Shown: piece by piece, positions 1-64,000 of the stretch
How the letters are laid out: each line of letters opens with the position of its first letter
Numbering within the stretch: position 1 is the first letter of the stretch
IMG/VR virus record: IMGVR_UViG_3300028840_008186
Coordinates: 1 to 64,000 of that record
Direction: 5' to 3' (one strand)
Origin: a virus
Lineage: Duplodnaviria; Caudoviricetes
DNA: 64,000 nt
Notes under the pieces: generated by a model
Told to the model about the DNA's origin: nothing
Seen by the model: the letters and a program-made list of their open reading frames with translations, nothing else
Databases searched by the model: none
Translations under genes and position numbers: made by a program

Positions 1-408
1 TTATTGCGGTTCGGTTGGTATCGTAATAGTAAAGGGCGGCGGCGCCAGGAAGTCAAGTACCGTACTCACCTCATTGCTCTTCTCGCTCTCATTACCGCTT
101 TCATCGTAAGCCGTAGCGACAAAGTAATAAGTAGTCTCATCCTCATCCGGAGCCGTAATAGAGTTTTCAGAAGTATAAGTAGTCTGCCCTTCCACATAGG
201 GAACGTCTACAACAAGATCGGGGCTATCTGCACCGAGAGCCTGTCCGTCAGCAGTCAGGCTGGCGTAAATCCGGAATCCCGCTAGATCCGCTGGAGGGCT
301 GGGATAATCCCACTGGAGGGCCACCGGTTCGCTTCCGGCGAAAGCGGTAGGCGCGAATATGCAAAACAGGATGGCAAAAATACTTAAAATACCTACGAAT
401 TTTTTCAT
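1..408 (-). CDS. secreted fibronectin type III-like protein
   Basis: MKKFVGILSIFAILFCIFAPTAFA signal peptide after AAGAAGGAG RBS; LQWD...LAGFRIY...YYFVATAYD.SGNES..SNEV FN3 pattern. Confidence 0.7.
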   Translation of the reverse strand: MKKFVGILSIFAILFCIFAPTAFAGSEPVALQWDYPSPPADLAGFRIYASLTADGQALGADSPDLVVDVPYVEGQTTYTSENSITAPDEDETTYYFVATAYDESGNESEKSNEVSTVLDFLAPPPFTITIPTEPQ

Positions 409-574
409 TGGTAATACTCCTTCTTCTGAGTTTCGAGTGCTCATCGCACTCCTGTAAAAGATCTAAATCACGTTCTATTCGTTTGCGAAGCCCACTACCG
501 CAATCATCACCTCCTTTCAATTGCAAATAAGCGTGAATCGCCAGTAGGTCTTCTTTTAATTCTAGTATACGCAC
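248..574 (-). CDS. hypothetical protein (doubtful 3' half, overlaps FN3 gene)
   Basis: GTG start with AGAGGGG RBS just downstream of a sigma70-like promoter; 160-bp overlap lowers confidence. Confidence 0.35.
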   Translation of the reverse strand: MRILELKEDLLAIHAYLQLKGGDDCGSGLRKRIERDLDLLQECDEHSKLRRRSITNEKIRRYFKYFCHPVLHIRAYRFRRKRTGGPPVGLSQPSSGSSGIPDLRQPDC

Positions 575-590
575 TGTGCCCCTCTAAAAT

Positions 591-619
591 AGTATACCTA
601 GCAGGGGAGTTTTTTACAA
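591..619 (-). promoter_or_regulatory. sigma70-like promoter
   Basis: TTGTAA-17 bp-TATACT on - strand in the intergenic gap. Confidence 0.55.
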
Positions 620-623
620 TAAC

Positions 624-1337
624 TTATCGCCAGTACTTTTTAATCCAAGGGAATTCTTTACAGATCTGCCGCTGGGACGGGTCGTAAACCCCATTGAAGA
701 AAACCACCCGAGTGTTACTTGGCAAAGGCCTCGCTCCTTTTCGAAACTTCCTGAACAAATAAATCCCTTCGTCCCCCGGCTCCCAAACCGGCTCGTCTTT
801 GAGGACATGACTGATATAGGCCTGGTCTGTGCCTACAAACTTAGTTTTCCTACGAGTTCGAGGAGAACGCACCCGTTCCAATTCTTTGGCCTTCATCGGA
901 TCAAAATCATCCCAAACCTCTTTCCGCGCTCCAGCCCTGAGCATGAATAGCGTACCGGAATAGAATGTTCTGGGATTGGTACCTTTGAGCGCCTTGAAAT
1001 CCGGGCGCTGATCGAATAAATCTGAAATGTCTCTGAGTATAACACAGTCCAGATCGATAGAGACAATATAATCCCCAATTTGATCCTTCATTTCCTCCGA
1101 GAAGATCTTGAGTCTCCGGTAACACCCTCCCATATCCGCATAGTCATCCCACAGAGGAATGCAGTTTACCGAGTCCTCGACACCCTCCGGGTCATCAGTA
1201 ATACAATGGAATTGGTAGGGTATGCTAAGATTTCTACTCAACATATGCCCAAGCCGATTCACATGCGTACTTGTAAACAAGAGCTTTTTCTTAGGGTGAA
1301 GACCAGCATCCCACTTCCAGCAGACTATATTGATCAT
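624..1337 (-). CDS. GT-A fold glycosyltransferase
   Basis: IVCWKW...VNRL..ML.RNL..P..FHCITDD N-terminus, DLD (DxD) motif, C-terminal VVFFNG. Confidence 0.8.
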   Translation of the reverse strand: MINIVCWKWDAGLHPKKKLLFTSTHVNRLGHMLSRNLSIPYQFHCITDDPEGVEDSVNCIPLWDDYADMGGCYRRLKIFSEEMKDQIGDYIVSIDLDCVILRDISDLFDQRPDFKALKGTNPRTFYSGTLFMLRAGARKEVWDDFDPMKAKELERVRSPRTRRKTKFVGTDQAYISHVLKDEPVWEPGDEGIYLFRKFRKGARPLPSNTRVVFFNGVYDPSQRQICKEFPWIKKYWR

Positions 1338-2068
1338 ACGACCCTCTCGTACGGCGTTTGCAAGGTCATGATTCCTCTGCCCGTCTGCTTCTTCATAGCC
1401 TTGATTTCAGCTTTTTTCCTATTATTCTCATCACCCTTCAAAATCATACGGTCGCGGGGCACACTGGAATCAGGAATGATCTCCCTGGGATAACGGACCA
1501 ACGGAACCTCCAACCGGATCCTTTGGCCCCCTGTAAGTTTCAACAGCCGATTGACTTTCTTATTATAACTAGGAGAGGGCCAGTCCGCCGTTCCGTAGGT
1601 CCCAGCGAAGTCCTCATCATAACCTCCTATTCGCCAATACATCTTTCTGGTCATAAAATAAGAATCGTTGTGTGGTTTGTACGGGGTTTTATCAGGCGCG
1701 TCTACCCTCTCGAACTGATAGATATTGTTCGGATCAAACTCACCTCGCAACAATGTCGTATAAGTTTCCAGTGGAACCAAGTGGTCCATATCTGAAACCA
1801 TCAGCCATCCGTCATCAGCATGATACGCCCCTACGTTCCTAGCCATCCGCCAATTCCAATCAATGTGCTCCTTAATGCGGTAGACCCTGTGCTTGACCAT
1901 ACACGGGGCGCTTTTGAATACTTCTGCCGCCGGAGTTTCGTTCGAGCAATCGTCTGTGACTATCACTTCGAGTTGGGAACCGAAAGGATAGGCGTTCCAA
2001 GTATCGATATGCTCTCGTAGCATCCCAGGATTGTTCCAATACGAATACACAAATGTGAAAGAGTTCAT
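1334..2068 (-). CDS. GT2/GT7-like glycosyltransferase
   Basis: VIVTDDCS, ARNVGA, SDMD (DxD), IGGYDEDF.G.YG..D. Confidence 0.85.
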   Translation of the reverse strand: MNSFTFVYSYWNNPGMLREHIDTWNAYPFGSQLEVIVTDDCSNETPAAEVFKSAPCMVKHRVYRIKEHIDWNWRMARNVGAYHADDGWLMVSDMDHLVPLETYTTLLRGEFDPNNIYQFERVDAPDKTPYKPHNDSYFMTRKMYWRIGGYDEDFAGTYGTADWPSPSYNKKVNRLLKLTGGQRIRLEVPLVRYPREIIPDSSVPRDRMILKGDENNRKKAEIKAMKKQTGRGIMTLQTPYERVV

Positions 2069-2991
2069 TATTTTACCCCCGAGTAGAAAAACGTGAAGTC
2101 CTGTTCGTAGATCTCCCTGACTATCTTTTGCTCCTCCGGCCCATAGTATTCTTTCCAGGGCTTGCGCTCCGAACGAGCATTGATTCCTTTTTCAGGCAAA
2201 GGAATTTGCATCCCAGTGTACGAAGCAACCTGATGCCAAGTTTTATCCAATTGCTCCAACTTTAAAACTAGGGACGGCGCTATTCGCCACCGGCCCTTTT
2301 TATCGAGAAAACAAATGTAATAAAATTGAGGAATAAAATGGTAGTTGTACCTCTCAATAGGTTGATCTCTGAGGAAACGAACGAACTCCGGGAACTCCAT
2401 ACCGGAAGTTGGAAGCCCTGTGGGATCCTCCTCCTGCTTAGTAGGCGCGTATACTTTATCATACCATGCAGAAACCAATCGTGCGTAAGGATTACGAACC
2501 ACTGCAATCGATCGATAACTACGGCGCTGCCAATAAAACATTGCGCCCATGTCTATATATGGAATCTCTCCTCGTTCATCCTGGCGCAAAGCATCCTTTC
2601 TAAGCACATCATTATCTGGATAGTACCCCCACCCCTTAGCAAAGGCGTTCTTCAAAGCAGTAGAAGCATTCTTAGGGATCGCCATGAAGATTGTACGGTG
2701 TTTGTGGGATAGCATATTATTCCGTTTGATATTCATCATCCGCGCATCATTGTAAAAATCACTCCTTTCACTCACCCACTTCTCTTCATTGTATTCTTTT
2801 AATTTAGCAACGATCCGCTTGGCCATCGTAACGCCTATTCGGATCTTTGTTTCTAACTCCTCAGTCTCCGGCGAGTCATCTAAGGTCTGTACAATTTTCC
2901 ACATCTCCCTAAAATTTTCGCATATGGTATACCTACTGCCTCCCTGTAACAACTCCTCCAGAGAACAAGGTTCATGTTTATGAAGCGCCAT
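2068..2991 (-). CDS. sulfotransferase (Sulfotransfer_2 type) with extra N-terminal segment
   Basis: 5'-PSB IPKNAST, 3'-PB VRNPYARLVSAW, HFIPQ, YEQDF..F.Y. Confidence 0.85.
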   Translation of the reverse strand: MALHKHEPCSLEELLQGGSRYTICENFREMWKIVQTLDDSPETEELETKIRIGVTMAKRIVAKLKEYNEEKWVSERSDFYNDARMMNIKRNNMLSHKHRTIFMAIPKNASTALKNAFAKGWGYYPDNDVLRKDALRQDERGEIPYIDMGAMFYWQRRSYRSIAVVRNPYARLVSAWYDKVYAPTKQEEDPTGLPTSGMEFPEFVRFLRDQPIERYNYHFIPQFYYICFLDKKGRWRIAPSLVLKLEQLDKTWHQVASYTGMQIPLPEKGINARSERKPWKEYYGPEEQKIVREIYEQDFTFFYSGVK

Positions 2992-3664
2992 ACTCCTCTC
3001 CTTTCAGCTTTATTCCAGTAGCTGCCACCCACTCCCTGCCTATATCTTTCACCATCAAGGACTTATCAGGCCCAAATAACACCAGCTGTTGCTTGGTATT
3101 TATAAATTCCAAGAACACAGGATGCTTTCGCATCATAGGGCTTGGATCGTTCTTAGCGGGTGGTTTTCTCATTCTGCGGAGCATACCTTTCACATAGCTT
3201 TTCTCCATCAATGCCGGAGGAAAATGAGGCCGGTTGCGCGCCCTGACCCCAAGATCCAAGCCCTTGTACGAAAACCGACCGGTGACCGGAGTCGGTCCTT
3301 TATAAAAACCAATTAGTGATACCTTATCATGCGATTGCAGGTAGTCTATGCACAGATCCAAATCCAACGGCTGTAGTAACTCCCAATCATCTTCCCATTG
3401 CAAAACAAACTCTGTCTGGCACAAATTCCATACAGTACGAACAGCATGAAAGAACGAGGCCTGAGCAGGTTGATGGAAAAGCGCCGTCTCAAAGAAAAGA
3501 GATGCTTGGGCCATAACCTCCTCCCGAGTGGTACCATCCCCCTTCGGATCAATATTCATTATTAAACGAAGTTCGTGGGAGGTCTTCAAATTGCGCTTCA
3601 AAGATTCAAACACAACCTTATGGACATCGGGTCTGATACATGCTGTCATTGTTATATCAATCAT
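2978..3664 (-). CDS. GT2-like glycosyltransferase
   Basis: ITMTACIRP N-terminus, FVLQWEDDW motif. Confidence 0.7.
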   Translation of the reverse strand: MIDITMTACIRPDVHKVVFESLKRNLKTSHELRLIMNIDPKGDGTTREEVMAQASLFFETALFHQPAQASFFHAVRTVWNLCQTEFVLQWEDDWELLQPLDLDLCIDYLQSHDKVSLIGFYKGPTPVTGRFSYKGLDLGVRARNRPHFPPALMEKSYVKGMLRRMRKPPAKNDPSPMMRKHPVFLEFINTKQQLVLFGPDKSLMVKDIGREWVAATGIKLKGEEYGAS

Positions 3665-4215
3665 TTTTTCCTACCACAAAACCAAAACACAGGATCGAAC
3701 AAATCTTCGTGAACCCGGACAATGTTCTCTTTTTCCATGGACTCCGCTATATCAGCCAGTGTGATTTCGCACCACCATGCATCGCTAGTCCTGCCCTCGG
3801 GCCAGAAGTCGTGCGCCATTATAAAGTCACCTGATTTCAATATAGGTCCAAACGCCTGAACCTCCTTAATCTTATTACCATTGTCACAAAGCACTAAAGT
3901 AGGACCAGAGCGTTGTATCGCCACTTTAATAGACCGTTTGATCTCCCAAAGGTCGGTGCTAGAATAAACCTTGCCGCTTAATCCTACAATTAGTTTAACA
4001 ACTGACCTGCTCACGTGCTTGATTTCATAAGTATAGAATTTTCCTTGTGTAATGTATTGGCAATACGCAAAGAAAGTAGAAAGGGAGCCCCGCCCCGTGC
4101 CCAATTCTATAATCTGGGTAAACTGATGATCCCGAAAGAACTCCACAAAGGCCGCGATCGTCCCACGCGCTTGCGCCATTCCTGTCCCGAATAAAATCTC
4201 CTTACTTGGTTTCAT
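3661..4215 (-). CDS. class I SAM-dependent methyltransferase (CmcI/Methyltransf_24-like)
   Basis: IIELGTGRGS motif I; LCDNG; LKSGDFIMAHD. Confidence 0.75.
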   Translation of the reverse strand: MKPSKEILFGTGMAQARGTIAAFVEFFRDHQFTQIIELGTGRGSLSTFFAYCQYITQGKFYTYEIKHVSRSVVKLIVGLSGKVYSSTDLWEIKRSIKVAIQRSGPTLVLCDNGNKIKEVQAFGPILKSGDFIMAHDFWPEGRTSDAWWCEITLADIAESMEKENIVRVHEDLFDPVFWFCGRKK

Positions 4216-4873
4216 ATTGCTCCTTTCGATAGCCTCGATAATATTCTACCAACCGCCCGAGGTCCAGCGCCTGTCGGCCTCGTTGGCATAATTCTGCGGC
4301 CAATACGGTTGCGGCAGGGCCTAAGAACAGTACATACAGACTATGCTTGGGCAATTCCATCATACGCTTAAGGAGTCTTTCTTTGTGAGAGTAAGCATCC
4401 CGTTCCGGCCCCCTAATTATTTGCAGACTCTTAGCGGAACCAAAGAAGCCCCCCTTCTCATAATTCCGATGAGAACCCCGCAACATAACTACGTCCCGGC
4501 CCGAGAGTACACTAGCCCATAGCTCCCAATACGCATCGTTCATGATAGGAGCCTGATCCCCCCGGCTAACGAAAGCTGAACCAAACGTAGTAAATAGGTC
4601 TGCATGCCGACGAAACCTACTCATCTGCCTCCTCCAAAACTTGTGAAGCTTCGGATCAACGCAAGCATTATGACGAGGTATCCCTACTATCAGATCTGGA
4701 ATCTTGTTATTAAGGATCCGACGAAGATCGTAAGTTATCCCAGGAACAAGCATCTGGCAGTTCCTTTGGTGTTTCCCGTCCACTAATTTCAGTTCTCCAT
4801 CTCCGAACCTGGCTAAACTTTTACCGTGGCGTAGAATTGATTCTACAGTGGTGAATTCGTCCATTATTTCCAT
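4202..4873 (-). CDS. GT-D fold (DUF1792) glycosyltransferase
   Basis: SLARFGDGE and LGPAATVLAAEL...G.QALDLG motifs. Confidence 0.85.
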   Translation of the reverse strand: MEIMDEFTTVESILRHGKSLARFGDGELKLVDGKHQRNCQMLVPGITYDLRRILNNKIPDLIVGIPRHNACVDPKLHKFWRRQMSRFRRHADLFTTFGSAFVSRGDQAPIMNDAYWELWASVLSGRDVVMLRGSHRNYEKGGFFGSAKSLQIIRGPERDAYSHKERLLKRMMELPKHSLYVLFLGPAATVLAAELCQRGRQALDLGRLVEYYRGYRKEQYETK

Positions 4874-5514
4874 GAGAGCGCCTTTTCAATACTTACTTTG
4901 GGAAACCCTCTGATCTCACTATCAGGGTTGGCGTTAAACACCTTAATACTCGGCCAGCGCCTGGGTAAAAACTTAGCAACCCGGGAAGTCCGACTGACGA
5001 TACACGAATACATATCTTTTTCACTTTCCTTATAATGCTTCATCCAATTACGAGCCGAGCCAGCGCCCTTGCCATCGTAGCCTACCAATACCAACCTCGT
5101 TGCTCCCATAAGAATAGCCAAACTAATGGCGCATCCACCGGATGATCCATTATAACTAAGTACGGGCTTATGGAATATAGTGCCAGCCCCATACTTGTAT
5201 TTTACATAAGTCAATCCAGGCTCGTATCTAACAGTAGGATTCTTCCCTTTTGCTACATCTAGGACACTACCACGATCGATGGTATATTTGGGACCTTGAA
5301 AGGACTCTACCGCTTTCTTATTCCACCAGTACCATTTTGCGTCTCCAAAAAACAGCACGTCAGTGCAAGGCAGATAAACCGCATTGTTTATTCCTAATAC
5401 ATTTTTATCCATAAGACGCTCTATCAGATTACTACACAGATCCTGGCCGACCACACTCGGGCCTCCTCCGAGCAAAAACACCGTAGATCCTGGCCATCTC
5501 CTTTCAATTATCAT
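4864..5514 (-). CDS. Maf/MptE-like (DUF115; sialyltransferase-related fold) putative glycosyltransferase
   Basis: LLGGGPS, GINNA, FFGD, SSG..AI.LA..MGA..LVLVGYD. Confidence 0.7.
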   Translation of the reverse strand: MIIERRWPGSTVFLLGGGPSVVGQDLCSNLIERLMDKNVLGINNAVYLPCTDVLFFGDAKWYWWNKKAVESFQGPKYTIDRGSVLDVAKGKNPTVRYEPGLTYVKYKYGAGTIFHKPVLSYNGSSGGCAISLAILMGATRLVLVGYDGKGAGSARNWMKHYKESEKDMYSCIVSRTSRVAKFLPRRWPSIKVFNANPDSEIRGFPKVSIEKALSWK

Positions 5515-6182
5515 AATACAGACTCCAAGCTGACATACGGAATATACTCATTTAACGCAGAAACTTTTGAACAAGAGACTATCTCTACCTTGGGCATCGC
5601 TGCTATGGTCTTTACAAAAGCCCTTTTGAACTTATCATAGCGTTCGGGTTTAGTCGCATTTTTGCGCTTCTCATCATAACAATCGTGAAAATGCGTTTCT
5701 CCTCTGCGCTTGGCATCTTTGTCTAAGTCGCATCCCAAAAGATAAATAGGATTGAGTCCCATTATATTAGCGATTCGAATAGCCGTGACTCCTGCATTGT
5801 TCCAGGTAGGCACTCTATCATTCCACTTCTCGGGAGCAATAGGATGATTCTTCTCGCTGCCCATTGGGAACTGTAACGCGTTCTTTATAGTCACGCTCGT
5901 CAACTTGCTCGGATAGAACATGATAGTCTTTTGAAGAGATTTGAGATCTTGATTAAAGGTCCTCCAATATCCCCGATCTATAAAAATAAGGTAAGTCGGC
6001 TCAAACAACTTGAAAGCATGGTTGGAGCCGACTGTTATCTCTTGTTTCAGCTTCTCAACTATCTCCGGGGAAATGTCTCGAATAGACGGACCTCCGCCTA
6101 TTACAAAACCTCGTTGTCCTCGGTGCTTCTTTTCATAGAGCCGCAGCTTGCGTCCTTGCACTAGACTATTCTCCTTAACCAA
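5511..6182 (-). CDS. Maf/MptE-like (DUF115) putative glycosyltransferase, paralog of neighbour
   Basis: KHRGQRGFVIGGGPS, VGSNH, FID, A.IMG.NPIYLLGCD, THF. Confidence 0.75.
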   Translation of the reverse strand: MVKENSLVQGRKLRLYEKKHRGQRGFVIGGGPSIRDISPEIVEKLKQEITVGSNHAFKLFEPTYLIFIDRGYWRTFNQDLKSLQKTIMFYPSKLTSVTIKNALQFPMGSEKNHPIAPEKWNDRVPTWNNAGVTAIRIANIMGLNPIYLLGCDLDKDAKRRGETHFHDCYDEKRKNATKPERYDKFKRAFVKTIAAMPKVEIVSCSKVSALNEYIPYVSLESVL

Positions 6183-6993
6183 AATTGAGACTGAGCTGAC
6201 TGGCTGAGAACCTAACCGATTCTCCTGAACTTACAGTGACGCCTCCGCTTGCCAAATTACCATAAAATAATAAGTTAGAGGACTGATTTAATATATAACC
6301 ATGACCCACTAATCCCCAATTAGAAGCAGCGGCGGTAAACGTAATGGTAGAACTATTAGCCACCGCTGTCCCCGCACTAGAAGTAGTCCAATCGGTATGA
6401 GTTACCAAAGTAGTACCAGGAGTCCCAGTCGGATCAGTAATATTACCACCATCTGCTCCCGGATTAGTAGTAGACAGTCCGACTTGGATACTGGAAGATT
6501 GGGAGAAAGCTGAAATATTTAACAAATGATTGATTAAACCATTGCCCATATAGTTAGATATAATAGCACTCCCAGCCGTCAAACTCAACTCTCCCGCCTG
6601 TACTCTAACTGAGGTTCCTGAAGTAACAGTCTTTGAAGAACTAAACTCCCCATGAAACAGCATATTGGCTTCTGATTGAAGCGTTAAATCATCCATCACC
6701 GCATAATGGGTAATGGTACTCCAATCCTCCCCCGCGACTCCAAAATCAATCAGATTCTGATTCGTAGATGATTTGTTGGTGGAAGTAGTCCAATTGGCGC
6801 TCCCCACTCCAATTTGCTGCCTTTCATAACTCGCGCCATCGGGCTCGCCTGAAAAAGAAATAGCCCCCTCTCCGGCCCCTGCGGGATCGCTAGTGAATAA
6901 GGCTAAAAACAGATCGGTAGGCTGCGGGCACGCCGACCCTAGCATTACATGATTCAAAGCCAAGCTTTCCCAGTAATTAGTCAAACACCCCAT
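6175..6993 (-). CDS. minor tail/virion protein with two tandem copies of one Ser/Thr-rich domain
   Basis: L(T/S)NY...L.NH; LALFTSDP/VGLSTTNP; I.F..A...W..(I/V).H; N.LF.G each occur twice; position in tail module. Confidence 0.7.
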   Translation of the reverse strand: MGCLTNYWESLALNHVMLGSACPQPTDLFLALFTSDPAGAGEGAISFSGEPDGASYERQQIGVGSANWTTSTNKSSTNQNLIDFGVAGEDWSTITHYAVMDDLTLQSEANMLFHGEFSSSKTVTSGTSVRVQAGELSLTAGSAIISNYMGNGLINHLLNISAFSQSSSIQVGLSTTNPGADGGNITDPTGTPGTTLVTHTDWTTSSAGTAVANSSTITFTAAASNWGLVGHGYILNQSSNLLFYGNLASGGVTVSSGESVRFSASQLSLNFG

Positions 6994-7003
6994 GACTGCC
7001 TCC

Positions 7004-8317
7004 TTAAGTTATCTTAACCAATGTAAGGGTTCTTTCTTCCTGAGCCCAATTATAAGTCTTTTCTGTAACCATGAAATTATACAATCCACCGGTCTGATAA
7101 GGGACCAATAAAGCCAACGACTCGTTCCCCACTCCCGTGGTTTGTAGATTGAGGTAATCTCCCATCTCGTAATCGATCGCCCTCCATTGGAAGTTGGCTT
7201 CAAGTACCATTCGTTCTTGGCCATTAAATTCAGCCCAGAAGCCCAAAACCTCCGAGGCCATCCCTCTATCTTTTATCCAAGGCAACGATATCACCTCTTC
7301 TGAAGTTCCATAGGTCCCCACGCCTGAAGAATAGCTACGGCCTATAGCCTCTTGTAAAGCCTCTTCGCCCGACTTATTCCAGTGCATCTTATATCGGCCT
7401 TTATAAGAGGTAGTGAGTGATTCAATCGAAGTAAAACTCATTGTTACGTCTATTACCTCATCAGGTATAACAGTGGTCGCAGTTATCGCTTCATTGGAGG
7501 AAGCGTATAATATCGCCTCACTGGCAAATTGACCCGTCCAGGACGCTTGTACAAATAAAGGACCAAAAAACGATAGGTCGGCTGCTGTATTGAATTCCCC
7601 TTGCCAATCAGCAGCGGCTCCATGGACCGTACCAACCGCAGTAGTAAGAATACCGGTGGTACTGAACTCACCTTGCCAATCAGCTTGGGCCGCTATCTGT
7701 TGTGCCGAAGTTATATCAGCGATTGTCGAAAACTCCCCTTGCCAATCGGCAGAGGCAGGAGCATAAGTTCGCAGATGATAGTGATCTACACGCCAGACCT
7801 CTTCATCATGGCGCGTAATAATAGTACCAGAGGACTGATCGCTATCTTGCTGACCTACCCCCAACGCTACAGGAGCAGGAGCCCCCTCTGGTAGAGTTCC
7901 ATACCCCCCTCTGGCAGTATCTACATAGACTTCCCACGCATCATTAACTTTATCATATTTGTATTGGAGACGAACCCAGGTATCAAGCGAGAAAGCTATG
8001 GGAGAGCTGAAAAGACCGGTTTGCCAAACAGCTCCGTCATAATACTCAAAATCTATTTCGTAGGTTCCGCCATTGTTGGTAATTCGAAAACCAGCTACTA
8101 CAGCGTTGGTGTTATCAATGAGCGTACAAGTTCTAAAGCTCCTCCCAGAGGAGAGTCCAGAAACCAATTTGAAATGCTCGTGAATGAAAGAAGTAGGTGT
8201 CCCAGACTTTACCAACCGCCGGTAACGCTGCGACTCTGCCCCGGCATCTAATTGAACTTCGAGACAATACTGGCCGGATGGGGTGCTTACATTAACGATC
8301 GAGGTTGAGCCCGCCAT
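7004..8317 (-). CDS. tail protein with lectin/LamG-like N-terminus and ADWQGEF repeats
   Basis: beta-rich N-domain (LDTWVRLQ...WEVYVD); ADWQGEF(S/N)T three times plus one degenerate copy; tail-type C-terminus. Confidence 0.55.
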   Translation of the reverse strand: MAGSTSIVNVSTPSGQYCLEVQLDAGAESQRYRRLVKSGTPTSFIHEHFKLVSGLSSGRSFRTCTLIDNTNAVVAGFRITNNGGTYEIDFEYYDGAVWQTGLFSSPIAFSLDTWVRLQYKYDKVNDAWEVYVDTARGGYGTLPEGAPAPVALGVGQQDSDQSSGTIITRHDEEVWRVDHYHLRTYAPASADWQGEFSTIADITSAQQIAAQADWQGEFSTTGILTTAVGTVHGAAADWQGEFNTAADLSFFGPLFVQASWTGQFASEAILYASSNEAITATTVIPDEVIDVTMSFTSIESLTTSYKGRYKMHWNKSGEEALQEAIGRSYSSGVGTYGTSEEVISLPWIKDRGMASEVLGFWAEFNGQERMVLEANFQWRAIDYEMGDYLNLQTTGVGNESLALLVPYQTGGLYNFMVTEKTYNWAQEERTLTLVKIT

Positions 8318-8319
8318 TT

Positions 8320-10407
8320 TTAATCTCCTGGGAGCGGCAAGAACTTCATGTATTCTTTAGTCCCTACCCAATATAATATCGCGCGGCACTGCCTAAAGAA
8401 AAGCTCTTGTAGTGCCTTGAATGAGACTTCCTGATTTATAACTATATGAAAATTGTAGTTCCTACCAGCAAACTGGGTACCAGCCTCTCCAAAAGACCCA
8501 CTATCATAATCCAAACCATAAAGGTTCGATAGCATATGAGCCCGAATCTGATCCGGCCTGGTATAACTATACCCAGTACAATCTGCGCTCACTCTCTTGC
8601 CTATTACCATATCAGCAGTGGAATTGCCTGACTGGGTAACTGTTCCTACCCTGTACAAAACCCCTCCCGGAAGCTGCGCCCACTCATCCTCATCCGCAGT
8701 GCCTACTTGCGTATTCGTTTTTGTTTTAGAGGGTTCATAAGCAACCTCTATCTCCAACCGCCGAATGAGAAAGTAACCTTCTGGATCGAAGCCAACGCCC
8801 CCGCCTATATAAAAAGAAAAACAAGAATTCGTGAAATAATGCCAGGTATGTTCCTGACCGCCGGCACACGGATACCAATGCTCCACGTGGTCAGGATCGG
8901 GGTAGTCATCTGGGTAATCCCCTTCGTAAAGATCTGGACTGCGGTCCAAGTAGGTAGTCGTATTGGGAGCGTTTATGTTGACCCCGTCGCAAGCCGATGA
9001 AAACAGAAAGAGCCCCGCAGAACCTCCAGAATACCCATGATGAAACCTGAGCTCGAATTGGCCCGAAGATTCCCAAAGCCCTCGCACTACTTCATATTCG
9101 AATGTAATCTTGAAATATTTTGGGGTTCCTTCTGGTTTACTAGCATTAGGGAAGCCCCATACAGGAAGTACTTGAGGATCGCCGCCGCACATACAATGCT
9201 CGCAATCATTCTGATATTGTTCTTCATCAGACAAAGCCGGATCATAGCATGAAGCGGAAAGTGTAGTCCGCGACAGAGTGTTTTCTTCCTCCTGGTGTTT
9301 ATGGCCCTCTGGATCCTCAAGAAGCTCCAATACCTTTTGAACCTCCCCTAGATCGTACTTTGGCGTTAAAGTGGAGGGGTCTTGATTGGGGTCATTGGTA
9401 AAGCGAATATCGTCTTCAATTGAAGTATTAACCTGCTTGTAGATAGACGGAAGGGTATGAAATACGATGATACCCTTTCCTTCGTAGCCCGAATAGGCAG
9501 AATTCCAAGAACCGTCCGCGTTCTGACTCCCATCTCCGGCTCCGCAATATTTAGTGATATTGTTATCCTCATCGCCGTCCGCAATTTCCTTCTGCCGAAT
9601 ATCGTCTACATATACGTTCTCAATCCCAGACATCGGATGATCTGATAACAAATAAACATACTCGGTCTGTATTTCAGCAATGTTTGCCCCTTTATCGTGC
9701 TCCACTTCTATAGTCTCGTTGTAGCCTCGCGCAGTTACATTAAACGTATTTCCGTTCCGCGAAGACACCAATACAAGCTCGGAGTCGATTTGCGCTACAA
9801 AAGAACTCTGAGAGGGAAACCGAGAGCCATCTGTGATCTCAATATCTCCAACGAAATCTGCGGTTATGTCTTCAATTATGGTAGTTTTGCCGCCAGCATC
9901 GACCGCCAGACTGGGGACTCTTTCCGGAGAGCCGTAGATGGTATTGATAACCTTGCCTAAATCATCTGGATCCATACCTGGATAGTCGTCATAAGTAGCA
10001 ATAGGCCAAGGGCTCCGTTTCTCCAACAAGGTGCTATAATCTACTATTTCCACTACGCAAGAATCCAATGTGATCTGCTTTAGACCAGCGCTGATTCCAT
10101 AGTAGATCAATTTGTAGGATTCGGAGTCTTCGTGCGCCCAATAAATATAAGTAGCATGCCCTATAAATCGACCCATATCCGAAAAGCGATCATATCCAAA
10201 AACAGGCTTGGAATTATTGAGAGCCAGGGTATAAGAACCGTTGGACACTTGCATGGTGGAGGGGTCGAAACTGGGATTGCGACCAGACAAGTTCAATATC
10301 AGCCCTATCCATTCCTCCCCAAACCGGTAATGCGTCCTTTCAGAAATATACATACTCCCGAACTGGACATAAACCGTAGGATTCTTTAAGTGCCTTGGAT
10401 AAGTCAT
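8320..10407 (-). CDS. tail tip/baseplate hub-like protein
   Basis: 695 aa; GKVINTIYG and IENVYVDD motifs typical of tail-tip proteins; position downstream of tape measure. Confidence 0.6.
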   Translation of the reverse strand: MTYPRHLKNPTVYVQFGSMYISERTHYRFGEEWIGLILNLSGRNPSFDPSTMQVSNGSYTLALNNSKPVFGYDRFSDMGRFIGHATYIYWAHEDSESYKLIYYGISAGLKQITLDSCVVEIVDYSTLLEKRSPWPIATYDDYPGMDPDDLGKVINTIYGSPERVPSLAVDAGGKTTIIEDITADFVGDIEITDGSRFPSQSSFVAQIDSELVLVSSRNGNTFNVTARGYNETIEVEHDKGANIAEIQTEYVYLLSDHPMSGIENVYVDDIRQKEIADGDEDNNITKYCGAGDGSQNADGSWNSAYSGYEGKGIIVFHTLPSIYKQVNTSIEDDIRFTNDPNQDPSTLTPKYDLGEVQKVLELLEDPEGHKHQEEENTLSRTTLSASCYDPALSDEEQYQNDCEHCMCGGDPQVLPVWGFPNASKPEGTPKYFKITFEYEVVRGLWESSGQFELRFHHGYSGGSAGLFLFSSACDGVNINAPNTTTYLDRSPDLYEGDYPDDYPDPDHVEHWYPCAGGQEHTWHYFTNSCFSFYIGGGVGFDPEGYFLIRRLEIEVAYEPSKTKTNTQVGTADEDEWAQLPGGVLYRVGTVTQSGNSTADMVIGKRVSADCTGYSYTRPDQIRAHMLSNLYGLDYDSGSFGEAGTQFAGRNYNFHIVINQEVSFKALQELFFRQCRAILYWVGTKEYMKFLPLPGD

Positions 10408-10823
10408 TTACCTTGCCTCCACTCTTTGATCGTTTTGTGACTCAATAACTCCGTCCCGCAATGGTCACAAACCCAATATGTTTTATACCCATACCGATTC
10501 TCCCGGCCTTGGGGCGGTAGATTGAAGTGCCTCATAGTGCCCCTACAATCCCGGCACTTGGGGTAATAACGCGTGGGCCGAGGAGGTCGCGGAGGCAAAA
10601 ACCGATAATTCTCATAGCCTCTGTTACGAGGAAGCTGTTCCAATAGATGTACCATAGATTCTCTATTGAACTGTTCATAAACGCAGCGGGGGCAGTACCA
10701 CATGCTCCCATATCCATAGCGATTAAAAGGCCCTTTGGGTGGGAGGGCTCTGATACGAAGAGGTATATTACAATCTGGACATCTCGGCATCCTGACTATA
10801 TCAGTTATAGACAAACCACTCAT
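10404..10823 (-). CDS. double zinc-ribbon protein
   Basis: CPDC..NRYGYGSMWYCPRC and CRDC..NRYGYKTYWVCDHC. Confidence 0.65.
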   Translation of the reverse strand: MSGLSITDIVRMPRCPDCNIPLRIRALPPKGPFNRYGYGSMWYCPRCVYEQFNRESMVHLLEQLPRNRGYENYRFLPPRPPRPTRYYPKCRDCRGTMRHFNLPPQGRENRYGYKTYWVCDHCGTELLSHKTIKEWRQGK

Positions 10824-10943
10824 GCGCTTTTTTGCTCCTCTTTGAGCTTGGATACAATTTTTTTAACGCTTTCTGAATTGAACTGCTCATAAAGGCAATC
10901 TCCCCTCGTACAGTACCACATGCTCCCATATCCATAGCGATTA
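10693..10943. repeat. 33-bp exact direct repeat (10693-10725 and 10911-10943)
   Basis: CAGTACCACATGCTCCCATATCCATAGCGATTA twice, encoding NRYGYGSMWYC. Confidence 0.9.
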
Positions 10944-11212
10944 TTCTTGCCTTTAGGCGGAAGATGTCTCAAACTTAAAGGCCCTCCGCAATCCGGACAG
11001 GGCAAAGGCTTTACGAACTCTTTTTCATCACTTAATTTGGGCTGGGTTTTCGAACTTATGAAAATAGGACGCTCTTTCTCCGCTAGGATCTCTTGATAAA
11101 GCTCGAAGGCTTTGGTTATGTTAGTAGTGATCCCACTTCGTACAAAAATCTTTTTAGCCCGGGCCAACGCAGCGACCCTATCACTGAACTCTTTTTTACT
11201 CAACCGCTTCAT
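10820..11212 (-). CDS. zinc-ribbon protein, paralogous to neighbour
   Basis: CPDCGG..LPPKG..NRYGYGSMWYCTRGDC; start moved to MKRLSK after GGAGG RBS. Confidence 0.65.
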   Translation of the reverse strand: MKRLSKKEFSDRVAALARAKKIFVRSGITTNITKAFELYQEILAEKERPIFISSKTQPKLSDEKEFVKPLPCPDCGGPLSLRHLPPKGKNNRYGYGSMWYCTRGDCLYEQFNSESVKKIVSKLKEEQKSA

Positions 11213-11213
11213 A

Positions 11214-14200
11214 CTACTCATCCTCCCATACGCATTGCGGGTAAGCTGGGTAAAACCCCGGCCAATAAGTATTAACGCGCCCATTCATATTATCATCATC
11301 CCCATCCACTTCCCAGCAGCGCGTATCAAAGTCCCAGTCCCCTACAAAAATCCTTTCATTGTCATATCCATAAGTAGTCGGGTAAGGCGGGCATGCTATA
11401 GGCCTATCAGGATCAGTATCATTATAATAATAATACCCAGGATGCATACACGCTACACTAGGCTGGCAACTTGGGCAATACGGGGAGTTAAATCTCTCAC
11501 CGGTAGGGATAGCATTCCCACAAAATGCGTCTCCGCACTGTGACATTCCGCCTAAATAACCATCGCACTTCGAGCGAGATACAAAGAAAAGAGGCCATTC
11601 CCCCATATAATCGCCGAAGCAGTCCCACATATCTGCGTAACACGCATAATAAGTTGAATTATAAATAGCCCACTTAGTACCAGGCTTTACTACGCATGGC
11701 CAATAAGGCATTCCTAAATCCTCAAGCCAATTATTTTCTACCCCTCCGCACAACCCATTGCTAGGCTCCCGCCTAGCGTTTAATTTTATCTCTACCGCAT
11801 CGCACTGAGTAGTAGTACCTGCATTGAAAAGCCTTAAAGTAGCTACCCCTGTATCAGACTCTCCATAAGGTTCCTCCGGACAAGAATCGAATACTACTTC
11901 CACGCTACCAACTCCCTCATGTGCTCCATTAAAATAAACTTTGCTGGAATCGAAATTAGATTCTAATGTCCAATCATAATAAGATTCTGGACCATCTGTA
12001 GTAAAGGTTTGAGAAGTTTGCGTCCAATCACAACCATGATGATAATTAGGGTCGCTTAAAAAAACACTATTACACGCGCACGCAGTCATATGTAAGTCTG
12101 AGTAAAGTATAGTCCCTTCTCCCGGCCCTTGCTCACTCACAGTCAACGTCAATTCGTAAACCAGACGCCACCCTGTGCCGCTCCCATCTGAACTGCAATA
12201 AAGCCCTAACGCAAATTGAGCACCCACTTCTGCGTCCGAAGATATAGCCACAATAACATCAAGACATCCTATACATTGATAGTGATCAGTAGACCAAAGG
12301 AAATCAGCATCTCCCACTATCGAATCCAATTTGGTTATTAGCCAGCCATAATAAGTCACACCCTGTCCACCAGAACAAGGGCTGCCAAGAACGCTGTGTG
12401 CATACAGTGAATAATCGTAAGAGCCCCCAGCATTGACGTTCGTCGTAACAGGGGAAATACTAACTAAACAACAATCTAAAAACTCCTTACAGAATATTAT
12501 CACGCTATCCACCCAATTACCATCGCAATATAAACTTAAATCATGAGACGTTTCTACAGTATGCTGTACCGGACAAAATTGTATTTGGGTACTATCAGAC
12601 ACAGAGTAACGATCACCGCTGTCACAAAGCGGGTAGCCTATAGCGGGCGTAGTAGTAACCCACCCGCCCCAAAACTCACTAATAACCCAATCGTAAGTCC
12701 GATCAGGACAAGCATTGTCTACATGAAAATCCACGTGCACAAGAGTCATGTCCATTACCATTGAACGGTAGATCTCCTCCGTTATCTCATGCGTATCACA
12801 TCCAATTAATGCATCATCGCAATAACACGCAGTAATACTAATCTCATGAGTAGCCCTGACCGTATAATTATCTCTATTACACTTCAATTCTATCGTAGCA
12901 GAACCTTCTTCTGTCCCAGCCGTAAATTGAGCTCCATACCCATCAGTGTCCGTAATTATACCGCACCCGGTAGGCGCTCCATCCGCTATATCCCACCAAA
13001 AGTCATTGCTAGGGCAAGTTGGAAACTTCTGATTATCCGGCGGATCTCCATCCACGCCGTGTACTAAGGCATCTAATTGTACAGTGCCCTCCACCGGCAC
13101 AGAACTAGGCCCAGATATTGCGTAAATACCAGAACAGCAATCCCGTACTGCTACTGGATAAACATCAATCTCATAGCCACCGCAAAGTAAACTTATTGTG
13201 CCCACCGTATAGTCAACGCCTTGAATAGTCTCGCTAGTACCCCCACTGATTTTCGTAGGACAATCGTCTTGAGGATCGAAATCAACATCTGGAAGAAATA
13301 AGGCTATTGCCCAAGAAAAATCTGTAGTAGGACAAGGACTCACGCCTCGGTTTTTTACACTGAACCCATCCGCATATCCGTCATTCCGCGCCACGTCCAA
13401 TATCAAAGCCTCCCGATCCTCTCCATTTATTGTCATAAGCTCATCGGGATTGAAAAATGCATTATGCAAAGTAACGCCACTGTAATCGATATCTCCAGCG
13501 CACTCGCAAGAAGTACCAGATTCTACTACTATCTGAGCGGTAGACAAAGGCGAGGGACACTCTCCGCAAGTTACCTGTACTTCTACCATACCATCTACTG
13601 TTCCTGAATAAAAATACATTCCCGTGCCCTGAAGAGTAGAGTTCGTTCCCCCTGGAGTAGACTGATTACCATTGGCATCCTCGAGGTAGCAATCCGACCC
13701 AGCCGGGTAATTTGTAATTTGCCAAGTATAATGATGGTAGGTATCTACCCCGTCCTTATCGCAGTAGTAACCAGTGTCCGGCCAAAGTTCATTATATTTA
13801 TTAGTGAGCTGGAGCACCCCAGTAACCTCAGTACCGACTGTAGCAGAAGAGGGATCTATTTCTTCTATACAAGTGCAACAGTCTATAACTTCTATGATTT
13901 GCGACGAAACTATATCGCCCTTACAATTCAAAGTTATTACTATATAACCATCCCCCTGTTCTCCTGCATTCAAAACAGCCGTATCGCCCGTCGCATCTCC
14001 ATCGTAATTCGCATATTCTGCTGAATTCAAATCCCATGTATAATCATCGGTGCATGGAGAAGTAGAATGCTTTCCATCTATATATAAGTCAAGAACGTCT
14101 CCTACTTGCACTTGCATAGAACCTGGTACATCATCCGATTGAATAACTTCATTGCCAGTGCATACGCAGCCTAAAAGAATGATAACTATAGAATCGCACT

Positions 14201-14570
14201 CGCACCCCTCCCAAGCATCAGGATGCTCCGGATGCTTGCAATGTAAATAAACGGTATCCGAATCGCCTGTTATAGGAGCGGTATAAGTAACCGAAAGACC
14301 CCAAACACTATCTTCATTAGCTGTACTCAATCCCTCTGTTGTGTTCTCAATTGTGCCCAATTCGCACGTCCAATAAAAATAATCACCAGAACATGGAGCA
14401 ACCGCATACCGTCCTTGCACAGTAAGCACTTGCGTGCCCTCTAATTCCATATCTAAATTATCGTAGCCTATAAATTCACTACCAGCATGGCAGATAGGCC
14501 CATCGCATCCGCACCCACAAGCACCGAATCGAATAGGAAGCGTGTCACAATTTGGAATAGGCCGGGACAT
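11214..14570 (-). CDS. large acidic Cys-rich tail-associated protein with tandem Ig-like repeats
   Basis: 1118 aa, about 60 Cys by hand count; recurring CxC/CC...PC....(Y/F).W...L.C units of ~100-120 aa. Confidence 0.65.
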   Translation of the reverse strand: MSRPIPNCDTLPIRFGACGCGCDGPICHAGSEFIGYDNLDMELEGTQVLTVQGRYAVAPCSGDYFYWTCELGTIENTTEGLSTANEDSVWGLSVTYTAPITGDSDTVYLHCKHPEHPDAWEGCECDSIVIILLGCVCTGNEVIQSDDVPGSMQVQVGDVLDLYIDGKHSTSPCTDDYTWDLNSAEYANYDGDATGDTAVLNAGEQGDGYIVITLNCKGDIVSSQIIEVIDCCTCIEEIDPSSATVGTEVTGVLQLTNKYNELWPDTGYYCDKDGVDTYHHYTWQITNYPAGSDCYLEDANGNQSTPGGTNSTLQGTGMYFYSGTVDGMVEVQVTCGECPSPLSTAQIVVESGTSCECAGDIDYSGVTLHNAFFNPDELMTINGEDREALILDVARNDGYADGFSVKNRGVSPCPTTDFSWAIALFLPDVDFDPQDDCPTKISGGTSETIQGVDYTVGTISLLCGGYEIDVYPVAVRDCCSGIYAISGPSSVPVEGTVQLDALVHGVDGDPPDNQKFPTCPSNDFWWDIADGAPTGCGIITDTDGYGAQFTAGTEEGSATIELKCNRDNYTVRATHEISITACYCDDALIGCDTHEITEEIYRSMVMDMTLVHVDFHVDNACPDRTYDWVISEFWGGWVTTTPAIGYPLCDSGDRYSVSDSTQIQFCPVQHTVETSHDLSLYCDGNWVDSVIIFCKEFLDCCLVSISPVTTNVNAGGSYDYSLYAHSVLGSPCSGGQGVTYYGWLITKLDSIVGDADFLWSTDHYQCIGCLDVIVAISSDAEVGAQFALGLYCSSDGSGTGWRLVYELTLTVSEQGPGEGTILYSDLHMTACACNSVFLSDPNYHHGCDWTQTSQTFTTDGPESYYDWTLESNFDSSKVYFNGAHEGVGSVEVVFDSCPEEPYGESDTGVATLRLFNAGTTTQCDAVEIKLNARREPSNGLCGGVENNWLEDLGMPYWPCVVKPGTKWAIYNSTYYACYADMWDCFGDYMGEWPLFFVSRSKCDGYLGGMSQCGDAFCGNAIPTGERFNSPYCPSCQPSVACMHPGYYYYNDTDPDRPIACPPYPTTYGYDNERIFVGDWDFDTRCWEVDGDDDNMNGRVNTYWPGFYPAYPQCVWEDE

Positions 14571-15343
14571 TAAAATACCTCCCGAACGGACATAGTGAAA
14601 GTTTGGTAGTAAGGCAAGAGATCGCCACTAGGAGAGGTTCCTCCCGGGATTACATAGGGGAAGCTGGCCGGTCCCAAAAGCTCCACGTACCGAAGCGTTC
14701 CGTCATGATCATACATATAAAAAGGGAGCAATCCATCATCGGTATCTACTAAACACTGCTTAAATACATCCATTTTCGTAGAGCCCATAGTAAATTTATA
14801 TTCATAGGCCCATTTGGATTCGCCTCGTTTCAGACCCCAACGATGCCCCGACCGTGTGTATCTAATATCTTGATTGGGCTCTCGAGTCGGAACAGGACCT
14901 GGGAAATCGGGGTGGACGTCAAAAACCTTCGTGCCCAGCGTCAACTCTGCTATATACGGATCTGACTTTGGAGTAAACGTCAACTGGTAAGACGTTGGGT
15001 ATTCATCCCCATACATCAAAGGCGTGCTCCATGACGCAACAAACTCTGATGAGTCGGGAATGGAGGATGAATACAGTTGATGCCCCGACCCATCGCTAAT
15101 CGTCACGGTTTCAGATGCCAGATTGTGACGGCTGATTGCAAAGAAATCTATAGGCACGCCGGTCCCAAAATTGGACAGAGCGATAGTCCAAGGCGCAGCA
15201 CCGCCTTGCGTCCGCATCCAAAGATCATTCCGGTCCCCATCGTACAAACGAGACGCAGGATAGGCAGTACTTGGAGATCCGTAAGTAAATGAAATGGTAG
15301 CATCCCGAAGAATATTGTTGGTGACCAGCTTGATATTTTCCAT
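14570..15343 (-). CDS. distal tail (Dit)-like protein
   Basis: first gene after tape measure; YPASRLYDG N-domain, PFYMYD..G C-domain. Confidence 0.55.
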   Translation of the reverse strand: MENIKLVTNNILRDATISFTYGSPSTAYPASRLYDGDRNDLWMRTQGGAAPWTIALSNFGTGVPIDFFAISRHNLASETVTISDGSGHQLYSSSIPDSSEFVASWSTPLMYGDEYPTSYQLTFTPKSDPYIAELTLGTKVFDVHPDFPGPVPTREPNQDIRYTRSGHRWGLKRGESKWAYEYKFTMGSTKMDVFKQCLVDTDDGLLPFYMYDHDGTLRYVELLGPASFPYVIPGGTSPSGDLLPYYQTFTMSVREVF

Positions 15344-15346
15344 GAT

Positions 15347-18300
15347 TTACCCCAACATTGGCGCTTGGCCTAATCTTTGGAGACGTTGAATATCGAAAGC
15401 CAGCTTTCGCGCGTCTCCCGCATAATTATTGAGATTGATAGTACCGGCTCCCTGTCCGCTTGCTGCCGCCGCGCTCATAACATGTTGTAAGTTCTGAATG
15501 GAACCATCGATCCGCTGTAGGTACTGGTTCCCTTCTATCATCAACCGGCTATGATAGGCCAGCTTACTATCCAGAGACTTAATCCCAAGATTGGTTGTGC
15601 TCAGAAACTGTCCCAGATCGGGAGGCGTCATGTTCCACAAGTAAGCACTAAGTGTTTCAAACCCTTCTTGATTAGCAAGTCTGAGTTCTCGCAAGGACTC
15701 TATTATATTCCTCAAAAGACCGCCCTCGCCAGCAGAAGTAGGAACAGCGCCGCCCTCTGCAAAACGCAACGGCGCAACCGTCCCTCCCTTCGCATACCGA
15801 GGGATCACGTCTACAAAAGACTTAGTGGCTTTAGCTATGCCACCCTTCGCATACCGAGGGATCACGTCTACATAAGACTTTAAAGTACCAACGAAACCCC
15901 CTCTAGTAAATTTAGGAACCGCATCTATAGCAACCTTGCCTTTATTCAACGCCTCGAGGAACATTGTGCCATACTTTTGTACAGCCGATTTCTTAACAAC
16001 GTACTCGCCCGGAGTTAGCCACGCCGGTATAGTATCAGTGCCTTTGGCCTTAGCCCCTAGATCGGCTGGGTGGGGGGCTTCGCCGCCCTCGGCGAAGGTA
16101 GAACCATAATATTGATTGCCTGTGAGAGGGTTGATGCCCTCAAATGCGTGGGAAGCACCTGAGTCCTCTGCTACTGTTTTTTGGTGGGCTATTACGTTGT
16201 AGTGCTTATCATGGATATCGAATTCCTCAATAGCCGCGAGTCGGTCCAATTCGAATTTTGCGCCGGAGTCTACTTCGAAATATTTGGGTTCGATTGTTGC
16301 ATTTTGAAGATCTCTAATAGAACCACGCACTACCTCAATACTAGCTGCCATATCCCCCGCCATACGGGAGTAAGCATCCATCATATCTTGCGCATGTTTC
16401 AAAGCATCTTCCTTTTCGGCTACCCGCAACCGCGTGCGCTCCTTGATAGCCCGTTCTACGACATCACTGGCTTTGGCTACCTTTCTCTCGGCCTCTGCCT
16501 GGCTTAAGGCGGACTCTTCTCCCTTAGCAGCTGCTACGCCTAATTCCACAAATATATCCCTGGCTTCTCCGGCCATCTGCTTGGCCAAATCCTGATTCTC
16601 AATTACATCCGATTGTATTAAATGGTAGGCCTTAGACATCTTGTCTTGGGCCTCTTCGAGCTTATCCGCTTGAAGCTCGGTTTCAGTCATCCCCGCTCGA
16701 CTGATCTTTTTGAGTGCGTCCTCCGCTGTTGAAGCATTGTCTTTAATACTCTCAGCGCCTTCCTTTCGAATCTCAGCTATATCCTCTTGCGCACTTTGTA
16801 TCGCGTCTGCGTAGGCTTCTTCTTTAGTAATTGCATAATTATACGAGGACTGAAGAGAAGACAGCCAATCATTCAATACTTTTTCCTTATCGTCCAGCGT
16901 GCCTCTCTCAATTTCGTCTATAGCCGCTCTGGAATTGCGAACAATGCTTTCTCTTTCTGTAGCACTAATCCGCTCTAAACTTAATCGCGTTTGCAGCCTC
17001 TGTTTCTCAACAGCTATCCTTTTATCAGCTTCCTCACGAGCTATCGCAATGAGCTTATCTTTCCGCTCCCTTTCCTTCTCCAGCACGAGGTATCTGGTAT
17101 TTAACTCTCTCCAAGCTGTATTTTGATGAATCTCAACAAGGCGCTCATTTATATCCGCAACGCTCTCAAGATAACCCTCCTCCGCATCTACCAATTTCCC
17201 AAAAGCGCGATCGTATACACGCTTCCACTCGCCCAAAGCCCTCTCCCGCATCTTAATACTTTTACGCAAAGGCTTTCGGCTCTCTAAGATCTCAATCTCC
17301 CAATCATACGCCTGATTTACAATTTCTCTACGCGCCGCGTAATGATCATCGATCTTCCGTTCCATCTCCTCATAATAACTATCTGCTTTGGCTTTGATCT
17401 GTTGGTGCTCCAATATCTTCTCTTGCACCATGCGATTCCTATAATCAGCCGCTGCCTTTACTGCTTCCTTATAATGATAGTTTTGCTCTTTTTCTAAATA
17501 CTCCTGGTACGCCAAAACTTTTTCCTCAATAGAAGTAAGCTTGTCCTCAAAACCAAACTGGTCTATATTGGTCATAGCTTGGAGGTCTTCTTGTATCTGG
17601 GGAGACAACTTAGCGAACACCTTTTGATATTCTGATATCTGGTGATCAGCATCCTTCTTCATAGTTTCGAGTTCTTTGAGCAGCATTGCGCGAACCTTTG
17701 CAAAATCAGCTGGCTTAAGAAGCCCGCTGTACATATTATCGAACACCGCTGTCAAGTGTTCAGCTGACAAAACAATCTCTTTGTCCATAAGTCCCAAAAC
17801 TCTATCACGTATCCGCTTTAGCTGGATTTCCCTTTGCTTCATTACTTCTTCATACTCAACCCCTGTGATGCCTCTCCACATCGCATGAAGAGGGGCTTGG
17901 GAGATCTTCTTGATAAACTCCCACAATGAGTCGTACCCTCCTGCAAACCGGTTTTTTATCAAAGCAGGATCAGCTGCTAATAGTTCTTCATTGATAGCCG
18001 TAAGCTTCTCTGCATCCTTTACCATAGCATCAGTAAGGCTTGTCTTTTCGTACTCCCTGGTAGCTGCGGCTAGTTCATCAAGATGATTCTTTAATGATTC
18101 AAGAGTAAGTCCCATATCCTCTTCGAGGAATTTAACAAAGTCTTCAGCTTGCTCATCTTCCCTCATGCGCCGAACTGTGTTAGTAAATTCTCTACGACCC
18201 TCTTCTGCTGCTTTTGCCAAAGCATCTGCCCACGACCGGGCTGCTATCGCATGGGATGCAAATTGTTCAGCAGCTTTTCCTGCCTTTTTTGCCGCCCTAT

Positions 18301-21300
18301 CATATTGCGTCCCTACTCTTATAAGAAGAGTAATCATTGCACTGGCCGCGTAAGCCGCTTTTGCAAAAGGAGAAGTAAAAGCCATCGCCAATTTAGCAAA
18401 CGTGAATCCTAATTTTCTGGCGATCTTCATCACCGTCATCATTACTTTGCCTACTCCTCCTATAGACAAAGCTACCATGGACCACTGAATTATGCCCGGT
18501 ATAGTCTCTACCACTTTTTCTGCTGCTTGGGACAAACTGGTAAGCGACGATACTACAAATTTTATGGTATCAGTAAGACCAGCCTCTCCCAAAGCAATAG
18601 CCAAATTCTCAATATTTTGCCACATAATCTTTATTTTATTGGACAAGCCCTCAGCTTGGGTACCAGCGGCTTGAGCGGCAGACCCGAATTCATAAGTCAA
18701 GTCTATAGCACGCTGCAATGAGTTACCAGAAGCCACTGCTTCAATCAAAGCGGCCAGCGCGTTCGCTGCTCTTGTGCCAAAGAACGCAACCGCTTTGCCC
18801 ATATCAACTGTATTCGTTTCGAAATCCCAAAGGATCGGTGCGAGGTTCTTGAGCGCCCCAATCCATCCTTGCGTTTTAGGATTGACTTTATCCAACTCAA
18901 GGCCTACTTCTGCCATTGCCGCTTTTAATTTCGTGGAAGGATTTACCATCTGAAGCATGACACGCCGGAGCCCCGTGCCCATAGTGCTCGCTTTGAGACC
19001 GTTATCAGCAAGCACCATCAAGGTTCCAGTAACCTCATTAAGATTTAGCCCAGCTTGGCGCCCAGCCGCGCCTACATAGTTGAAAGCAGTCTTGAGCTTG
19101 TCTATATTGACTTTGGCATTATTGATTGCATTGGTAAAAATATCAGCTACCTTAGAAGTCTGAGTGGCTTCTAAACCGAAAGCCCTGATAGCCGTGGTCG
19201 TAAGCTCCACCACATCTCCAAATTCAGATTGAGTCGCAGTGGCCAATTGGCTGATGCCCTTTAAAGCGAGCATAGACTCCGCCAAGTTAAAACCAGCCTG
19301 TCCAATAATCTGAATACCCTCCCCCAATTCAGTAGCTGAAAATATTGTTTCTCTAGCAGTCTTCTTGATCACATCTCCCATGACACGAACTTTATCTATG
19401 CCTATCTCTAAAATAGCCATCATTCCATGAAGAGCCTGATCGAAGTCTGCGACCGATTCTATAAATTGCTCAATGCCTTGAATAATAGCAGTCAGCGCTG
19501 CAGCGGCAAGAGTAAAAGCAGCAAACTGTTTGAATCGTTTGCCTATCATAGTAAACGCCCCGCCAAGGTAGCCTAACTCCTTTCTCATCTTCATAGCGCG
19601 GGAGGTAAACATGCCCATGCCCCTATAAGAAGGATCCAGTTCTTCCATGTACTCATCAACCGCTTCCTCGGCAATGTTGAAAGCATCTGCATTCTTCTTA
19701 AGTTGCTGGTTTAGTTTGAATATTTGCTTGTCAAGCTTGGCTACCTCTTTGCTTGATTTGCCAGTCTGGTTCTTTTGCACCTCAAGCATCTCTATTTGTG
19801 CTTTAATGGCATCTTGGCTTTTTCTGAAATTACTGGAAACACGGCCTATTGCTGAATTGTATCTGCCTACTTTAGCCGCATCCTCCCCAAAAATCCTTCC
19901 TAATTCTTCAAGCGCATCAGCATGCTCTAAAGATTTCCTCGTAGACTTTTCCCTAGCTTTCTGCCATTCCGATTGCGCCCGAACATCGCTGTCAGCAGCT
20001 TCTGTCAAATCAGAAAAGGACTCTATACTTCTTTGCATTACTTCATCAGCCCTAGCCCCTTCTTCCGACCACGCTTCTAACGCCTCCTGCTCGTTTTCTA
20101 ATGCTGCAGTGAGCCTATCATAGCCCTCCTCACTTGCTTCCATATTGGCAAGCTGTTCTTTCATTGCTTTAGCTGATTCAATTCTCTTTCTCTTCTCCTC
20201 ATCCACTGCATTTGCATGCTTCTTAATAGTGGAAACCAATCGCTCCTTAGAAAGAGTCTCATCCTTGTACCTGTCATTGAGCGCGTTCAACACAGGAACA
20301 AGATCCATTCCAGCCTTGGAAACACGCTTTCGTGCCCCAACAAGTTCTTTATCCGCATCCGCTGCGCCTATGGCGTAATCAGCATGAGCTGCAAAAGACT
20401 TAGCAATAACTGACTCCTCAGAAGCTGTATCACGGATCTGCTTTTCTAATTCAGCCAAGTCACTTTCCAATTCCTTTGTTGAAAGACCCGCCTTTTTAGT
20501 CGCTTCTATTGATTGAAGAACAGCATCCCTTTGCTCATGTAGCCCCGCGACCTGCCTATCGATACTACGCACAACTTGAACAGCCAGCCCCTTGAACATT
20601 TCTAAGGATGATTTCGCATCAGTATTGAACGCTTTCGCCATTGCGCGAACGGCAGCAACAACTCTATCATCCTGCGCTGCCATAGACTCAAGCTTACTCT
20701 CTAGCCCATCTATAGTTTTCTCCCCTTGGGCCATAGTATCATAGGTTTGCTCCATTGCCTTCTGGACTGTATACGTGGGCTCTTCCAAGCGCCGGATCTT
20801 CTCCGCAAGTTCTTCATATTCAGCCGTGCCCTCACCAAGTTTAGTCATATCATATTGGAGAGCTGAAACTTGCCCCCGGATTTTGGTGGTGGCATCTATA
20901 GCTGCTTTCTTATACGTATTGAAATTATCAATATACGCTCCAAACCGGTCTGCGAGGTGCTCAATAATAGCTACTTGCTCCTCAGTAAGATTGGAGGTCT
21001 TTTTGAGCTTTTTTTGAAATGCATCTATATCGTCCCGGGACTCAAGGAACGCCTTCCCGGTCATACCCAAAGCTTCAGCCGCCTCAACTGTCATATTCTT
21101 AAAGGGCAGAATGCCCTTTTTATTAACAAATTGAAACCCTTTTTGGGTAAGTTTAAGATTGCCTTCCAGTGTATGAATAACAGCGGATGCTGAGCGCACA
21201 TCATCCGCCATCCCTTTAAACGCACCGCTTTCAAAACTATTTAATTTGCGCTGCAGTACCTTAACAGCCGGTCCTATTTGTTGGAGACGTTTGATGTACA

Positions 21301-23968
21301 TCTCTGCTTGCTCGTCTGTTTTTCCGTAAACCTGGCCCAAATAACGAAGTGCGTTCAATTGATCTCTAGCTGCGTCGTTCCCTTCCGCAATCTGTTGTTC
21401 TAACCGTTGCTCCTCCTTTGTGAACTTCTTCATGGCCCCCAAATTTCTAAGGACCGCTTCAGTTTGCTCTTCACTCAACCCAATTTGTTTTGCTGTCTTT
21501 TTATTCAAACCCGCAACCCGGTCCCCAACCAATTGTAATCCACCGGACTGCTCAGCAAGCTTGATATCCTGCGCTGTGATCGCCTCAGCCCACTCCCGCG
21601 TGCCTTCTACTCCCTCTTTCTTAATAATTCGGGCTAGGCCTAATACAGCGTTGCCGTACTTAATCGCTTCCTTTTTGGCTTGGTTTATCTCTTGGGTAGT
21701 TTTGCCCGCTGCTTCCTTGAGTTCCTCAAAGAATTCAATCGTTACACCAGTGAACGCATCGGGATCCAGTCCTATAGAATCATCATCCGCCTTATCTGAG
21801 TCCTTCTTGTCAGTTTTAGCAGCCCTAGCAGCTTCTGTTTTTGTTTCTGCGATACGTTTCTTGGCATCTATGGCTCGTTCTTCGAACTCTTCGAGTTCGT
21901 CCATTCCTTGGCCCGTAAATTTGGCGATCTCTTTGAATACTGCTTCGAAAGCTCCTGTTATAAGACCAGAGATCGACTTAAAGCCCTCAAGCACTTCCGC
22001 CAAAGACTTATAAGCATCCTCAGACCCCTCCGCCCCTTCTCCTGCTTCCTTAACACGCGCAGTCACAGCTTCGAGGACCTCAGATACATCACTGCCTTGT
22101 CCCGCGAGGCCCTTCAATCCCCCCAATAGATCTTCCAAGACTGATTGAAACTTTTGAATAACCTCTCCCGAATCTTGGTACTCTTCCTTCTGTTCGGCGA
22201 GGATTTCAGCTTGCTTAGCAAAGGCCTCTATTTGCTGGCCTACACTTTCTACTATTTTGTCCGCCAATCCTTCATATGCAGACAGCCCCGCATTGGTTTC
22301 CTTTTCCATAACAGCGCTGAGAATGGAAACCGCCTCTTTTACCTGCTCGTGGCTGATGCCCATTTGGTCCATCTTAGCCACAAATTGATCGATGATTTCA
22401 GTGGTTTTCTCCAACCGCCGTGCCGCCTTGCTCATAGCCTCATTGAGCTGGTATTGTGGCTCCGTGGCAGCTGTAACCGAGCCTTCTATTTCTTTATAAG
22501 CATCCGAGCCCTTATCACCAATCTTCTCCAACTGAGACAACTGAAGAGATCGTATCTTAGCTTGCTCAGTTTCCGATTCTCTAACCGCTGCTAAATAAGT
22601 CCGCACATGTTCCGGAAGTTTGCCGTATTCATCCCCAAGCGCCTCAACCCGATCGATCTCCTTTTGTGAAACGCCCTCTTTCTTGAGCTTATCGATCTCA
22701 TTGCCCCAACTCGAAGCTAATCGTTTATTCCTTTCATAAGACTCCCCGAGGATTCCCAACCGTTCTGCCATATCCTCGGTCATCTCTATAAATGGACGCA
22801 TACCTTGCTCGGTAAGAACCTTCAGCTTACCAGTCAAAGCATCCACATTGCCTCGGAACGTCTCCAATACAATGCCTGCAACATCAGCCTTCTCAACGAC
22901 CTCCTTCAAACCCTCAGCCCCGATATCTTCGGCAGCCTTGCCCATCTTCTCCAAGCCCTCTTTGACCAGGAGAATCCGAGTAATATATTCTTCCGCTACT
23001 TCATTAGTGGCACCAAATTGTTTGGCGAGATCTCGCATAGCGTCCAATTCTTCTTCAACGCCGCCTTGTCCCGTCGCTTTGCTAAGTTCGTTGAAACGCT
23101 CTATGAACGCACCAAATTTCTCATCAAGAATAGTCAGGTGCTGCGCCCAATCTTCATAAATATTGATAGCTAACCGGCCTTGCTCGTTAAGCGGCACCAA
23201 TCCATCAGCTGTAGCAAGCACATTGCCCCGAAGCAGCTCGGCACGAATCCCTGCCATATCAAGACTCTTGGCCCACTCTTCAGTGCCTTCTACACCTTCG
23301 TCCTTGAACATCTTGGCAGTTTTGGTAATCTGATCGGCGAGATCCCGGGCTTGGTTCTCTATCTTTTCTTGAGCAGCTCCGGTTTCTTCCATCTCGTTCG
23401 CTAGGACTTTGAGCGCATCTTCATACAGGCCTAATTCATCTCGGCCTTCTGCACCAAGGCCTTCGCCTGTAATCTTACCCATCTCCTCTGCGATCGTTTT
23501 GGCGATCTTGCTCGTTTCCGAGCCCATATTTTCAAGATCATCTTGGAACTGCGCGAATTTATCGAGGTAGGATTTTTGGAATTGACTGAGACCTTCGGTT
23601 ATATCTTGTACGCTTTTGGAGAAATCACCACCATACTCCTTGATCATCTCAAGTACGCTGGCAAGAACATTTTGGGCTTCTCCTGCTTTCTCGGCCTTGT
23701 CTGCAAAGTCCTCAGCGGCCTCACCTGCGCCCTCTAAATGATCCTTGGTTTTCTCAGTGATATCTTCGATGGCACTTGTAGTAGCCGAGACATTACTGGA
23801 AAGAGAAGAGGCCATTCCTTCCAATAACTTGGATGCGTCTTCTTCACCTAACTTCTTGGTGGCCTCAGCAAAAGCGCCTAACACTCCTTGAAGGTTCTTC
23901 AACCCTTCTAAGAGCCGCTTATCGACCATGCCTCGAATATTGAGAAGCAATCCTTTTTCTTTAGCCAT
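15347..23968 (-). CDS. tail tape measure protein (TP901-type core)
   Basis: ~2870 aa helical; T.FSATE.GE......QAGF core; GLKASTMGTGLR; C-terminal GTDTIPAWLTPGEYVV; start MAKEKG after GGGAG RBS. Confidence 0.93.
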   Translation of the reverse strand: MAKEKGLLLNIRGMVDKRLLEGLKNLQGVLGAFAEATKKLGEEDASKLLEGMASSLSSNVSATTSAIEDITEKTKDHLEGAGEAAEDFADKAEKAGEAQNVLASVLEMIKEYGGDFSKSVQDITEGLSQFQKSYLDKFAQFQDDLENMGSETSKIAKTIAEEMGKITGEGLGAEGRDELGLYEDALKVLANEMEETGAAQEKIENQARDLADQITKTAKMFKDEGVEGTEEWAKSLDMAGIRAELLRGNVLATADGLVPLNEQGRLAINIYEDWAQHLTILDEKFGAFIERFNELSKATGQGGVEEELDAMRDLAKQFGATNEVAEEYITRILLVKEGLEKMGKAAEDIGAEGLKEVVEKADVAGIVLETFRGNVDALTGKLKVLTEQGMRPFIEMTEDMAERLGILGESYERNKRLASSWGNEIDKLKKEGVSQKEIDRVEALGDEYGKLPEHVRTYLAAVRESETEQAKIRSLQLSQLEKIGDKGSDAYKEIEGSVTAATEPQYQLNEAMSKAARRLEKTTEIIDQFVAKMDQMGISHEQVKEAVSILSAVMEKETNAGLSAYEGLADKIVESVGQQIEAFAKQAEILAEQKEEYQDSGEVIQKFQSVLEDLLGGLKGLAGQGSDVSEVLEAVTARVKEAGEGAEGSEDAYKSLAEVLEGFKSISGLITGAFEAVFKEIAKFTGQGMDELEEFEERAIDAKKRIAETKTEAARAAKTDKKDSDKADDDSIGLDPDAFTGVTIEFFEELKEAAGKTTQEINQAKKEAIKYGNAVLGLARIIKKEGVEGTREWAEAITAQDIKLAEQSGGLQLVGDRVAGLNKKTAKQIGLSEEQTEAVLRNLGAMKKFTKEEQRLEQQIAEGNDAARDQLNALRYLGQVYGKTDEQAEMYIKRLQQIGPAVKVLQRKLNSFESGAFKGMADDVRSASAVIHTLEGNLKLTQKGFQFVNKKGILPFKNMTVEAAEALGMTGKAFLESRDDIDAFQKKLKKTSNLTEEQVAIIEHLADRFGAYIDNFNTYKKAAIDATTKIRGQVSALQYDMTKLGEGTAEYEELAEKIRRLEEPTYTVQKAMEQTYDTMAQGEKTIDGLESKLESMAAQDDRVVAAVRAMAKAFNTDAKSSLEMFKGLAVQVVRSIDRQVAGLHEQRDAVLQSIEATKKAGLSTKELESDLAELEKQIRDTASEESVIAKSFAAHADYAIGAADADKELVGARKRVSKAGMDLVPVLNALNDRYKDETLSKERLVSTIKKHANAVDEEKRKRIESAKAMKEQLANMEASEEGYDRLTAALENEQEALEAWSEEGARADEVMQRSIESFSDLTEAADSDVRAQSEWQKAREKSTRKSLEHADALEELGRIFGEDAAKVGRYNSAIGRVSSNFRKSQDAIKAQIEMLEVQKNQTGKSSKEVAKLDKQIFKLNQQLKKNADAFNIAEEAVDEYMEELDPSYRGMGMFTSRAMKMRKELGYLGGAFTMIGKRFKQFAAFTLAAAALTAIIQGIEQFIESVADFDQALHGMMAILEIGIDKVRVMGDVIKKTARETIFSATELGEGIQIIGQAGFNLAESMLALKGISQLATATQSEFGDVVELTTTAIRAFGLEATQTSKVADIFTNAINNAKVNIDKLKTAFNYVGAAGRQAGLNLNEVTGTLMVLADNGLKASTMGTGLRRVMLQMVNPSTKLKAAMAEVGLELDKVNPKTQGWIGALKNLAPILWDFETNTVDMGKAVAFFGTRAANALAALIEAVASGNSLQRAIDLTYEFGSAAQAAGTQAEGLSNKIKIMWQNIENLAIALGEAGLTDTIKFVVSSLTSLSQAAEKVVETIPGIIQWSMVALSIGGVGKVMMTVMKIARKLGFTFAKLAMAFTSPFAKAAYAASAMITLLIRVGTQYDRAAKKAGKAAEQFASHAIAARSWADALAKAAEEGRREFTNTVRRMREDEQAEDFVKFLEEDMGLTLESLKNHLDELAAATREYEKTSLTDAMVKDAEKLTAINEELLAADPALIKNRFAGGYDSLWEFIKKISQAPLHAMWRGITGVEYEEVMKQREIQLKRIRDRVLGLMDKEIVLSAEHLTAVFDNMYSGLLKPADFAKVRAMLLKELETMKKDADHQISEYQKVFAKLSPQIQEDLQAMTNIDQFGFEDKLTSIEEKVLAYQEYLEKEQNYHYKEAVKAAADYRNRMVQEKILEHQQIKAKADSYYEEMERKIDDHYAARREIVNQAYDWEIEILESRKPLRKSIKMRERALGEWKRVYDRAFGKLVDAEEGYLESVADINERLVEIHQNTAWRELNTRYLVLEKERERKDKLIAIAREEADKRIAVEKQRLQTRLSLERISATERESIVRNSRAAIDEIERGTLDDKEKVLNDWLSSLQSSYNYAITKEEAYADAIQSAQEDIAEIRKEGAESIKDNASTAEDALKKISRAGMTETELQADKLEEAQDKMSKAYHLIQSDVIENQDLAKQMAGEARDIFVELGVAAAKGEESALSQAEAERKVAKASDVVERAIKERTRLRVAEKEDALKHAQDMMDAYSRMAGDMAASIEVVRGSIRDLQNATIEPKYFEVDSGAKFELDRLAAIEEFDIHDKHYNVIAHQKTVAEDSGASHAFEGINPLTGNQYYGSTFAEGGEAPHPADLGAKAKGTDTIPAWLTPGEYVVKKSAVQKYGTMFLEALNKGKVAIDAVPKFTRGGFVGTLKSYVDVIPRYAKGGIAKATKSFVDVIPRYAKGGTVAPLRFAEGGAVPTSAGEGGLLRNIIESLRELRLANQEGFETLSAYLWNMTPPDLGQFLSTTNLGIKSLDSKLAYHSRLMIEGNQYLQRIDGSIQNLQHVMSAAAASGQGAGTINLNNYAGDARKLAFDIQRLQRLGQAPMLG
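15786..15872. repeat. 30-bp direct repeat with 57-bp period in the tape measure C-terminus
   Basis: CCCTTCGCATACCGAGGGATCACGTCTACA twice (VDVIPRYAKG). Confidence 0.9.
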
Positions 23969-23970
23969 GT

Positions 23971-24444
23971 CTAATCTCCCAAAGTACGCGCAGCTTCCTG
24001 TCTCCACTTCCTATGAGCCCCCATCATTTGATGGGTGATCCTGTCCTTTTCTTCCTTGCTCAAATGCTCATATTCAGATGGATCTCTAAACAACGGAACC
24101 TCCGGGCTTTCTTGGAATGAGGTGGTGGCCTTGGATTGAGTTGAGTGGCCCTCTTGTTTATCGGGATCTATCCCGTGCATACGACACTGGAACTTCCATT
24201 CCTCCAGCTTACTTTTCTGCGCGTATTCATATAGCGCATGAATTTGAAGGAGGGCCAAGCCTCCTTCTTTGAAGCTCTTTCGGTACACGTCTTCCAGCCG
24301 ATAACTAGGATACTGGCGAAGTACTTCGGCTACGACCTCTTCGAAAACTACTGCTTCTTCTTGGTTCGCTTGCTGGGCGCTGCTTGCTTGGGCAGTTTCG
24401 GAAATAGCGCCCTGCCCCTTTCGAAGAGGTCCTTCAAGTTTTTT
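23971..24444 (-). CDS. tail assembly chaperone GT extension (-1 frame)
   Basis: -1 frame is open from the slippery site to the stop at 23971, just upstream of the tape measure. Confidence 0.75.
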   Translation of the reverse strand, partial: KKLEGPLRKGQGAISETAQASSAQQANQEEAVVFEEVVAEVLRQYPSYRLEDVYRKSFKEGGLALLQIHALYEYAQKSKLEEWKFQCRMHGIDPDKQEGHSTQSKATTSFQESPEVPLFRDPSEYEHLSKEEKDRITHQMMGAHRKWRQEAARTLGD

Positions 24445-24779
24445 ATTAGTCCTTCATAGTTGACCTCGAATATTACATTAACAATCTCTGAGAGTTGTTG
24501 ATTGGTCAACTCTTCCATGCGAGGGGAATCCTCCTCATCGCATACATACCCCAAAATAATACCCAAGTTTGTATTAATGATAGCTTGGATATTTTTGACG
24601 GCGTCAACTTCGGACATCCCTCTGAGATCCGTGCCTACAATCTCATTGATAGAACCAGCAAGCTTCTCCGTCAATGAGAATTGGTCAGACACAGACAAAG
24701 GATAGACCTTGACACTTCGAAGGTGCCTGACTCCTACATCAATGGTCTTAATTTGGGGGTTTAATCGTTGATCAGACAT
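24348..24779 (-). CDS. tail assembly chaperone G
   Basis: between tail tube and tape measure; strong AAGGAGG RBS. Confidence 0.8.
   Translation of the reverse strand: MSDQRLNPQIKTIDVGVRHLRSVKVYPLSVSDQFSLTEKLAGSINEIVGTDLRGMSEVDAVKNIQAIINTNLGIILGYVCDEEDSPRMEELTNQQLSEIVNVIFEVNYEGLIKNLKDLFERGRALFPKLPKQAAPSKRTKKKQ
24438..24444 (-). other. programmed -1 ribosomal frameshift heptamer A AAA AAC
   Basis: X XXY YYZ in the correct phase of G (ata aaa aac). Confidence 0.8.
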
Positions 24780-24850
24780 TAGAATTCCTCCTTAATAGGG
24801 ATTGGGTATTACTCAATTTTCAGTTTCGCGGATGCGAGTGTACTACAGTG

Positions 24851-24877
24851 AAGAAAGGCCGGGGCCGGAGCCCCGGC
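24851..24877 (-). terminator. intrinsic terminator after tail tube gene
   Basis: GCCGGGGC-TCCG-GCCCCGGC followed by CTTTCTT. Confidence 0.7.
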
Positions 24878-24893
24878 TTCAAAGGTTGACGGT

Positions 24894-25514
24894 TTAGCTC
24901 CAGTAGATACGGCCCAGAGGCATTTCGTCCCAGGTCGCATCTCCGCCGGACACGCCGGAGTCCGCACGTTTGGCTTCCAGCGTGATAGGTACGTTTGCAT
25001 TGTCTTCCGCCGCCATGGAAATTTCCACTGAACTCGTAACGTTGGCGCGGGGAAAGATAATGTTCATAGAGTTCGTGCCGTTGGGGTACGTATAAACCGC
25101 TTCCACCCGAACATAGTCCGGCGCAGAAATCGTACCCAATGGGATATCATCGTCAGCAGTCCATCCTGCTTTCGTATGAGGCTCATACTCACCGGACGAA
25201 GCTTCAACATCAACGCCACGAGCGATAGCCAAGTTCCTTGCATGGATTTCCTTGAATTCGCACTCAAGAGCGCAAGACTCACGGAGTGGGATCGTCAAGT
25301 CCTCCAGCATTGGAAAGCCAGATTCCAGTTTCCAATACTCAACATTGGAAGTGAACCCCGTAGAGTTCAACGCACCAAGCGAGTCTTCGGTCGTGTCCAA
25401 AGCCTGGAGGGGATCGTCAATATGGGCAGCAGACGCACCCACCAAGATCTTGGCCAGACCGAGGGCAACGGTATGCGGGAATCTGGTAAGTGGACCAGTT
25501 CTTGAAATAGCCAT
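24894..25514 (-). CDS. major tail tube protein
   Basis: 206 aa, beta-rich, strong RBS, followed by terminator and G/GT/tape measure. Confidence 0.8.
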   Translation of the reverse strand: MAISRTGPLTRFPHTVALGLAKILVGASAAHIDDPLQALDTTEDSLGALNSTGFTSNVEYWKLESGFPMLEDLTIPLRESCALECEFKEIHARNLAIARGVDVEASSGEYEPHTKAGWTADDDIPLGTISAPDYVRVEAVYTYPNGTNSMNIIFPRANVTSSVEISMAAEDNANVPITLEAKRADSGVSGGDATWDEMPLGRIYWS

Positions 25515-25578
25515 AACCTTTTACCTCCTATGCAAAATAGTTAAAATCTCGTTCCTTACGGACTGCATCTGAGGGATA

Positions 25579-25797
25579 TTAAGGCGAATCACCAGGGAAA
25601 AAGTTTATGGTGTTCGTTGCCTTGCACGATTTACGGAGACACTTCATACGAAGATTTCCGTGAATTTCCATTTCAACTATGTTAGCCTCTTGGCCGTCTC
25701 GTGTGTCTCTGCCGAACTTGAAAATAAACAAACCATTGGGCCTTCTTTTGAGGAGTTTCTTTCCACATTTCTCACAACAAATCCATATGCTATTCAT
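25579..25797 (-). CDS. Com-like zinc-finger protein
   Basis: CEKCGKKL...MKCLRKSCKATN; TAATG coupling. Confidence 0.6.
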   Translation of the reverse strand: MNSIWICCEKCGKKLLKRRPNGLFIFKFGRDTRDGQEANIVEMEIHGNLRMKCLRKSCKATNTINFFPGDSP

Positions 25798-26219
25798 TAG
25801 TATACCGCTCCCCACTTCAAATTTAAAGTCAAAGTTTTCATCTTTATACCATCGGGGAGGTTCATCGTCTCCGTCTCATGATCGTGATAGACTTTCAGCC
25901 CTCCTAACTGCGTCCAGTCCGCATCATAAAATTCTATACCTCCTTGAAGGCAATTGAATACAGTATCTCTAAGAGCAGCTAATTGGTCGCCCTCCCAGTC
26001 TCTTTTGGTAAATAGATGGACTAATAAATCCACAGAGCTAACTTGGTCTACTATCAAATCCTTCATCCGGACGCTAATCCACTGATTGATTGAACCATTC
26101 TCCGGAGGCAGATTCAAGCGATCGAAATACACTTGTATACTCTCGCCAGTGTAAAAGGTATCCCAAAAGAACTTTTTGACCGATCTCTTAAGATTCGCTT
26201 CCTTCAGAGTTTCGTCCAT
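25797..26219 (-). CDS. tail terminator-like protein
   Basis: size and position before tail tube; VHLFT..D. Confidence 0.55.
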   Translation of the reverse strand: MDETLKEANLKRSVKKFFWDTFYTGESIQVYFDRLNLPPENGSINQWISVRMKDLIVDQVSSVDLLVHLFTKRDWEGDQLAALRDTVFNCLQGGIEFYDADWTQLGGLKVYHDHETETMNLPDGIKMKTLTLNLKWGAVY

Positions 26220-26427
26220 CAGACTCACCGCCAAATTTCTCTGCTAAAAATTTCAATGTAGGCTCGAAGCCTTCATGCAAATACTTCACAGCTTCCGACA
26301 AAAATTTATCCTGAGCCTCATAAGTGATCTCAGCTTTGTCCATCAGCGCCCGTAGCATAAGAATTTGTTCCAAAGAAAACTCCACGGTCACATAAATATC
26401 TCTGTGGGCAACATCTACAATTTTCAT
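26188..26427 (-). CDS. hypothetical protein
   Basis: TAATG-coupled ORF in neck module. Confidence 0.6.
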   Translation of the reverse strand: MKIVDVAHRDIYVTVEFSLEQILMLRALMDKAEITYEAQDKFLSEAVKYLHEGFEPTLKFLAEKFGGESDGRNSEGSES

Positions 26428-27329
26428 TAGGTCACGCTCTTCCACGCATTCTCGGTTTCATCAAAATAATGGGTAATATGATGGTCTATGCTTTCCACTG
26501 TGTCTCCAAAAGAATGCTCTATGGCCCCTCCGGATCTGCCAGCAGCTGTTTCTTCATAGTACTTAACACGAGTGCCGCCAATAGTTTTTTCTTTCAGCTT
26601 ATCAAAAGAAGGCTGCTTCCCAAATTCCGACCTTCGGCCAGCGCCTACTCCGCTCAACTCAGCTTCATACTGAATCTCGCCTTCCCATCCCTCCGTTGAG
26701 GCCGAGGATAAATAATCATCCGGATCCGCAAACTCAGGAGCCTGGACCTCCTCTGGGAATTGATTTGCTGCCGCCCGCAAAGACCGCCCTATAGTATCAT
26801 GAATATCTCGTGGGAAATGCTCCTTGGAGTACCTTTCAAAAGCTGGACCGAACCAAGGCCTGTAGGCCTCTAACATACCAGCGATGCCCCGCGTGCTGGT
26901 CATCGAGCCATAGGAAACCATACGCTTTAATTCAGGGTCGTACACTTGGTCCGGGGTATACTCTCCTTTGTGAATGCCTACAGTATACCCTCCGCGTCCC
27001 GAAGGCCAATAATCAATGCCCCTCAATAAAGCACCCGTTACACCAATGCCTACTTTATCTGTCTTAGCACCCAATTTGTACCGGCGCTTTAACCAATCCT
27101 TATTCAGGACTTTTTCCCGCCCACTAAAGAACTCTTGATCTATAAGAGACTTCCGAATAAAAGCAGCTAACCGGTTAGCTACTTTGCGTGTGAGCAAACC
27201 TCCTTGTTCTTGATCGTTCCAATACATGAAAGCGTTCTCTATGCCTTTCACACCACGCTTGGACTTCTTAGCCCAAGTAGTAAGATAGGCCACTTTCTCA
27301 TATCCTTCAAAACTTATTGGACTTCCCAT
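26427..27329 (-). CDS. neck/tail-completion protein (HK97 gp10-like) with acidic C-terminal extension
   Basis: TGALLRGI and RPWFGPAFE motifs; position. Confidence 0.55.
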   Translation of the reverse strand: MGSPISFEGYEKVAYLTTWAKKSKRGVKGIENAFMYWNDQEQGGLLTRKVANRLAAFIRKSLIDQEFFSGREKVLNKDWLKRRYKLGAKTDKVGIGVTGALLRGIDYWPSGRGGYTVGIHKGEYTPDQVYDPELKRMVSYGSMTSTRGIAGMLEAYRPWFGPAFERYSKEHFPRDIHDTIGRSLRAAANQFPEEVQAPEFADPDDYLSSASTEGWEGEIQYEAELSGVGAGRRSEFGKQPSFDKLKEKTIGGTRVKYYEETAAGRSGGAIEHSFGDTVESIDHHITHYFDETENAWKSVT

Positions 27330-27943
27330 TACTCCCTCGTATCCTGGGAAACTCTGCAAATACTTACGTTATTCAATCTATCCGGCGCTATGCCCTTAAT
27401 TTCCCAATTATTTGAACCAATGGTGAAACGATCTCCCACCCTTGGATTACAATCTCCTGATATATGAAGGTTAAACTGGTCAACAGAATATTTGCCATAC
27501 TCCTCCGATTTCATCTCCGTGTAGTCTACCATCCCTGTTAACAATACCGGTTCGGAAGATTCCAATATAGGCCAAGTTACTGTCTCTACATAATCAGAGT
27601 CCCGGGAGGTAGACTTGCGCTTCAGATCACCACTATAATTGCATTTGTACAAAATGCCTTCTTTTGTCACAATAGAATTTTCAAACCGAGTGGGGTTGAG
27701 CACAACGAGGAGATGGTACGTGCTATCGTCTACAAATTGAATTATATCGCCGGGAACAGCAGTGGTATTGTACGGGAGGGTACAATCTAGCATGTATTGA
27801 GTCAGGAAAGGACTGTTGGCTTGGATCTTAACCTCATAGTCAAGGTGCTCTTGCACGGTATCGGATCCATCGTGCTTGATAACATTGACAAGAGTAGCCA
27901 GCTCATTAATGACTTCCGCAATATCTGGTCCGATACCCGTCAT
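27329..27943 (-). CDS. head-closure protein (two beta-barrel repeats)
   Basis: PGDIIQF and VGDRFTIG..WEIKGI; position. Confidence 0.55.
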   Translation of the reverse strand: MTGIGPDIAEVINELATLVNVIKHDGSDTVQEHLDYEVKIQANSPFLTQYMLDCTLPYNTTAVPGDIIQFVDDSTYHLLVVLNPTRFENSIVTKEGILYKCNYSGDLKRKSTSRDSDYVETVTWPILESSEPVLLTGMVDYTEMKSEEYGKYSVDQFNLHISGDCNPRVGDRFTIGSNNWEIKGIAPDRLNNVSICRVSQDTRE

Positions 27944-28385
27944 TGTCTATCCCATATTCGTGGCAGAGTCTGGTAATATCGTTCCCATACTGATCGTAAA
28001 TAAATCCATTGTTTACATAAGTTCCAAATAATTTATCCACAGTAGACCCAAGCAAAATAGGCTCGGTGTTGAGCGCTTCTACGAATTCCTCATCCCATTG
28101 CTTGATCAGATTGGTATAGTTCTCATACCGTTGTTGTAAATAAATTTGCTTGTATCGAAATTTACTCGCAGCAACAGTACGAAGCAAATCAATGGCGTGG
28201 CGCTTACCGCGCTGAATCGCCCAAAATACCTTTTTATCGTTGGACAGCGGGTAGGACCATCCAAGTTCCATCATAGACTGGAGGGCTGCAAAATCCAGCC
28301 CTCCAGCATCTAATTCGGAAGCCAAGGAACTAAGCGCCTTTTCAAGCAAAAGCGCATGATCCCTAGCTGTTGAAATAGTGGACAT
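27906..28385 (-). CDS. head-tail adaptor-like protein
   Basis: helical 159 aa downstream of capsid. Confidence 0.5.
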   Translation of the reverse strand: MSTISTARDHALLLEKALSSLASELDAGGLDFAALQSMMELGWSYPLSNDKKVFWAIQRGKRHAIDLLRTVAASKFRYKQIYLQQRYENYTNLIKQWDEEFVEALNTEPILLGSTVDKLFGTYVNNGFIYDQYGNDITRLCHEYGIDNDGYRTRYCGSH

Positions 28386-28397
28386 TACAGACCCCTA

Positions 28398-28667
28398 TTA
28401 CTTCTTTCGTCGGCGACTCGGCTTGGGCTCTTCCGTTTCCGTGTCCAGCTCGCTCCCCTGATCGAGAGTCGTGGTATCTTTCGGGGGAGAAGTCGCTTTT
28501 TTGGGTTTGGGATCCGGCGAGAGCACAGTGATCGTAGGCTTGCCCCGATCTATCTCATCATAGATCTTGGGGTGAAATTCCTTCTCCGCATCACTGTGAA
28601 CTCCCGGATTCATATACACGCCGCGTCCTAGTTTCAACCTTGCATTGACTCTAATTTCCATATCCAT
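28398..28667 (-). CDS. small capsid-adjacent protein
   Basis: AAGGAGG RBS; low-complexity P/K/T tail. Confidence 0.6.
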   Translation of the reverse strand: MDMEIRVNARLKLGRGVYMNPGVHSDAEKEFHPKIYDEIDRGKPTITVLSPDPKPKKATSPPKDTTTLDQGSELDTETEEPKPSRRRKK

Positions 28668-28690
28668 TCCTCCTTGGACTGAACTATGGC

Positions 28691-29923
28691 TTATTCAGCC
28701 ACGGTCATGGTGTAAATAGCGTCCGGATGGTACAATACCGGAAGGCCCTTATTTTGGACTCGAGTCCAAATGCCTTCCGGATCCCATTCGTCCTTCGTAT
28801 CGGCGTACATGCCCCAGTGGCGCTCGTTGCCAAACGGAGATTCCATGAATTCAGCGATCTTCTCGCCTTCCATAGTATCCGCGAACATGACGAACTTGGT
28901 ATCCGGGACGAACTTTTTCCGCATCACTAACCGGTCCTGTGTAGCTACATAGGAACTGGATGTGGCGCTGGAAAGAGTAATGGTATTGGTAGAAAGCGCG
29001 ATCGAACTAATCGTCACATCTTCCCACGTAAACGGTTCGCTCATGTCATAGATGCGGGCGCTCTCACCGGCCTCGAAATCCGTTGCGTCTTCAACTACCA
29101 CTGTGGCAGAAGTAGAACAATCAGAAGTCAGCCAGCTGGAGACTTCGTGCATCTCATCATACACATAGAGCGTACCAGCTCCCAAAAGCGTGCCGATAAC
29201 CCGGGCCGGATCTCTGAACATATCGCCTTCGCCGAACGCGCTCTTTTTGAGCAGGTTCTGAAGATCGTCATTGAACAAGAGAGCCCGAAGAATCTGCGTA
29301 TTGCAGATGAAATAGTTCGGGTCGGTTCCGGTATTGTCCCGGAAGGTCACCTTGGCATCAAAAATATCCGCAATCGGCGTGGCTGAAGAACCCGCACCGG
29401 AAGAGGCACGATCCCAAAGGTCAGTAGTTGTAAGGGTTTCTTGGTGGACGCTCGGTAGGCCGTAATCAACGGTGAATTTCACGCCGCCAATAGCCTGATA
29501 GGTAAACGACCCATCGAAAAGCATCTTGGCCAGCATCCATTCTCGTCTGCGATCACAGCGAACCTTCAACCGATTCAATTTCCGAGCCAATTGCCGCTCG
29601 GCTGTGTAATAGGTTGCCTCAGTCAAAGGCGCTCGAAGGTTATTGAGCATAACTTCGTCGATGAAGGTTTTCTCCTTCCAGTAGGCTGCTCGCGCAGAAC
29701 CTTCGGAGTAAATTCCCTCATCTCCCATCACTGGAGCCGGAGAACCGGGAGCGACAAACGGGGTCAGTCCCACAGTCCCCATCTCCAGGATCCATCTGAT
29801 AGTGTCAGAAGCGTACTGCTGACTCGGGAACAGGTTTGTAAAAAACAAGTTCCTAGCAGATGGCAATTTCTCAATTACCTTATTGAGAACTTCCAACTGT
29901 AGTGGTTCAGGAACTCCTTTCAT
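28691..29923 (-). CDS. major capsid protein (lambda gpE-like, HK97 fold) with inserted beta domain
   Basis: LFP...; PFVAPGSP; RRREWM..KML..G; VDYG; PIADI; WDPEG......GLPVL..PD. Confidence 0.9.
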   Translation of the reverse strand: MKGVPEPLQLEVLNKVIEKLPSARNLFFTNLFPSQQYASDTIRWILEMGTVGLTPFVAPGSPAPVMGDEGIYSEGSARAAYWKEKTFIDEVMLNNLRAPLTEATYYTAERQLARKLNRLKVRCDRRREWMLAKMLFDGSFTYQAIGGVKFTVDYGLPSVHQETLTTTDLWDRASSGAGSSATPIADIFDAKVTFRDNTGTDPNYFICNTQILRALLFNDDLQNLLKKSAFGEGDMFRDPARVIGTLLGAGTLYVYDEMHEVSSWLTSDCSTSATVVVEDATDFEAGESARIYDMSEPFTWEDVTISSIALSTNTITLSSATSSSYVATQDRLVMRKKFVPDTKFVMFADTMEGEKIAEFMESPFGNERHWGMYADTKDEWDPEGIWTRVQNKGLPVLYHPDAIYTMTVAE

Positions 29924-29962
29924 GTTTTTACCTCCTTAAAGTTGGTGTTCGATCTCCAACGA

Positions 29963-30730
29963 TTACGTCAAAATGTAGAATTGACCATCTTCCGTAAGGC
30001 CGAGATCGGTTTCAGCTTGTGTATCGCAGTTCACCAAAGAATCCGAATAAAGGATAGCATTGGAGATCACCACCGAGCCAAGCGCACCGCCCTGATCTTC
30101 AAAACCGGTGTCGATAGTCTGATCCAAAATGAATTCCGCTTTGTTCTGTGCCTTGGCCAGTTCCTCACCCGAAGAATCGGTGGAGCTGCCGGCATCTTGG
30201 CGCAGAAAGATTCGGGCCTTATTGCCCGGAGTAAAATTACCAGACACCGAAGCCCCTACGGTTAGCGTAGCCTGATAATCGTAAGTGGTCCGATCGATGG
30301 CCGTGATATAACAACTCTCAGGAGAGTCGCTATTATCCTCGAGGATACATTCATCCCCGACCTTAAACATCCAAGACCTCTCAAGATCCACATACACCGT
30401 GGTCCCGCCATTGGGATCTGCCAACACTGGACAGCAGCCCGGGGTGTCTGCGTGATCGATCGAGGACGGGTCCGAAGTGACCGGCATATAAGGAATAAGA
30501 ACGCCCTGCGCCTCATCCCCATTGGGATCGGCCTGGTTACGGATCTTAGCCATAACCTGCCCAGCTTCGAGAATGCCAAATCCGCCCCGAATCGTCTTGG
30601 GTAGGATCAAAGCAATATCTCGCTGAGAATAGAACAAGCGCTTCTCGGTATACCGAGTAGTGCCTGTTAGCGACTGCTGAGGAATGGCCCCAGACAGCCC
30701 TGCAGTAGTTTTATTCGGTCCAACTGGCAT
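29963..30730 (-). CDS. head decoration protein (gpD-like) with inserted beta domain
   Basis: GILEAGQVMA...LIPY and AEFILDQ.ID; directly upstream of capsid gene. Confidence 0.7.
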   Translation of the reverse strand: MPVGPNKTTAGLSGAIPQQSLTGTTRYTEKRLFYSQRDIALILPKTIRGGFGILEAGQVMAKIRNQADPNGDEAQGVLIPYMPVTSDPSSIDHADTPGCCPVLADPNGGTTVYVDLERSWMFKVGDECILEDNSDSPESCYITAIDRTTYDYQATLTVGASVSGNFTPGNKARIFLRQDAGSSTDSSGEELAKAQNKAEFILDQTIDTGFEDQGGALGSVVISNAILYSDSLVNCDTQAETDLGLTEDGQFYILT

Positions 30731-30762
30731 GATATACCTCCGTTAGTTAAATGTTTCTCGGA

Positions 30763-32133
30763 TTAGCTCTGGTCTTTGTTATCGCCGGTGACGTAACCGA
30801 CCATACGATCCGAAAGTTTCTCTGCCTTACTTTCCTTGTCGCCGGAGTTGCCCTCGCCAGTGCTCATACCTTGAACCGGCTGACCCTTGAAAGTATCAGC
30901 CAAGTCAGTTTCCCAGCTCTTGATCTCATTCTTAACGGCTTCCCTGAACTTTTCCTCATTCAGAGCGCCTTCCTCGACGAAATCATCGTGCCGGACCTGA
31001 GCTTTCACCCTCTTGTAAAGACGGGATGGGATATAGCTATCATTCAACGCCTCATCAAAAAGAGACGAGGCATGAGCAGCCAAATCCTTCTCGGTACGGA
31101 TGGCTTCAGACTTCTCCAGTTTTGCGATGCGGTCTGCATTCGCCTTGTCGGACTCGGAAAGTTGCTCATTGGCTTCTTGCAAAACAGCCAATTTCCGATC
31201 CTTGTCGGCCAGCTCAGTCTGCACCGCAGCTTTGGCACCCTCTTCAAGCTGGGCGACCAACTCTGGATACTTCTCTCTGAGTTCATCAATTGTCATTTCC
31301 TTACCTCCTTGACCAGTGTTGTCATCTCCCTCAGATGATCCTTCATTCAATTCCACATTGGATTGTGATGCATTACTTTTATCATAATGCTTCAGAATTT
31401 CAAGGTCAAGCTCTTTCTCCTCGGTATCATTGAAAACCGAGACGCTGGTATGTTTATCAGCTCCGAAAGTACAGACTGAAGCTTCCCTTACTAAGCCTTT
31501 TCTGAAGATAGTAGCGGGGCCTTTCATCTTGAATCCGTTCACTTCCCCTTTTTCACCTTCGCCAATCTCTTCAATTACAGTGGGACGAACTGAAATGGAA
31601 GCCTCGTATGGAAATCCGTCTTTTGCATTCTGGTAGAATTCCTCCGCGTCTTTGTTAGTGAGAAGTTCAATGTCCTCCACTTCAATCGCGTTGTTCTCTA
31701 CATTGGGCTTAATCTTGGAGAAGCCTATCTTGCGTTCTCCAAGATGCTCTTCCAAAATCGGGAAAGACCCTTTGTTGAATTCCATACCAGCTACATCGAT
31801 AGCCAAGTCACCCCACATCCAATGCCCTTTAATAGGCTTGCCGCTATAAGCAACCATAGAGAATTTCTTTTTGTCATCCTCGGTCGCTTCTGAAAAAGTA
31901 AACTGCCCCGGCTCTTTAAAAAAAAGAGCATTCCTGGGGATCTTGCGCGTCTCCTTCATACGCCCCTCCGTGAATTTTGAGTTAGCAACCCTTATTGCTT
32001 TTCCTTCACAATCCTTGCCGCCTTCCTTCTTACACTTCCTCAAAACCTCATTAGCGATCTTCGCCCATTTCTTGGCTTGCTCTTTGGAGAGCCCCTTCTT
32101 ATGCTTTTTCGCATCTTCAGCTTTCCAGGGCAT
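30763..32133 (-). CDS. ChaB-like domain + prohead protease + scaffold fusion
   Basis: MPW...W..IAN.VL....D.EGKAIRVANS; AYSG, PILEEH, YEASIS, EASVCTFGAD; coiled-coil C-terminus. Confidence 0.8.
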   Translation of the reverse strand: MPWKAEDAKKHKKGLSKEQAKKWAKIANEVLRKCKKEGGKDCEGKAIRVANSKFTEGRMKETRKIPRNALFFKEPGQFTFSEATEDDKKKFSMVAYSGKPIKGHWMWGDLAIDVAGMEFNKGSFPILEEHLGERKIGFSKIKPNVENNAIEVEDIELLTNKDAEEFYQNAKDGFPYEASISVRPTVIEEIGEGEKGEVNGFKMKGPATIFRKGLVREASVCTFGADKHTSVSVFNDTEEKELDLEILKHYDKSNASQSNVELNEGSSEGDDNTGQGGKEMTIDELREKYPELVAQLEEGAKAAVQTELADKDRKLAVLQEANEQLSESDKANADRIAKLEKSEAIRTEKDLAAHASSLFDEALNDSYIPSRLYKRVKAQVRHDDFVEEGALNEEKFREAVKNEIKSWETDLADTFKGQPVQGMSTGEGNSGDKESKAEKLSDRMVGYVTGDNKDQS

Positions 32134-33785
32134 TATTCAGACTCCGACTTGGGCGCTTTCTTTTCTTCACCCTTATTCTGCTCTTCGATCTCCTGCGCCT
32201 TTTCTTGATCAAGAGTCATCTTATCTTTGGGGTAGAGGTACTGCTCTAAAGCATGAAGCTTCCTTAAGCTTGGGTAATTATGAAAGCCCAAGCGCTCCGC
32301 TACCGCCTCCCTGGGAATTCCCAGAGTATCTACCAAGGAACCATGCTTAACCCCTAACATTGCCTTCGCGTGGGACTCAATGTCTTCTAATCTGGAAACC
32401 GGGAGCGATACGGATACCAATTTATAAGCTGGTTTTTGAACCTTCTTAATAACAGGTTTAAGACCATCTTCCCCTTCCGGATCGCCTTCATATCCAATTA
32501 CGTCATCAACTCTACGATTTTCCTTGAAGTTAGTTGCAGCTGATTTCAATTTCAGAATCGGACGCCAAAAGTTGTATCTCAGAAAGGTCTTGAAGTACGA
32601 CAATTCATCATTGATTCGATCGCCCTGCGGTCCTTGAGCAGCCTTAACTGAAGCGTAGGTACTCTTATAATCTCCTAGCATCATATCCTGGGGCTTGTTC
32701 AGGCCGGAGGAAACCATCTGCATAATATCGGTATCCTGATCGGAGATCGATGGTAAGCTAGGATTCTGAACCTCTAGCTTCATACCAGGAGGAAGTACTA
32801 AAGTGCCCCCAGGTTCCTTGGGCTGCAGAATACCGGTGGAACTTCGTTGGTCCTCTGTCAAAGCCAGCCAGGAACGGAACGCCCGAACGTCCTCCATTGT
32901 GATAACCCATAGATAGGCACCGCTCGATTTCTTGTGATCAATCTCGTATTTCTTCAACTCCTCATAATAGTTCAGCCATTCAATGGTAGTCCGAATATGA
33001 GAGACGTTTCGACGGGTTAGCATGCTGCGGTCCCACCGCACTATAAACCGATAGTACCCGCCAATCTTTTCCAACTTCTTATTATTGGACTTGCTTTTCT
33101 TGAGCTTGTCGGATTTATATGCTGAGTGTTGTTTGACTGCGTTTTCCAGTTCCGGAAAGTACGCAATGTTTATAGAGGGAACCAAAAGCTTTTCCGAACT
33201 CAACAACTTATCCGTCTTCTCAAATTGCACATTGTAAAACAACGGCAGGGTTTGTTTTACCGGATGGAAAATAATACCGGAGCCCTTGTCCGCTCCTACC
33301 AACGAATCCGGTGATATGAAATCGACTTCTACAAACCCATCGTTGTGAATCGTGAGCATCAAGAAGAGTTCCCCTTCTATCTCTGCCCTGCCCACGAACT
33401 TGGGAAAGTTCTCACACAAAGCATTCCTGGGATCTTCCATCGTCTCATCAATGGCTTCTTGTATATCCGGGACTTCTGAATAGAAACCAAACCCCCAACC
33501 AGCCATCCGGCCCATAATATCCCGGACGTGAGAACCGATCTGTGGATTCTTCTCGAACTTGTTCCAACATTGCTTGCGGAGGTTCCGGAGATCGTACTCC
33601 CCTTCATTGTAAGAGGTGGAAACAGGGAATCCATCGGAGTCGGTCTTTTTCACTGTTGCAGAAGCATGACTGAATAACGGGAATGAAAACTGAATCTGCC
33701 GGAGGGTATCATCCGGCAGCTTCATAAGACTATGCGCTACATCATCATTCCCCAAAGCAGCTAAAGGGTATTTAGTGCGAGGCAT
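32133..33785 (-). CDS. portal protein
   Basis: 550 aa between TerL and protease; EIEGELF, PGGTLVLPPG, TYAS. Confidence 0.85.
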   Translation of the reverse strand: MPRTKYPLAALGNDDVAHSLMKLPDDTLRQIQFSFPLFSHASATVKKTDSDGFPVSTSYNEGEYDLRNLRKQCWNKFEKNPQIGSHVRDIMGRMAGWGFGFYSEVPDIQEAIDETMEDPRNALCENFPKFVGRAEIEGELFLMLTIHNDGFVEVDFISPDSLVGADKGSGIIFHPVKQTLPLFYNVQFEKTDKLLSSEKLLVPSINIAYFPELENAVKQHSAYKSDKLKKSKSNNKKLEKIGGYYRFIVRWDRSMLTRRNVSHIRTTIEWLNYYEELKKYEIDHKKSSGAYLWVITMEDVRAFRSWLALTEDQRSSTGILQPKEPGGTLVLPPGMKLEVQNPSLPSISDQDTDIMQMVSSGLNKPQDMMLGDYKSTYASVKAAQGPQGDRINDELSYFKTFLRYNFWRPILKLKSAATNFKENRRVDDVIGYEGDPEGEDGLKPVIKKVQKPAYKLVSVSLPVSRLEDIESHAKAMLGVKHGSLVDTLGIPREAVAERLGFHNYPSLRKLHALEQYLYPKDKMTLDQEKAQEIEEQNKGEEKKAPKSESE

Positions 33786-35664
33786 GGTTTACTCCGTATT
33801 TCCCGTGAAGGTTACGTTTGTTGGAGAAGAAGGTCCCAAAATCAGCGGAACCTTTCCTTTCCCGGAAATGCCCAACTCCAAGGTTCCGTCCTCCATATAT
33901 ACACCACCCCAATGAAAACACGGAGTCATCCTGAACTCCGTCCTTTTCGTCCTTCTCTGGGGTGCCATACCATTTCTTTTGGGAATCATAATCGAATATC
34001 TTCAGCTCCTCGTCCAATATGTCTTCGTTCTTGGAGCCGGGAACGCCTACTAAAGGTGCCTTAAATCGCCCCTCTGCAGAGACGACATAGAGTTCGGTGA
34101 AGCACTTTTTCTGCTTCTCATAACTTGGGAACGTCGCCTCGAATTCAATTTCAAGCTCCTCGCACCAGGGAGCGAGGTCCCAGCATCCCCATCGCTCGGC
34201 GCAGAGCGTATCGATTCCATCGAATTCCGCGTAGGCATCCCGAAGGACAGATTTGATGCCTTCGAGCGTCGATCCCTCGACGTGATCGAGCGCAAGGAGG
34301 AAGTAGATGTAGTTGGGTACATTCTTTTCATGATCGTAGATAACTCCTTTGTTCTTGCTGTCTCTCAGTCCCTTAGCGACTACTGTGACGATCGTCCGCG
34401 CCATTCCTTCGGCAGCCATCGGATCTGCGCGGTCAATCCCCGCAAGTATCGCCCAGTCCGTATTGTAGATTTTACTGAGCTTTACCAAATCCTCGTTTTC
34501 GGCCATCATAGGGATGCCGTTACGTTGGAGATGGTAAACCTCATCTACAGGAACCAGTCTTTTCTCTATTGTATTGATCTGTTCCAAGAAAGTCAATCTG
34601 TTTTTGTTTTTAGTACGCCGACTTCGCCTTTTTGCTTGTTTATTATAGGTTCCGGAACGCTGTCTTTCCTTATTTAAAAGCGTTTGCCTCTCTTCGCAGA
34701 CCTCTCTTACCAATAGCGGATCGCACCCTATCTTCCCATCAATCCCTATATAGCGGAGCGAATCTACAATGGGTTCCGGGAACAGCTTGCCCGCAGCTGC
34801 ATCCCATGTGTTCTTGAAGTACTGATTGTATTCTGGAGTTGGAAACCGGTAGGAGTACGACTTCAATTGCTCTTGGGTCATCAACGGATGCCAAAAATCA
34901 GTAAAGTGGGCCTCTGGGGAATTCCGATAATTGAAATACAGCGTTCTATCAGACCCTGCCAAGTGAGCTTTGTACAGCTGGTACAGAATGTGGTCCTTCT
35001 TAGACACGGTCGAGTCAATAACTCCCAATGCATTGGGAATGTTCCGCGTCGATCCGTCCAGCTGTACAAAGAACTTGGGATTCGTCATGTCAAAGATTTC
35101 TGAAAAAGAGTACCCGGTAATGTTGGACACAATACCAGAAAACGAGGAGATAGCGCGGATGGTAGAAATGATACCGTTGTCCTCCGCGCTTCTGAGATTG
35201 ACTTGCTTCTCCTGAATATTCTTGTGCCCTATCACCTGGAGTAGCTCCGGGGAATTCCGGATTGTATCGGTTATAATATCATAGTGGACAAACTTTACCT
35301 GGTCGCGGGAGTTGGCCCCGAGAACGATCTGCTGGTTGGGGAAGCAAAAGAACTTCCACATCTGTATCAGACATACTAGAAAAGACTTGCCCTCGCCCCG
35401 CATCCAGCACAAAACGATAAGCCGGTGCTTGAACTTACCATTGCGCATCTCCAGGGCCTCATGCAGTATATCTTTCTCAGCTTGCCAGAACTCCGCCCAA
35501 CTCCTCCCGGTGTCCGGATCCTTCTCCGTAGGCAGATCCCCCATCAACCGCCATTCTGAGTGGTGGGTCCCGGGAATGGGGATCTTAACGCGGACGTTTT
35601 CCTCCGCCCATAACGTCATGCCCTCGCCGCCGTTTTGGTACTGATCTAATTTGCCAAAGTCCAT
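33772..35664 (-). CDS. terL: terminase large subunit
   Basis: Walker A MRGEGKS, ANSRDQ, IDST coupling motif, nuclease AGID and QDDSVFS. Confidence 0.88.
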   Translation of the reverse strand: MDFGKLDQYQNGGEGMTLWAEENVRVKIPIPGTHHSEWRLMGDLPTEKDPDTGRSWAEFWQAEKDILHEALEMRNGKFKHRLIVLCWMRGEGKSFLVCLIQMWKFFCFPNQQIVLGANSRDQVKFVHYDIITDTIRNSPELLQVIGHKNIQEKQVNLRSAEDNGIISTIRAISSFSGIVSNITGYSFSEIFDMTNPKFFVQLDGSTRNIPNALGVIDSTVSKKDHILYQLYKAHLAGSDRTLYFNYRNSPEAHFTDFWHPLMTQEQLKSYSYRFPTPEYNQYFKNTWDAAAGKLFPEPIVDSLRYIGIDGKIGCDPLLVREVCEERQTLLNKERQRSGTYNKQAKRRSRRTKNKNRLTFLEQINTIEKRLVPVDEVYHLQRNGIPMMAENEDLVKLSKIYNTDWAILAGIDRADPMAAEGMARTIVTVVAKGLRDSKNKGVIYDHEKNVPNYIYFLLALDHVEGSTLEGIKSVLRDAYAEFDGIDTLCAERWGCWDLAPWCEELEIEFEATFPSYEKQKKCFTELYVVSAEGRFKAPLVGVPGSKNEDILDEELKIFDYDSQKKWYGTPEKDEKDGVQDDSVFSLGWCIYGGRNLGVGHFRERKGSADFGTFFSNKRNLHGKYGVNHASH

Positions 35665-35677
35665 ATCAGTGCTCCAT

Positions 35678-36037
35678 CTATATTGTAGTAGAATCGCAGT
35701 TGTAGTAGTAGTAGGCAGATGGATTCGAATAGGGGTAGGCGCAAGTCCGCCACCGCATCCGCATCCTCACAACAGGCTGGGGCCGTTGAATAATCTTCAT
35801 CTTTTTAACCTCACCCCAAACTGCATTGATCTCCTTCGCCTTCTCAGGATCTCCCCCGTGATCAGGGTGGTGGCGTGTGATTGCTTTCTTGTACGCCGCT
35901 TTGAGGATCCTTTTGAGTTCTTCCAAGGTCTGCACCGCCTCTGCGTAACCCATTCCAGAGCGAATAGGCGGCAGGGAAGCTGGATCGCACTCTAAAATAC
36001 CACATACATCCATCATAGTATACTGCTTATTTTGCAT
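35678..36037 (-). CDS. J-domain (DnaJ-like) protein
   Basis: AYKKAITRHHPDHGGDPEKAKEINAVW (HPD motif). Confidence 0.85.
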   Translation of the reverse strand: MQNKQYTMMDVCGILECDPASLPPIRSGMGYAEAVQTLEELKRILKAAYKKAITRHHPDHGGDPEKAKEINAVWGEVKKMKIIQRPQPVVRMRMRWRTCAYPYSNPSAYYYYNCDSTTI

Positions 36038-36264
36038 TACTCCTCCCTGGTTGCAGCCCAATCCCATGCCCCCTTCTCTGTAAGTGAAGGGGGTCCCAGG
36101 TATCTACACCGGGGGCACCGCGCCCGGTATTCTGGATTTCCCAGATTCTTACGCGAGCGGCACTCCAATCTTTGCCCGCAGTGCGGACATAGTACCAATC
36201 TCTCCGAAGTCGAGTGGTCCTCCGACTTCCTTTCTTTCAATGTCTTCGGCTTCATACCGGACAT
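36037..36264 (-). CDS. small Lar-like zinc-ribbon protein (true start probably near 36198)
   Basis: CPHCG...CPRC..GP...T...A..W. Confidence 0.5.
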   Translation of the reverse strand: MSGMKPKTLKERKSEDHSTSERLVLCPHCGQRLECRSRKNLGNPEYRARCPRCRYLGPPSLTEKGAWDWAATREE

Positions 36265-36541
36265 ACATCACCTCAATTATCAATGCATTGTTCGTGCGGG
36301 TCTGAAACTCATGCCATTCCCCTGGTTTGGTCTGGAACACCTGCCCGCGCCTTACCGTGGTAATCCCATCCTCCGTCTTTATGAACAGTTCACCTTCCAA
36401 GACATAAAACAAGTTGTACTTGGCCTGGTGCCGATGCCACGAACACCTTTGCATAGGCTCAAGCCGCAGAACTGAAACCTCACACAAATCGTTGCAAAAG
36501 ATATTCTCCTTCTCACCCCATGTCTTGCGTGTTCTTTCCAT
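36149..36541 (-). CDS. cupin domain protein (sugar isomerase-like)
   Basis: KTWG; CSWHRH..K.N.FYVLEG; PGEWHEF; IIEV. Confidence 0.8.
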   Translation of the reverse strand: MERTRKTWGEKENIFCNDLCEVSVLRLEPMQRCSWHRHQAKYNLFYVLEGELFIKTEDGITTVRRGQVFQTKPGEWHEFQTRTNNALIIEVMYVRYEAEDIERKEVGGPLDFGEIGTMSALRAKIGVPLA

Positions 36542-36565
36542 AAGACTGCATCTCCTTTCCAATTT

Positions 36566-37231
36566 TTAAAACTTTGCACCTGTACCCTCTTTCATGTCCT
36601 TGCCTTTGGTCCGTTTGGGAGTCTGGGGTTTGCCCATCAACGCTTCCAGGTACTCTTCTTGTACTGTGGGTGGCTTGGGTATACACTTTTTGCCCCCTTT
36701 ACGCCGCTGTGCAATCCGACCCCAGTGCCTGTCTATGGAATCGCAGGTTTTCCTGAACTCCCTATACACTGGGTGCACACGGCTGGAATCTTCAGGATCC
36801 CGGGACCATCCGTCCAACCGCAACATCTCCATCTTATGCCTCCAAAGATTATTATACAAAGGCACAAGGTTGAAACCGATAACCACAACCTTATCCCAAT
36901 CTGGTCCTGAAACCTCCATAAGCTGCAATGCAGAAGTAATTACAGCTCGCAAATAGTACTTTTGCAAAAGACACCATTTCCATCTGATTCCTGAAATGGG
37001 CATAGCCTTCTTTTCACTATTGCGAGCGTAGGTGCAAGGACGTAAGGGACATTCTATCTCCCGGCATTCCTCTAGGTGATCCCAAAACACCAAGTTATAC
37101 CCTTCAGGATCCCCTGTAGGCCACTTGCCTCTGTGAATGGTATCCCGTCCCATCTTGTCTATAAGCTGTGGGGGAAGCTTGAACTTTCGGAATGCTTTGG
37201 AATTAGTTGGCGATGTGAGTGTAACTCCCAT
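36566..37231 (-). CDS. putative terminase small subunit
   Basis: first gene of late operon, AAAGGAGGAGG RBS; VHPVYREFRK..DSI..HW resembles the P27-type TerS C-terminus. Confidence 0.45.
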   Translation of the reverse strand: MGVTLTSPTNSKAFRKFKLPPQLIDKMGRDTIHRGKWPTGDPEGYNLVFWDHLEECREIECPLRPCTYARNSEKKAMPISGIRWKWCLLQKYYLRAVITSALQLMEVSGPDWDKVVVIGFNLVPLYNNLWRHKMEMLRLDGWSRDPEDSSRVHPVYREFRKTCDSIDRHWGRIAQRRKGGKKCIPKPPTVQEEYLEALMGKPQTPKRTKGKDMKEGTGAKF

Positions 37232-37294
37232 ACCCCTCCTCCTTTCAGTTGTAAACGGTTGGGCTGTACTTCTTGAAGAAGCTGCATCCCTTAA

Positions 37295-37323
37295 ATTGTA
37301 GCTAAAACCCTCGGAAGAGTAAA
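37295..37323 (-). promoter_or_regulatory. sigma70-like promoter of the late operon
   Basis: TTTACT-17 bp-TACAAT about 65 bp upstream of the first late gene. Confidence 0.55.
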
Positions 37324-37585
37324 CCTACTTCCTTTTGTGGTTCGAGTCTGCAGAACAGTATGTACCTGGGAAGGTGTAAGACTCTACTAGGACTATGTAC
37401 ATACCTGTGGGGTCAATACTCTGTGTGCACAGAATTTTGCGGTGGGTACCCCTGGCCTAGAGTAAGAAGGCGGAAAAACTCTTTAGAGAAGGGGGGTCGG
37501 ATTCTAAGGCTAAAACCTCCCGGACGGTACCGCCTCCCGGACGGGTAAAACCTAAAACCTAGTACTTAAGAAGGGAGAGAGAAAA

Positions 37586-38134
37586 ATGAGTAAAGGTAAA
37601 AGCGAGAAGGTAGAGAAGGTAGCGAAGGTCGGAGCGGGTAACGAAGCTTTAATCGAAGAGGCTAAAAGCCTAGGAGTTAAGGTAGACGCCCTACTTAGGG
37701 CGGGATTACTCGAAGAGGCGCGCGAGAAAATCGAGAGGGAAAAGACTCTAGCGAAGGCTAAGGAAGCCGCCCTAATCGTCGGTCGGTCGGCGAATCGATT
37801 CGCCCTATTTTATCGAAAGATAGGGGAGTCGCTAAAGGCGGGGCGTCTCCCGTCGGGAGTAGAGGATCGCGAGTATACCTTCGGTATACTCGGGCTTTAC
37901 CCGAAAGAGGGACGCGGGGGAGGAGTAAGTGACTGGGCTAATAAGGGCGCTTCTAAAGGAAACGCGCTATTCGCCGAAATCGTCCGGACCGGAAACGCCG
38001 AGGCCTTTCTAAAGGCCTACGATAAGGTCCGGACGGGCGAAGCGACCGAAGGGGTAAAAACCGGGATCGATTACCTAAAGGGATTCGCCCCCGAGATCCG
38101 TAAAGCCCTAGGATTCGCCCCCGAGAGTAAATAA
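37586..38134 (+). CDS. first early protein, function unknown; paralog of 40931-41365
   Basis: 182-aa ORF, purine-rich RBS, downstream hairpin; no Q/H/C. Confidence 0.85.
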   Translation: MSKGKSEKVEKVAKVGAGNEALIEEAKSLGVKVDALLRAGLLEEAREKIEREKTLAKAKEAALIVGRSANRFALFYRKIGESLKAGRLPSGVEDREYTFGILGLYPKEGRGGGVSDWANKGASKGNALFAEIVRTGNAEAFLKAYDKVRTGEATEGVKTGIDYLKGFAPEIRKALGFAPESK

Positions 38135-38146
38135 TAAACCTTAACC

Positions 38147-38169
38147 GGGAGGGGCGCTTCGCCCCTCCC
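38147..38169 (+). terminator. GC-rich hairpin without U-tract
   Basis: GGGAGGGGCG-CTT-CGCCCCTCCC. Confidence 0.5.
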
Positions 38170-38192
38170 CTACTACGAAGGAGGTCTGGAAA

Positions 38193-38351
38193 ATGGAATT
38201 AGTAGAACTTTTTGAAAGGTACGAATTTCCTAAGGACGAATGCTTCGGATTAGCCGACGACGAATTGGAGAACTATTACCTTCGGACCGAACGGGAAAAT
38301 ACCGGTCTGAAGATAGTGGAGCTCGATTATCCTAACGTAACCTGGGCTTAG
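38193..38351 (+). CDS. 52-aa acidic protein (absent from ORF track)
   Basis: AAGGAGGT RBS; MELVELFERYEFPKDECFGLADDELENYYLRTERENTGLKIVELDYPNVTWA. Confidence 0.7.
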   Translation: MELVELFERYEFPKDECFGLADDELENYYLRTERENTGLKIVELDYPNVTWA

Positions 38352-38361
38352 AACCTGAAAA

Positions 38362-38388
38362 GACCCCTCCCGTAGGGAGGGGTCATTT
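38362..38388 (+). terminator. hairpin/terminator closing the first early unit
   Basis: GACCCCTCCC-GTA-GGGAGGGGTC followed by ATTT. Confidence 0.6.
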
Positions 38389-38404
38389 CCCCAGCCACCC
38401 AGGC

Positions 38405-38694
38405 CCACTTTTCTGTCCAGCTCACGGATATTTCTGGGAACAAATCGGTAGACTCACTTTTGTGGTTTGAGTGATGGCGGATACGCAAATCCTGAACTGT
38501 TCGCTGCAGTCCACTTTTCTGGTCTGAATAAAACAACTCTATTCCACTTTTCTGAACCCTGCTTGCCTCACTCACTAAAGTGGGTGCTGAGGAACACTTT
38601 TTCTTAGGAACACTTTCTTGAACTGGGTGTGCTGCAAGGTTGATGGCATGACGCAGAAGCCCTGAGCAATGGGTTCTGAAACTTGGTTGATGGC
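38405..38694. repeat. non-coding iteron-like repeat tract
   Basis: CCACTTTTCTG at 38405, 38511, 38544; GGAACACTTT at 38591, 38607; GGTTGATGGC at 38638, 38685. Confidence 0.75.
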
Positions 38695-38887
38695 TGGCAA
38701 AATCAACACGCGCATACCCATAACGCAGGAACACCAATACACTTACCCACCTACATACCCCACCTTAGCCCCAGTGCTTTCCTAGTCTACACACTTTCCA
38801 GAGTACCACCACTCTTCAGCCTAATAGCAATTAGGTACTCATACATACACTCCCCTAATTTATTCCGTACCACTACGAATATTTCCC

Positions 38888-38918
38888 TTTATGGGGTACC
38901 CGGTGGTTAGGGTAAGCT
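38888..38918 (+). promoter_or_regulatory. repeated early promoter, copy 1
   Basis: TTTATG-19 bp-TAAGCT containing TACCC-N8-GGGTA. Confidence 0.7.
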
Positions 38919-39031
38919 AGGCGTTACCTATCGGCTCCTAGGGGAGCCGACTAGCGCACTTTAATCTAATTCAGAAAGGAGGTGAATATTCGGTTTTGAA
39001 TAAATCTCTAACTCAAAAGGAGGAAAGAACA

Positions 39032-39547
39032 ATGAGTAATGAATTTCGTAAAATTGTATCCCGTATACTGACGGAGGATCCATGGGATCCGAACGTGAAC
39101 GATGCGGACCTAGAGGTATCAGCGATCGATGATAAATTTCGCCGGTTCAGTGTATATAACCCCCGGAAGCACTACCTCATATTACACACGGGTGACGACG
39201 TAATAGTGGGATGTGAGAACGGGAATAACGAAGCTTTCAAGCTCGACGTTCCACTGGACGGAATTTATCTCGACCGGGATATATTCATTCAGGCTGAGAA
39301 GACCATTGTGGAAGGTCGGCTCGTGATGTGTAAGCACTGCGAGGGTCCTTGTGACCTAGCGGAAACCGTATTAACCCGGTATCAGTCCGACACTGGAACT
39401 GAAAGATGTGGTAACTGTAGGTTTGTATACTGGGAGGACGGGGACGAGTACGCGGGATATCATTGTGGGTGTCCCTACGGAATCCGGTATGAAAAACCCG
39501 TAGCGAGTAACGACCACTGCGGGTTGTGGATGAAGATAGTAGGTTAG
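39032..39547 (+). CDS. early protein with Cys-rich C-terminus
   Basis: AAGGAGG RBS; CKHC, CGNC..., C.CP...HCGLW. Confidence 0.75.
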   Translation: MSNEFRKIVSRILTEDPWDPNVNDADLEVSAIDDKFRRFSVYNPRKHYLILHTGDDVIVGCENGNNEAFKLDVPLDGIYLDRDIFIQAEKTIVEGRLVMCKHCEGPCDLAETVLTRYQSDTGTERCGNCRFVYWEDGDEYAGYHCGCPYGIRYEKPVASNDHCGLWMKIVG

Positions 39548-39596
39548 ATCACTGGGGGAGGCCGGGAGGCCTCCCCTCTTCAAAGGAGGTGAATTT

Positions 39597-39830
39597 ATGG
39601 AGGTCAACGGGACACTCACAGAAGTTCGATTCGGCCACGGCGACGGCGTGAAGCTGTGGGTCTGGGACCGGAAGATCATCGGTTGTAACGCAGCCAAAAC
39701 TATAGATGGTAGTCGTTACTGCTTTTTGTGCGATTACCACTGCGAGGCTATGCTTGAAGATGTGACGAAAGTCGCTGAAGATCACAAGACCTGGATCAAG
39801 TCAGTTGGGATCCTGAAAGATTGGAGGTAG
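39597..39830 (+). CDS. hypothetical early protein
   Basis: AAAGGAGGTGA RBS. Confidence 0.7.
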   Translation: MEVNGTLTEVRFGHGDGVKLWVWDRKIIGCNAAKTIDGSRYCFLCDYHCEAMLEDVTKVAEDHKTWIKSVGILKDWR

Positions 39831-39833
39831 GAT

Positions 39834-40019
39834 ATGGAATTACCTACATTGAAGGCAACATTGATGAATCGGGATGGTTTGAGTTCAGAAGAAGTCGATG
39901 ATATGATCGCCGACGCTCGTGAGGAGTTGATGGAGCGGATTGAAAATGGTGAATATTGCGATGATTTCTGTGAAGAGATGTTTGGACTTGAACCGGATTA
40001 CATTATGGACCTGATATAA
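39834..40019 (+). CDS. small, highly acidic phage protein
   Basis: LM.RDGLS.EE...I...EEMFGLEPDY..DL; RBS. Confidence 0.75.
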   Translation: MELPTLKATLMNRDGLSSEEVDDMIADAREELMERIENGEYCDDFCEEMFGLEPDYIMDLI

Positions 40020-40038
40020 GAAAGGAGAGTCTGAAGAA

Positions 40039-40299
40039 ATGAAAGAGAAAGATTTCAAATTTGAAGAAACAATCGAGCACGAAGGCACATCGGCTGAAGC
40101 GGCAATGCTCCATATCGCACAAAAACACCCGGAGAAGGCACTCAATATCCTATTCCATGTTCTGGACGGGGCGTTGGCTGGACTGCCTAGCGACCAGAAA
40201 GACTGGAGGAGCAATATTGAATATTCGCAGGTGCTCTTGATCCTGCGAAGTCTGGATGCAACCAGTAGGCTCATCGCTGAGTATATGACCGCTGATTAG
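40039..40299 (+). CDS. hypothetical early protein
   Basis: AGAAAGGAG RBS; followed by hairpin GCCCTCCGG..CCGGAGGGC. Confidence 0.7.
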   Translation: MKEKDFKFEETIEHEGTSAEAAMLHIAQKHPEKALNILFHVLDGALAGLPSDQKDWRSNIEYSQVLLILRSLDATSRLIAEYMTAD

Positions 40300-40361
40300 G
40301 ATAACCCTGAAGCCCTCCGGTTGAAAGACCGGAGGGCCATAAACAAAGGAGGTCTGAAGAA

Positions 40362-40745
40362 ATGAAAGATACAGGATTGTTGTTGGAGCGGATGCGGGAA
40401 CAAGATCTCGTGCACTTGCTCGAGGACAAGATCGAGATGCTGGGATTTACCCGAGAATGGGTTGCAAACCCAGCTGATCCCACGCAGGTCACACGCACCG
40501 AGGCCAAGGTATATATGCCGTACGGCATAGCCAACGACACAGGAGAGCCAGAGGAGATCCGGGTTACAATGACTCGGGATTGGGCCACAACGATTGCCAT
40601 CGGATGCGACACTGGCAGGTGTGACCTCATATGGGTCCCGCAAGATGAAACATGGAGCGAGATATGGCATGTTGGCGGAGGGCAAGGGCTAGACATCTTG
40701 CACGCCATACTTACAGATGGTGATTTTCCTCCATTGGAAGATTAA
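40362..40745 (+). CDS. acidic hypothetical early protein
   Basis: AAAGGAGGT RBS. Confidence 0.75.
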   Translation: MKDTGLLLERMREQDLVHLLEDKIEMLGFTREWVANPADPTQVTRTEAKVYMPYGIANDTGEPEEIRVTMTRDWATTIAIGCDTGRCDLIWVPQDETWSEIWHVGGGQGLDILHAILTDGDFPPLED

Positions 40746-40797
40746 ACCAAAACCGGGATATGATGCCGGAAAAATCGTAGTGAGGCCAAGAAAACTC

Positions 40798-40828
40798 TTT
40801 ATGGGGTACCCGGTGGTTAGGGTATAAT
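40798..40828 (+). promoter_or_regulatory. repeated early promoter, copy 2
   Basis: TTTATG-19 bp-TATAAT; spacer identical to copy 1. Confidence 0.75.
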
Positions 40829-40930
40829 ATACCTAAATCGTTAGAAAACGACCGGCTCAAGGAGAAAGGAGGTGAGATAGTGAAGGGAGCCAACAACAAA
40901 CTCAATCCAAACGGAAAGGAGAATGAGAAG

Positions 40931-41365
40931 ATGGGAAAGAAAAAGATAGTCAGGAATGCAGGACAACACAAGGTTGAAGATCTCCGCGCCCAAGCAGCCG
41001 AAGCTGGTGTGGATATCTCCAAGCTGGTAGAGGCGGGATTGCTCGATGAGGCTGCGAACAAGATCGATCAGAGCGAAAAGCTCAAAGCAGCCGAAGCCAA
41101 GAAGACCGGCAAAGCCATTCCCAAAAACCGCTGGGAACGGTTGTGGACCAAGATCGATAGGGAGATCAAGGATCTCGGCGTTGAGGATTGCGAGATTCTG
41201 ATGGCGATGAAATATCTCACCCTGAAAGAGGGTGAGGGCGGCGGTTCCAGCGATTGGGGCCACAAAGCGGGGCTGAAAGCTGCCCTGCTCGCATATAGGC
41301 ACGCCCCTGAATGCCTGTCCAAGGCGCACAAAGCGAAGATCAAGGAGATGATCAAAGACGCTTAG
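40931..41365 (+). CDS. paralog of first early protein (alternative GTG start at 40880)
   Basis: shares AGLL(D/E)EA..KI, NR(W/F), GVED.E, KEG.GGG.SDW..K with 37586-38134. Confidence 0.85.
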   Translation: MGKKKIVRNAGQHKVEDLRAQAAEAGVDISKLVEAGLLDEAANKIDQSEKLKAAEAKKTGKAIPKNRWERLWTKIDREIKDLGVEDCEILMAMKYLTLKEGEGGGSSDWGHKAGLKAALLAYRHAPECLSKAHKAKIKEMIKDA

Positions 41366-41420
41366 TCATCGCTCCGACCAGCAAGCTGCGATCGGTTTGT
41401 TGGTCGGCTCGGTTGACTAA
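41362..41420 (+). promoter_or_regulatory. long imperfect RNA hairpin (RNase III-site-like)
   Basis: TTAGTCA..CCGACCAGCAAGCTG-CGAT-CGGTTTGTTGGTCGG..TGACTAA with G-U pairs on + strand. Confidence 0.55.
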
Positions 41421-41498
41421 CCGTGGACAATAATATGATAACAGGAACGCCCCCGCCTTTGAGGGGCGGAGCTGTGTCAACAGAAAGGAGGTGAATAG

Positions 41499-41798
41499 AT
41501 GAAATACTTCAAAGTACAACTCAAAAAGGGCGGTGTGCTCGTTTCAACCGAGGATATCCGCAGTGGGGTTGTGAAGGTGAGGGGCTGTTACGATGATGTT
41601 GTTGGTCCCTTTGAAGAACTGCGTTTCTGCATAACCTGTGAATACGCACTACCGGAACACTCCAATCGTTGCGGCGGCTTGAAAGATGAGACGATTGAAG
41701 CCGAGGACATTGAGGACTTGTTTGTAAAAGCCAAAGGCGAGCCTGAATCCATCGCAGCACAGAGGAGGTCAGTATATGGTAGTACCGGAAGTGCGTAG
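41499..41798 (+). CDS. hypothetical early protein
   Basis: AGAAAGGAGGTGA RBS; CITC. Confidence 0.7.
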   Translation: MKYFKVQLKKGGVLVSTEDIRSGVVKVRGCYDDVVGPFEELRFCITCEYALPEHSNRCGGLKDETIEAEDIEDLFVKAKGEPESIAAQRRSVYGSTGSA

Positions 41799-41970
41799 CG
41801 ATTGGTGCCCGGATTGCGGCGCAGGGAAAGACAAACTCCAAGCGTGGCGATCATGGGACGAGCATGGGAAAGCAACACGGATATGTACCGTTTGCTTGGG
41901 AAGGAAGATGGAGGAAATAAAAAATGATATATCTGCAAGGCACCGAGCAAGTGCAGAACGCATCTCATAG
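41776..41970 (+). CDS. small zinc-ribbon protein
   Basis: GGAGGT RBS; CPDC...CTVC. Confidence 0.6.
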   Translation: MVVPEVRSDWCPDCGAGKDKLQAWRSWDEHGKATRICTVCLGRKMEEIKNDISARHRASAERIS

Positions 41971-42166
41971 AATAAATGAGGCTTCTATGAGGATGAAGGA
42001 GACTGCGCACAGAATAGAGAGCGCCGCCGTGGGTATGGATGCAGCGCTGGATCGGTTCTTCTACAGGATGGATGAGCTGGTAAATACGCTCGTTCAAGAG
42101 ATGAAATCGATCCAGGAAGCAAAGCATGAACGAGCGCAGGAATATTTCGATGATGGGACCTGTTGA
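41924..42166 (+). CDS. coiled-coil hypothetical protein
   Basis: GGAGGA RBS. Confidence 0.6.
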   Translation: MIYLQGTEQVQNASHRINEASMRMKETAHRIESAAVGMDAALDRFFYRMDELVNTLVQEMKSIQEAKHERAQEYFDDGTC

Positions 42167-42332
42167 TCCTAGGACAACGATATGCCTGATCGCGCTCCTC
42201 TTGATTCCGGTAGCCGCCGAAGCTCCAGAATGGTATCGGATCAAGAAGAGTTCCATTCGCAAAGCGCAGCCCATTCTGGTCTCGAGCGTTGAGACTATAT
42301 ACCGTGGACCGGATGGGGAGATATTCAAATGA
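42126..42332 (+). CDS. small protein with hydrophobic segment
   Basis: TTICLIALLLIPVAA; fills gap in operon. Confidence 0.45.
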   Translation: MNERRNISMMGPVDPRTTICLIALLLIPVAAEAPEWYRIKKSSIRKAQPILVSSVETIYRGPDGEIFK

Positions 42333-42530
42333 TTACGTTCTGGCCCTTGAGGTGGTTAAATAAGCTTTTCCTCGCACGTTCCTGTTATGGAGGAAAGCGA
42401 CACCCTTGGGCCGGATCGATCTTGAGAGGAGGTAAGCTGATATGTCAGGAGATTGCATATTGAACAGCCTGATACTAGGGGCGCTGTGTTGGGTTATAAT
42501 ACTTGCTCTGATATAAGGAGGTGAAAGAGG

Positions 42531-42827
42531 ATGCGGTATATCATAGAGATCGACAGTCAAACATTGCCCCCTGAAGATAGCGACTTCCATAGGACAGATC
42601 TTGTTATAATGATGAGAGACGCCCTTCAGGATTTCCTACGAGTCAGGGAGCACCCCACGGAGTATGTCCGAACGAGATATGCTGACCACGACTACAGGTT
42701 TAGGGAAATGAAGCTGAGAGACGTGGAACGGCGAAACCGAGTGGCCAAATATCTACTCCGTCATGGTAAGGTTGACGTAGATATCCGGAAGCTCGTGCCG
42801 GATGATTTGGAAAGGAGAGAGCAATGA
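42531..42827 (+). CDS. hypothetical protein
   Basis: AAGGAGGTGA RBS; TATAAT at 42495. Confidence 0.7.
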   Translation: MRYIIEIDSQTLPPEDSDFHRTDLVIMMRDALQDFLRVREHPTEYVRTRYADHDYRFREMKLRDVERRNRVAKYLLRHGKVDVDIRKLVPDDLERREQ

Positions 42828-43174
42828 TACAGAAACCGCAGTGGGAGATTGATCATGGCATAACAGCTGATCGATTTGAAGACCACCATGGTTATTATCT
42901 TCAAAAGGCGAAGCTGTTCGGCATAGGGTGGCCTCGTACTGAAGAGCGGTTTATGAACCGCACGAGGGAGCATTGGGCGGAGCTATATGACCAGGACGAG
43001 CATCTCAACAACGCTCGGTTAAGTGAGTTCGACCGGTACCACTTCTGGGATCTAGCAATCGCTCGACGGTTGCGAGTCCCTATCAGCAAAGCATGCTCAG
43101 TATGTATGAGAAAAGCAGTTATCAAAGAGGAGGTGCTAAAATGGCGAAGGAGATATCTGGAGAAAGGAGCGTGA
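42824..43174 (+). CDS. hypothetical protein
   Basis: ATGA coupling. Confidence 0.7.
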   Translation: MIQKPQWEIDHGITADRFEDHHGYYLQKAKLFGIGWPRTEERFMNRTREHWAELYDQDEHLNNARLSEFDRYHFWDLAIARRLRVPISKACSVCMRKAVIKEEVLKWRRRYLEKGA

Positions 43175-43177
43175 GCT

Positions 43178-43816
43178 ATGTGTAGAAAATTGATTAGACA
43201 ACGGCCTGTTCGCGTCGCTAAACGCAATCAGCCGGTGTGGAAAACCATGGATAAGATCCTTCCCAATACCTACATGAGCCCGTATATCTGCGTGGAAGAA
43301 GAGAAGATGGCCCTGGGATCGCGGAGGCTATCAGGCTTCACGGCTGAGGGCGGCGGTTATATGGCGTACCGCGATAAAAAAAGATGTTACGGCCATAGGG
43401 GCACCTACCATAGGCGGTATTTCATTCCCAAAGGCGCGCGGTATTGCATTGGTACATGTCCGCAAAAAGGAGTGAAGGGGGCTGTACGAGCGGAGTTCCT
43501 AGTGAGAGGAGAGGAATTGGATGCCTTTGATATCCATAAAGCCAGGATCGAGCGTATTCACTATGCCCTCGATCACCCGGACTACGATGAAGACGCTGAT
43601 ATAATAGCCGAGATCTTGTTGGAAATAGAAACCTTGAATGCTGAAGTAGATTACTTGATGAGCGAGACTCGCAGAGGACTCGGTGATGAAGTGGACTGGA
43701 AAACACGAATGCACACGGATCATCTAAAACTACGGGCGGGAGACTTGGCGGACTTCATAAAAGAATTAGCCTGGGAAATCCAGCACGCAGAGAAGGAGGT
43801 GAAGACTATTGGCTGA
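43178..43816 (+). CDS. hypothetical protein (basic N-half, acidic helical C-half)
   Basis: GAAAGGAG RBS; FIPKGARY..G motif. Confidence 0.7.
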   Translation: MCRKLIRQRPVRVAKRNQPVWKTMDKILPNTYMSPYICVEEEKMALGSRRLSGFTAEGGGYMAYRDKKRCYGHRGTYHRRYFIPKGARYCIGTCPQKGVKGAVRAEFLVRGEELDAFDIHKARIERIHYALDHPDYDEDADIIAEILLEIETLNAEVDYLMSETRRGLGDEVDWKTRMHTDHLKLRAGDLADFIKELAWEIQHAEKEVKTIG

Positions 43817-44081
43817 TATCACTAATTTCCAATGCCCGCGCTGCGGCGGCGAGCGCATTGAGATGGTCGAGCAATGCATGCTAGGCTCTGTCCTCGGAGC
43901 CATAGACGAAGAAGGACACTGCGAAATCCTCAGCTCCGGCGAGGTATGGGACGGTGAAACAGAGCGGTTCCAATGCGTCAAATGCGGCAAGGTCATACAT
44001 ACAGAGGACGGAACCGTAATTCAATCAATAATCGAACTCGCAGAACATGCGAGGAAAAGGGGGTGGTTGGAAGATGAGTAG
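43809..44081 (+). CDS. zinc-ribbon protein
   Basis: AAGGAGGTGA + TTG; CPRCG...CVKCG. Confidence 0.7.
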   Translation: MADITNFQCPRCGGERIEMVEQCMLGSVLGAIDEEGHCEILSSGEVWDGETERFQCVKCGKVIHTEDGTVIQSIIELAEHARKRGWLEDE

Positions 44082-44361
44082 AATAAACCAGTTGATAGCA
44101 GATATGGAAGCTGCCTTAGTCAATGATATGGTATCGAACCGTACATTGAAGGTCTGGGACGAGCTGAAGCCCAAAATCGTCAACCCTGACAAATTGGCCG
44201 ATTGGATGAGGATGAAAGGATTCACCAAGGATTCTCTTATCAACGATATCATGGACGAATGGACAAACGACTTGATGGAGGGCCTGGAAGAGATATATGG
44301 CCTGGAATCGTCGGTGTCATTTATCCTGAAAGGAGGTGAAGAGGATGAATATGGGAGTTAG
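44074..44361 (+). CDS. acidic hypothetical protein
   Basis: coupled ORF. Confidence 0.65.
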   Translation: MSRINQLIADMEAALVNDMVSNRTLKVWDELKPKIVNPDKLADWMRMKGFTKDSLINDIMDEWTNDLMEGLEEIYGLESSVSFILKGGEEDEYGS

Positions 44362-44644
44362 TCTGAAGGACAGACGACCACTGTCTCCGATGGAGGCAGC
44401 TGTCCAGAAGGCCCAGGAATATTTCGGCGACCTTATGGCGATGTACGCCGAGCAAGAGGGCGTGGATCCTGAATCGTTGAGCTCAGGAGCGTGGGAGCCC
44501 TCAAATAAAGAGGCCAAAATGGTATTTATGGAATCCCTTTATGCAATTCAGTACAAGGGAGACTATGAAGAAGCATGGGAATGGGCAGTTAACAATGACT
44601 TAGCTTTCATGTACTACAGAGAGGAGGAACACGATGAGCCGTAG
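44345..44644 (+). CDS. acidic hypothetical protein
   Basis: GAAAGGAGGTGA RBS. Confidence 0.7.
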   Translation: MNMGVSLKDRRPLSPMEAAVQKAQEYFGDLMAMYAEQEGVDPESLSSGAWEPSNKEAKMVFMESLYAIQYKGDYEEAWEWAVNNDLAFMYYREEEHDEP

Positions 44645-45062
44645 AATGAAATGCTTTCATGTGAATGAGAAAAAGAACTACGCAACCAAAACCAGGGGAG
44701 AAGATGGGGTATATCGCTATCCTGCTTGGTTACATGGGCATATGCTTACGAACAAAGCTATGCGGGATAATGATAGATTCGCTACCTTGTTCGCCCCGGA
44801 CGGAACCCGAGCCAACCAGATCAATCACTCTTCATTCAAGCAATTGAACGAGATGGGAGTAGTGGAACACGTATATCTCCCTGAACTGAGCGATGAGTGG
44901 TGGAGAGTAGCCGAATACGGACTGGCCCGATGCGATACGATGGAGTTGATTCGACTTAAGAACACACTGAGGCAAAATCCAAACTTCAAAAACATATTCA
45001 ATCCGAAAGAGCAACACAAATGCCCGATGTGCGGGCAGAAATACGCGAGGGGGTGCTGCTAA
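44634..45062 (+). CDS. hypothetical protein
   Basis: GAGGAGG RBS; C-terminal CPMCG. Confidence 0.7.
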   Translation: MSRRMKCFHVNEKKNYATKTRGEDGVYRYPAWLHGHMLTNKAMRDNDRFATLFAPDGTRANQINHSSFKQLNEMGVVEHVYLPELSDEWWRVAEYGLARCDTMELIRLKNTLRQNPNFKNIFNPKEQHKCPMCGQKYARGCC

Positions 45063-45391
45063 TGTCAGACTACATTAATCACGAAGGAATGTACGCAGAT
45101 CTCCAAGACGTCATCCAAAAACTTGAATCAGTACGGGGCCTGATGCCCTGGGGAAAGGAGAAATTGGATTCTCCAATTACAACTCTGAAAACCATAGAAG
45201 CTGAACTGATAGATCACATGTCAGTTGGACGGTGCTACGGTTGTAATGAACCTCTTTTGCCTGGGGAAGTCAAGGGCTTCGGTGACGCAATACTCAGAGT
45301 AGATGGGGGAGCTGATTTCGAGCGCCTTGATTTCTTTATGTGCATGGAGTGTGCGCGCCGAGTAGTCGCTATGATAGAAAAAGTTAGTTGA
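45062..45391 (+). CDS. hypothetical Zn-finger protein
   Basis: TAATG coupling; CYGC...CMEC. Confidence 0.65.
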   Translation: MSDYINHEGMYADLQDVIQKLESVRGLMPWGKEKLDSPITTLKTIEAELIDHMSVGRCYGCNEPLLPGEVKGFGDAILRVDGGADFERLDFFMCMECARRVVAMIEKVS

Positions 45392-45426
45392 GGCGCTAAA
45401 AGTTCGATCTGAATCCAAAATAACCC

Positions 45427-45457
45427 TTTATGTAGTACCCGGTGTTTCGGGTATACT
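45427..45457 (+). promoter_or_regulatory. repeated early promoter, copy 3
   Basis: TTTATG-19 bp-TATACT containing TACCCG-N6-CGGGTA. Confidence 0.7.
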
Positions 45458-45574
45458 TCGCGTATATCGTAACCGAAGGGGCGGAGCTGTGATCCTACCT
45501 TGAAAGGAGGTGATAGCCGATATCCGATTATTCCAACTGCAATCTTTTCAATCTTTTCAGAAGGAGGACAAATC

Positions 45575-45847
45575 ATGAGTAAAGCAACGAAAGCCAAAGG
45601 TAAGAAAACTGAGGAAACCCAAAAAGATCCCCAACAAGTCTACCGGGAAGCTGCGGATGATTTCGCTAAGTCTTCCGCCAAAGCCATGAAATCCTTGTGT
45701 ACTACGTTCGGAGACACGCAAGACACGTTCACCAAAGAGCTGAAATCTATCTGCGGCTCCGAGCAAATCAAAATGGTACACGAATACCTCAAGAAAACCG
45801 TCAACGCCATCGCTGCTAAGAAAAGCAATCTCAAATCGGTAAAGTAA
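45575..45847 (+). CDS. small basic helical protein
   Basis: AGAAGGAGG RBS; downstream hairpin. Confidence 0.75.
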   Translation: MSKATKAKGKKTEETQKDPQQVYREAADDFAKSSAKAMKSLCTTFGDTQDTFTKELKSICGSEQIKMVHEYLKKTVNAIAAKKSNLKSVK

Positions 45848-45911
45848 TTTAGCATTGCTTCGGTTCATGCCCTCCGGCTCTTGGCCGGAGGGTATATGCG
45901 GAGGTGATACT

Positions 45912-46256
45912 ATGAACAGGTGCGAAGAATGTAATGCAAAACAAAGGTGTTTCAAGTGCGGTAAGAGAATATGCGCTCCTCTTAATCACGACGATCCAAT
46001 CGAATCGACCAATGTAGGGGGCGCGCATGAGCTTGAGAACAGAACATATTGTTCCTATCTGTTCTTGACTATGCTCCCAAACAAAGACGTAGTGCGTTGT
46101 ATATCCGAACCGCACTACGTGAACGAGGGAGGGCACTTTTGCCAAGCTTGCGGTCCCTGCCTGGGGAAATCGTCGAAGCAAGAACAAAAGCCCAGGAGGA
46201 CCAAAAACAGAAAGCCTACGGAGCCAAAAAAGAAGCGGCGTGGGCTTTTATTTTGA
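45912..46256 (+). CDS. Cys-rich Zn-finger protein
   Basis: GGAGGTGAT RBS; CEEC, CFKC, CQAC. Confidence 0.65.
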   Translation: MNRCEECNAKQRCFKCGKRICAPLNHDDPIESTNVGGAHELENRTYCSYLFLTMLPNKDVVRCISEPHYVNEGGHFCQACGPCLGKSSKQEQKPRRTKNRKPTEPKKKRRGLLF

Positions 46257-46270
46257 AAGGAGGTGAGAAT

Positions 46271-46441
46271 ATGACGACCGAGTGGCGGGTTTACCGCAAT
46301 GGTAAGGAGATTGACCGCGTGTTCTTCGATGACGATTGTGATCGCGAATACGTGCGAGATGCTCTGATCAACCATGACAACTACCCCGCAGACATTGAGA
46401 TTCTGCGGACACAACGGCGCAAGGAGGCAGGAAATGGCTAG
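46271..46441 (+). CDS. small hypothetical protein
   Basis: GAAAGGAGGTGA RBS; W.VY.NGKEID.VFF. Confidence 0.7.
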   Translation: MTTEWRVYRNGKEIDRVFFDDDCDREYVRDALINHDNYPADIEILRTQRRKEAGNG

Positions 46442-46682
46442 ATTCTTTGGAGAGATAACTGGTACCAAAGGCGCGAAGGAGAACAAGACTCACACCAGTG
46501 CCGGAACAAACTACGTGAGGGCTCATGTTCGAGGGTGGAAGGTGGGCGTAGAGGTGATCGTAAGACCGCACCTGGACAACGAAGATATGGACATGGTCGA
46601 GGTTTGGCTGACCGGCGGATCGAAGAACTCCAGCCGGAAGAAAAAGATCGGCATGTTCAGCGAGGAGGATATCAAGATATGA
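46434..46682 (+). CDS. hypothetical protein
   Basis: AAGGAGG RBS; GWKVGVEV...V.LTGGS. Confidence 0.7.
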   Translation: MARFFGEITGTKGAKENKTHTSAGTNYVRAHVRGWKVGVEVIVRPHLDNEDMDMVEVWLTGGSKNSSRKKKIGMFSEEDIKI

Positions 46683-47287
46683 AAAAGACTAAGCAAGTGC
46701 CCATCTACGAGTTCGATGAGCTTGAAAAAGCGGCGCAGGACCAAGCAATATGCGACCACATCGAGTTTGTGATTGAAACAGATGATGGAGAAACATCTAC
46801 ATTCTACGATGACTGTATCAAGGAGATGGAGGACTTAAGAACGCCTTGGTTTCTCGGCCAGTGTATATTCGATAAGCATTGGTTTGCGATCGCGGAGTTA
46901 CTTCAGGACAACGATTACTACTTCTACCAGGATGGCAGAGCAGTACCTTCGGAGCTGTGCCCCGATGATGATTCTTGCGAGGCCAATTATCACAGCTATC
47001 GGCTGAGAAACGGGATCAGTCTCACAAGTAAGCCGGATTATGATATGCTCCCGGCAGGGTGCATGATAGGATTGAGAAGCTATTTGGAAGAGGGGATAGC
47101 GCCAGGGCACTTTCTGTACAGCGTTCTCTGCAACGATCTGGTAGGAGCGTTCCAATATGCCGACAAGACCAACCGAAGGCGGATGGCGGACATAATCTCC
47201 TTCTTATGGAACCATATACCCATGAGTGCTTGGGGGACACCGGAAAAAGTAGACACATGGCTGAAGAGCTTTTCCTGGACGTACTAG
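46679..47287 (+). CDS. two-domain hypothetical phage protein
   Basis: Y.FDEL...AQ..AI N-domain; PGHFL.SVL.NDL..A...AD...P..AWG..EKV..W C-domain. Confidence 0.75.
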   Translation: MKKTKQVPIYEFDELEKAAQDQAICDHIEFVIETDDGETSTFYDDCIKEMEDLRTPWFLGQCIFDKHWFAIAELLQDNDYYFYQDGRAVPSELCPDDDSCEANYHSYRLRNGISLTSKPDYDMLPAGCMIGLRSYLEEGIAPGHFLYSVLCNDLVGAFQYADKTNRRRMADIISFLWNHIPMSAWGTPEKVDTWLKSFSWTY

Positions 47288-47300
47288 GAAGGAGGAAGAA

Positions 47301-47936
47301 ATGAGAGCAATCAATATGCCGGAGTATCCAGGCGAAGCAGGAGTCTCAACAATTCTCAACGAGGAAAACCGCATAGTATTCGCCTGGATACGACACAATG
47401 AGAGCCCGGAGAATCCGTTGGAGGATTGGGATTGTATAGGATCGATTCACAGTCTAGGACATAGGCTGATATCCTATGACCCCGATACAATCGAGGAAAA
47501 CAGGGACAACCCGGACGCGATCCCGTTGAGCTATTTTGAGCACGGCCTATGTATGTGGGGCGTAGCCGGAACAATGGACGGCATGCCCGACTTCCGATGG
47601 GACGGGGTGGACTTTGCTGGGATATGGCTCCCGGATGAATGCATCCTGGACGAAGCAAAAGGGATGGTGGGAGACTTCAGGCGTTCGTTTATGAAGAAAC
47701 GCGCCGACCATGCTTGCCGCGCGTACACGCATTGGTGCAACGGCGATATATGGTGCGTCGAGTTGAGGGTCTACCAATTGGATTGGTACGACGATGACAC
47801 GCCTATCCAATCTCTCCAGTACTACGAGGACTCTCCAGACGAAGTGCTCCTGTTCGAAGACGTATGCTGCGGCTTCTACGGGTGGGAGGAAGCAGAGATA
47901 AACTTGAAGGACAGCTGGGAATCATACGCGCGATAG
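47301..47936 (+). CDS. acidic hypothetical phage protein
   Basis: NP.EDWD, YFEHG, W.NG.IW, CCGFYG motifs; RBS. Confidence 0.75.
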   Translation: MRAINMPEYPGEAGVSTILNEENRIVFAWIRHNESPENPLEDWDCIGSIHSLGHRLISYDPDTIEENRDNPDAIPLSYFEHGLCMWGVAGTMDGMPDFRWDGVDFAGIWLPDECILDEAKGMVGDFRRSFMKKRADHACRAYTHWCNGDIWCVELRVYQLDWYDDDTPIQSLQYYEDSPDEVLLFEDVCCGFYGWEEAEINLKDSWESYAR

Positions 47937-47988
47937 ATCCTTGACCCTGCTCATCGAGCGATCGGTGGGCAGGACTGAGGGATTTATC
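47932..47988 (+). promoter_or_regulatory. long imperfect RNA hairpin (RNase III-site-like)
   Basis: GATAGATCCTT..CCTGCTCATCGA-GCGA-TCGGTGGGCAGG..AGGGATTTATC. Confidence 0.55.
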
Positions 47989-48010
47989 CCCAGAAAGGAG
48001 GTGAGAGAAT

Positions 48011-48415
48011 ATGAGCAGATCCTATATCAAGAAGGAAGTAGCAGAGATTCTTGGAGTTGAGCGGCACACGATCCAATATTACACCGACCGGGGCCTTATC
48101 AACCCGGATGTTCATGCTCCCAAAGGACGAGGCAAGTGGCGAAGATATAGCAAATACAATATCTTCGAGGCAGCGTTGCTTCGCCGATTAAATGAGGCAA
48201 GAGTCACTTTGGAAGACGGAAAGTTTGTATTAGGACGACTGAGGGCCGGGTGCGCCAACGAGTCCCTAATGAACTTATGCTATTGGAAGTCACCATGGAT
48301 GTTAGTACTACATGGGCACGGAGTCGGCTTGGTAGCTGAGATTACCATGAGCCGACAATTACACATGCGCGGCGTCAGCTGCTTAGTAATAAAATTGGGC
48401 GGTTTGAAGTTTTGA
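48011..48415 (+). CDS. MerR-family HTH transcriptional regulator
   Basis: Y..KEVAEILGV..HTIQYY..RGLI.P.....GRG..RRYS. Confidence 0.85.
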   Translation: MSRSYIKKEVAEILGVERHTIQYYTDRGLINPDVHAPKGRGKWRRYSKYNIFEAALLRRLNEARVTLEDGKFVLGRLRAGCANESLMNLCYWKSPWMLVLHGHGVGLVAEITMSRQLHMRGVSCLVIKLGGLKF

Positions 48416-48431
48416 AAGGAGGTGAGAGAAT

Positions 48432-48716
48432 ATGAGCAGAGACAAGCGGATAAGGTATGGGATCGATGAAGAAACAGGGATCATCGTTTCGCAGAATCTC
48501 CAGACCGGAGAGATCTGCTGGCCGACAATAGACTTCAGCGCGATGATCCCGGATGATGGCTTCGCTTTCAAGTGGAGCATGGGCGAACCGTTGAAGCCTT
48601 TAGACTTAGCCGGATTTGAAGTCCATTGGACTCGCAAGATCCCAACGAAGTACAAAAACATTCACAGGGAGTATTGGGGAATGAAACCCCTGCCTATTCC
48701 CAGAAAGGAGGCTTAA
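48432..48716 (+). CDS. hypothetical protein
   Basis: RBS/start region identical to that of the MerR gene. Confidence 0.7.
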   Translation: MSRDKRIRYGIDEETGIIVSQNLQTGEICWPTIDFSAMIPDDGFAFKWSMGEPLKPLDLAGFEVHWTRKIPTKYKNIHREYWGMKPLPIPRKEA

Positions 48717-48717
48717 G

Positions 48718-49254
48718 ATGGGAGAGACTGAGTATGCGGGAATCAACTATGCCCCCGGCAGGATCACTAATATCGATCTTGAAACAGGGATTCGATATGG
48801 CGTGATTCCTTTCCAGGAACTAGGACAGGTCTGGTTCGATGAGAGCGAACCTTATTATGAAGAGCCCTGCTGTCCTGAATGCGGCTTCCCTATTTCAGAT
48901 CGAGAAGAGGGCACTGTATGTCCGCAATGCAAACACGAAGTAGAGGATGGGGAATTCGACTTTGAAGAACCAACCTCTTTCTTCATCGACAACGAGGAGA
49001 TCAGCGCGGAGCAACCCAATGACAATACTGATATATGGGTACTGAAAAGTAAGTATTTCACATACGCTCAGTTCTGCTCGCCCTGCGCCCCGGGAGCATG
49101 TTATCTGATGAGTTGGCTGGCAGAGGATGCCCGAACGGACGGCAATAAAGCCTATTGTTTCGGGCACGATTGGTTTGAGGACGGGAAAGCTCCATATCCG
49201 GTCTTCGATGTCGAAACAGGAGAGGAGGTGAAACCGAATGACGATACCGAGTGA
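48718..49254 (+). CDS. acidic Zn-binding hypothetical protein
   Basis: TNID.ETGIRYGVI; CPEC..CPQC; FCSPCAPGA. Confidence 0.75.
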   Translation: MGETEYAGINYAPGRITNIDLETGIRYGVIPFQELGQVWFDESEPYYEEPCCPECGFPISDREEGTVCPQCKHEVEDGEFDFEEPTSFFIDNEEISAEQPNDNTDIWVLKSKYFTYAQFCSPCAPGACYLMSWLAEDARTDGNKAYCFGHDWFEDGKAPYPVFDVETGEEVKPNDDTE

Positions 49255-49510
49255 TGGATTCATGGACGGAGGCGAACCTTATACAGAAGAGGAGATGGAA
49301 CTTATGGAGAGAGAAGAAGCAAGAAAGCCAACTGTAGTACTAGACGATGGGAATGCGCTGGCGGTTATAGGCCGATGCGCCAAGGCGCTCCACCGAGCTG
49401 GCTATAGCAAGGAGGAGGTAGACAAGTTCCGAGAGGAGGCTCTCTCAGGAGACTACGACAACGTACTACAAACCGCTATGAAATGGTGTAACGTGGAAAT
49501 GAGCGATTAG
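49238..49510 (+). CDS. conserved small phage protein
   Basis: DGNA.AVIG....AL.RAG...EE...F..EA.SGDYD..L. Confidence 0.75.
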   Translation: MTIPSDGFMDGGEPYTEEEMELMEREEARKPTVVLDDGNALAVIGRCAKALHRAGYSKEEVDKFREEALSGDYDNVLQTAMKWCNVEMSD

Positions 49511-49513
49511 GAG

Positions 49514-49729
49514 GTGAAAATGGAATATCCAAAATCCAAACCAAAACTCTACGAGTGCTGTAGGTGCGGCCATCAACAGATGATCGCAACGAACCACTAC
49601 GGCCAGTGCTGGAGCACTAAGGGGTGGAACGAGTGCCCCAAGTGCCCTCCCTGGGCTAAAAAAGCTAAATATGGCGGCCAGACTGTGTGGTTCTGTGTGG
49701 AGGATCCGCCGGAGGAGGTGAGCGAATGA
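49514..49729 (+). CDS. small zinc-ribbon protein
   Basis: YECCRCGH...TNHYG...CPKC. Confidence 0.65.
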   Translation: MKMEYPKSKPKLYECCRCGHQQMIATNHYGQCWSTKGWNECPKCPPWAKKAKYGGQTVWFCVEDPPEEVSE

Positions 49730-50028
49730 AAGTCAGGGTTCATTGGATCGTGTCGGGCGAAATAGAGATGGCCGACGATATCGAAGCGATGGGGCTGAAG
49801 AAGCTCGAAGACATCCTCGACTATGTACCGGAAGTCTGGGCGGTGAAGAAAGAGATCGCCAGGACCTTCACTTCAGAAGTCGAATTGCTAGAAGTATTAG
49901 ACACTAACGGGGTTCCCAGGATCACCTTCGACTTCTCCCCAGCTGCAATACAACTCTATGAAGGGAGGAAACCGAATGATAAGTCGAGAAGAACAATGCG
50001 AAAGAGCGATCCGCACTCTATTGGATAG
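49726..50028 (+). CDS. hypothetical protein
   Basis: ATGA coupling, GGAGGTGA RBS. Confidence 0.6.
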   Translation: MKVRVHWIVSGEIEMADDIEAMGLKKLEDILDYVPEVWAVKKEIARTFTSEVELLEVLDTNGVPRITFDFSPAAIQLYEGRKPNDKSRRTMRKSDPHSIG

Positions 50029-50653
50029 AGCGGATTCCGCTCATACTGAGTGGGAGCTGGATGTATATCCGAGCTGTTCCGAGCCCGGATATGACGATGT
50101 TCCGGTTCTTACCGCGAACTGGAACAACGTACCGTCAAAGCTATTTGACTGGCTGGAGCGGAAGTTCGACTTATGCAACGATGATAGGCTATTGTTCCTC
50201 GGATGGTGCGACGAATGGATAAGATGCTCACACTGCAGGAGCGCTGTACGAGAATCACCGGACAGCTACGGCTGGCTGCCGTCCTACGTGTGGGTATCAG
50301 ATTGCGAGATCCTATGCCTGCATTGTTGCGATAGCGAAGACTTCCAAGAGGAGGTCATCGAATGGTATGCCAACAATCCTCGTATGGCGCTGGGACCGGA
50401 ATGGGATAATATCTTGGAGGACCGGGGCTTTGAATGCGCTACTGAGGACGATCGTGCGTGCCCTCGGTACGAAACCGGCCTCCACCCAGGGCAAGACGAT
50501 GATCCCAAAGAGGTCTTCGCCCAGCTGAAGAAACGGTTTGAGAAGGTATGGGATCGAACCCAAATCATCTTCATCATGAAATCCAAAGGGCAGTTCGATC
50601 TTGACTGGGGCGTATATTACCGAGTACTTGAAGAGGAGGAAGGCAATGATTAA
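49976..50653 (+). CDS. acidic hypothetical phage protein
   Basis: EPGY..ANWN; W.DEW..C..C; P.SYGW.P; YETG.HPGQ.DDP; GQFD. Confidence 0.75.
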   Translation: MISREEQCERAIRTLLDRADSAHTEWELDVYPSCSEPGYDDVPVLTANWNNVPSKLFDWLERKFDLCNDDRLLFLGWCDEWIRCSHCRSAVRESPDSYGWLPSYVWVSDCEILCLHCCDSEDFQEEVIEWYANNPRMALGPEWDNILEDRGFECATEDDRACPRYETGLHPGQDDDPKEVFAQLKKRFEKVWDRTQIIFIMKSKGQFDLDWGVYYRVLEEEEGND

Positions 50654-51161
50654 AGGCGGCACTGAAATCAGTCAGAAGTACGGAGAGGCTTGGGAATCAT
50701 TGAATCCAGGCGAACGGTGCTCCTTCGAAGACTTCGCAGAACTAGCGGAGCTGGATATCAATGACAAGAAAACCAAAACTCGCTTGTACTCCTTTTTTGC
50801 ACGACTCCGCAAGCACGGCAGAGTGAAAAAGGAAGGCCATGAGTTTGTCAAGCTCGAAAGCAGCAAAACCATATACAAAACCCAAACTAAAAAGGACGTG
50901 GAGAAATACCAATTCACTATGTTCGAGCTGGGCGAAGCGGTGATGGAATTTATTAAAAACCTCAAATTGGAGATTTCGGCTCTGAAACGGCAGAGTGACG
51001 AGTACGAAAGAGAACTTTCGGAGCAATCATCGGAACTGCATCAGCTCCAAGGAGAATTGAGCGCAGCCAAGAGCAAGATCCACGAGCTGAATAATCGTCA
51101 ATTCAACGGCAAGAAAGCTTCACTGCATGATCTACAAGAGTCTTTGAGAGGAGGTGTATAA
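50646..51161 (+). CDS. wHTH-like + coiled-coil protein
   Basis: N-terminal ..ARLRKHGRVKK.G; heptad C-terminus. Confidence 0.65.
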   Translation: MIKGGTEISQKYGEAWESLNPGERCSFEDFAELAELDINDKKTKTRLYSFFARLRKHGRVKKEGHEFVKLESSKTIYKTQTKKDVEKYQFTMFELGEAVMEFIKNLKLEISALKRQSDEYERELSEQSSELHQLQGELSAAKSKIHELNNRQFNGKKASLHDLQESLRGGV

Positions 51162-51167
51162 ACAGAA

Positions 51168-51389
51168 ATGGCATTGACAGTAGACGGTATGACCTTTCAT
51201 TTAACCAAACACGCTGTAAAACGGTATGCCCAACGTATTGGCCCCTATGAAAATGAGGAGGAGATTATCAGGAATTGCCTCAACGGGCTTCCAGATCACG
51301 AACCGGTCTGGGAGCCCCACCGGTTCAAAAAGGGCTTGGTACTGAAGTCGGTTGTACCTAACAACAAAGCACGCAAACTCTACTATTGA
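51168..51389 (+). CDS. small protein with toxin/RNase-like HA..RY..RI motif
   Basis: LTKHAVKRYAQRI. Confidence 0.55.
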   Translation: MALTVDGMTFHLTKHAVKRYAQRIGPYENEEEIIRNCLNGLPDHEPVWEPHRFKKGLVLKSVVPNNKARKLYY

Positions 51390-51401
51390 GAGGAGGATAT
51401 C

Positions 51402-51701
51402 ATGGAAGAAACCAAAGACATCTGCCGGTACTCGGCAAGCAAAAGAGTCAAATTAACTACCAGAATCATTGCTATCGATGAGTACGAAGCTGAAACCATA
51501 GCGGACAGTCTGGACAGCGGCGATTGGGAGGAGGAGGAAGAGATTGACGGCCCCATGGTGTTTGATCAGGAAACGATTGCTGCTGTTACCATCGCATGGG
51601 ACGAGCAATCGCTGGACCGTCGCCATGAAATATCCGAGCATACCTGGAAAGAGATCGTGGGTCTTATTTGCAAGGAATTTAACATAGTAATAGACTACTA
51701 A
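51402..51701 (+). CDS. acidic hypothetical protein
   Basis: GAGGAGG RBS. Confidence 0.7.
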   Translation: MEETKDICRYSASKRVKLTTRIIAIDEYEAETIADSLDSGDWEEEEEIDGPMVFDQETIAAVTIAWDEQSLDRRHEISEHTWKEIVGLICKEFNIVIDY

Positions 51702-51713
51702 GGAGGTGAAATT

Positions 51714-52055
51714 ATGACAAAGAAAGACCAAGAGAGATTGATCAATTTGAAGATCAAAAAGAAGCGCCTTGAGGAGCAAATCAAGGGACTCGAGGCCGTT
51801 GCAATGAACGAGGAATACGATGAAATCGTAGGCGCCAACGGGAAAGTACAGCTCCAGGCCCGAAAGAATTACAAGATCCCTTCCAATGTGCCCATAATTG
51901 ATTACATGGGACAAAACGCCTTCAACGAGAGGGCCAAAATATCCGCCTCCGAAATCACCAAGGCTATTGGGGAGGAAGGATTTGACGAACTATTGATCGA
52001 AGGCGCAGTGCTTAAAGGGAAAGACACCCGGTATTATAAACTCACCGAATTCTAA
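51714..52055 (+). CDS. hypothetical protein
   Basis: AAGGAGGTGA RBS. Confidence 0.7.
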   Translation: MTKKDQERLINLKIKKKRLEEQIKGLEAVAMNEEYDEIVGANGKVQLQARKNYKIPSNVPIIDYMGQNAFNERAKISASEITKAIGEEGFDELLIEGAVLKGKDTRYYKLTEF

Positions 52056-52068
52056 TAGTGAGCCACGG

Positions 52069-52172
52069 ATGGTAAGGGGTTGTTATCTTTTATAATAAAA
52101 ATAGTAGACATAGGCCACGGATTTCGATATGCTACGCGGGCTGCTTTACTAAGAGGTTCAACCCCTTACCAT
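52069..52172 (+). promoter_or_regulatory. structured intergenic element closed by a perfect 14-bp inverted repeat
   Basis: ATGGTAAGGGGTTG / CAACCCCTTACCAT; inner GTAG.CATA/TATGCTAC stem. Confidence 0.6.
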
Positions 52173-52194
52173 TTTAGGAAAGGAGGATCAATGC

Positions 52195-52662
52195 ATGGTA
52201 GAAGACTATCAATGGCTGGTGGAAAAATATTCCAGCAAATTTGCAGCAGTTTCTAACCTAAGCCAAACCGAATTGAAGCAACAAGGCTTCCTCATACTCC
52301 TGGAGGCCGCAGCTTCCTGGGATCCCGCAAAAGGATCTCTTCCTTCCAGACTCAAGTACAGACTAGCCACCGGACTTCATAATTATACCAAGAAGTATTA
52401 CACACAGCAAACAAACCAAATCTCCTACGAAGACATAAGCCCAACGGATGAATATAATCCGGAACGGCTGTGCATCTTCAAAGAGGCGTACAGCGCCTTG
52501 TCCCAAAACGCTAAGTTGGCCATGCTGCTGCTGATGGAGGAAGTGGACACATCCGTCCCTCCCTTACAAGTGCGAGGTCTTTTGGTCGAAGCGTTACACA
52601 ACTATATGGGAAAAGGCAAAGCGTGGCACACCTTGAAAGAACTGAAAGCATTAGCACAATAG
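52195..52662 (+). CDS. sigma70 region-2-like protein (phage sigma factor)
   Basis: Y..LV......F.....ELKQQGFLILLEAA.SWDP.KGS. Confidence 0.7.
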   Translation: MVEDYQWLVEKYSSKFAAVSNLSQTELKQQGFLILLEAAASWDPAKGSLPSRLKYRLATGLHNYTKKYYTQQTNQISYEDISPTDEYNPERLCIFKEAYSALSQNAKLAMLLLMEEVDTSVPPLQVRGLLVEALHNYMGKGKAWHTLKELKALAQ

Positions 52663-52672
52663 GAGGAGCAAA

Positions 52673-54616
52673 TTGAACTCATCTGAAATAAAGCAGCGGA
52701 TAAAGGATGACGATCTATTTGCTATCGGTGCCCTGCTCCGACTTCATCAATTCCAAACTCCCGACGAGCAGTTGCAGAAAACAACAGCTTATGACAACGG
52801 TATAGGATTCAACGCTTTTGACGCTGGGATATTGAGCGATATAGCTGAATTCTATTTGAGGAGAGGCCGTCTGTCTCCTAAACAATTGAAGCTTATCAAG
52901 CCTAAACTGTATAAGTACAGCGACCAATTGGCATCAGTCGGCGGCGCGGAACCGGTGAAAGAATTTAACAAAGAAGAGGAGCAGAAAAGCAAACGCACTA
53001 CCAAGAAGAAATACGTGGTAGAAATGGACGAGGAATTGAAGATCATATTCCCCTACGATCCCGACATAGTGGCCAGAATCCGCACTATACCCGGACGGCG
53101 CTATGTAAAAGAGGAGAGGTCTTGGATTGTTCCAAAAACTGTTAGCGCCATAACCGTGCTGGTAGAGGAGTGCTTCGATATCTCCGACGAATTGAACGAA
53201 TGGTGGGAGTCCTACAAGAATGTGAAGGAACTGGACCCCAACTCGATCGAGATTGAAGGATTCAAGACCGAGCTTTATCCATTTCAGAAACAAGGCGTTG
53301 CGTTCATTGAGTCCCGCGAGGGAAAGGCACTGATAGCAGATGACATGGGCCTTGGGAAAACCATACAGGCGCTGGCGTGGTTGCATATTCATACAGAAAT
53401 CAGACCAGCGTTGATAGTGGTCCCAGCTTCCGTTAAGTTGAACTGGCGGAAAGAGGCCCTGCGATTTATGGACCCTGAACCGGGCATTTCTATACTGCAA
53501 GGAAAGACCCCGGACCCCTATGACGTAGGGGATGATATTGTTATTATTAACTATGACATCGTGCACGACTGGCGCGACGTGCTATTGGAAAAGCCTTTCA
53601 AAGCACTGATCCTCGACGAAGCCCACCGTACCAAAAACCCCAAGGCGTTACGATCGGCTGCAGTCATGCGGCTTGCCCGAAAGATCGACAATGTAATAGC
53701 CTTGACGGGCACCCCTATCTTGAACCGACCTATCGAAATCTTCAACTGCCTCAAAATGCTCCGACCGGCTATGTTCAAATCCCAATGGGCGTTCGCAAAA
53801 AGATATTGCGATCTTCGCCATAATGGGTTTGGATGGGAGATGAATGGAGCGACTAACAAAGAAGAACTCCATAAAATCCTAGCCGAGGAAGTAATGATCC
53901 GGCGGATGAAGACTGAGGTACTGACCGAGCTCCCGGACAAGCAACGCATACCGATGCCGGTAGAGATCGACAATACCAAAGAATATCGCAGAGCTGAAAT
54001 GAACTTCATCGCGTACCTTCAAGACATCGATCCAAAGAAAGCATCTTCAGCCGCTAGAGCGCAAGTGTTAGCCGAGATAGAAGGCCTGAAACAACTGGCG
54101 CTCGCTGGGAAGATTAAAGAATGCATTAAGTGGATCGATGACTTTCTGGAAGATAGTGAGGAGAAGCTAGTGATATTCGCGGTCCACCACAGTGCTGTAG
54201 ACCGACTGATGGAAGCCTACGGGCACAAAGCTGTGAAAATAGACGGACGGATCGCGCAAAGTAAACGCCAAGATATCGTTGATAAGTTCCAAGAAGACCC
54301 CGACACCCGGCTATTCGTCGGGAATATTCAGGCGGCTGGTGAGGGTATTACTCTGACCTCCGCCTCGAATTGCGTATTCATCGAACTGCCCTGGACGCCA
54401 GGAGCCCTGGAACAAGCATCCGACCGTATTCATAGAATAGGCCAAGAAGCCGACAGTGTGAATATATACTACCTGATCGCGGAAGGCACAATTGAAGAAC
54501 GAATGATGCGAGTATTGGATGCTAAACGAAGGGTAATTCAAGAGGTTGTAGACGGCCTGTCTCAGGACGATCAAGAATCAACCCTAGCTGCCTTGCTGGA
54601 GGAATATCGTGGATAA
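52673..54616 (+). CDS. SNF2-family helicase (HARP/SMARCAL1-like)
   Basis: ADDMGLGKT, LDEAH, LTGTP..NRP, AGEGITLT, QA.DRIHRIGQ. Confidence 0.93.
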   Translation: MNSSEIKQRIKDDDLFAIGALLRLHQFQTPDEQLQKTTAYDNGIGFNAFDAGILSDIAEFYLRRGRLSPKQLKLIKPKLYKYSDQLASVGGAEPVKEFNKEEEQKSKRTTKKKYVVEMDEELKIIFPYDPDIVARIRTIPGRRYVKEERSWIVPKTVSAITVLVEECFDISDELNEWWESYKNVKELDPNSIEIEGFKTELYPFQKQGVAFIESREGKALIADDMGLGKTIQALAWLHIHTEIRPALIVVPASVKLNWRKEALRFMDPEPGISILQGKTPDPYDVGDDIVIINYDIVHDWRDVLLEKPFKALILDEAHRTKNPKALRSAAVMRLARKIDNVIALTGTPILNRPIEIFNCLKMLRPAMFKSQWAFAKRYCDLRHNGFGWEMNGATNKEELHKILAEEVMIRRMKTEVLTELPDKQRIPMPVEIDNTKEYRRAEMNFIAYLQDIDPKKASSAARAQVLAEIEGLKQLALAGKIKECIKWIDDFLEDSEEKLVIFAVHHSAVDRLMEAYGHKAVKIDGRIAQSKRQDIVDKFQEDPDTRLFVGNIQAAGEGITLTSASNCVFIELPWTPGALEQASDRIHRIGQEADSVNIYYLIAEGTIEERMMRVLDAKRRVIQEVVDGLSQDDQESTLAALLEEYRG

Positions 54617-54902
54617 AAAACGAGCTGTCCAACTCCGGCGATCCGGAGACGTGTTCAAGATGAGATTCGACGGTGTGAAATCCGGGCATAAGTTGGCCCG
54701 GATTAAGCACCTGGATGCAAAAACCCTGAAGGCCCGGGTAGAATACCCAGAAGGTCCCTTCAATTCAGAATACCCTTGGATCCGCTACCCTCTGCATATG
54801 ATAGAAGAAGTTGAAGAACGAATTCCACTTTATTCCACTTCTAACGACATGCCTAGTAGACGAACCAGGGTAAATGGAAAAAAGCCAAGACGCACAAAAT
54901 GA
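54609..54902 (+). CDS. hypothetical protein
   Basis: GGAGG + GTG, coupled. Confidence 0.55.
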   Translation: MDKKRAVQLRRSGDVFKMRFDGVKSGHKLARIKHLDAKTLKARVEYPEGPFNSEYPWIRYPLHMIEEVEERIPLYSTSNDMPSRRTRVNGKKPRRTK

Positions 54903-55533
54903 AGTGGGTTCTGTGGCCATTAAAAGGAGAGGAGACAAGCCATTGCCGGCAAAGATAGATTGGAATGGATTAGCAGAGTACATGAATTACAGTTCTGTGA
55001 AGGAAATGCTTGAATCGGAGATAGCCAAGGAAGCCCACGCCAAATTCGTAGGACACAATGTGACAAGTTTCGCGAAAAAGTTGGGCGTGAGCACGGTCAG
55101 CTTGGCCAAGAAGATGAAAGAAGTGGGAGTGGAAGCGCCACCGAAAGGAATGAAATATTACTTCTTTCCTGAACGGTTCGGATATTCTAGCGAGAAGGCA
55201 ATGTTTCAATGTTGGCGATTCGATGAAGGAAAGTCACCAGAGGAAATCCAAGATCTTTTGAAAGAAAAGATTACGGAGCTCCCAGTTCGCCGACAGAATG
55301 TTATAAAACGATTGAAAGAATACAAGTGCTTTAACGGGATTGAGCGGCAATACATTTATCACAAGGACGGAACGTGGAGCTGGAGAAAACTATGCCCTAT
55401 ATGCGGAGGGGCGACGGTTCGCAAACCAAACAATGAACGCGGGTACGCCGGATCTTGGTGTACCCGATGCGACTGGGAAACACCGCAGAACAGAAAGGAA
55501 GATATTTATGTTCCAAGCCCGGAGGTTCTATGA
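54874..55533 (+). CDS. HTH + zinc-ribbon protein
   Basis: VTSFAKKLGVSTVSL; CPICGG...CTRC. Confidence 0.65.
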   Translation: MEKSQDAQNEVGSVAIKRRGDKPLPAKIDWNGLAEYMNYSSVKEMLESEIAKEAHAKFVGHNVTSFAKKLGVSTVSLAKKMKEVGVEAPPKGMKYYFFPERFGYSSEKAMFQCWRFDEGKSPEEIQDLLKEKITELPVRRQNVIKRLKEYKCFNGIERQYIYHKDGTWSWRKLCPICGGATVRKPNNERGYAGSWCTRCDWETPQNRKEDIYVPSPEVL

Positions 55534-56416
55534 AGACTATGGAATTGACTACAGCGATGGAACGATTAGTCATAAGCACACTCGAAGAGGTTGGATTAAC
55601 CGCCCGTGTCCGTTCTGTACGGGCAATCCCGGACTCCACCTCGGATATAACGAAAGCAATGGATATTACGTTTGTTATCGATGTGGAGGCCATTCCGCAG
55701 CTAAAGTGGTTCGGGCTCTCCGAGGCAGCAGCTGGACGGAAGCTAAGAGACTCGTTTCTGCATATGGCGGCGAGGAAGCTTACAAAACGAAGAGAGCGCG
55801 TGAAGCAAAAGAGAAAGAGATTGAAGTGGTACTACCGAAAGGCAGTGGTCCGCTTATTGAACAACACCGCGTCTACCTTGTTGCGAGATACTTTGACCCT
55901 GAAGCCCTGGAGGACATATGGGGCTTGCTCGGAACGAACCACCTGGGACCATACAAGTGGCGAATCATCGCCCCTATCTTGTTTGGGGGAAAACTCGTGT
56001 CTTACCAAGGCCGAGATATCACGGGGCGGTCTGATAAGAAATACAAAGCATGCGCGAGAGATAGCGAACAAATACATCACAAACAGGTTCTCTACGGATA
56101 TGACTTAGCCGATCGAGATGTCCTGGTTGTGGAAGGAGTAACGGACGTATGGCGAATGGGTCCTGGGTCGGTAGCTACGTTTGGAATAAAATATACACCG
56201 GCCCAGGTCAAATTGTTGAGCCAATTCCGGCGAGTGTTTGTATGGTTCGATGAAGAAGATCCCGAGGCTGAAGAGAAAAACCTACAGCTGGCCTCAGAAC
56301 TGACGGCACTTGGAGTCGATTCTGAGGTTATCCGAGCTGGGATCGAAGGAGATCCTGGAGACTTGAATCAAAAGGATGCAGACTACGTTATGCGAGAACT
56401 GTTGATAAGAAGGTGA
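55508..56416 (+). CDS. DNA primase (Zn finger + TOPRIM)
   Basis: CPFC...HLG....CYRCG; YQGR; VVEGVTD; WFD; DPGDL. Confidence 0.88.
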   Translation: MFQARRFYEDYGIDYSDGTISHKHTRRGWINRPCPFCTGNPGLHLGYNESNGYYVCYRCGGHSAAKVVRALRGSSWTEAKRLVSAYGGEEAYKTKRAREAKEKEIEVVLPKGSGPLIEQHRVYLVARYFDPEALEDIWGLLGTNHLGPYKWRIIAPILFGGKLVSYQGRDITGRSDKKYKACARDSEQIHHKQVLYGYDLADRDVLVVEGVTDVWRMGPGSVATFGIKYTPAQVKLLSQFRRVFVWFDEEDPEAEEKNLQLASELTALGVDSEVIRAGIEGDPGDLNQKDADYVMRELLIRR

Positions 56417-56457
56417 CTAACATACCAGGATGGATAGAGTTTCAAAGAAGGGGTGCC

Positions 56458-56567
56458 GTTATATATAACTTGTTATATATAACTACGCGCGTAGTTCTTA
56501 TTACGCGCGCCCGAGCGCCTCAGCGCGTGCAGGATACCCTTATCCCACCCCTAAAGGGGTGGGGGGT
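56458..56567. repeat. palindrome cluster, candidate replication origin
   Basis: GTTATATATAAC twice, AACTACGCGCGTAGTT, CCCACCCCT-AA-AGGGGTGGG. Confidence 0.55.
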
Positions 56568-56614
56568 ATCCTCACCCCTTTGGGTTGCAAGAGTAGGTTT
56601 TGAAGGAGGTTTTT

Positions 56615-57433
56615 ATGAGAACTAAATTCCCAGGAAAAAGAAAAACTATGGGAACAAAAATCAAAGATAAGAAACCTCCCAAAAAGGTTTCTCCCAAGAA
56701 AAAGATTAGACAAGAAGGATATGAAATACTTGTAAAAAATCTTACCATTCATTCCATGATATCTCTATGGATCAATACAGAAGGATTAACCGGCCATACT
56801 AAGCGAGTGCAAGAAAGATGCGCTTATTTCCTGTCTGCTTTAGCAGAAGGGAAATTAGTCCCTGCTCTTCAAAGATATTATGGCAAAGCTAAGGTAAACC
56901 TTCCACCTGAACAATTAGAGATAGTTTCCAAACGAATAGGCATTACCAGAGTGGACCGAATGGTATTAGATTACATCGAGTATTATCTTGATCCCACTTT
57001 ACTTACCAAGTACATGACACCCAGTTTAATACAAGCTATCTACCATGAATACTACCAAAGTTCACCGCTGATTTATTACACGCAGATCGCTATTCCCAGA
57101 TCCATATTCCCAGATCCAATTGACTCTGCGAGAGATGTTGATATCAAATTAGGAGCCCATACATTTATCAAAGATTATTATTGGATAAATGGAAAGAAAG
57201 ATAATTATCAAACGCGCAAGCAAGTAGCAGCACTGGCCAAAACTCTTATTCAAATATTCCGCAGCTCGGATACTACTATGGCTTCAGGAATTACAGATCC
57301 AGTTGATATGATGGAGGAGTATGCGTTCTGGTTAAACCAAAGCGGAGCCAAAGCTTCGCCGCTTGGATTAGGCCCCACCAGTGGATGGTGGAAATCTTTC
57401 AGAGACGAAGTTCTACATCTTGCAGATGAGTAA
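56615..57433 (+). CDS. hypothetical replication-module protein
   Basis: AAGGAGGT RBS; between primase and helicase. Confidence 0.7.
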   Translation: MRTKFPGKRKTMGTKIKDKKPPKKVSPKKKIRQEGYEILVKNLTIHSMISLWINTEGLTGHTKRVQERCAYFLSALAEGKLVPALQRYYGKAKVNLPPEQLEIVSKRIGITRVDRMVLDYIEYYLDPTLLTKYMTPSLIQAIYHEYYQSSPLIYYTQIAIPRSIFPDPIDSARDVDIKLGAHTFIKDYYWINGKKDNYQTRKQVAALAKTLIQIFRSSDTTMASGITDPVDMMEEYAFWLNQSGAKASPLGLGPTSGWWKSFRDEVLHLADE

Positions 57434-57444
57434 GGAGGTGAGAA

Positions 57445-59040
57445 TTGAAGATAGAGAGAACCAAACCGCAGGACGCCCAATCTGAACGCTATATTGTGAC
57501 TGCGATGATTATGTCCGGGCGGTGTTGCAAAGCATTCAAAGATATGGACTGCAAAGAGTATCTCCAAACTAGCTTTGCAAAAACTATAGCCGATTGGTGC
57601 TTACAGTATTACGACAGATACGAGACGGCACCGGCGTACCAAATAAAAGCTATCTTTGAAGAGGAATCGGATTTCCTTGAACAAGACATAGCGGATATGA
57701 CGGAGAAGTTTTTGGAAAGCTTGAGTGAGGAATTTGAAAGGACGGAGCATTTCAATTCCCAGTACTGGATTGACTATGGCGAGAAGTATTTCAAAGCCCG
57801 TAGTTACAAGAAGCTTGCCAAGGAGATAGCCAGAGCTGCAGATCAAAACGATGTGAAGAGAGCCGATGAGCTATACTCTGATTTTAACCGCGTTGAAGTT
57901 GCGCAATTAGATGGGGTAAATGTTTTCGATCAAAAGGAAATTACAGAACTTCAAATCAGAAGTGAGGAATCTGATACGCGAAAGTTATTCAAGATGCCAG
58001 GGGCGTTGGGCGAAATGATAGGATGGGTTGAAAGAGAAACATTCTTTGCGTTCCTCGCCAGGGAGAAAGCAGGTAAATCTTATGTACTGGAAGAGTTCGG
58101 ATTCAGGGCTTATCGGGAGGGGTGTAAGGTTGCTTACTTCGACATGGGAGATATGTCCAAGGACCAAAGTGATTACCGATATTTATCTTACGTCACAGGA
58201 AAGCCGTACAACGACCGATATGCTGGCCCTACCTGGATCCCCATTTTGGATTGCTTGTGGAATCAAGACGGTCGTTGCACCGATGGTTGCTCGGCTGATA
58301 TTGTAAAACAAGATGACAAAGGCAAAAGGTATTTTGCTTGCGGACCTTGGGATGAGGAAGGAGAAGATCATGAAACATGTATTGAATGCAAAAAAGAAAA
58401 ACCGAGGAAGTTCAGGGGATCGGTATGGTGGAAGAAGGTAAATTTATCAGTTTGGGCCTGGACAGAGGCTCGAAGGAGAGCAAAGTGGTTTGAAACAAAG
58501 TTCCGCCGGGGAGTTTTTGAACGATGCAATTGGCCAATGGGAACTCGTAGAATCAGCGACGTGGAGTCCTGGATTGTGCAAAACCGAGAACGTAACGGAT
58601 GGGTTCCTGACGTTGTTATCGTAGACTACCCTGATATTGCGCTGCCTGAGGATGCAAGAATGGAGTTCCGGCACAGGGAGAACGAGAAGTGGATGAGGCT
58701 CAGAAGTATTTCTCAAAAGTTCCACTGCTCGGTCATCACTGTTACTCAGAGTGACGCAGCCGGATACAAAAAGAAAAACCTCGACCTGTCCAATTTCAAT
58801 GAGGATAAACGAAAATATGGACATGTTACTCACTTCTATGCAATCAATAAAACGCTGGAGGAGCAAGAGCTAGGGCTTATGAGGATAGCGGCTTTGATAC
58901 TGCGCGAGGACGAAATGAGCACTGTGAATAATGTAACAGTCCTACAAGCTTTGCGCAAAGGCAGACCTTACACAGCAAGTTTTTTTGGAAGTACGCCGAA
59001 ATTACCCGTAGTTCAAGACAAGGTCCAAGTATATATATAG
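57445..59040 (+). CDS. DnaB-like replicative helicase with Cys-rich insertion
   Basis: Walker A AREKAGKS; VVIVDYPD; VITVTQS; EDKRK. Confidence 0.88.
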   Translation: MKIERTKPQDAQSERYIVTAMIMSGRCCKAFKDMDCKEYLQTSFAKTIADWCLQYYDRYETAPAYQIKAIFEEESDFLEQDIADMTEKFLESLSEEFERTEHFNSQYWIDYGEKYFKARSYKKLAKEIARAADQNDVKRADELYSDFNRVEVAQLDGVNVFDQKEITELQIRSEESDTRKLFKMPGALGEMIGWVERETFFAFLAREKAGKSYVLEEFGFRAYREGCKVAYFDMGDMSKDQSDYRYLSYVTGKPYNDRYAGPTWIPILDCLWNQDGRCTDGCSADIVKQDDKGKRYFACGPWDEEGEDHETCIECKKEKPRKFRGSVWWKKVNLSVWAWTEARRRAKWFETKFRRGVFERCNWPMGTRRISDVESWIVQNRERNGWVPDVVIVDYPDIALPEDARMEFRHRENEKWMRLRSISQKFHCSVITVTQSDAAGYKKKNLDLSNFNEDKRKYGHVTHFYAINKTLEEQELGLMRIAALILREDEMSTVNNVTVLQALRKGRPYTASFFGSTPKLPVVQDKVQVYI

Positions 59041-59097
59041 GCAAAGGGCGGAGATGTTCCGCCGATTATTAACAACTTCCAACAAGAGGAGGACATT

Positions 59098-59751
59098 ATG
59101 GAAAAGAAAGATCTCAAGAAACTGGCTAAGGAAATGAACAAGGTTATGGGACTGGACCCGGCGATCGATCTCAAATTGGACGCCGAAAAACTCGAGGACT
59201 ATATCAAGAAAAGCCTAGATGAGGTGTATGATACTGATATCGAACCGGAGAACGAAGGGGATGATTGTTTTTCCGACGCAGCGGTGAAGACGCTGGCTGA
59301 ATTGGGGCACGAATACGCTCAGAAGTACCTCGAAAAGCAAGATGAAGGCGAAGAGGAGCCTGAGCCTGAGCCTGAAGAGAAGAAACCCTCCAGGCGCTCG
59401 AGCAGCAAGGGCAAGAAGAAGGAAGAGCCCAAGAAGGAAGAGAAACCTTCACGTAGCAAGGGCAGCAAGAAAGAGGAGCCGAAACAGTCCAAGAAATCTG
59501 ACAAAGAGCCTACGACACGAAAGATGACGCGGCTCGATTCTATTGTTCAGGGCATCGCCAACGCTCACAAACAAAAGAAGAATTGGGAGTTGGATGAAAT
59601 CACCAAAATTACCAATGAACTCTACTCCTCCAACGGCGGCAAAGAAAACCACCGTGAGGCGAAGTTCTTTGTGAATATCGCTATCCAATGTATGGCAGGC
59701 ATTGGAGTAGTAGAATTCAACAAAGAAAAAGAACATGTGAAGTTCGCCTAA
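59098..59751 (+). CDS. Lys/Glu-rich low-complexity protein
   Basis: GAGGAGG RBS; EPEPEP and SKGxKKEEPK repeats. Confidence 0.75.
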   Translation: MEKKDLKKLAKEMNKVMGLDPAIDLKLDAEKLEDYIKKSLDEVYDTDIEPENEGDDCFSDAAVKTLAELGHEYAQKYLEKQDEGEEEPEPEPEEKKPSRRSSSKGKKKEEPKKEEKPSRSKGSKKEEPKQSKKSDKEPTTRKMTRLDSIVQGIANAHKQKKNWELDEITKITNELYSSNGGKENHREAKFFVNIAIQCMAGIGVVEFNKEKEHVKFA

Positions 59752-60197
59752 TGGGACGTTGGAAAAGTATACCTGGATACCCTGGCTATTGGGCTTCGGC
59801 CCAAGGTCAGGTTCTAGGTAAAAAGGGCGGAGTTCTCAAGCCGAAGCTTAAGAAATATGCATATGTTGATTTGTATAGGAACAACAAGAGGGCGCGTAGG
59901 CCCATCCACCAATTGGTACTGGAGGTTTTCGGACCTCCTAGGCCTTCTCCTAACCACTTCCCGAATCACAAAGATGGTAACAAATTGAATAATAGTATTT
60001 CTAATCTTGAATGGCTCACTCCTAAAGAGAATATGAGACACGCTGTGAAAACTGGTCTGTTCGTTATCCCATCCGGTCCCAAGAATCATTGGCATGGAAA
60101 GGCTCAGTCCGCTTCTCATATTCTAAAAAGATCAGAAGCCATGAGAGGTAAGAAAAACCATCAGTATAAACATGGGAGGTATTCTGCTTATGAGTAA
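59751..60197 (+). CDS. free-standing NUMOD4-HNH homing endonuclease
   Basis: WKSIPGY.GY..S..G; IHQLV..F; NHKDGNKLNN...NLEW.T..EN..HA. Confidence 0.9.
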   Translation: MGRWKSIPGYPGYWASAQGQVLGKKGGVLKPKLKKYAYVDLYRNNKRARRPIHQLVLEVFGPPRPSPNHFPNHKDGNKLNNSISNLEWLTPKENMRHAVKTGLFVIPSGPKNHWHGKAQSASHILKRSEAMRGKKNHQYKHGRYSAYE

Positions 60198-61269
60198 GCA
60201 TGGTTTATCAGTGCGTGGTGATTGTTTATACTGCCCGCTTCCCCTCTCCATAGACCCATACAACAACTGCCTCGTAGACTGCCACCATTGTTATATGAGG
60301 CGGTTGAATCATGTATGGGGCAAAGAACTCAAGCCGTTGGATCCAGAAGCTTTGAGAAAGAAGCTCACCAACGGCTTGAAAAACAAGAATCCCAAATCCT
60401 CGATGGCCAACTGTCTCGCCAGAAAGAAAACTATACGGATTGGCAACAAGGCTGATGGCTTCCAACCGATCGAGGACGATCTGCATATCACGGCCCAAGT
60501 GATACAGATCTTGGAAGAACTGGAGTGGAGTTATGTTATCCAAACAAGATTCCTATCAAGAGTCTGGGAATTTGGCTCCGACTATCGAGACGCCCTCTCT
60601 CCAAGAAACGCCGTTATTCTTCCGATTATTAGTCCTGGCCTTGAGATGGACTGGGAGATCCTCGAGAGAAGAAGAACGGATCCGCCAAGGGTTAGACTGC
60701 GGATCCTCAAAGAGTTTCGAGAGCGCGGATTCCACGGCGGCGTCAATGGAGAGCCTTTCATTCCTGGGTATCATACGGTGCAGGATTTCGAGGACACGCT
60801 CAAAACGCTCAGGGACTATGGGATCGACCGGTACAACACATACAACTTACACTTGAATGATTACGTTCTGAAACGACTAAACGATATCAATTTGGATATC
60901 GAGAAGATTTGGACCATGAATCAGGACAAGAATTGGAAGCCGATCCAACAGCAGCTTTGCGATCTTGCGAAAAAACATAATATCATACTGGGCTGTCCCG
61001 ACTTTGTAAACACCGGACCTGACTGGAAGGAGGAGGCTAATACTTGTTGCGGCATAGACGTTCCGAATCCAAGCCGATTTAATACCCATTACTTCAAGAA
61101 GACTATGCAGGCCGGAGTCAAGGCCCCTAACGCTGTACTAACGCAGCATTGGGAGGGTATCGGGGAGTTTGAGGAGGCCTTGAAGATAGTCCAAGGGAAA
61201 CGATCCGATATGTATACAATGGCTGATGCTGGATTGGTTAAGAAGCCCAAGAAAGGATTGATAGTATAA
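60190..61269 (+). CDS. radical SAM enzyme (SPL-like type)
   Basis: IDPYNNCLVDCHHCY (CxxxCxxC); D.FQP.E; EPFIPG; CCG. Confidence 0.88.
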   Translation: MSKHGLSVRGDCLYCPLPLSIDPYNNCLVDCHHCYMRRLNHVWGKELKPLDPEALRKKLTNGLKNKNPKSSMANCLARKKTIRIGNKADGFQPIEDDLHITAQVIQILEELEWSYVIQTRFLSRVWEFGSDYRDALSPRNAVILPIISPGLEMDWEILERRRTDPPRVRLRILKEFRERGFHGGVNGEPFIPGYHTVQDFEDTLKTLRDYGIDRYNTYNLHLNDYVLKRLNDINLDIEKIWTMNQDKNWKPIQQQLCDLAKKHNIILGCPDFVNTGPDWKEEANTCCGIDVPNPSRFNTHYFKKTMQAGVKAPNAVLTQHWEGIGEFEEALKIVQGKRSDMYTMADAGLVKKPKKGLIV

Positions 61270-61439
61270 TGGAAACGTATTGGGAACAAGTACAGCAGTT
61301 GCATGATCAATTAACCCACGTTGCTATTTCTTGCTTAGGCAAGGATCCCTTCGATCGGGACAAAGCCAAGTTTACTATAGCGGTCCTCGATGGACCAATG
61401 GAAGGAGAAATTGTCACTGTTGAAATGAGGATAGTATGA
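61269..61439 (+). CDS. 56-aa hypothetical protein (absent from ORF track)
   Basis: TAATG and ATGA coupling at both ends; METYWEQVQQ... Confidence 0.6.
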   Translation: METYWEQVQQLHDQLTHVAISCLGKDPFDRDKAKFTIAVLDGPMEGEIVTVEMRIV

Positions 61440-62143
61440 AAACAAATACGATATTAGCTGGAGACGCTCAGATGATGAGCGAGGATTACATACCTGACGG
61501 TTCGATTGACTTTGTTTTGACGTCTCCTCCGTATGATGGTGCGAACACTCCGAAGGGCGCTGCTCCGAACTTATACCAGTACGGCTTTGAGTTGAGTCGG
61601 GTGTTGAAAGATGGGGGTGTTTGCGTCTTGGTCATACAGGACATAGTCCACAACGGCATCAAGCGCGGCCACTCCATTCGAATCCCGTCCTATTGGATAG
61701 ATCACACCAAGCTAAATCTTTGGGACGATTATATCTATTGGCGCGGAGGGCAGGAGGGGTATTGGTGGAAGAATCGGATCCGCAAAGACCACGACTATAT
61801 GTGGATCTTCGTCAACAATGCGAACAAACCTAAAACCTTCAACAAGATCCGCTACTCCAATCAGGGCTCTATCTTTGATTACCGAACCGAGAAGCGGAAG
61901 ACCAATTTGAGGCGTCACAAAAAAGAGAAAGGCAAGCTATACCCGGTTGCGTTTCCTTTCCAGTTGGCTGAGGATATGATCCGGATCTTCACCAAAAAGG
62001 ATGACTTGGTACTAGATCCTTTTTGCGGGTACGGAACGACTCTCGCCGCAGCGAAGGTTTTGAATAGACGGTACTTGGGAATAGAACTGTTGGAGCACGT
62101 AGCATCGATCGCTACCAAGCACCTGGAGGCTGGATTACTATGA
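61436..62143 (+). CDS. amino-DNA methyltransferase (N4-C/N6-A, beta order)
   Basis: TSPPY precedes LDPFCGYGTT; P.AFP. Confidence 0.9.
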   Translation: MKTNTILAGDAQMMSEDYIPDGSIDFVLTSPPYDGANTPKGAAPNLYQYGFELSRVLKDGGVCVLVIQDIVHNGIKRGHSIRIPSYWIDHTKLNLWDDYIYWRGGQEGYWWKNRIRKDHDYMWIFVNNANKPKTFNKIRYSNQGSIFDYRTEKRKTNLRRHKKEKGKLYPVAFPFQLAEDMIRIFTKKDDLVLDPFCGYGTTLAAAKVLNRRYLGIELLEHVASIATKHLEAGLL

Positions 62144-62961
62144 GTTTAGGACTGAGAAAAACTCCTCGGCTCTTGGACCAATGGAAATCCCTCGCCAATA
62201 TAATAAACAATCCTGTTGAGTATTGGGATTTCCCTACCACAATGCTCGCCTTTGCTAAATCTTTGAAGAACTCTCAGCTTTTGCTTATGGAAGGCGGCGT
62301 TGTGTTCAGGATAAGGGGAAAGCAAGCGACATTGATCAATTGGTTCGGGGAAGAGGAGGATATGCGAGCAGCGGTATTTGCTCTTCAATCTCAAGATATC
62401 AAAGTGAAAAGCCTTAATTGGGAGAAGACTATGTTCTTCCCGGACAAGGGAGCGAAGGTCAAAGAATTCATTGTCTATGGCTTATATGACTTTGATCTTT
62501 CTACACAATGCCACTCGAGCAAGACCCGTGAAACTTTGAGGAGGAAGCACCGCCAGGGCAAGAAACGGTACACCGTAGGACATAAGCTGCCAGCTAGAGA
62601 GAAGATGGATGAACTATTTGCTAAATGGGCTGAGGAAGCCAGCAAGCGTCATTTTATGGTTGTTAAAGGACATTACCAAGCCTATATCGATCTACTTTAC
62701 AAAGGCTTTGCTAGCTGTATTTGCTTTTGGGAAGGCGAGGAACTGATAGGCATATGCGGTTACGAGGTTTTCGGCAGCTGTGCGCAAATAACTTTGATGA
62801 AGAATCGAAAGGCGCACAGTTGTTTCCCAGTTTACTTTTGGGTTGCGTCTGTAGAGACTATATCCCGGCACTATAACAAAGTATTTTGCGGATCAACCGC
62901 CGAGGGGCTCAAGCAACAGTTAGGTTTCCTGCCTTATGATACCTATAAGTTGAAGCTTTAG
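62140..62961 (+). CDS. GNAT/FemAB/DUF2156-like acyl- or aminoacyl-transferase
   Basis: RETLRR...; ELF.KW; FWEGEELIG; GS...GLKQQLG resemble tandem GNAT fold. Confidence 0.45.
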   Translation: MSLGLRKTPRLLDQWKSLANIINNPVEYWDFPTTMLAFAKSLKNSQLLLMEGGVVFRIRGKQATLINWFGEEEDMRAAVFALQSQDIKVKSLNWEKTMFFPDKGAKVKEFIVYGLYDFDLSTQCHSSKTRETLRRKHRQGKKRYTVGHKLPAREKMDELFAKWAEEASKRHFMVVKGHYQAYIDLLYKGFASCICFWEGEELIGICGYEVFGSCAQITLMKNRKAHSCFPVYFWVASVETISRHYNKVFCGSTAEGLKQQLGFLPYDTYKLKL

Positions 62962-63064
62962 TATTTTTATCCTTAAAAATAAATATTTCCTTTATTAAAA
63001 ACCATTTTATAGCCCTAGTTCAAGTCGGATTAGGGCTATATTTATGGGCGGAAGGAGGGCCGGG

Positions 63065-63907
63065 ATGACGATTCGATTGATACCAAATACTCCAGTGGAG
63101 GAGTATACCGTTAAAGGGCAAACGGTTTTAGTCAAAAGGGAAGATCGCGCTACACCTTATCCCGGTCCTCCATTTTCTAAAGTACGGGGGTTGGTGCCCT
63201 ACCTATGGGATTTAAAAGAGTTGGGATTCACAACCATAGGCTACGTGGAAACCTCTGTCTCTATGGCCGGATGGGGAGTCGCGTGGGCGTGCTATCACCT
63301 CGGCCTCGAGTGCATTTTATGGGACCCTCAATACGAGAAGACGCCACCGCTGCTTCGCTACCATCGGAAACAATGGAAGAAGTTCAACCCTAAGATTCTA
63401 CCGATTAAGGCAGGGATGGCAGCGGTAAACTATAATATAGCAGCTAAAGAGGTTCGCAAGACACCGGATTGTTTCTTGCTTCCGCTCGGATTGCCTCTCC
63501 CTTATACCGTAATGGAAACTGCTAAGATCGCCCGGGAGACGTGGAATAGCAATGTATTTCGTACCGTAGTAACATCGGTCGGTAGTGGTACAATATGTGC
63601 GGGACTCTTGAAAGGACTCCCTGGAGATGTTAAGATATTCGGAGTAATGACCAGAACCGGTTCATCAAAACACAAAGCAAAAACGATCCATAAAAAAGCA
63701 CACATCCCTATCGGCGGTTTTTTAGGGAACAAAAACCTGAGTGTAGTAGATCCGGGATGGAGATATGCTGACCGAAGCTCTTGGCCGTGTCCTTTCCCAT
63801 GCCACCCTTGGTATGATCGGAAGGCGTGGCAATGGTTAGACCAATGGATGGGGATGCAGCAAATGGATGGGCCAGTAATGTTTTGGAATATCGGGAGGGT
63901 GCGATGA
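63065..63907 (+). CDS. PLP-dependent enzyme, fold type II (ACC deaminase/D-Cys desulfhydrase-like)
   Basis: VLVKRED...PPFSKVRG (PLP lysine); VGSGTICAG; YDRKAW; FWNIG. Confidence 0.85.
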   Translation: MTIRLIPNTPVEEYTVKGQTVLVKREDRATPYPGPPFSKVRGLVPYLWDLKELGFTTIGYVETSVSMAGWGVAWACYHLGLECILWDPQYEKTPPLLRYHRKQWKKFNPKILPIKAGMAAVNYNIAAKEVRKTPDCFLLPLGLPLPYTVMETAKIARETWNSNVFRTVVTSVGSGTICAGLLKGLPGDVKIFGVMTRTGSSKHKAKTIHKKAHIPIGGFLGNKNLSVVDPGWRYADRSSWPCPFPCHPWYDRKAWQWLDQWMGMQQMDGPVMFWNIGRVR

Positions 63908-64000
63908 ACCGCATAAGTACAGACAACTACCCGTTACTGAAAGCGTTCGCTGATGCGTTGAAGCTGACTATTTTAGAAGAGATCGACGTTGAAGGGAAGT
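63904..64000 (+). CDS. partial ORF running off the window
   Basis: ATGA coupling, GGGAGG RBS. Confidence 0.55.
   Translation, partial: MNRISTDNYPLLKAFADALKLTILEEIDVEGK

What the first reader, a model, noticed from the sequence alone, without database searches (positions are those of the whole stretch)
37432..38383. ~950-bp CA-free, TG-poor island holding the first early genes; the avoidance extends to the protein sequence
Seen: no CA on the + strand from 37432 to 38383, where dozens would be expected. Only three TG occur in 37455-38185 (the start ATG and the Ser-Asp-Trp codons). The 182-aa protein has no Gln, His or Cys, one Met and one Trp, which are the residues whose codons force CA or TG. 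Intergenic DNA follows the same rule and the boundaries are sharp. Six-base palindromes (AAGCTT, CCTAGG, GTATAC, TCCGGA, AGGCCT, ATCGAT) and GATC are plentiful, so this is not ordinary type II site avoidance. Inference: this is first-injected/first-expressed DNA kept free of the CA:TG step. Either (a) the phage hypermodifies a base in that context (cluster at 60-64 kb) and the first gene must be readable by host RNA polymerase, or (b) host defences read CA-containing motifs (many type I/IIG/III/BREX m6A sites; Ssp phosphorothioation at CCA) and the gene encodes the antidote.
Basis: partly seen in the sequence, partly recalled or inferred. Interest (0 to 1): 0.92.

Follow-up and report, generated by a model that had tools for sequence, protein, structure and literature searches.

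The report
CA/TG-free early gene cassette, phage
An uncultured marine phage keeps one small early gene unit entirely free of the DNA step CA/TG, even at the cost of five amino acids, most likely so that this stretch escapes the chemical mark the phage seems to put on its own thymines.

Summary
The + strand has no CA from 37431 to 38383. That is a 954-base gap, and the next longest in the 92,221-bp genome is 118. TG occurs three times in 37455-38185. Reshuffling synonymous codons of the 182-aa gene never came close (0 of 20,000 trials).

Selection maintains the ban. A 39%-identical ortholog on another contig (L001) has the same layout, and 4 of 8 family proteins have no Gln, His or Cys and one Met and one Trp.

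The new result comes from relatives. At the same position, beside the packaging genes, 12 of 24 assessable related loci carry one island, but purged of GG/CC instead. The four larger such records that I searched encode the 7-deazaguanine (guanine-replacing) pathway. This phage lacks that pathway. It carries instead a thymidine-hypermodification-like module:
- a homolog of phage M6 gp52 (PLP enzyme);
- a dCMP deaminase;
- a uracil-type thymidylate-synthase homolog;
- two radical SAM enzymes.

Published thymidine hypermodifications sit at TG. So the island is most likely the one stretch kept out of reach of the phage's own TG-directed modification. The purpose is inferred, not shown; immediate reading on entry is my leading guess.

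This scan has already reported similar islands on other DNA. My four literature searches listed no paper on such islands.

The parts
37431..38383 (+). CA-free zone (the island): promoter block, leader, gene 1, hairpin, gene 2, hairpin
   Evidence: CA at 37430 and next at 38384
37454..38186 (.). Core free of both CA and TG, apart from the start ATG and AGTGACTGG
   Evidence: TG positions listed; stretches free of both CA and TG of 134, 343 and 253 bases
37435..37496 (+). Conserved promoter-like block (TTTGYGGTGGGTRCCCCTGKCCTAG ... TTTAGRGAAGGGGGG)
   Evidence: Aligned with L001. Shares the TACCC-N8-GGGTA dyad (one mismatch here) with three exact copies starting at 38897, 40807 and 45436. The simple sigma-70 scan did not call it. 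The transcription start is unknown.
37586..38134 (+). Gene 1: 182-aa helical protein of unknown function, with no Q, H or C, one M and one W
   Evidence: ORF; composition and resampling; orthologs P0004, P0005 and P0006 have the same composition; no Pfam or PHROG family
38147..38169 (+). GC-rich hairpin after gene 1 (GGGAGGGGCG-CTT-CGCCCCTCCC) with no T run. The TG-free core ends just after it.
   Evidence: Read. L001 has a hairpin with a T run at the matching place.
38193..38351 (+). Gene 2: 52-aa acidic ORF with a strong ribosome-binding site. CA-free, but holds 7 TG.
   Evidence: L001 has a 52-aa ORF in the same place that is not detectably homologous; it is CA-free and TG-enriched.
38364..38382 (+). 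Terminal hairpin. CA returns one base after it.
   Evidence: One search lists a terminator-like site on the minus strand here.
40880..41365 (+). Paralog of gene 1 (161 aa) with ordinary composition (Q3, H4, C2, M5, W3)
   Evidence: BLASTP 38% identity, E 3e-14; composition
36566..37231 (-). Last gene of the leftward (packaging and structural) arm. It is conserved in relatives and marks the island's position.
   Evidence: Homologs in G002, G003 and G004 lie directly beside their GG/CC-free islands.
33772..35664 (-). Large terminase subunit, used to find related phages
   Evidence: PHROG 2 and 9; 809 homologs at E <= 1e-20
60172..64000 (+). Start of the presumed thymidine-hypermodification module, which runs on to 71086 in the genome. 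It holds a radical SAM enzyme (60172-61269), an N6/N4 methylase (61436-62143), a PLP enzyme homologous to M6 gp52 (63044-63907), a dCMP deaminase (63999-64604), a second radical SAM enzyme (65590-66993), an LPG_synthase_C-like protein (68445-69251) and a thymidylate-synthase homolog (70316-71086).
   Evidence: Absent from G002-G004 apart from a weak methylase match in G002.

Best explanation
The island is a complete early gene unit: promoter block, leader, gene 1, hairpin, gene 2, hairpin. It sits at the head of the rightward arm. Selection keeps it free of the step CA/TG because this phage most likely hypermodifies thymine where it is followed by G, on either strand.

With no TG on the template strand anywhere in the unit, and none on the coding strand of gene 1, this cassette would be the one stretch of packaged DNA that carries no bulky modified base.

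The likeliest purpose is that the cassette is read as ordinary DNA at the very start of infection, by host RNA polymerase or DNA-binding proteins. A second possibility is that nucleases which recognise the modified base cannot see it. Either way, its lineage-specific cargo protein could be made first.

Shown: the ban, its maintenance by selection, its fixed genomic position in relatives, and the switch of banned step together with the type of modification module. Inferred: that the module modifies T at TG, and why a clean cassette is needed.
For: (1) The ban is extreme and acts at the nucleotide level. It covers synonymous sites, codon boundaries, the leader and the promoter block.

(2) It is conserved. 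L001 encodes an ortholog that is 39% identical. In L001, CA occurs only twice (both in ACAAT) between 173 and 1100, and TG only in ATG and TGG between 199 and 889. Resampling of its gene 1 gave CA 2 against 20.4 and TG 2 against 24.5, with 0 of 10,000 draws as low. Four of 8 family proteins have Q, H and C = 0, M = 1 and W = 1.

(3) Related phages (terminase 47-57% identical) have an island in the same place with another banned step. Of 24 loci with at least 3 kb held upstream of the terminase gene, 12 have a GG/CC-free stretch of at least 500 bases, 0 have a CA/TG-free one and 12 have neither. The complete records G002, G003 and G004 each have exactly one such island (664, 1017 and 781 bases; next longest 121, 73 and 64). 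In each it lies directly beside the homolog of 36566-37231.

(4) The banned step matches the modification module. QueC is present in G001-G004 and absent from G000. G002 and G004 also have GTP cyclohydrolase I, PTPS/QueD and QueE-like radical SAM enzymes. G002 has a DpdA-like transglycosylase (phrog_887, E 8e-43). G000 instead has:
- a PLP enzyme homologous to M6 gp52, the decarboxylase of thymidine hypermodification (E 6e-51), found in G000 alone of 9 records (gp52 was identified through its neighbour, which carries the CTVGCAFC motif named in PMC8989533);
- a dCMP deaminase;
- a thymidylate-synthase homolog with the catalytic Cys and an Asn aligned with the Asn of the thymidylate-synthase PFNIAS stretch; that this residue marks uracil rather than cytosine substrates is recalled knowledge;
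- two radical SAM enzymes.

(5) Published context. Thymidine hypermodification sits at TG or TC in M6, ViI and phiW-14 (PMC6449724, abstract and passages). It sits at TG in Pbunavirus F8 and 14-1 (PMC12191111, passages). A phage T-dioxygenase prefers NTG (PMC13229309, sections 8, 12 and 13).

(6) The coding strand lacks CA over the whole unit, while TG returns in gene 2, in both the window and L001. So the template strand is the one kept free of TG throughout.
Against: No modified base has been measured.

The kinase (5-HMUDK), the amino-acid:DNA transferase (aGPT-Pplase) and the gp53-type isomerase of the known pathway were not found in G000 at E <= 0.1. The record is 87% complete.

The two cultured phages with TG-context modification that I checked have no such island. 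The longest stretch free of CA and TG is 88 bases in F8 and 79 in M6.

G005 (thymidylate-synthase homolog, 84% complete) and G008 (QueC and a thymidylate-synthase homolog, 68% complete) show no island in the sequence held.

The link between module and banned step rests on 5 island-bearing records that may represent a single evolutionary switch. Three further island-bearing records (G011, G014, G016) gave no QueC, but they are only 20-42% complete.

Three other promoter-like blocks with the same dyad lie upstream of DNA with ordinary CA/TG content. If they are promoters, modified DNA can be transcribed, and the need for a clean cassette is unexplained.

TC/GA is not depleted in the island, unlike the TG-or-TC rule reported for M6.
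Confidence: 0.5

Rival explanations
1. A host factor, not the phage's own enzyme, reads CA/TG on DNA. It could be a defence nuclease, a nickase or a DNA-modifying toxin with a very short target. The cassette would encode the antidote and so must itself be untouchable.
For: The cargo differs between lineages, as anti-defence genes do. The cassette sits at the head of the early arm. Restriction motifs missing only from the leading region decide sensitivity in Murciavirus (PMC12455610, abstract).
Against: It does not explain why the banned step changes together with the phage's own modification module. I know of no described defence that reads a bare two-base step; that is recall, not a search. 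Ordinary restriction palindromes are present.
Confidence: 0.17
2. The ban acts on RNA. The messenger is kept free of CA (and, in gene 1, of UG) so that an endoribonuclease with a CA-containing target, of the MazF type, cannot cut it. The antidote or takeover protein could then still be translated.
For: The CA-free zone matches a transcription unit from the promoter block to the terminal hairpin. The ban is strand-specific in gene 2, in both the window and L001. That messengers without ACA survive MazF is recalled knowledge.
Against: L001 tolerates two ACA. The ban begins about 5 bases before the promoter-like block, so it probably covers untranscribed DNA. TG is banned as strictly as CA in gene 1. 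The positional counterparts in relatives ban GG and CC on both strands, which is hard to read as an RNA rule.
Confidence: 0.1
3. The stretch is kept free of the phage's own modification for a DNA transaction other than transcription. It would be a landing site for packaging, injection or replication proteins next to the terminase genes, and the genes inside it are passengers.
For: In all four whole island-bearing records that I compared (G000, G002, G003, G004), the island lies directly beside the last gene of the packaging arm. A repeat-rich non-coding tract follows it.
Against: The edges coincide with a promoter block and a terminal hairpin rather than with a site. A binding site would not need 950 bases or a rewritten protein. 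The coding-strand-only ban in gene 2 points to transcription.
Confidence: 0.1
4. The cause is chance, local hypermutation or recent import from a genome of odd composition.
For: TA and CG are raised, as CA-to-TA or CA-to-CG changes would produce.
Against: Hypermutation of CA and TG to TA would turn Gln and Trp codons into stops, yet the frame is intact and its orthologs are diverged. None of 20,000 synonymous redraws came near. The same rule holds in a 39%-identical ortholog. No other gap in the genome exceeds 118.
Confidence: 0.02

Closest known systems
Context-specific thymidine hypermodification of phage DNA (M6, ViI, phiW-14 at TG or TC; Pbunavirus F8 and 14-1 at TG; T-dioxygenase 5mYOX176 preferring NTG)
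   Same: This phage has a homolog of M6 gp52 (E 6e-51), a dCMP deaminase, a uracil-type thymidylate-synthase homolog and radical SAM enzymes. The banned step, TG on either strand, is the published context.
   Different: No kinase, transferase or gp53 homolog was found. TC is not banned. F8 and M6 have no CA/TG-free island. None of the parts of these papers that I read mentions a modification-free cassette.
7-deazaguanine DNA modification by phage DpdA with short target motifs (phage CAjan, PMC7544227)
   Same: Relatives G001-G004 carry QueC. G002 and G004 also carry FolE, QueD and QueE-like genes, and G002 a DpdA-like gene. All four keep the positionally equivalent cassette free of GG/CC.
   Different: A different base and a different banned step; this phage lacks the pathway. 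Of the CAjan paper I saw only the search listing. The motifs GA and GGC are recalled, and are also named in earlier notes of this scan.
First-step-transfer (pre-early) DNA of phage T5, and motif-free leading regions (Murciavirus, PMC12455610)
   Same: A short leading block of small genes of unknown or anti-defence function, followed by a repeat-rich non-coding tract, in which absence of a recognition word matters (abstract).
   Different: There, the avoided words are the sites of host restriction enzymes. Here, a bare two-base step is banned completely, at the cost of five amino acids, and it tracks the phage's own modification genes. A terminal position could not be tested. The T5 details are recalled.
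Messengers without ACA that resist MazF; CpG suppression in animal RNA viruses against ZAP
   Same: A very short word is removed from a coding sequence so that a sequence-reading factor cannot act on it.
   Different: Both act on RNA, and neither removes amino acids from the protein. L001 keeps two ACA. Both comparisons are recalled, not searched.

Membership tests
5-hmdU-derived thymidine hypermodification pathway (M6 / ViI type) | PLP-dependent decarboxylase of the gp52 / gp226 type | tested here: met
   G000 63044-63907 against M6 gp52: tblastn 36% identity over 282 aa, E 1e-49; phmmer E 6e-51. gp52 was identified by its neighbour, which carries CTVGCAFC.
5-hmdU-derived thymidine hypermodification pathway (M6 / ViI type) | 5-hmdU DNA kinase (P-loop, gp54 type) and amino-acid:DNA transferase (aGPT-Pplase2, gp51 type) | tested here: not met
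   phmmer of M6 gp51 and gp54 against the six-frame ORFs of G000 gave no hit at E <= 0.1. No Pfam family for the unassigned ORFs of the cluster. The record is 87% complete.
5-hmdU-derived thymidine hypermodification pathway (M6 / ViI type) | dUMP hydroxymethylase (thymidylate-synthase homolog) supplying 5-hmdUTP | tested here: inconclusive
   The thymidylate-synthase homolog has the catalytic Cys and an Asn aligned with the Asn of the thymidylate-synthase PFNIAS stretch, read as a uracil-type site from recalled knowledge. A dCMP deaminase lies beside it. Sequence alone does not separate a methylase from a hydroxymethylase.
5-hmdU-derived thymidine hypermodification pathway (M6 / ViI type) | Hypermodified thymidine present in virion DNA, at TG | not testable with these tools
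   All runs are held as assembled contigs. No native-DNA signal or mass spectrometry is available.
T5-type first-step-transfer region | Lies at the physical end of the packaged DNA, inside a terminal repeat | not testable with these tools
   Contigs only, so there are no read starts. The record is a permuted or partial contig.
T5-type first-step-transfer region | Homologs of the pre-early genes (A1, A2, dmp) | tested here: not met
   No Pfam or PHROG family for gene 1. Gene 2 has one weak match (E 0.005) to a PHROG of unknown function.
Restriction-site avoidance | Depletion of defined 4-8 base, often palindromic, recognition sites | tested here: not met
MazF-resistant (ACA-less) messenger | No ACA in the messenger | tested here: inconclusive
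   The window has no CA at all. The ortholog in L001 keeps two ACA.
Dinucleotide-purged cassette beside the packaging genes in phages with DNA-modification modules (a class known only from this scan's notes) | A single island per genome, a fixed position next to the packaging arm, conservation in diverged relatives, and a banned step that contains the base targeted by the module | tested here: met
   Single island in G000, G002, G003 and G004. Beside the homolog of 36566-37231. Conserved in L001. T module with TG/CA, and G module with GG/CC.

The most novel reading that the evidence does not exclude
Phages that decorate their DNA at a two-base context may keep one 'naked' starter cassette written without that context. 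When a lineage swaps its modification module (here 7-deazaguanine for hypermodified thymidine on the same genome backbone), the cassette is rewritten with a new banned step and new cargo. If so, the banned step reveals the sequence context of an unknown DNA modification from sequence alone. It would also mean that modified DNA has a cost at the first moment of infection that only unmodified DNA avoids.
Probability: 0.45. Interest if true: 0.9.

Novelty: new variant of a known kind. Interest (0 to 1): 0.8.

Why it matters
If the reading holds, three things follow.

(1) The context of a DNA hypermodification in an uncultured phage could be predicted from its genome alone, by finding the step missing from one cassette. 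That would guide restriction, nanopore and mass-spectrometry work.

(2) Bulky base modifications, known as shields against host nucleases, would also have a price. A phage pays five amino acids to avoid that price in one gene. This would make the effect of modified templates on transcription, or on modification-dependent nucleases, directly testable.

(3) The cassette's small proteins, which differ between lineages, are good candidates for first-acting takeover or counter-defence factors.

The paralog pair in this genome gives a built-in control: one purged copy and one ordinary copy.

Tried and rejected
Searches for the protein's function led nowhere.
- No Pfam or PHROG family for gene 1; gene 2 had one weak match (E 0.005) to a PHROG of unknown function.
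- AlphaFold on the 8-sequence alignment gave mean pLDDT 59.5 and pTM 0.31, too poor to search with, so no fold search was run.
- The ESM Atlas gave no usable feature hit, and its structure rows were all below TM 0.5.
- A profile search of the PDB gave only short coiled-coil or repeat matches.
- hhalign of the family against the 180-208-aa cargo proteins of GG/CC islands gave probability 0.06%.

Searches for more DNA of the family were mostly empty.
- blastn against the phage collection gave no match.
- Four IMG/VR scans were empty: two proteins, alignment A2 and the promoter pattern.
- The single metagenome scan gave only L001.
For these two the claim rests on protein composition alone, and on my reading of the in-frame leader of P0004.

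Expression and genome ends could not be assessed. No RNA holder was listed. All four runs laid were contigs, so there are no read starts, depth profiles or variants.

I compared CA against TG and CC against GG on the sense strand, genome-wide, in G000 and in G002-G004. There was no distinctive difference.

I looked, by eye from the numbers, for a consistent template-strand bias at the edges of GG/CC islands. The result was mixed, so no rule emerged.

The block 38698-38897 (24 CA, 2 TG) is the most lopsided in the genome but is not an outlier; others are 23:3 and 22:3.

The Pfam TGT family found nothing in any of the 9 records, although a PHROG transglycosylase family matches G002. Tet_JBP and ParB families are absent from G000, so the T-dioxygenase route of PMC13229309 is not the one used here.

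My four literature searches listed no paper whose title or abstract describes a dinucleotide-free cassette in a phage. Supplementary files were not opened.
Full report
WHAT IS THERE. The window is the first 64 kb of a 92,221-bp virus record that CheckV rates 87% complete. It is found in marine sediment and seawater metagenomes. Structural and packaging genes run leftward from 37231. Early, replication and nucleotide-metabolism genes run rightward from 37586.

At the head of the rightward arm, the + strand has no CA between 37430 and 38384, a gap of 954 bases. The next longest gap in the whole genome is 118. Base composition predicts 60.6 CA there. TG occurs three times in 37455-38185: the start codon and AGT GAC TGG. 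TA and CG, the synonymous substitutes, are raised.

IT IS SELECTION. I kept the 182-aa protein fixed and redrew synonymous codons with this genome's usage. That gave 16.7 CA and 29.6 TG on average, and 0 of 20,000 draws were as low as the observed 0 and 3. The protein has no Gln, His or Cys, one Met and one Trp (chance of no Q, H or C: 1.7e-6). A paralog 3 kb downstream (38% identical, E 3e-14) has ordinary composition.

An exhaustive profile-free search found six relatives besides the protein itself. Four of the eight family members (P0001; P0004 counted from its Met 64; P0005; P0006), which are 35-46% identical to each other's nearest, all have Q, H and C = 0, M = 1 and W = 1.

DNA was obtainable for one of these orthologs, L001, a 1,167-bp metagenome contig. 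It repeats the anatomy. CA occurs only twice (both in ACAAT) between 173 and 1100. TG occurs only in ATG and TGG between 199 and 889. The promoter-like block is conserved (TTTGYGGTGGGTRCCCCTGKCCTAG ... TTTAGRGAAGGGGGG). A hairpin follows gene 1. A second ORF of 52 aa is not detectably homologous to the window's, has no CA, and has more TG than expected: 16 against 9.8.

So two regimes are conserved. The core is clean on both strands. An extension is clean only for CA on the coding strand, which means TG on the template strand.

IT IS NOT AN ARTEFACT. Contigs of 28.5 kb from two runs span the island without a difference, and contigs from six studies hold it, though some may be the source of the record.

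THE DECISIVE COMPARISON. The large terminase has hundreds of homologs. An alignment of 20 of them retrieved 80 IMG/VR loci, 47-57% identical. I scanned all 16 dinucleotides in each locus. Many have a single large gap in the same place, 0.8-2.5 kb upstream of the terminase gene, but for GG and CC rather than CA and TG.

Of the 24 loci with at least 3 kb held upstream:
- 12 have a GG/CC-free stretch of at least 500 bases (at most 2 exceptions);
- 0 have a CA/TG-free one;
- 12 have neither.
Six more of the 56 shorter loci show a GG/CC-free stretch.

In the three complete records, G002, G003 and G004, there is exactly one such island (664, 1017 and 781 bases; next longest 121, 73 and 64). It lies directly beside the homolog of the window's gene 36566-37231. 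The island is therefore a positional feature of this phage group, and its banned step differs between lineages. The cargo differs too. The relatives' island proteins have no match in G000, the gene-1 family has no match in the eight other records, and a profile comparison is empty.

THE BANNED STEP FOLLOWS THE MODIFICATION MODULE. The whole block 60172-71086 of G000 has no counterpart in G002-G004, apart from a weak methylase match in G002.

In its place, G002 and G004 carry GTP cyclohydrolase I, 6-pyruvoyl-tetrahydropterin synthase (QueD), QueE-like radical SAM enzymes and QueC. G002 also has a DpdA-like transglycosylase (phrog_887, E 8e-43). These are the genes of 7-deazaguanine DNA modification. 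QueC is present in G001-G004 and G008 and absent from G000, G005, G007 and G009.

G000 instead carries:
- a PLP enzyme that is a clear homolog of M6 gp52 (E 6e-51), found in G000 alone among the nine records. gp52 is the decarboxylase of thymidine hypermodification (PMC8989533, abstract and passages). I identified it by its neighbour, which bears the published CTVGCAFC motif.
- a dCMP deaminase.
- a thymidylate-synthase homolog with the catalytic Cys and an Asn aligned with the Asn of the thymidylate-synthase PFNIAS stretch. That this residue marks uracil rather than cytosine substrates is recalled knowledge.
- two radical SAM enzymes and an LPG_synthase_C-like protein.

Published work places thymidine hypermodification at TG or TC in M6, ViI and phiW-14 (PMC6449724, abstract and passages). 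It places it at TG in Pbunavirus F8 and 14-1 (PMC12191111, passages). A phage T-dioxygenase prefers NTG (PMC13229309, sections 8, 12 and 13).

So the guanine-modifying relatives ban GG/CC, and the relative that appears to modify thymidine bans TG/CA.

WHAT THIS SUPPORTS AND WHAT IT DOES NOT. The simplest account is that the cassette is written so that the phage's own context-specific modification cannot touch it.

The caveats are these.
- The association rests on five island-bearing records, possibly a single switch.
- Three further island-bearing fragments (20-42% complete) gave no QueC.
- G005 and G008 carry module genes but show no island in the 84% and 68% held.
- F8 and M6, the cultured TG-modifying phages I checked, have no island.
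- The kinase and transferase of the known thymidine pathway were not found.
- TC is not banned.

The purpose is inferred. The template strand is clean over the whole unit while the coding strand is relaxed in gene 2. That fits a need for RNA polymerase to read an unmodified template. A study with T7 RNA polymerase reports that uracil modifications act differently in the template and non-template strands (PMC11550810, abstract).

Against this, three other promoter-like blocks with the same TACCC-N8-GGGTA dyad lie upstream of DNA with ordinary CA/TG content. Escape from nucleases that recognise the modified base, such as the END nucleases of PMC12191111, is an equally open purpose. So is a packaging or injection role next to the terminase genes.

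RIVALS. A host factor that reads CA/TG would explain variable cargo, but not the co-variation with the phage's own module. An RNA-level rule, a messenger immune to a CA-cutting RNase, fits the strand asymmetry and the unit-shaped edges. It is weakened by two ACA in L001, by the equally strict TG ban in gene 1, by the ban starting just before the promoter-like block, and by the two-strand GG/CC bans of relatives. Chance, hypermutation and import are excluded by the intact frame, the resampling and the diverged ortholog.

RELATION TO EARLIER NOTES OF THIS SCAN. The scan has reported GG/CC-free and CA/TG-free cassettes on other DNA before, and several follow-ups proposed escape from the phage's own modification. 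Those notes are unchecked. One of them gave me the lead to PMC12191111.

What I tested myself and add here is the side-by-side case within one terminase group: the same position, a different module, a different banned step and different cargo.

My four literature searches listed no paper whose title or abstract describes such a cassette.

Noticed in passing
window 38385-38880; L001 886-1140: A non-coding repeat tract lies right after the island. CCACTTTTCTG occurs three times. CTGAA occurs 6 times in 450 bases, the genome maximum (mean 0.77). In L001, the motif CTGAA(A) recurs at least eight times at 13-14-base spacing through the second ORF and beyond. This may be an array of binding sites.
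   Followed up: partly
window 38698-38897: This block has 24 CA and 2 TG. It is the most lopsided 200 bases in the genome but not a clear outlier; others are 23:3 and 22:3.
   Followed up: yes
window 37447, 38897, 40807, 45436; 48011-48415: There are four copies of a promoter-like block with the dyad TACCC-N8-GGGTA (the copy at 37447 has one mismatch; a fifth one-mismatch hit at 26941 lies in the structural arm). A MerR-family regulator gene lies in the early arm.
   Followed up: partly
window 37417-37428 and 38805-38817 (run X6): In one run the assembly breaks exactly at both sides of the island plus repeat tract, giving a separate 1,401-base contig. This may reflect strain variation or a repeat at the edges.
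   Followed up: no
window 37431-38383 against the rest of the genome: CTAG is scarce in the genome (1.41 per kb) but common in the island (5.25 per kb). CCTAGG occurs twice in the island, against about 0.03 per kb elsewhere.
   Followed up: no
L013 2353-2833; L040 618-1489; L038 1-773; L079 5641-6525; L053 5443-5920: Some terminase relatives show stretches missing other steps (TC and CC; AA, GG and GC; TG, GA and GG; CT and TC). These may be further banned words or low-complexity DNA.
   Followed up: no
P0016, P0017, P0039, P0051, P0059 (terminase homologs); G002 21348-23060: There are inteins in the large terminase of several relatives, and an intein or HINT domain in the QueE-like radical SAM enzyme of G002.
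   Followed up: no
genome 71083-73694 (L002 7083-9691): The family A DNA polymerase is split into two ORFs. The first carries a uracil-DNA-glycosylase-like domain plus the 3'-5' exonuclease.
   Followed up: no
L004/L005 (phage F8) 50600-51200: About 600 bases are almost without A on one strand. This is the reverse strand of a Lys/Glu/Ala-rich repeat gene, not a CA/TG-free island.
   Followed up: yes

Follow-up and report, generated by a model that had tools for sequence, protein, structure and literature searches.

The genes that an initial annotation had picked out in an uncultured phage are the radical SAM gene rSAM1 and the variable tailoring slot of a larger conserved module. This module is probably a system for post-replicative DNA base hypermodification built into the replisome operon. 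The phage genome is 92 kb (estimated completeness, 87%), and the window, which comprises its first 64,000 nucleotides, holds the front half of the module.

Gene order and conservation of the module

The string of genes at 60190-63907 on the + strand is dense, with stop/start codon overlaps at 61269, 61436-61439 and 62140-62143. All four gene types claimed for it (a radical SAM enzyme, an SPPY methyltransferase, a tandem-GNAT protein and a PLP enzyme) were found at their assigned coordinates and strand. The initial annotation had placed them after the replication module, but they lie inside it, with primase and helicase genes upstream and two clamps, PolA, a clamp loader, gp32, a RecA-like protein and FEN downstream (Table 1). 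The 56-aa ORF had no Pfam or PHROG match and no tblastn match in 80 related loci, family searches (including NCBIfam) gave nothing for the 172-aa protein, and the tRNA-Gly(CCC) gene was not recurrent in relatives.

Table 1. Features of the module and its surroundings; positions past the window end are genome coordinates (L001 + 63000).
Feature	Position	Strand	Support
CA/TG-free island	37450..38350	none	dinucleotide counts
rSAM1, radical SAM enzyme, core	60190..61269	+	CX3CX2C, phrog_13321, NCBIfam rSAM_PA0069
56-aa ORF, translationally coupled on both sides	61269..61439	+	ORF list
Beta-class N6/N4 DNA methyltransferase, slot	61436..62143	+	Pfam N6_N4_Mtase, phrog_67, NCBIfam CcrM
GNATl, tandem-GNAT protein with aminoacyl-tRNA-dependent transferase fold, slot	62140..62961	+	AF2 + Foldseek
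PLP-dependent enzyme, M6 gp52 homolog, slot	63044..63907	+	Pfam PALP, phrog_7093, tblastn
72-aa Cys-rich small ORF	63904-64122 (past window end)	+	ATGA overlap couples it to PLP gene
dCMP deaminase	64122-64604 (past window)	+	
NTase-fold protein, 154 aa	64594-65058 (past window)	+	
172-aa protein	65070-65588 (past window)	+	
rSAM2, core	65590-66993 (past window)	+	76/80 loci
PCNA-like clamp (u277, 277 aa), core	67615-68448 (past window)	+	55/55 covered loci
53-aa peptide, invariant head, core	68351-68512 (past window)	+	54/55 covered loci
MprF-C/DUF2156-like transferase, 268 aa, core	68445-69251 (past window)	+	55/55 covered loci
Beta-clamp-like protein	69164-70264 (past window)	+	
tRNA-Gly(CCC)	70271-70346 (past window)	+	
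ThyA-like protein	70365-71086 (past window)	+	
PolA	72228-73694 (past window)	+	

Synteny was examined in 80 IMG/VR loci, 55 of which were covered, that is, spanned rSAM2 through the clamp. Five genes form the core: rSAM1, rSAM2, a PCNA-like clamp, a peptide of ~50 aa and an MprF-like tRNA-type transferase. This core was complete in all the covered loci except for the peptide, missing from one. Across all 80 loci the clamp-like u277 was present in 66 and the PLP gene in 44 (32 of the covered loci). The peptide has an invariant N-terminus and 10 invariant positions. By tblastn, rSAM1 and GNATl were found in none of 50,697 cultured phage records, and rSAM2 gave just two matches there, both weak and partial.

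The tailoring slot sits between rSAM1 and rSAM2. In this phage it contains the beta-class methyltransferase, the FemX/MprF-fold transferase, the gp52-type PLP enzyme, the dCMP deaminase and small unassigned proteins. In relatives it contains PLP enzymes (a cluster of 39, own copy counted), aldo-keto reductases (11), FAD/DAO enzymes (2) and Amidoligase_2 proteins (2), and locus L009 carries a GNATl and N6_N4 MTase pair. Judged by their families, the slot enzymes of relatives are of types predicted to act on amino acids or amines.

The radical SAM pair and the PLP enzyme

The 5-NedU pathway of Pseudomonas phage M6 comprises the dUMP hydroxymethylase gp58, the 5-hmdU kinase gp54/gp55, the glycine:DNA transferase gp51, the radical SAM isomerase gp53 and the PLP decarboxylase gp52, the latter two of which act on DNA (PMC8989533). 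rSAM1 contains four invariant cysteines in addition to its CX3CX2C motif (alignment A1). It matched Pfam Radical_SAM at 7.7e-5 (23.4 bits, under the 29.5 cut-off), phrog_13321 at 4.5e-12 and rSAM_PA0069 at 5.7e-12, and 530 homologs were detected (E<=1e-3). Comparison with M6 gp53 by hhalign gave a probability of 93.9% (1.6e-7) for rSAM1 and 91.0% for rSAM2, which are paralogs of each other (98.6%), and the top NCBIfam families were common to all three proteins. The initial annotation had raised the possibility of a true spore photoproduct lyase (SPL). The radical SAM enzymes belong instead to the gp53 sub-branch: their profiles matched no PDB chains, SPL included, at E<=1 or E<=10, and the NCBIfam SplB model did not match them. 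The JGI label on rSAM1 homologs is 'DNA repair photolyase'.

The PLP enzyme matched Pfam PALP (5.3e-12) and phrog_7093 (1.5e-46), and it aligned with M6 gp52 at 36.2% identity over 95% of its length (tblastn, 8e-45; blastp, 3.9e-50). The aldimine lysine (K36 of gp52), which lies in an FSKxRG motif, is kept here and was invariant in 12/12 aligned sequences. None of the metabolic NCBIfam families matched, and the enzyme groups with the gp52 decarboxylase rather than with metabolic ACC deaminases, the other identity that had been considered. Decarboxylation appears optional, because the PLP gene is missing from 23 of the 55 covered relatives.

Transferases and methyltransferase

By sequence GNATl gave a weak match to Acetyltransf_6 (E 0.026). 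Its AF2 model (pLDDT 95.5) had as top Foldseek matches the MprF C-terminal domain, A-PGS, FemX and Sbb17 (1e-10 to 4e-8, TM 0.54-0.67), and Mom was absent among the 50 matches listed. Among 1.84 billion representatives, 88 homologs were found. In seven further viral loci with GNATl homologs, a gp52-type PLP gene adjoined in six and a class-III aminotransferase in the seventh; four of these loci also had an adjoining gp53 ortholog (40-58% identity) and ADDT, the amino-acid:DNA transferase, at <=13 kb. The ~50-aa peptide was found in none of five M6-type loci with GNATl relatives. The modelled FemX/MprF aminoacyl-tRNA-transferase fold and the relatives inside M6-type clusters support the acyl/aminoacyl transferase that had been proposed. 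The core 268-aa transferase matched Pfam LPG_synthase_C below threshold (24.1 bits against a 27.5 cut-off) and one PDB entry at 3.6e-4, suggesting a putative MprF-C/DUF2156-like aminoacyl-tRNA-type enzyme.

The methyltransferase matched N6_N4_Mtase (1.3e-31), phrog_67 (9e-38) and CcrM (3.4e-15), with SPPY near its N-terminus followed by DPFCGYGTT. Methyltransferases occurred in 9 of the 80 loci at varied positions, and the two slot methyltransferases share 35% identity across just 62 residues.

Searches for the M6-type entry enzymes

The kinase and the amino-acid:DNA transferase had been presumed to lie merely outside the window. Searches of the whole genome with ADDT, HMUDK_HMUD1 and HMUDK_hel returned nothing at E<=10, and ADDT was found in 0 of 20 related records, nine of them at least 90% complete; as a positive control, the ADDT search detected its target in 4/5 M6-type records. 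Comparison of u277 with M6 gp51 by hhalign gave a probability of 0.1%, and Tet_JBP was found in 0/21 in a search that had no positive control. A dCMP deaminase, one of the genes to be sought outside the window, was present, as was a ThyA-like gene. A ThyA homolog was found in only 2 of the 20 related records, and tblastn over the 80 loci detected the deaminase in one and the ThyA-like gene in none. With no kinase or ADDT found in the genome, no ADDT in the 20 related records and ThyA in two of these, the entry route therefore differs from that of M6, ViI and PaMx11, and the earlier reading of an M6/ViI/PaMx11 pathway with extra enzymes is not supported.

The CA/TG-free island

The CA/TG-free island proved real by dinucleotide count: it contains 12 CA/TG per 900 bp, whereas the genome averages 106.5 (sd 11.5). 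The genome's three longest stretches free of CA/TG (343, 253 and 134 bp) all lie in it, and the fourth longest measures 53 bp. CA/TG steps are the probable sites of the mark, the island providing context for a dinucleotide-specific mark.

Proposed pathway and alternatives

We infer the chemistry and the target base of the module, and the steps would be as follows. The core transferase would bring in an amino acid from a charged tRNA, as Mu Mom does on adenine, with DNA, the peptide or something else as candidate acceptor. The gp53-related enzymes rSAM1 and rSAM2 would then make or rearrange the link, leaving a base that bears an alpha-amino acid with its amine free. The PLP enzyme would remove the carboxyl to give an aminoalkyl group, and GNATl, as second transferase, would place an aminoacyl group from aminoacyl-tRNA on the resulting amine. 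The methyltransferase may act on the adduct or may be an ordinary DNA methylase. Such a route would dispense with the 5-hmdU kinase and the amino-acid:DNA transferase. One observation runs against the proposed order: acyl transfer from tRNA uses up the carboxyl that a decarboxylase needs.

Peptides are common substrates of radical SAM enzymes and aminoacyl-tRNA transferases, and the module could be RiPP-like or pearlin-like, with an aminoacyl-tRNA transferase loading the head of a scaffold peptide and radical SAM, PLP, FAD and reductase enzymes remodelling it, so that the product is either the altered peptide or a small molecule released from it. The 10 invariant positions of the peptide, its company with the transferase in 54/55 covered loci and the acylation of peptide amines by FemX-fold enzymes, the Foldseek matches of GNATl, fit this reading. 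We consider it unlikely: the module always lies between helicase and polymerase with its own PCNA-like clamp, for the PLP enzyme and the two radical SAM proteins the closest characterised relatives act on DNA, and GNATl relatives are found in M6-type DNA clusters without the peptide. An ordinary M6/ViI-type thymidine pathway, in which the ThyA-like protein makes 5-hmdUMP and the kinase and transferase are too divergent or unsequenced, is improbable given the empty ADDT and kinase searches in genome and relatives, the working ADDT control, the rarity of ThyA and the failure of u277 to match gp51. The flanking deaminase and ThyA-like genes and the incomplete genome speak for it, and the NTase-fold and unassigned slot proteins could activate the base another way.

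Just as improbable is a modification of the nucleotide pool, with the radical SAM and PLP enzymes altering free dNMPs or dNTPs ahead of replication and the polymerase incorporating the products. The deaminase and NTase fold in the slot, the nearby ThyA-like gene and the adjoining polymerase would suit it, but gp52 and gp53 work on DNA, the nucleotide genes are phage-specific, and a dedicated clamp is better suited to work on duplex DNA. The least probable reading is that there is no pathway, only SPL-like repair of UV-damaged packed DNA, an anti-restriction orphan methyltransferase and unrelated PLP and GNAT auxiliary metabolic genes. Against the JGI photolyase label and the varying methyltransferase positions stand the unmatched SPL chains and SplB model, the near-universal five-gene core, the gp52 homology of a PLP enzyme that repeatedly adjoins GNATl, and the resemblance of the slot to a tailoring set.

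Comparison with known systems

Like M6, the phage has a gp52 homolog with the lysine kept, radical SAM enzymes of the gp53 sub-branch, a polymerase adjoining the cluster and tailoring genes that vary combinatorially. Unlike M6, it lacks the kinase and ADDT, its two radical SAM enzymes are paralogs of each other rather than gp53 orthologs (23% identity, 200 aa), it has a clamp, a peptide and tRNA-type transferases in addition, and its ThyA-like gene is not a conserved feature of the clade. SplB is a radical SAM enzyme acting on DNA thymine; rSAM1 shares that superfamily, and its homologs the COG-style name, but it is paired with a paralog and tailoring genes.

Mom, a GNAT of phage Mu, moves glycine from Gly-tRNAGly onto N6 of adenine in dsDNA (PMC13219725). 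Mom and the transferases of this phage share the GNAT-superfamily fold and a charged tRNA as the likely amino-acid donor for DNA modification, but Mom acts alone, has a single GNAT domain and requires neither a radical SAM nor a PLP partner, whereas the transferases here are tandem-GNAT, FemX/MprF-like proteins. At the fold level, GNATl and, below threshold, the core transferase resemble FemX, the MprF C-terminal (DUF2156) domain and Sbb17; in contrast to these, the phage proteins have no membrane domain and are encoded amid replication genes. In PaMx11 the acetyltransferase gp48 caps the amine of 5-NmdU (PMC8989533). GNATl would likewise acylate a primary amine exposed on a modified base, but with aminoacyl-tRNA rather than acetyl-CoA as donor, giving an aminoacyl, peptide-like adduct.

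The most likely role of these enzymes is to add an amino-acid-derived group to the bases of the phage's own DNA, and the start of the pathway seems to depend on a pair of radical enzymes and a charged tRNA, without any known initiating enzyme.

Gene layout and setting of the cluster

The source contig is single, measures 92,221 bp and has an estimated completeness of 87% (CheckV); the window is its first 64 kb. The gene cluster is located on the plus-strand early/replication arm, downstream of a DnaG-like primase and a DnaB-like helicase and upstream of two clamps, PolA, a clamp loader, gp32, a RecA-like protein and a flap endonuclease. The phage PolA shares no more than about 25% identity with any match among 50,697 phage records, indicating that this phage is far from cultured phages, and no phage record matched the region in a DNA similarity search. 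The radical SAM, methyltransferase, GNAT-like and PLP genes that the initial annotation had grouped were all found where it had placed them.

Features of the gene cluster. Positions are genome coordinates; L001 is the locus of this phage (genome = L001 + 63000).
Feature	Position	L001 position	Strand	Match or remark
Radical SAM protein (rSAM1), CX3CX2C	60190-61269		+	Pfam Radical_SAM 7.7e-5 (below cut-off), phrog_13321 4.5e-12, NCBIfam rSAM_PA0069 5.7e-12
Small coupled ORFs	61269-61439 and 63904-64122			
N6_N4_Mtase with SPPY	61436-62143		+	Pfam 1.3e-31
Tandem-GNAT protein (GNATl)	62140-62961		+	By sequence only faint Acetyltransf_6, E 0.026
PALP enzyme (PLP enzyme)	63044-63907		+	PALP 5.3e-12, phrog_7093 1.5e-46
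dCMP deaminase	64122-64604			Just past window end
rSAM2, paralog of rSAM1	65590-66993			
PCNA-like two-domain clamp, 277 aa	67615-68448	4615-5448		
53-aa peptide ORF	68351-68512			
268-aa core transferase ORF	68445-69251			
Beta-clamp-like protein, 366 aa	69164-70264	6164-7264		DNA_pol3_beta at only E 0.0025
tRNA-Gly(CCC)	70271-70346	7271-7346		Between clamp and ThyA-like gene
ThyA-like gene, short, 240-aa protein	70365-71086			Just past window end

An HNH/NUMOD4 homing-endonuclease gene (window 59688-60197; HNH_3 3e-11, phrog_59 8.5e-34) overlaps the start of rSAM1 by 8 bp, and HNH genes, judged by feature names, also adjoin the gp52 homolog in M6-like phages. Two small Cys-rich, zinc-ribbon-like ORFs lie in the module (genome 67192-67350, L001:4192-4350; window 63904 onward); neither gave a family match, and tblastn against the loci of relatives was also empty. 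Near its right end (87151-88549; L002:7151-8546), the genome encodes a glycosyltransferase-like protein (phrog_1962 2.5e-9) as well as a sulfotransferase (Sulfotransfer_3 4.5e-8). The promoter/terminator scan stayed near shuffle expectation (15 versus 11.5, sd 3.4; 13 versus 8.7, sd 3.1).

The PLP enzyme is related to gp52 of phage M6

The PLP enzyme shares 36% identity over 95% of its length with gp52, a 5-NedU pathway enzyme of Pseudomonas phage M6 (8e-45 by tblastn; 3.9e-50 by blastp). It was matched in 66 phage records by tblastn, 52 of them Pseudomonas phages, and each of the 66 hits is a gp52-type gene, in M6-like or other phages. Its best family is the phage-only phrog_7093, and no NCBIfam match at E<=0.01 was obtained to the metabolic PALP families (ACC deaminase, D-cysteine desulfhydrase, threonine dehydratase). 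In PMC8989533, gp52 is shown to decarboxylate a glycine that is C-linked to thymine in DNA, with K36 as the aldimine lysine; the corresponding lysine, in FSKxRG, is invariant in an alignment of 12 sequences. By homology, the protein is a gp52-type PLP enzyme that retains the aldimine lysine, and decarboxylase activity is predicted.

Two radical SAM paralogs are distantly related to gp53

The search with rSAM1 yielded 530 homologs at E<=1e-3, the best 120 of the 530 being 52-100% identical. rSAM1 and rSAM2 are paralogs (hhalign 98.6%, 5.7e-16), and M6 gp53 is distantly related to both (hhalign 93.9% and 91.0%; 23% identity and 2e-4 by blastp), the top NCBIfam families being common to all three proteins. 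At this distance, they are not gp53-type isomerase orthologs; true orthologs, at 40-58% identity, are found in other contigs. Further invariant cysteines, a C-terminal CC pair among them, are retained in both paralogs and would fit a second cluster, as described for gp53 in PMC8989533.

Several rSAM2 ORFs (L027, L048, L076 and L079 among the related loci) are 612-622 aa long versus the usual ~470, which suggests inteins inside rSAM2; NCBIfam also listed the intein-containing Rv2578c radical SAM family. When 185,579 species genomes were scanned with rSAM1, four loci were returned, all on MAG contigs; these contigs either show the same phage synteny or are too short for an assessment, and a host could be inferred from none of the four.

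The radical SAM enzymes had no NCBIfam match to SplB, and SPL chains were likewise missing from PDB searches with their profiles (E<=1 or E<=10). An "SPL-like" label for the pair would reflect family-level sequence matches only. Among the outcomes that the initial annotation had named as counting against a hypermodification pathway was a grouping of the enzymes with metabolic ACC deaminases and true spore photoproduct lyases. This grouping was not observed: the radical SAM enzymes lack SplB and SPL matches, and the PLP enzyme is set apart from ACC deaminases by its gp52 homology, its invariant lysine and the lack of an NCBIfam metabolic family match.

A five-gene core is conserved in fixed order

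Single-protein scans of viral contigs with GNATl or rSAM1 found nothing, and the loci compared here came from alignment-based scans. An rSAM1 relative is encoded in 94 IMG/VR stretches, of which 80 loci were kept and searched by tblastn with the proteins of this phage. The relatives share a fixed order of primase, helicase, rSAM1, a slot of variable genes, rSAM2, the 277-aa protein, clamp and PolA. Across the 80 loci, we counted rSAM2 in 76, the 277-aa protein in 66, the PLP enzyme in 44, a methyltransferase in 9, GNATl in 2 and the dCMP deaminase in 1, and the ThyA-like gene was absent from all 80. The region between rSAM2 and the clamp is covered in 55 loci; all 55 encode the clamp-like protein and the transferase, 54 the peptide and 32 the PLP enzyme.

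The model of the 277-aa protein is a two-domain clamp of PCNA-like fold (pLDDT 83.7; Foldseek 4.5e-10); a PDB profile search with it returned nothing. We considered it as a divergent amino-acid:DNA transferase (ADDT) and rejected this, given an hhalign probability of 0.1% against M6 gp51 and the PCNA-like fold. The phage has two sliding-clamp-like genes, candidates for serving the polymerase versus the modification enzymes. Homologs of the 268-aa transferase occur in 61 of the 80 loci. Of 33 family members, 19 gave sub-threshold matches to Pfam LPG_synthase_C (best 1.3e-6), the copy of this phage scoring 24.1 bits, below the 27.5 cut-off, and the family profile matches the DUF2156 structure 2hqy at 3.6e-4.

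The head of the peptide is invariant at 10 positions in 40 aligned sequences and is followed by a basic linker and a C-terminal G-[LF]-[LF]-acidic motif, which, in our reading of the sequence, resembles clamp-binding tails. A complex prediction with residues 1-232 of the PCNA-like protein scored 0.01, which gives no verdict either way on binding. The PCNA-like and peptide ORFs overlap by 98 nt here and are separate in many relatives; the conserved "NGRKK" tail of the former is the invariant peptide head in another frame (genome 68351-68448; L001:5351-5448). The tRNA-Gly(CCC) is the sole tRNA of the genome. It was rejected as a sign that glycine is the donor amino acid, since tRNAs are not recurrent: of 60 loci scanned, just 2 carry one (Leu, Met).

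Known entry enzymes were not detected

To our knowledge, every thymidine hypermodification characterised so far begins with 5-hmdU, a DNA kinase and a transferase for an amino acid or polyamine. The initial annotation had noted that the kinase and transferase are not in the window and proposed a search of the rest of the genome. With Pfam accessions taken from the M6 proteins, a six-frame search of the 92-kb genome (87% complete) gave no match at E<=10 to the 5-hmdU DNA kinase (HMUDK_HMUD1 and HMUDK_hel; PF18748 and its helical partner PF18723) or to ADDT/aGPT-Pplase2 (PF18724). ADDT was likewise found in none of 20 related records, nine of which are at least 90% complete; as a positive control, the same search found it in four of five M6-type records. 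By blastp, M6 gp51, gp54 and gp55, the last two being the source of the kinase accessions, matched nothing in the genome at E<=0.01. Tet_JBP was found in 0 of 21 records, a result made uninformative by controls likewise without a match.

Two other genes were sought in the rest of the genome. The dCMP deaminase was located, and a ThyA-family gene was recovered as a candidate dUMP hydroxymethylase or thymidylate synthase. Its product retains the catalytic Cys together with the RSxD motif and a dUMP-type Asn; its best model is archaeal thymidylate synthase (1.5e-27, below cut-off), and synthase and hydroxymethylase are inseparable by sequence. ThyA is present in only 2 of the 20 related records.

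The variable slot encodes enzymes acting on amino acids or amines

To survey the slot between rSAM1 and rSAM2, 114 plus-strand ORFs of at least 60 aa from relatives and seven from this phage were clustered, and representatives were searched against Pfam. The clusters comprised the PLP enzyme (39 ORFs, including the copy of this phage), a weak D12-methylase-like protein (15), HINT/DUF559 selfish elements (13), an aldo-keto reductase (11), a 136-aa protein without assigned role (8), an FAD/DAO oxidoreductase (2) and Amidoligase_2 (2). The HINT/DUF559 ORFs, for example L006:11895-13130 in one relative, are intein or homing-endonuclease sequences. Selfish elements aside, the slot genes encode enzymes whose substrates are alpha-amino acids or amines, as one would expect of a core that leaves its substrate bearing an amino-acid-like group.

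Particular to this phage are a slot with a second tRNA-type transferase paired with a methyltransferase, the dCMP deaminase, an NTase-fold protein and the nearby ThyA-like gene. One relative (L009) carries a matching trio, its GNATl homolog being followed directly by an N6_N4 methyltransferase (3.6e-25) and then the PLP gene. The two methyltransferases share only the SAM-binding region (35% identity over only 62 residues) and were rejected as orthologs.

GNATl has an aminoacyl-tRNA-dependent transferase fold

GNATl has 88 homologs among 1.84 billion representatives and is encoded in no cultured phage record; of 57 aligned members, seven touch Acetyltransf_6 and one LPG_synthase_C. The top Foldseek matches of its AF2 model (pLDDT 95.5) are the MprF C-terminal domain, alanyl- and lysyl-phosphatidylglycerol synthases (A-PGS, L-PGS), FemX, and the tRNA-dependent peptide synthases Sbb17 and Sba18 (1e-10 to 2.5e-7; TM 0.54-0.67). 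Mom is absent from the 50 matches listed. The modeled protein has the tandem-GNAT fold of the FemXAB/MprF-C DUF2156 aminoacyl-tRNA-dependent transferases, and use of such a donor is predicted.

An IMG/VR scan with the GNATl alignment retrieved seven further loci, in six of which a gp52-type PLP gene adjoins GNATl. In four loci (L088, L091, L092 and L093), a gp53 ortholog of 40-58% identity also adjoins it; ADDT is present in the records of all four and directly adjacent to the cluster in three. The GNATl family thus repeatedly accompanies amine-generating PLP enzymes where DNA-modification genes cluster. In the seventh locus (L089:9188-12434), GNATl lies between a short-chain dehydrogenase and a class-III aminotransferase, next to a thymidylate-kinase-like gene, which encodes a P-loop protein, and Pol III alpha. 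This locus belongs to a different type of phage, one with a Pol III alpha polymerase, and its cluster may be another base-modification cassette.

The most economical role for GNATl would be to aminoacylate the primary amine left after decarboxylation, by analogy with PaMx11 gp48, which acetylates 5-NmdU (PMC8989533). GNATl-type ORFs of M6-type clusters may already stand as unannotated genes in Figure 2 and Figure S15 of that paper.

A proposed pathway and its alternatives

We consider it somewhat probable that the cluster is a kinase-free DNA hypermodification module. The original hypermodification reading was right in kind, in its relation to M6 and in its aminoacyl transferase, and wrong on the entry chemistry and the extent of the system. 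According to PMC8989533, the substrates of gp52 and gp53 are amino acids that thymine carries in DNA, and PMC13219725 describes Mom moving glycine from Gly-tRNAGly to adenine N6 of duplex DNA. In the proposed pathway, the core transferase would supply an amino acid from tRNA, the radical SAM pair would make or rearrange the link and so expose the alpha-amine, the PLP enzyme would decarboxylate the product, GNATl would add a second aminoacyl group, and the methyltransferase would tailor the adduct or be an ordinary methylase.

The decarboxylase needs a free carboxylate, which an acyl link derived from tRNA would not offer; therefore, either radical steps would re-route the linkage or the core transferase would act on the peptide, not on DNA. 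Among the rival readings, chemistry on a scaffold peptide, with the conserved ~50-aa peptide as its candidate substrate, is judged unlikely; the gp52 homology points to DNA. A classical route hidden from our searches is improbable; the estimated completeness leaves some room for it, and the kinase and ADDT searches were empty. Modification at the level of the nucleotide pool, to which the dCMP deaminase and ThyA-like gene could belong, seems similarly improbable, both genes being scarce among relatives. Least credible is DNA repair plus unrelated genes: for it, JGI labels some rSAM1 homologs "DNA repair photolyase"; against it, the core is present in all or nearly all covered loci and no SplB model matched.

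Within the favored reading of DNA hypermodification, a more specific and decidedly tentative proposal combines three parts. A clamp-riding, tRNA-fed, radical-SAM-driven assembly line would put peptide-like side chains on bases without a 5-hydroxymethyl-pyrimidine, kinase or ADDT; in this phage, a first tRNA-dependent aminoacyl transfer, a decarboxylation and a second such transfer, perhaps with N-methylation, would yield an aminoacyl-aminoalkyl ("dipeptide-like") base at CA/TG steps; and the invariant-head peptide would be a clamp-tethered carrier or cofactor. The "CA/TG-free" island at ~37450-38350 is an extreme outlier, with 12 CA/TG per 900 bp versus 106.5 (sd 11.5) genome-wide, and this avoidance leaves any of the four bases of the step as a candidate for the mark. 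A TG preference is reported for alpha-dapT (PMC13458397), and the M6 and ViI motifs were not known when PMC5889632 was written.

Implications

The metagenome survey of PMC8989533 was anchored on the 5-hmdU kinase and therefore would not have retrieved the rSAM1-module clade. Our literature search, with most subscription journals outside it, found no paper on a DNA-modification module of a radical SAM pair, clamp and tRNA transferase. With 530 rSAM1 homologs and 94 IMG/VR stretches, the module is widespread. The FemX/MprF-fold family that recurs beside PLP enzymes, here and in M6-type clusters, gains a likely role in aminoacylating the modified-base amine. The presence of gp52-type and gp53-related enzymes without a known entry enzyme points to an oxygen-independent start of DNA base decoration that radical enzymes, and possibly tRNA, would drive. 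Such new base chemistries matter for the evasion of restriction and CRISPR, for enzymatic DNA labelling and for the reading of metagenomic phage DNA.
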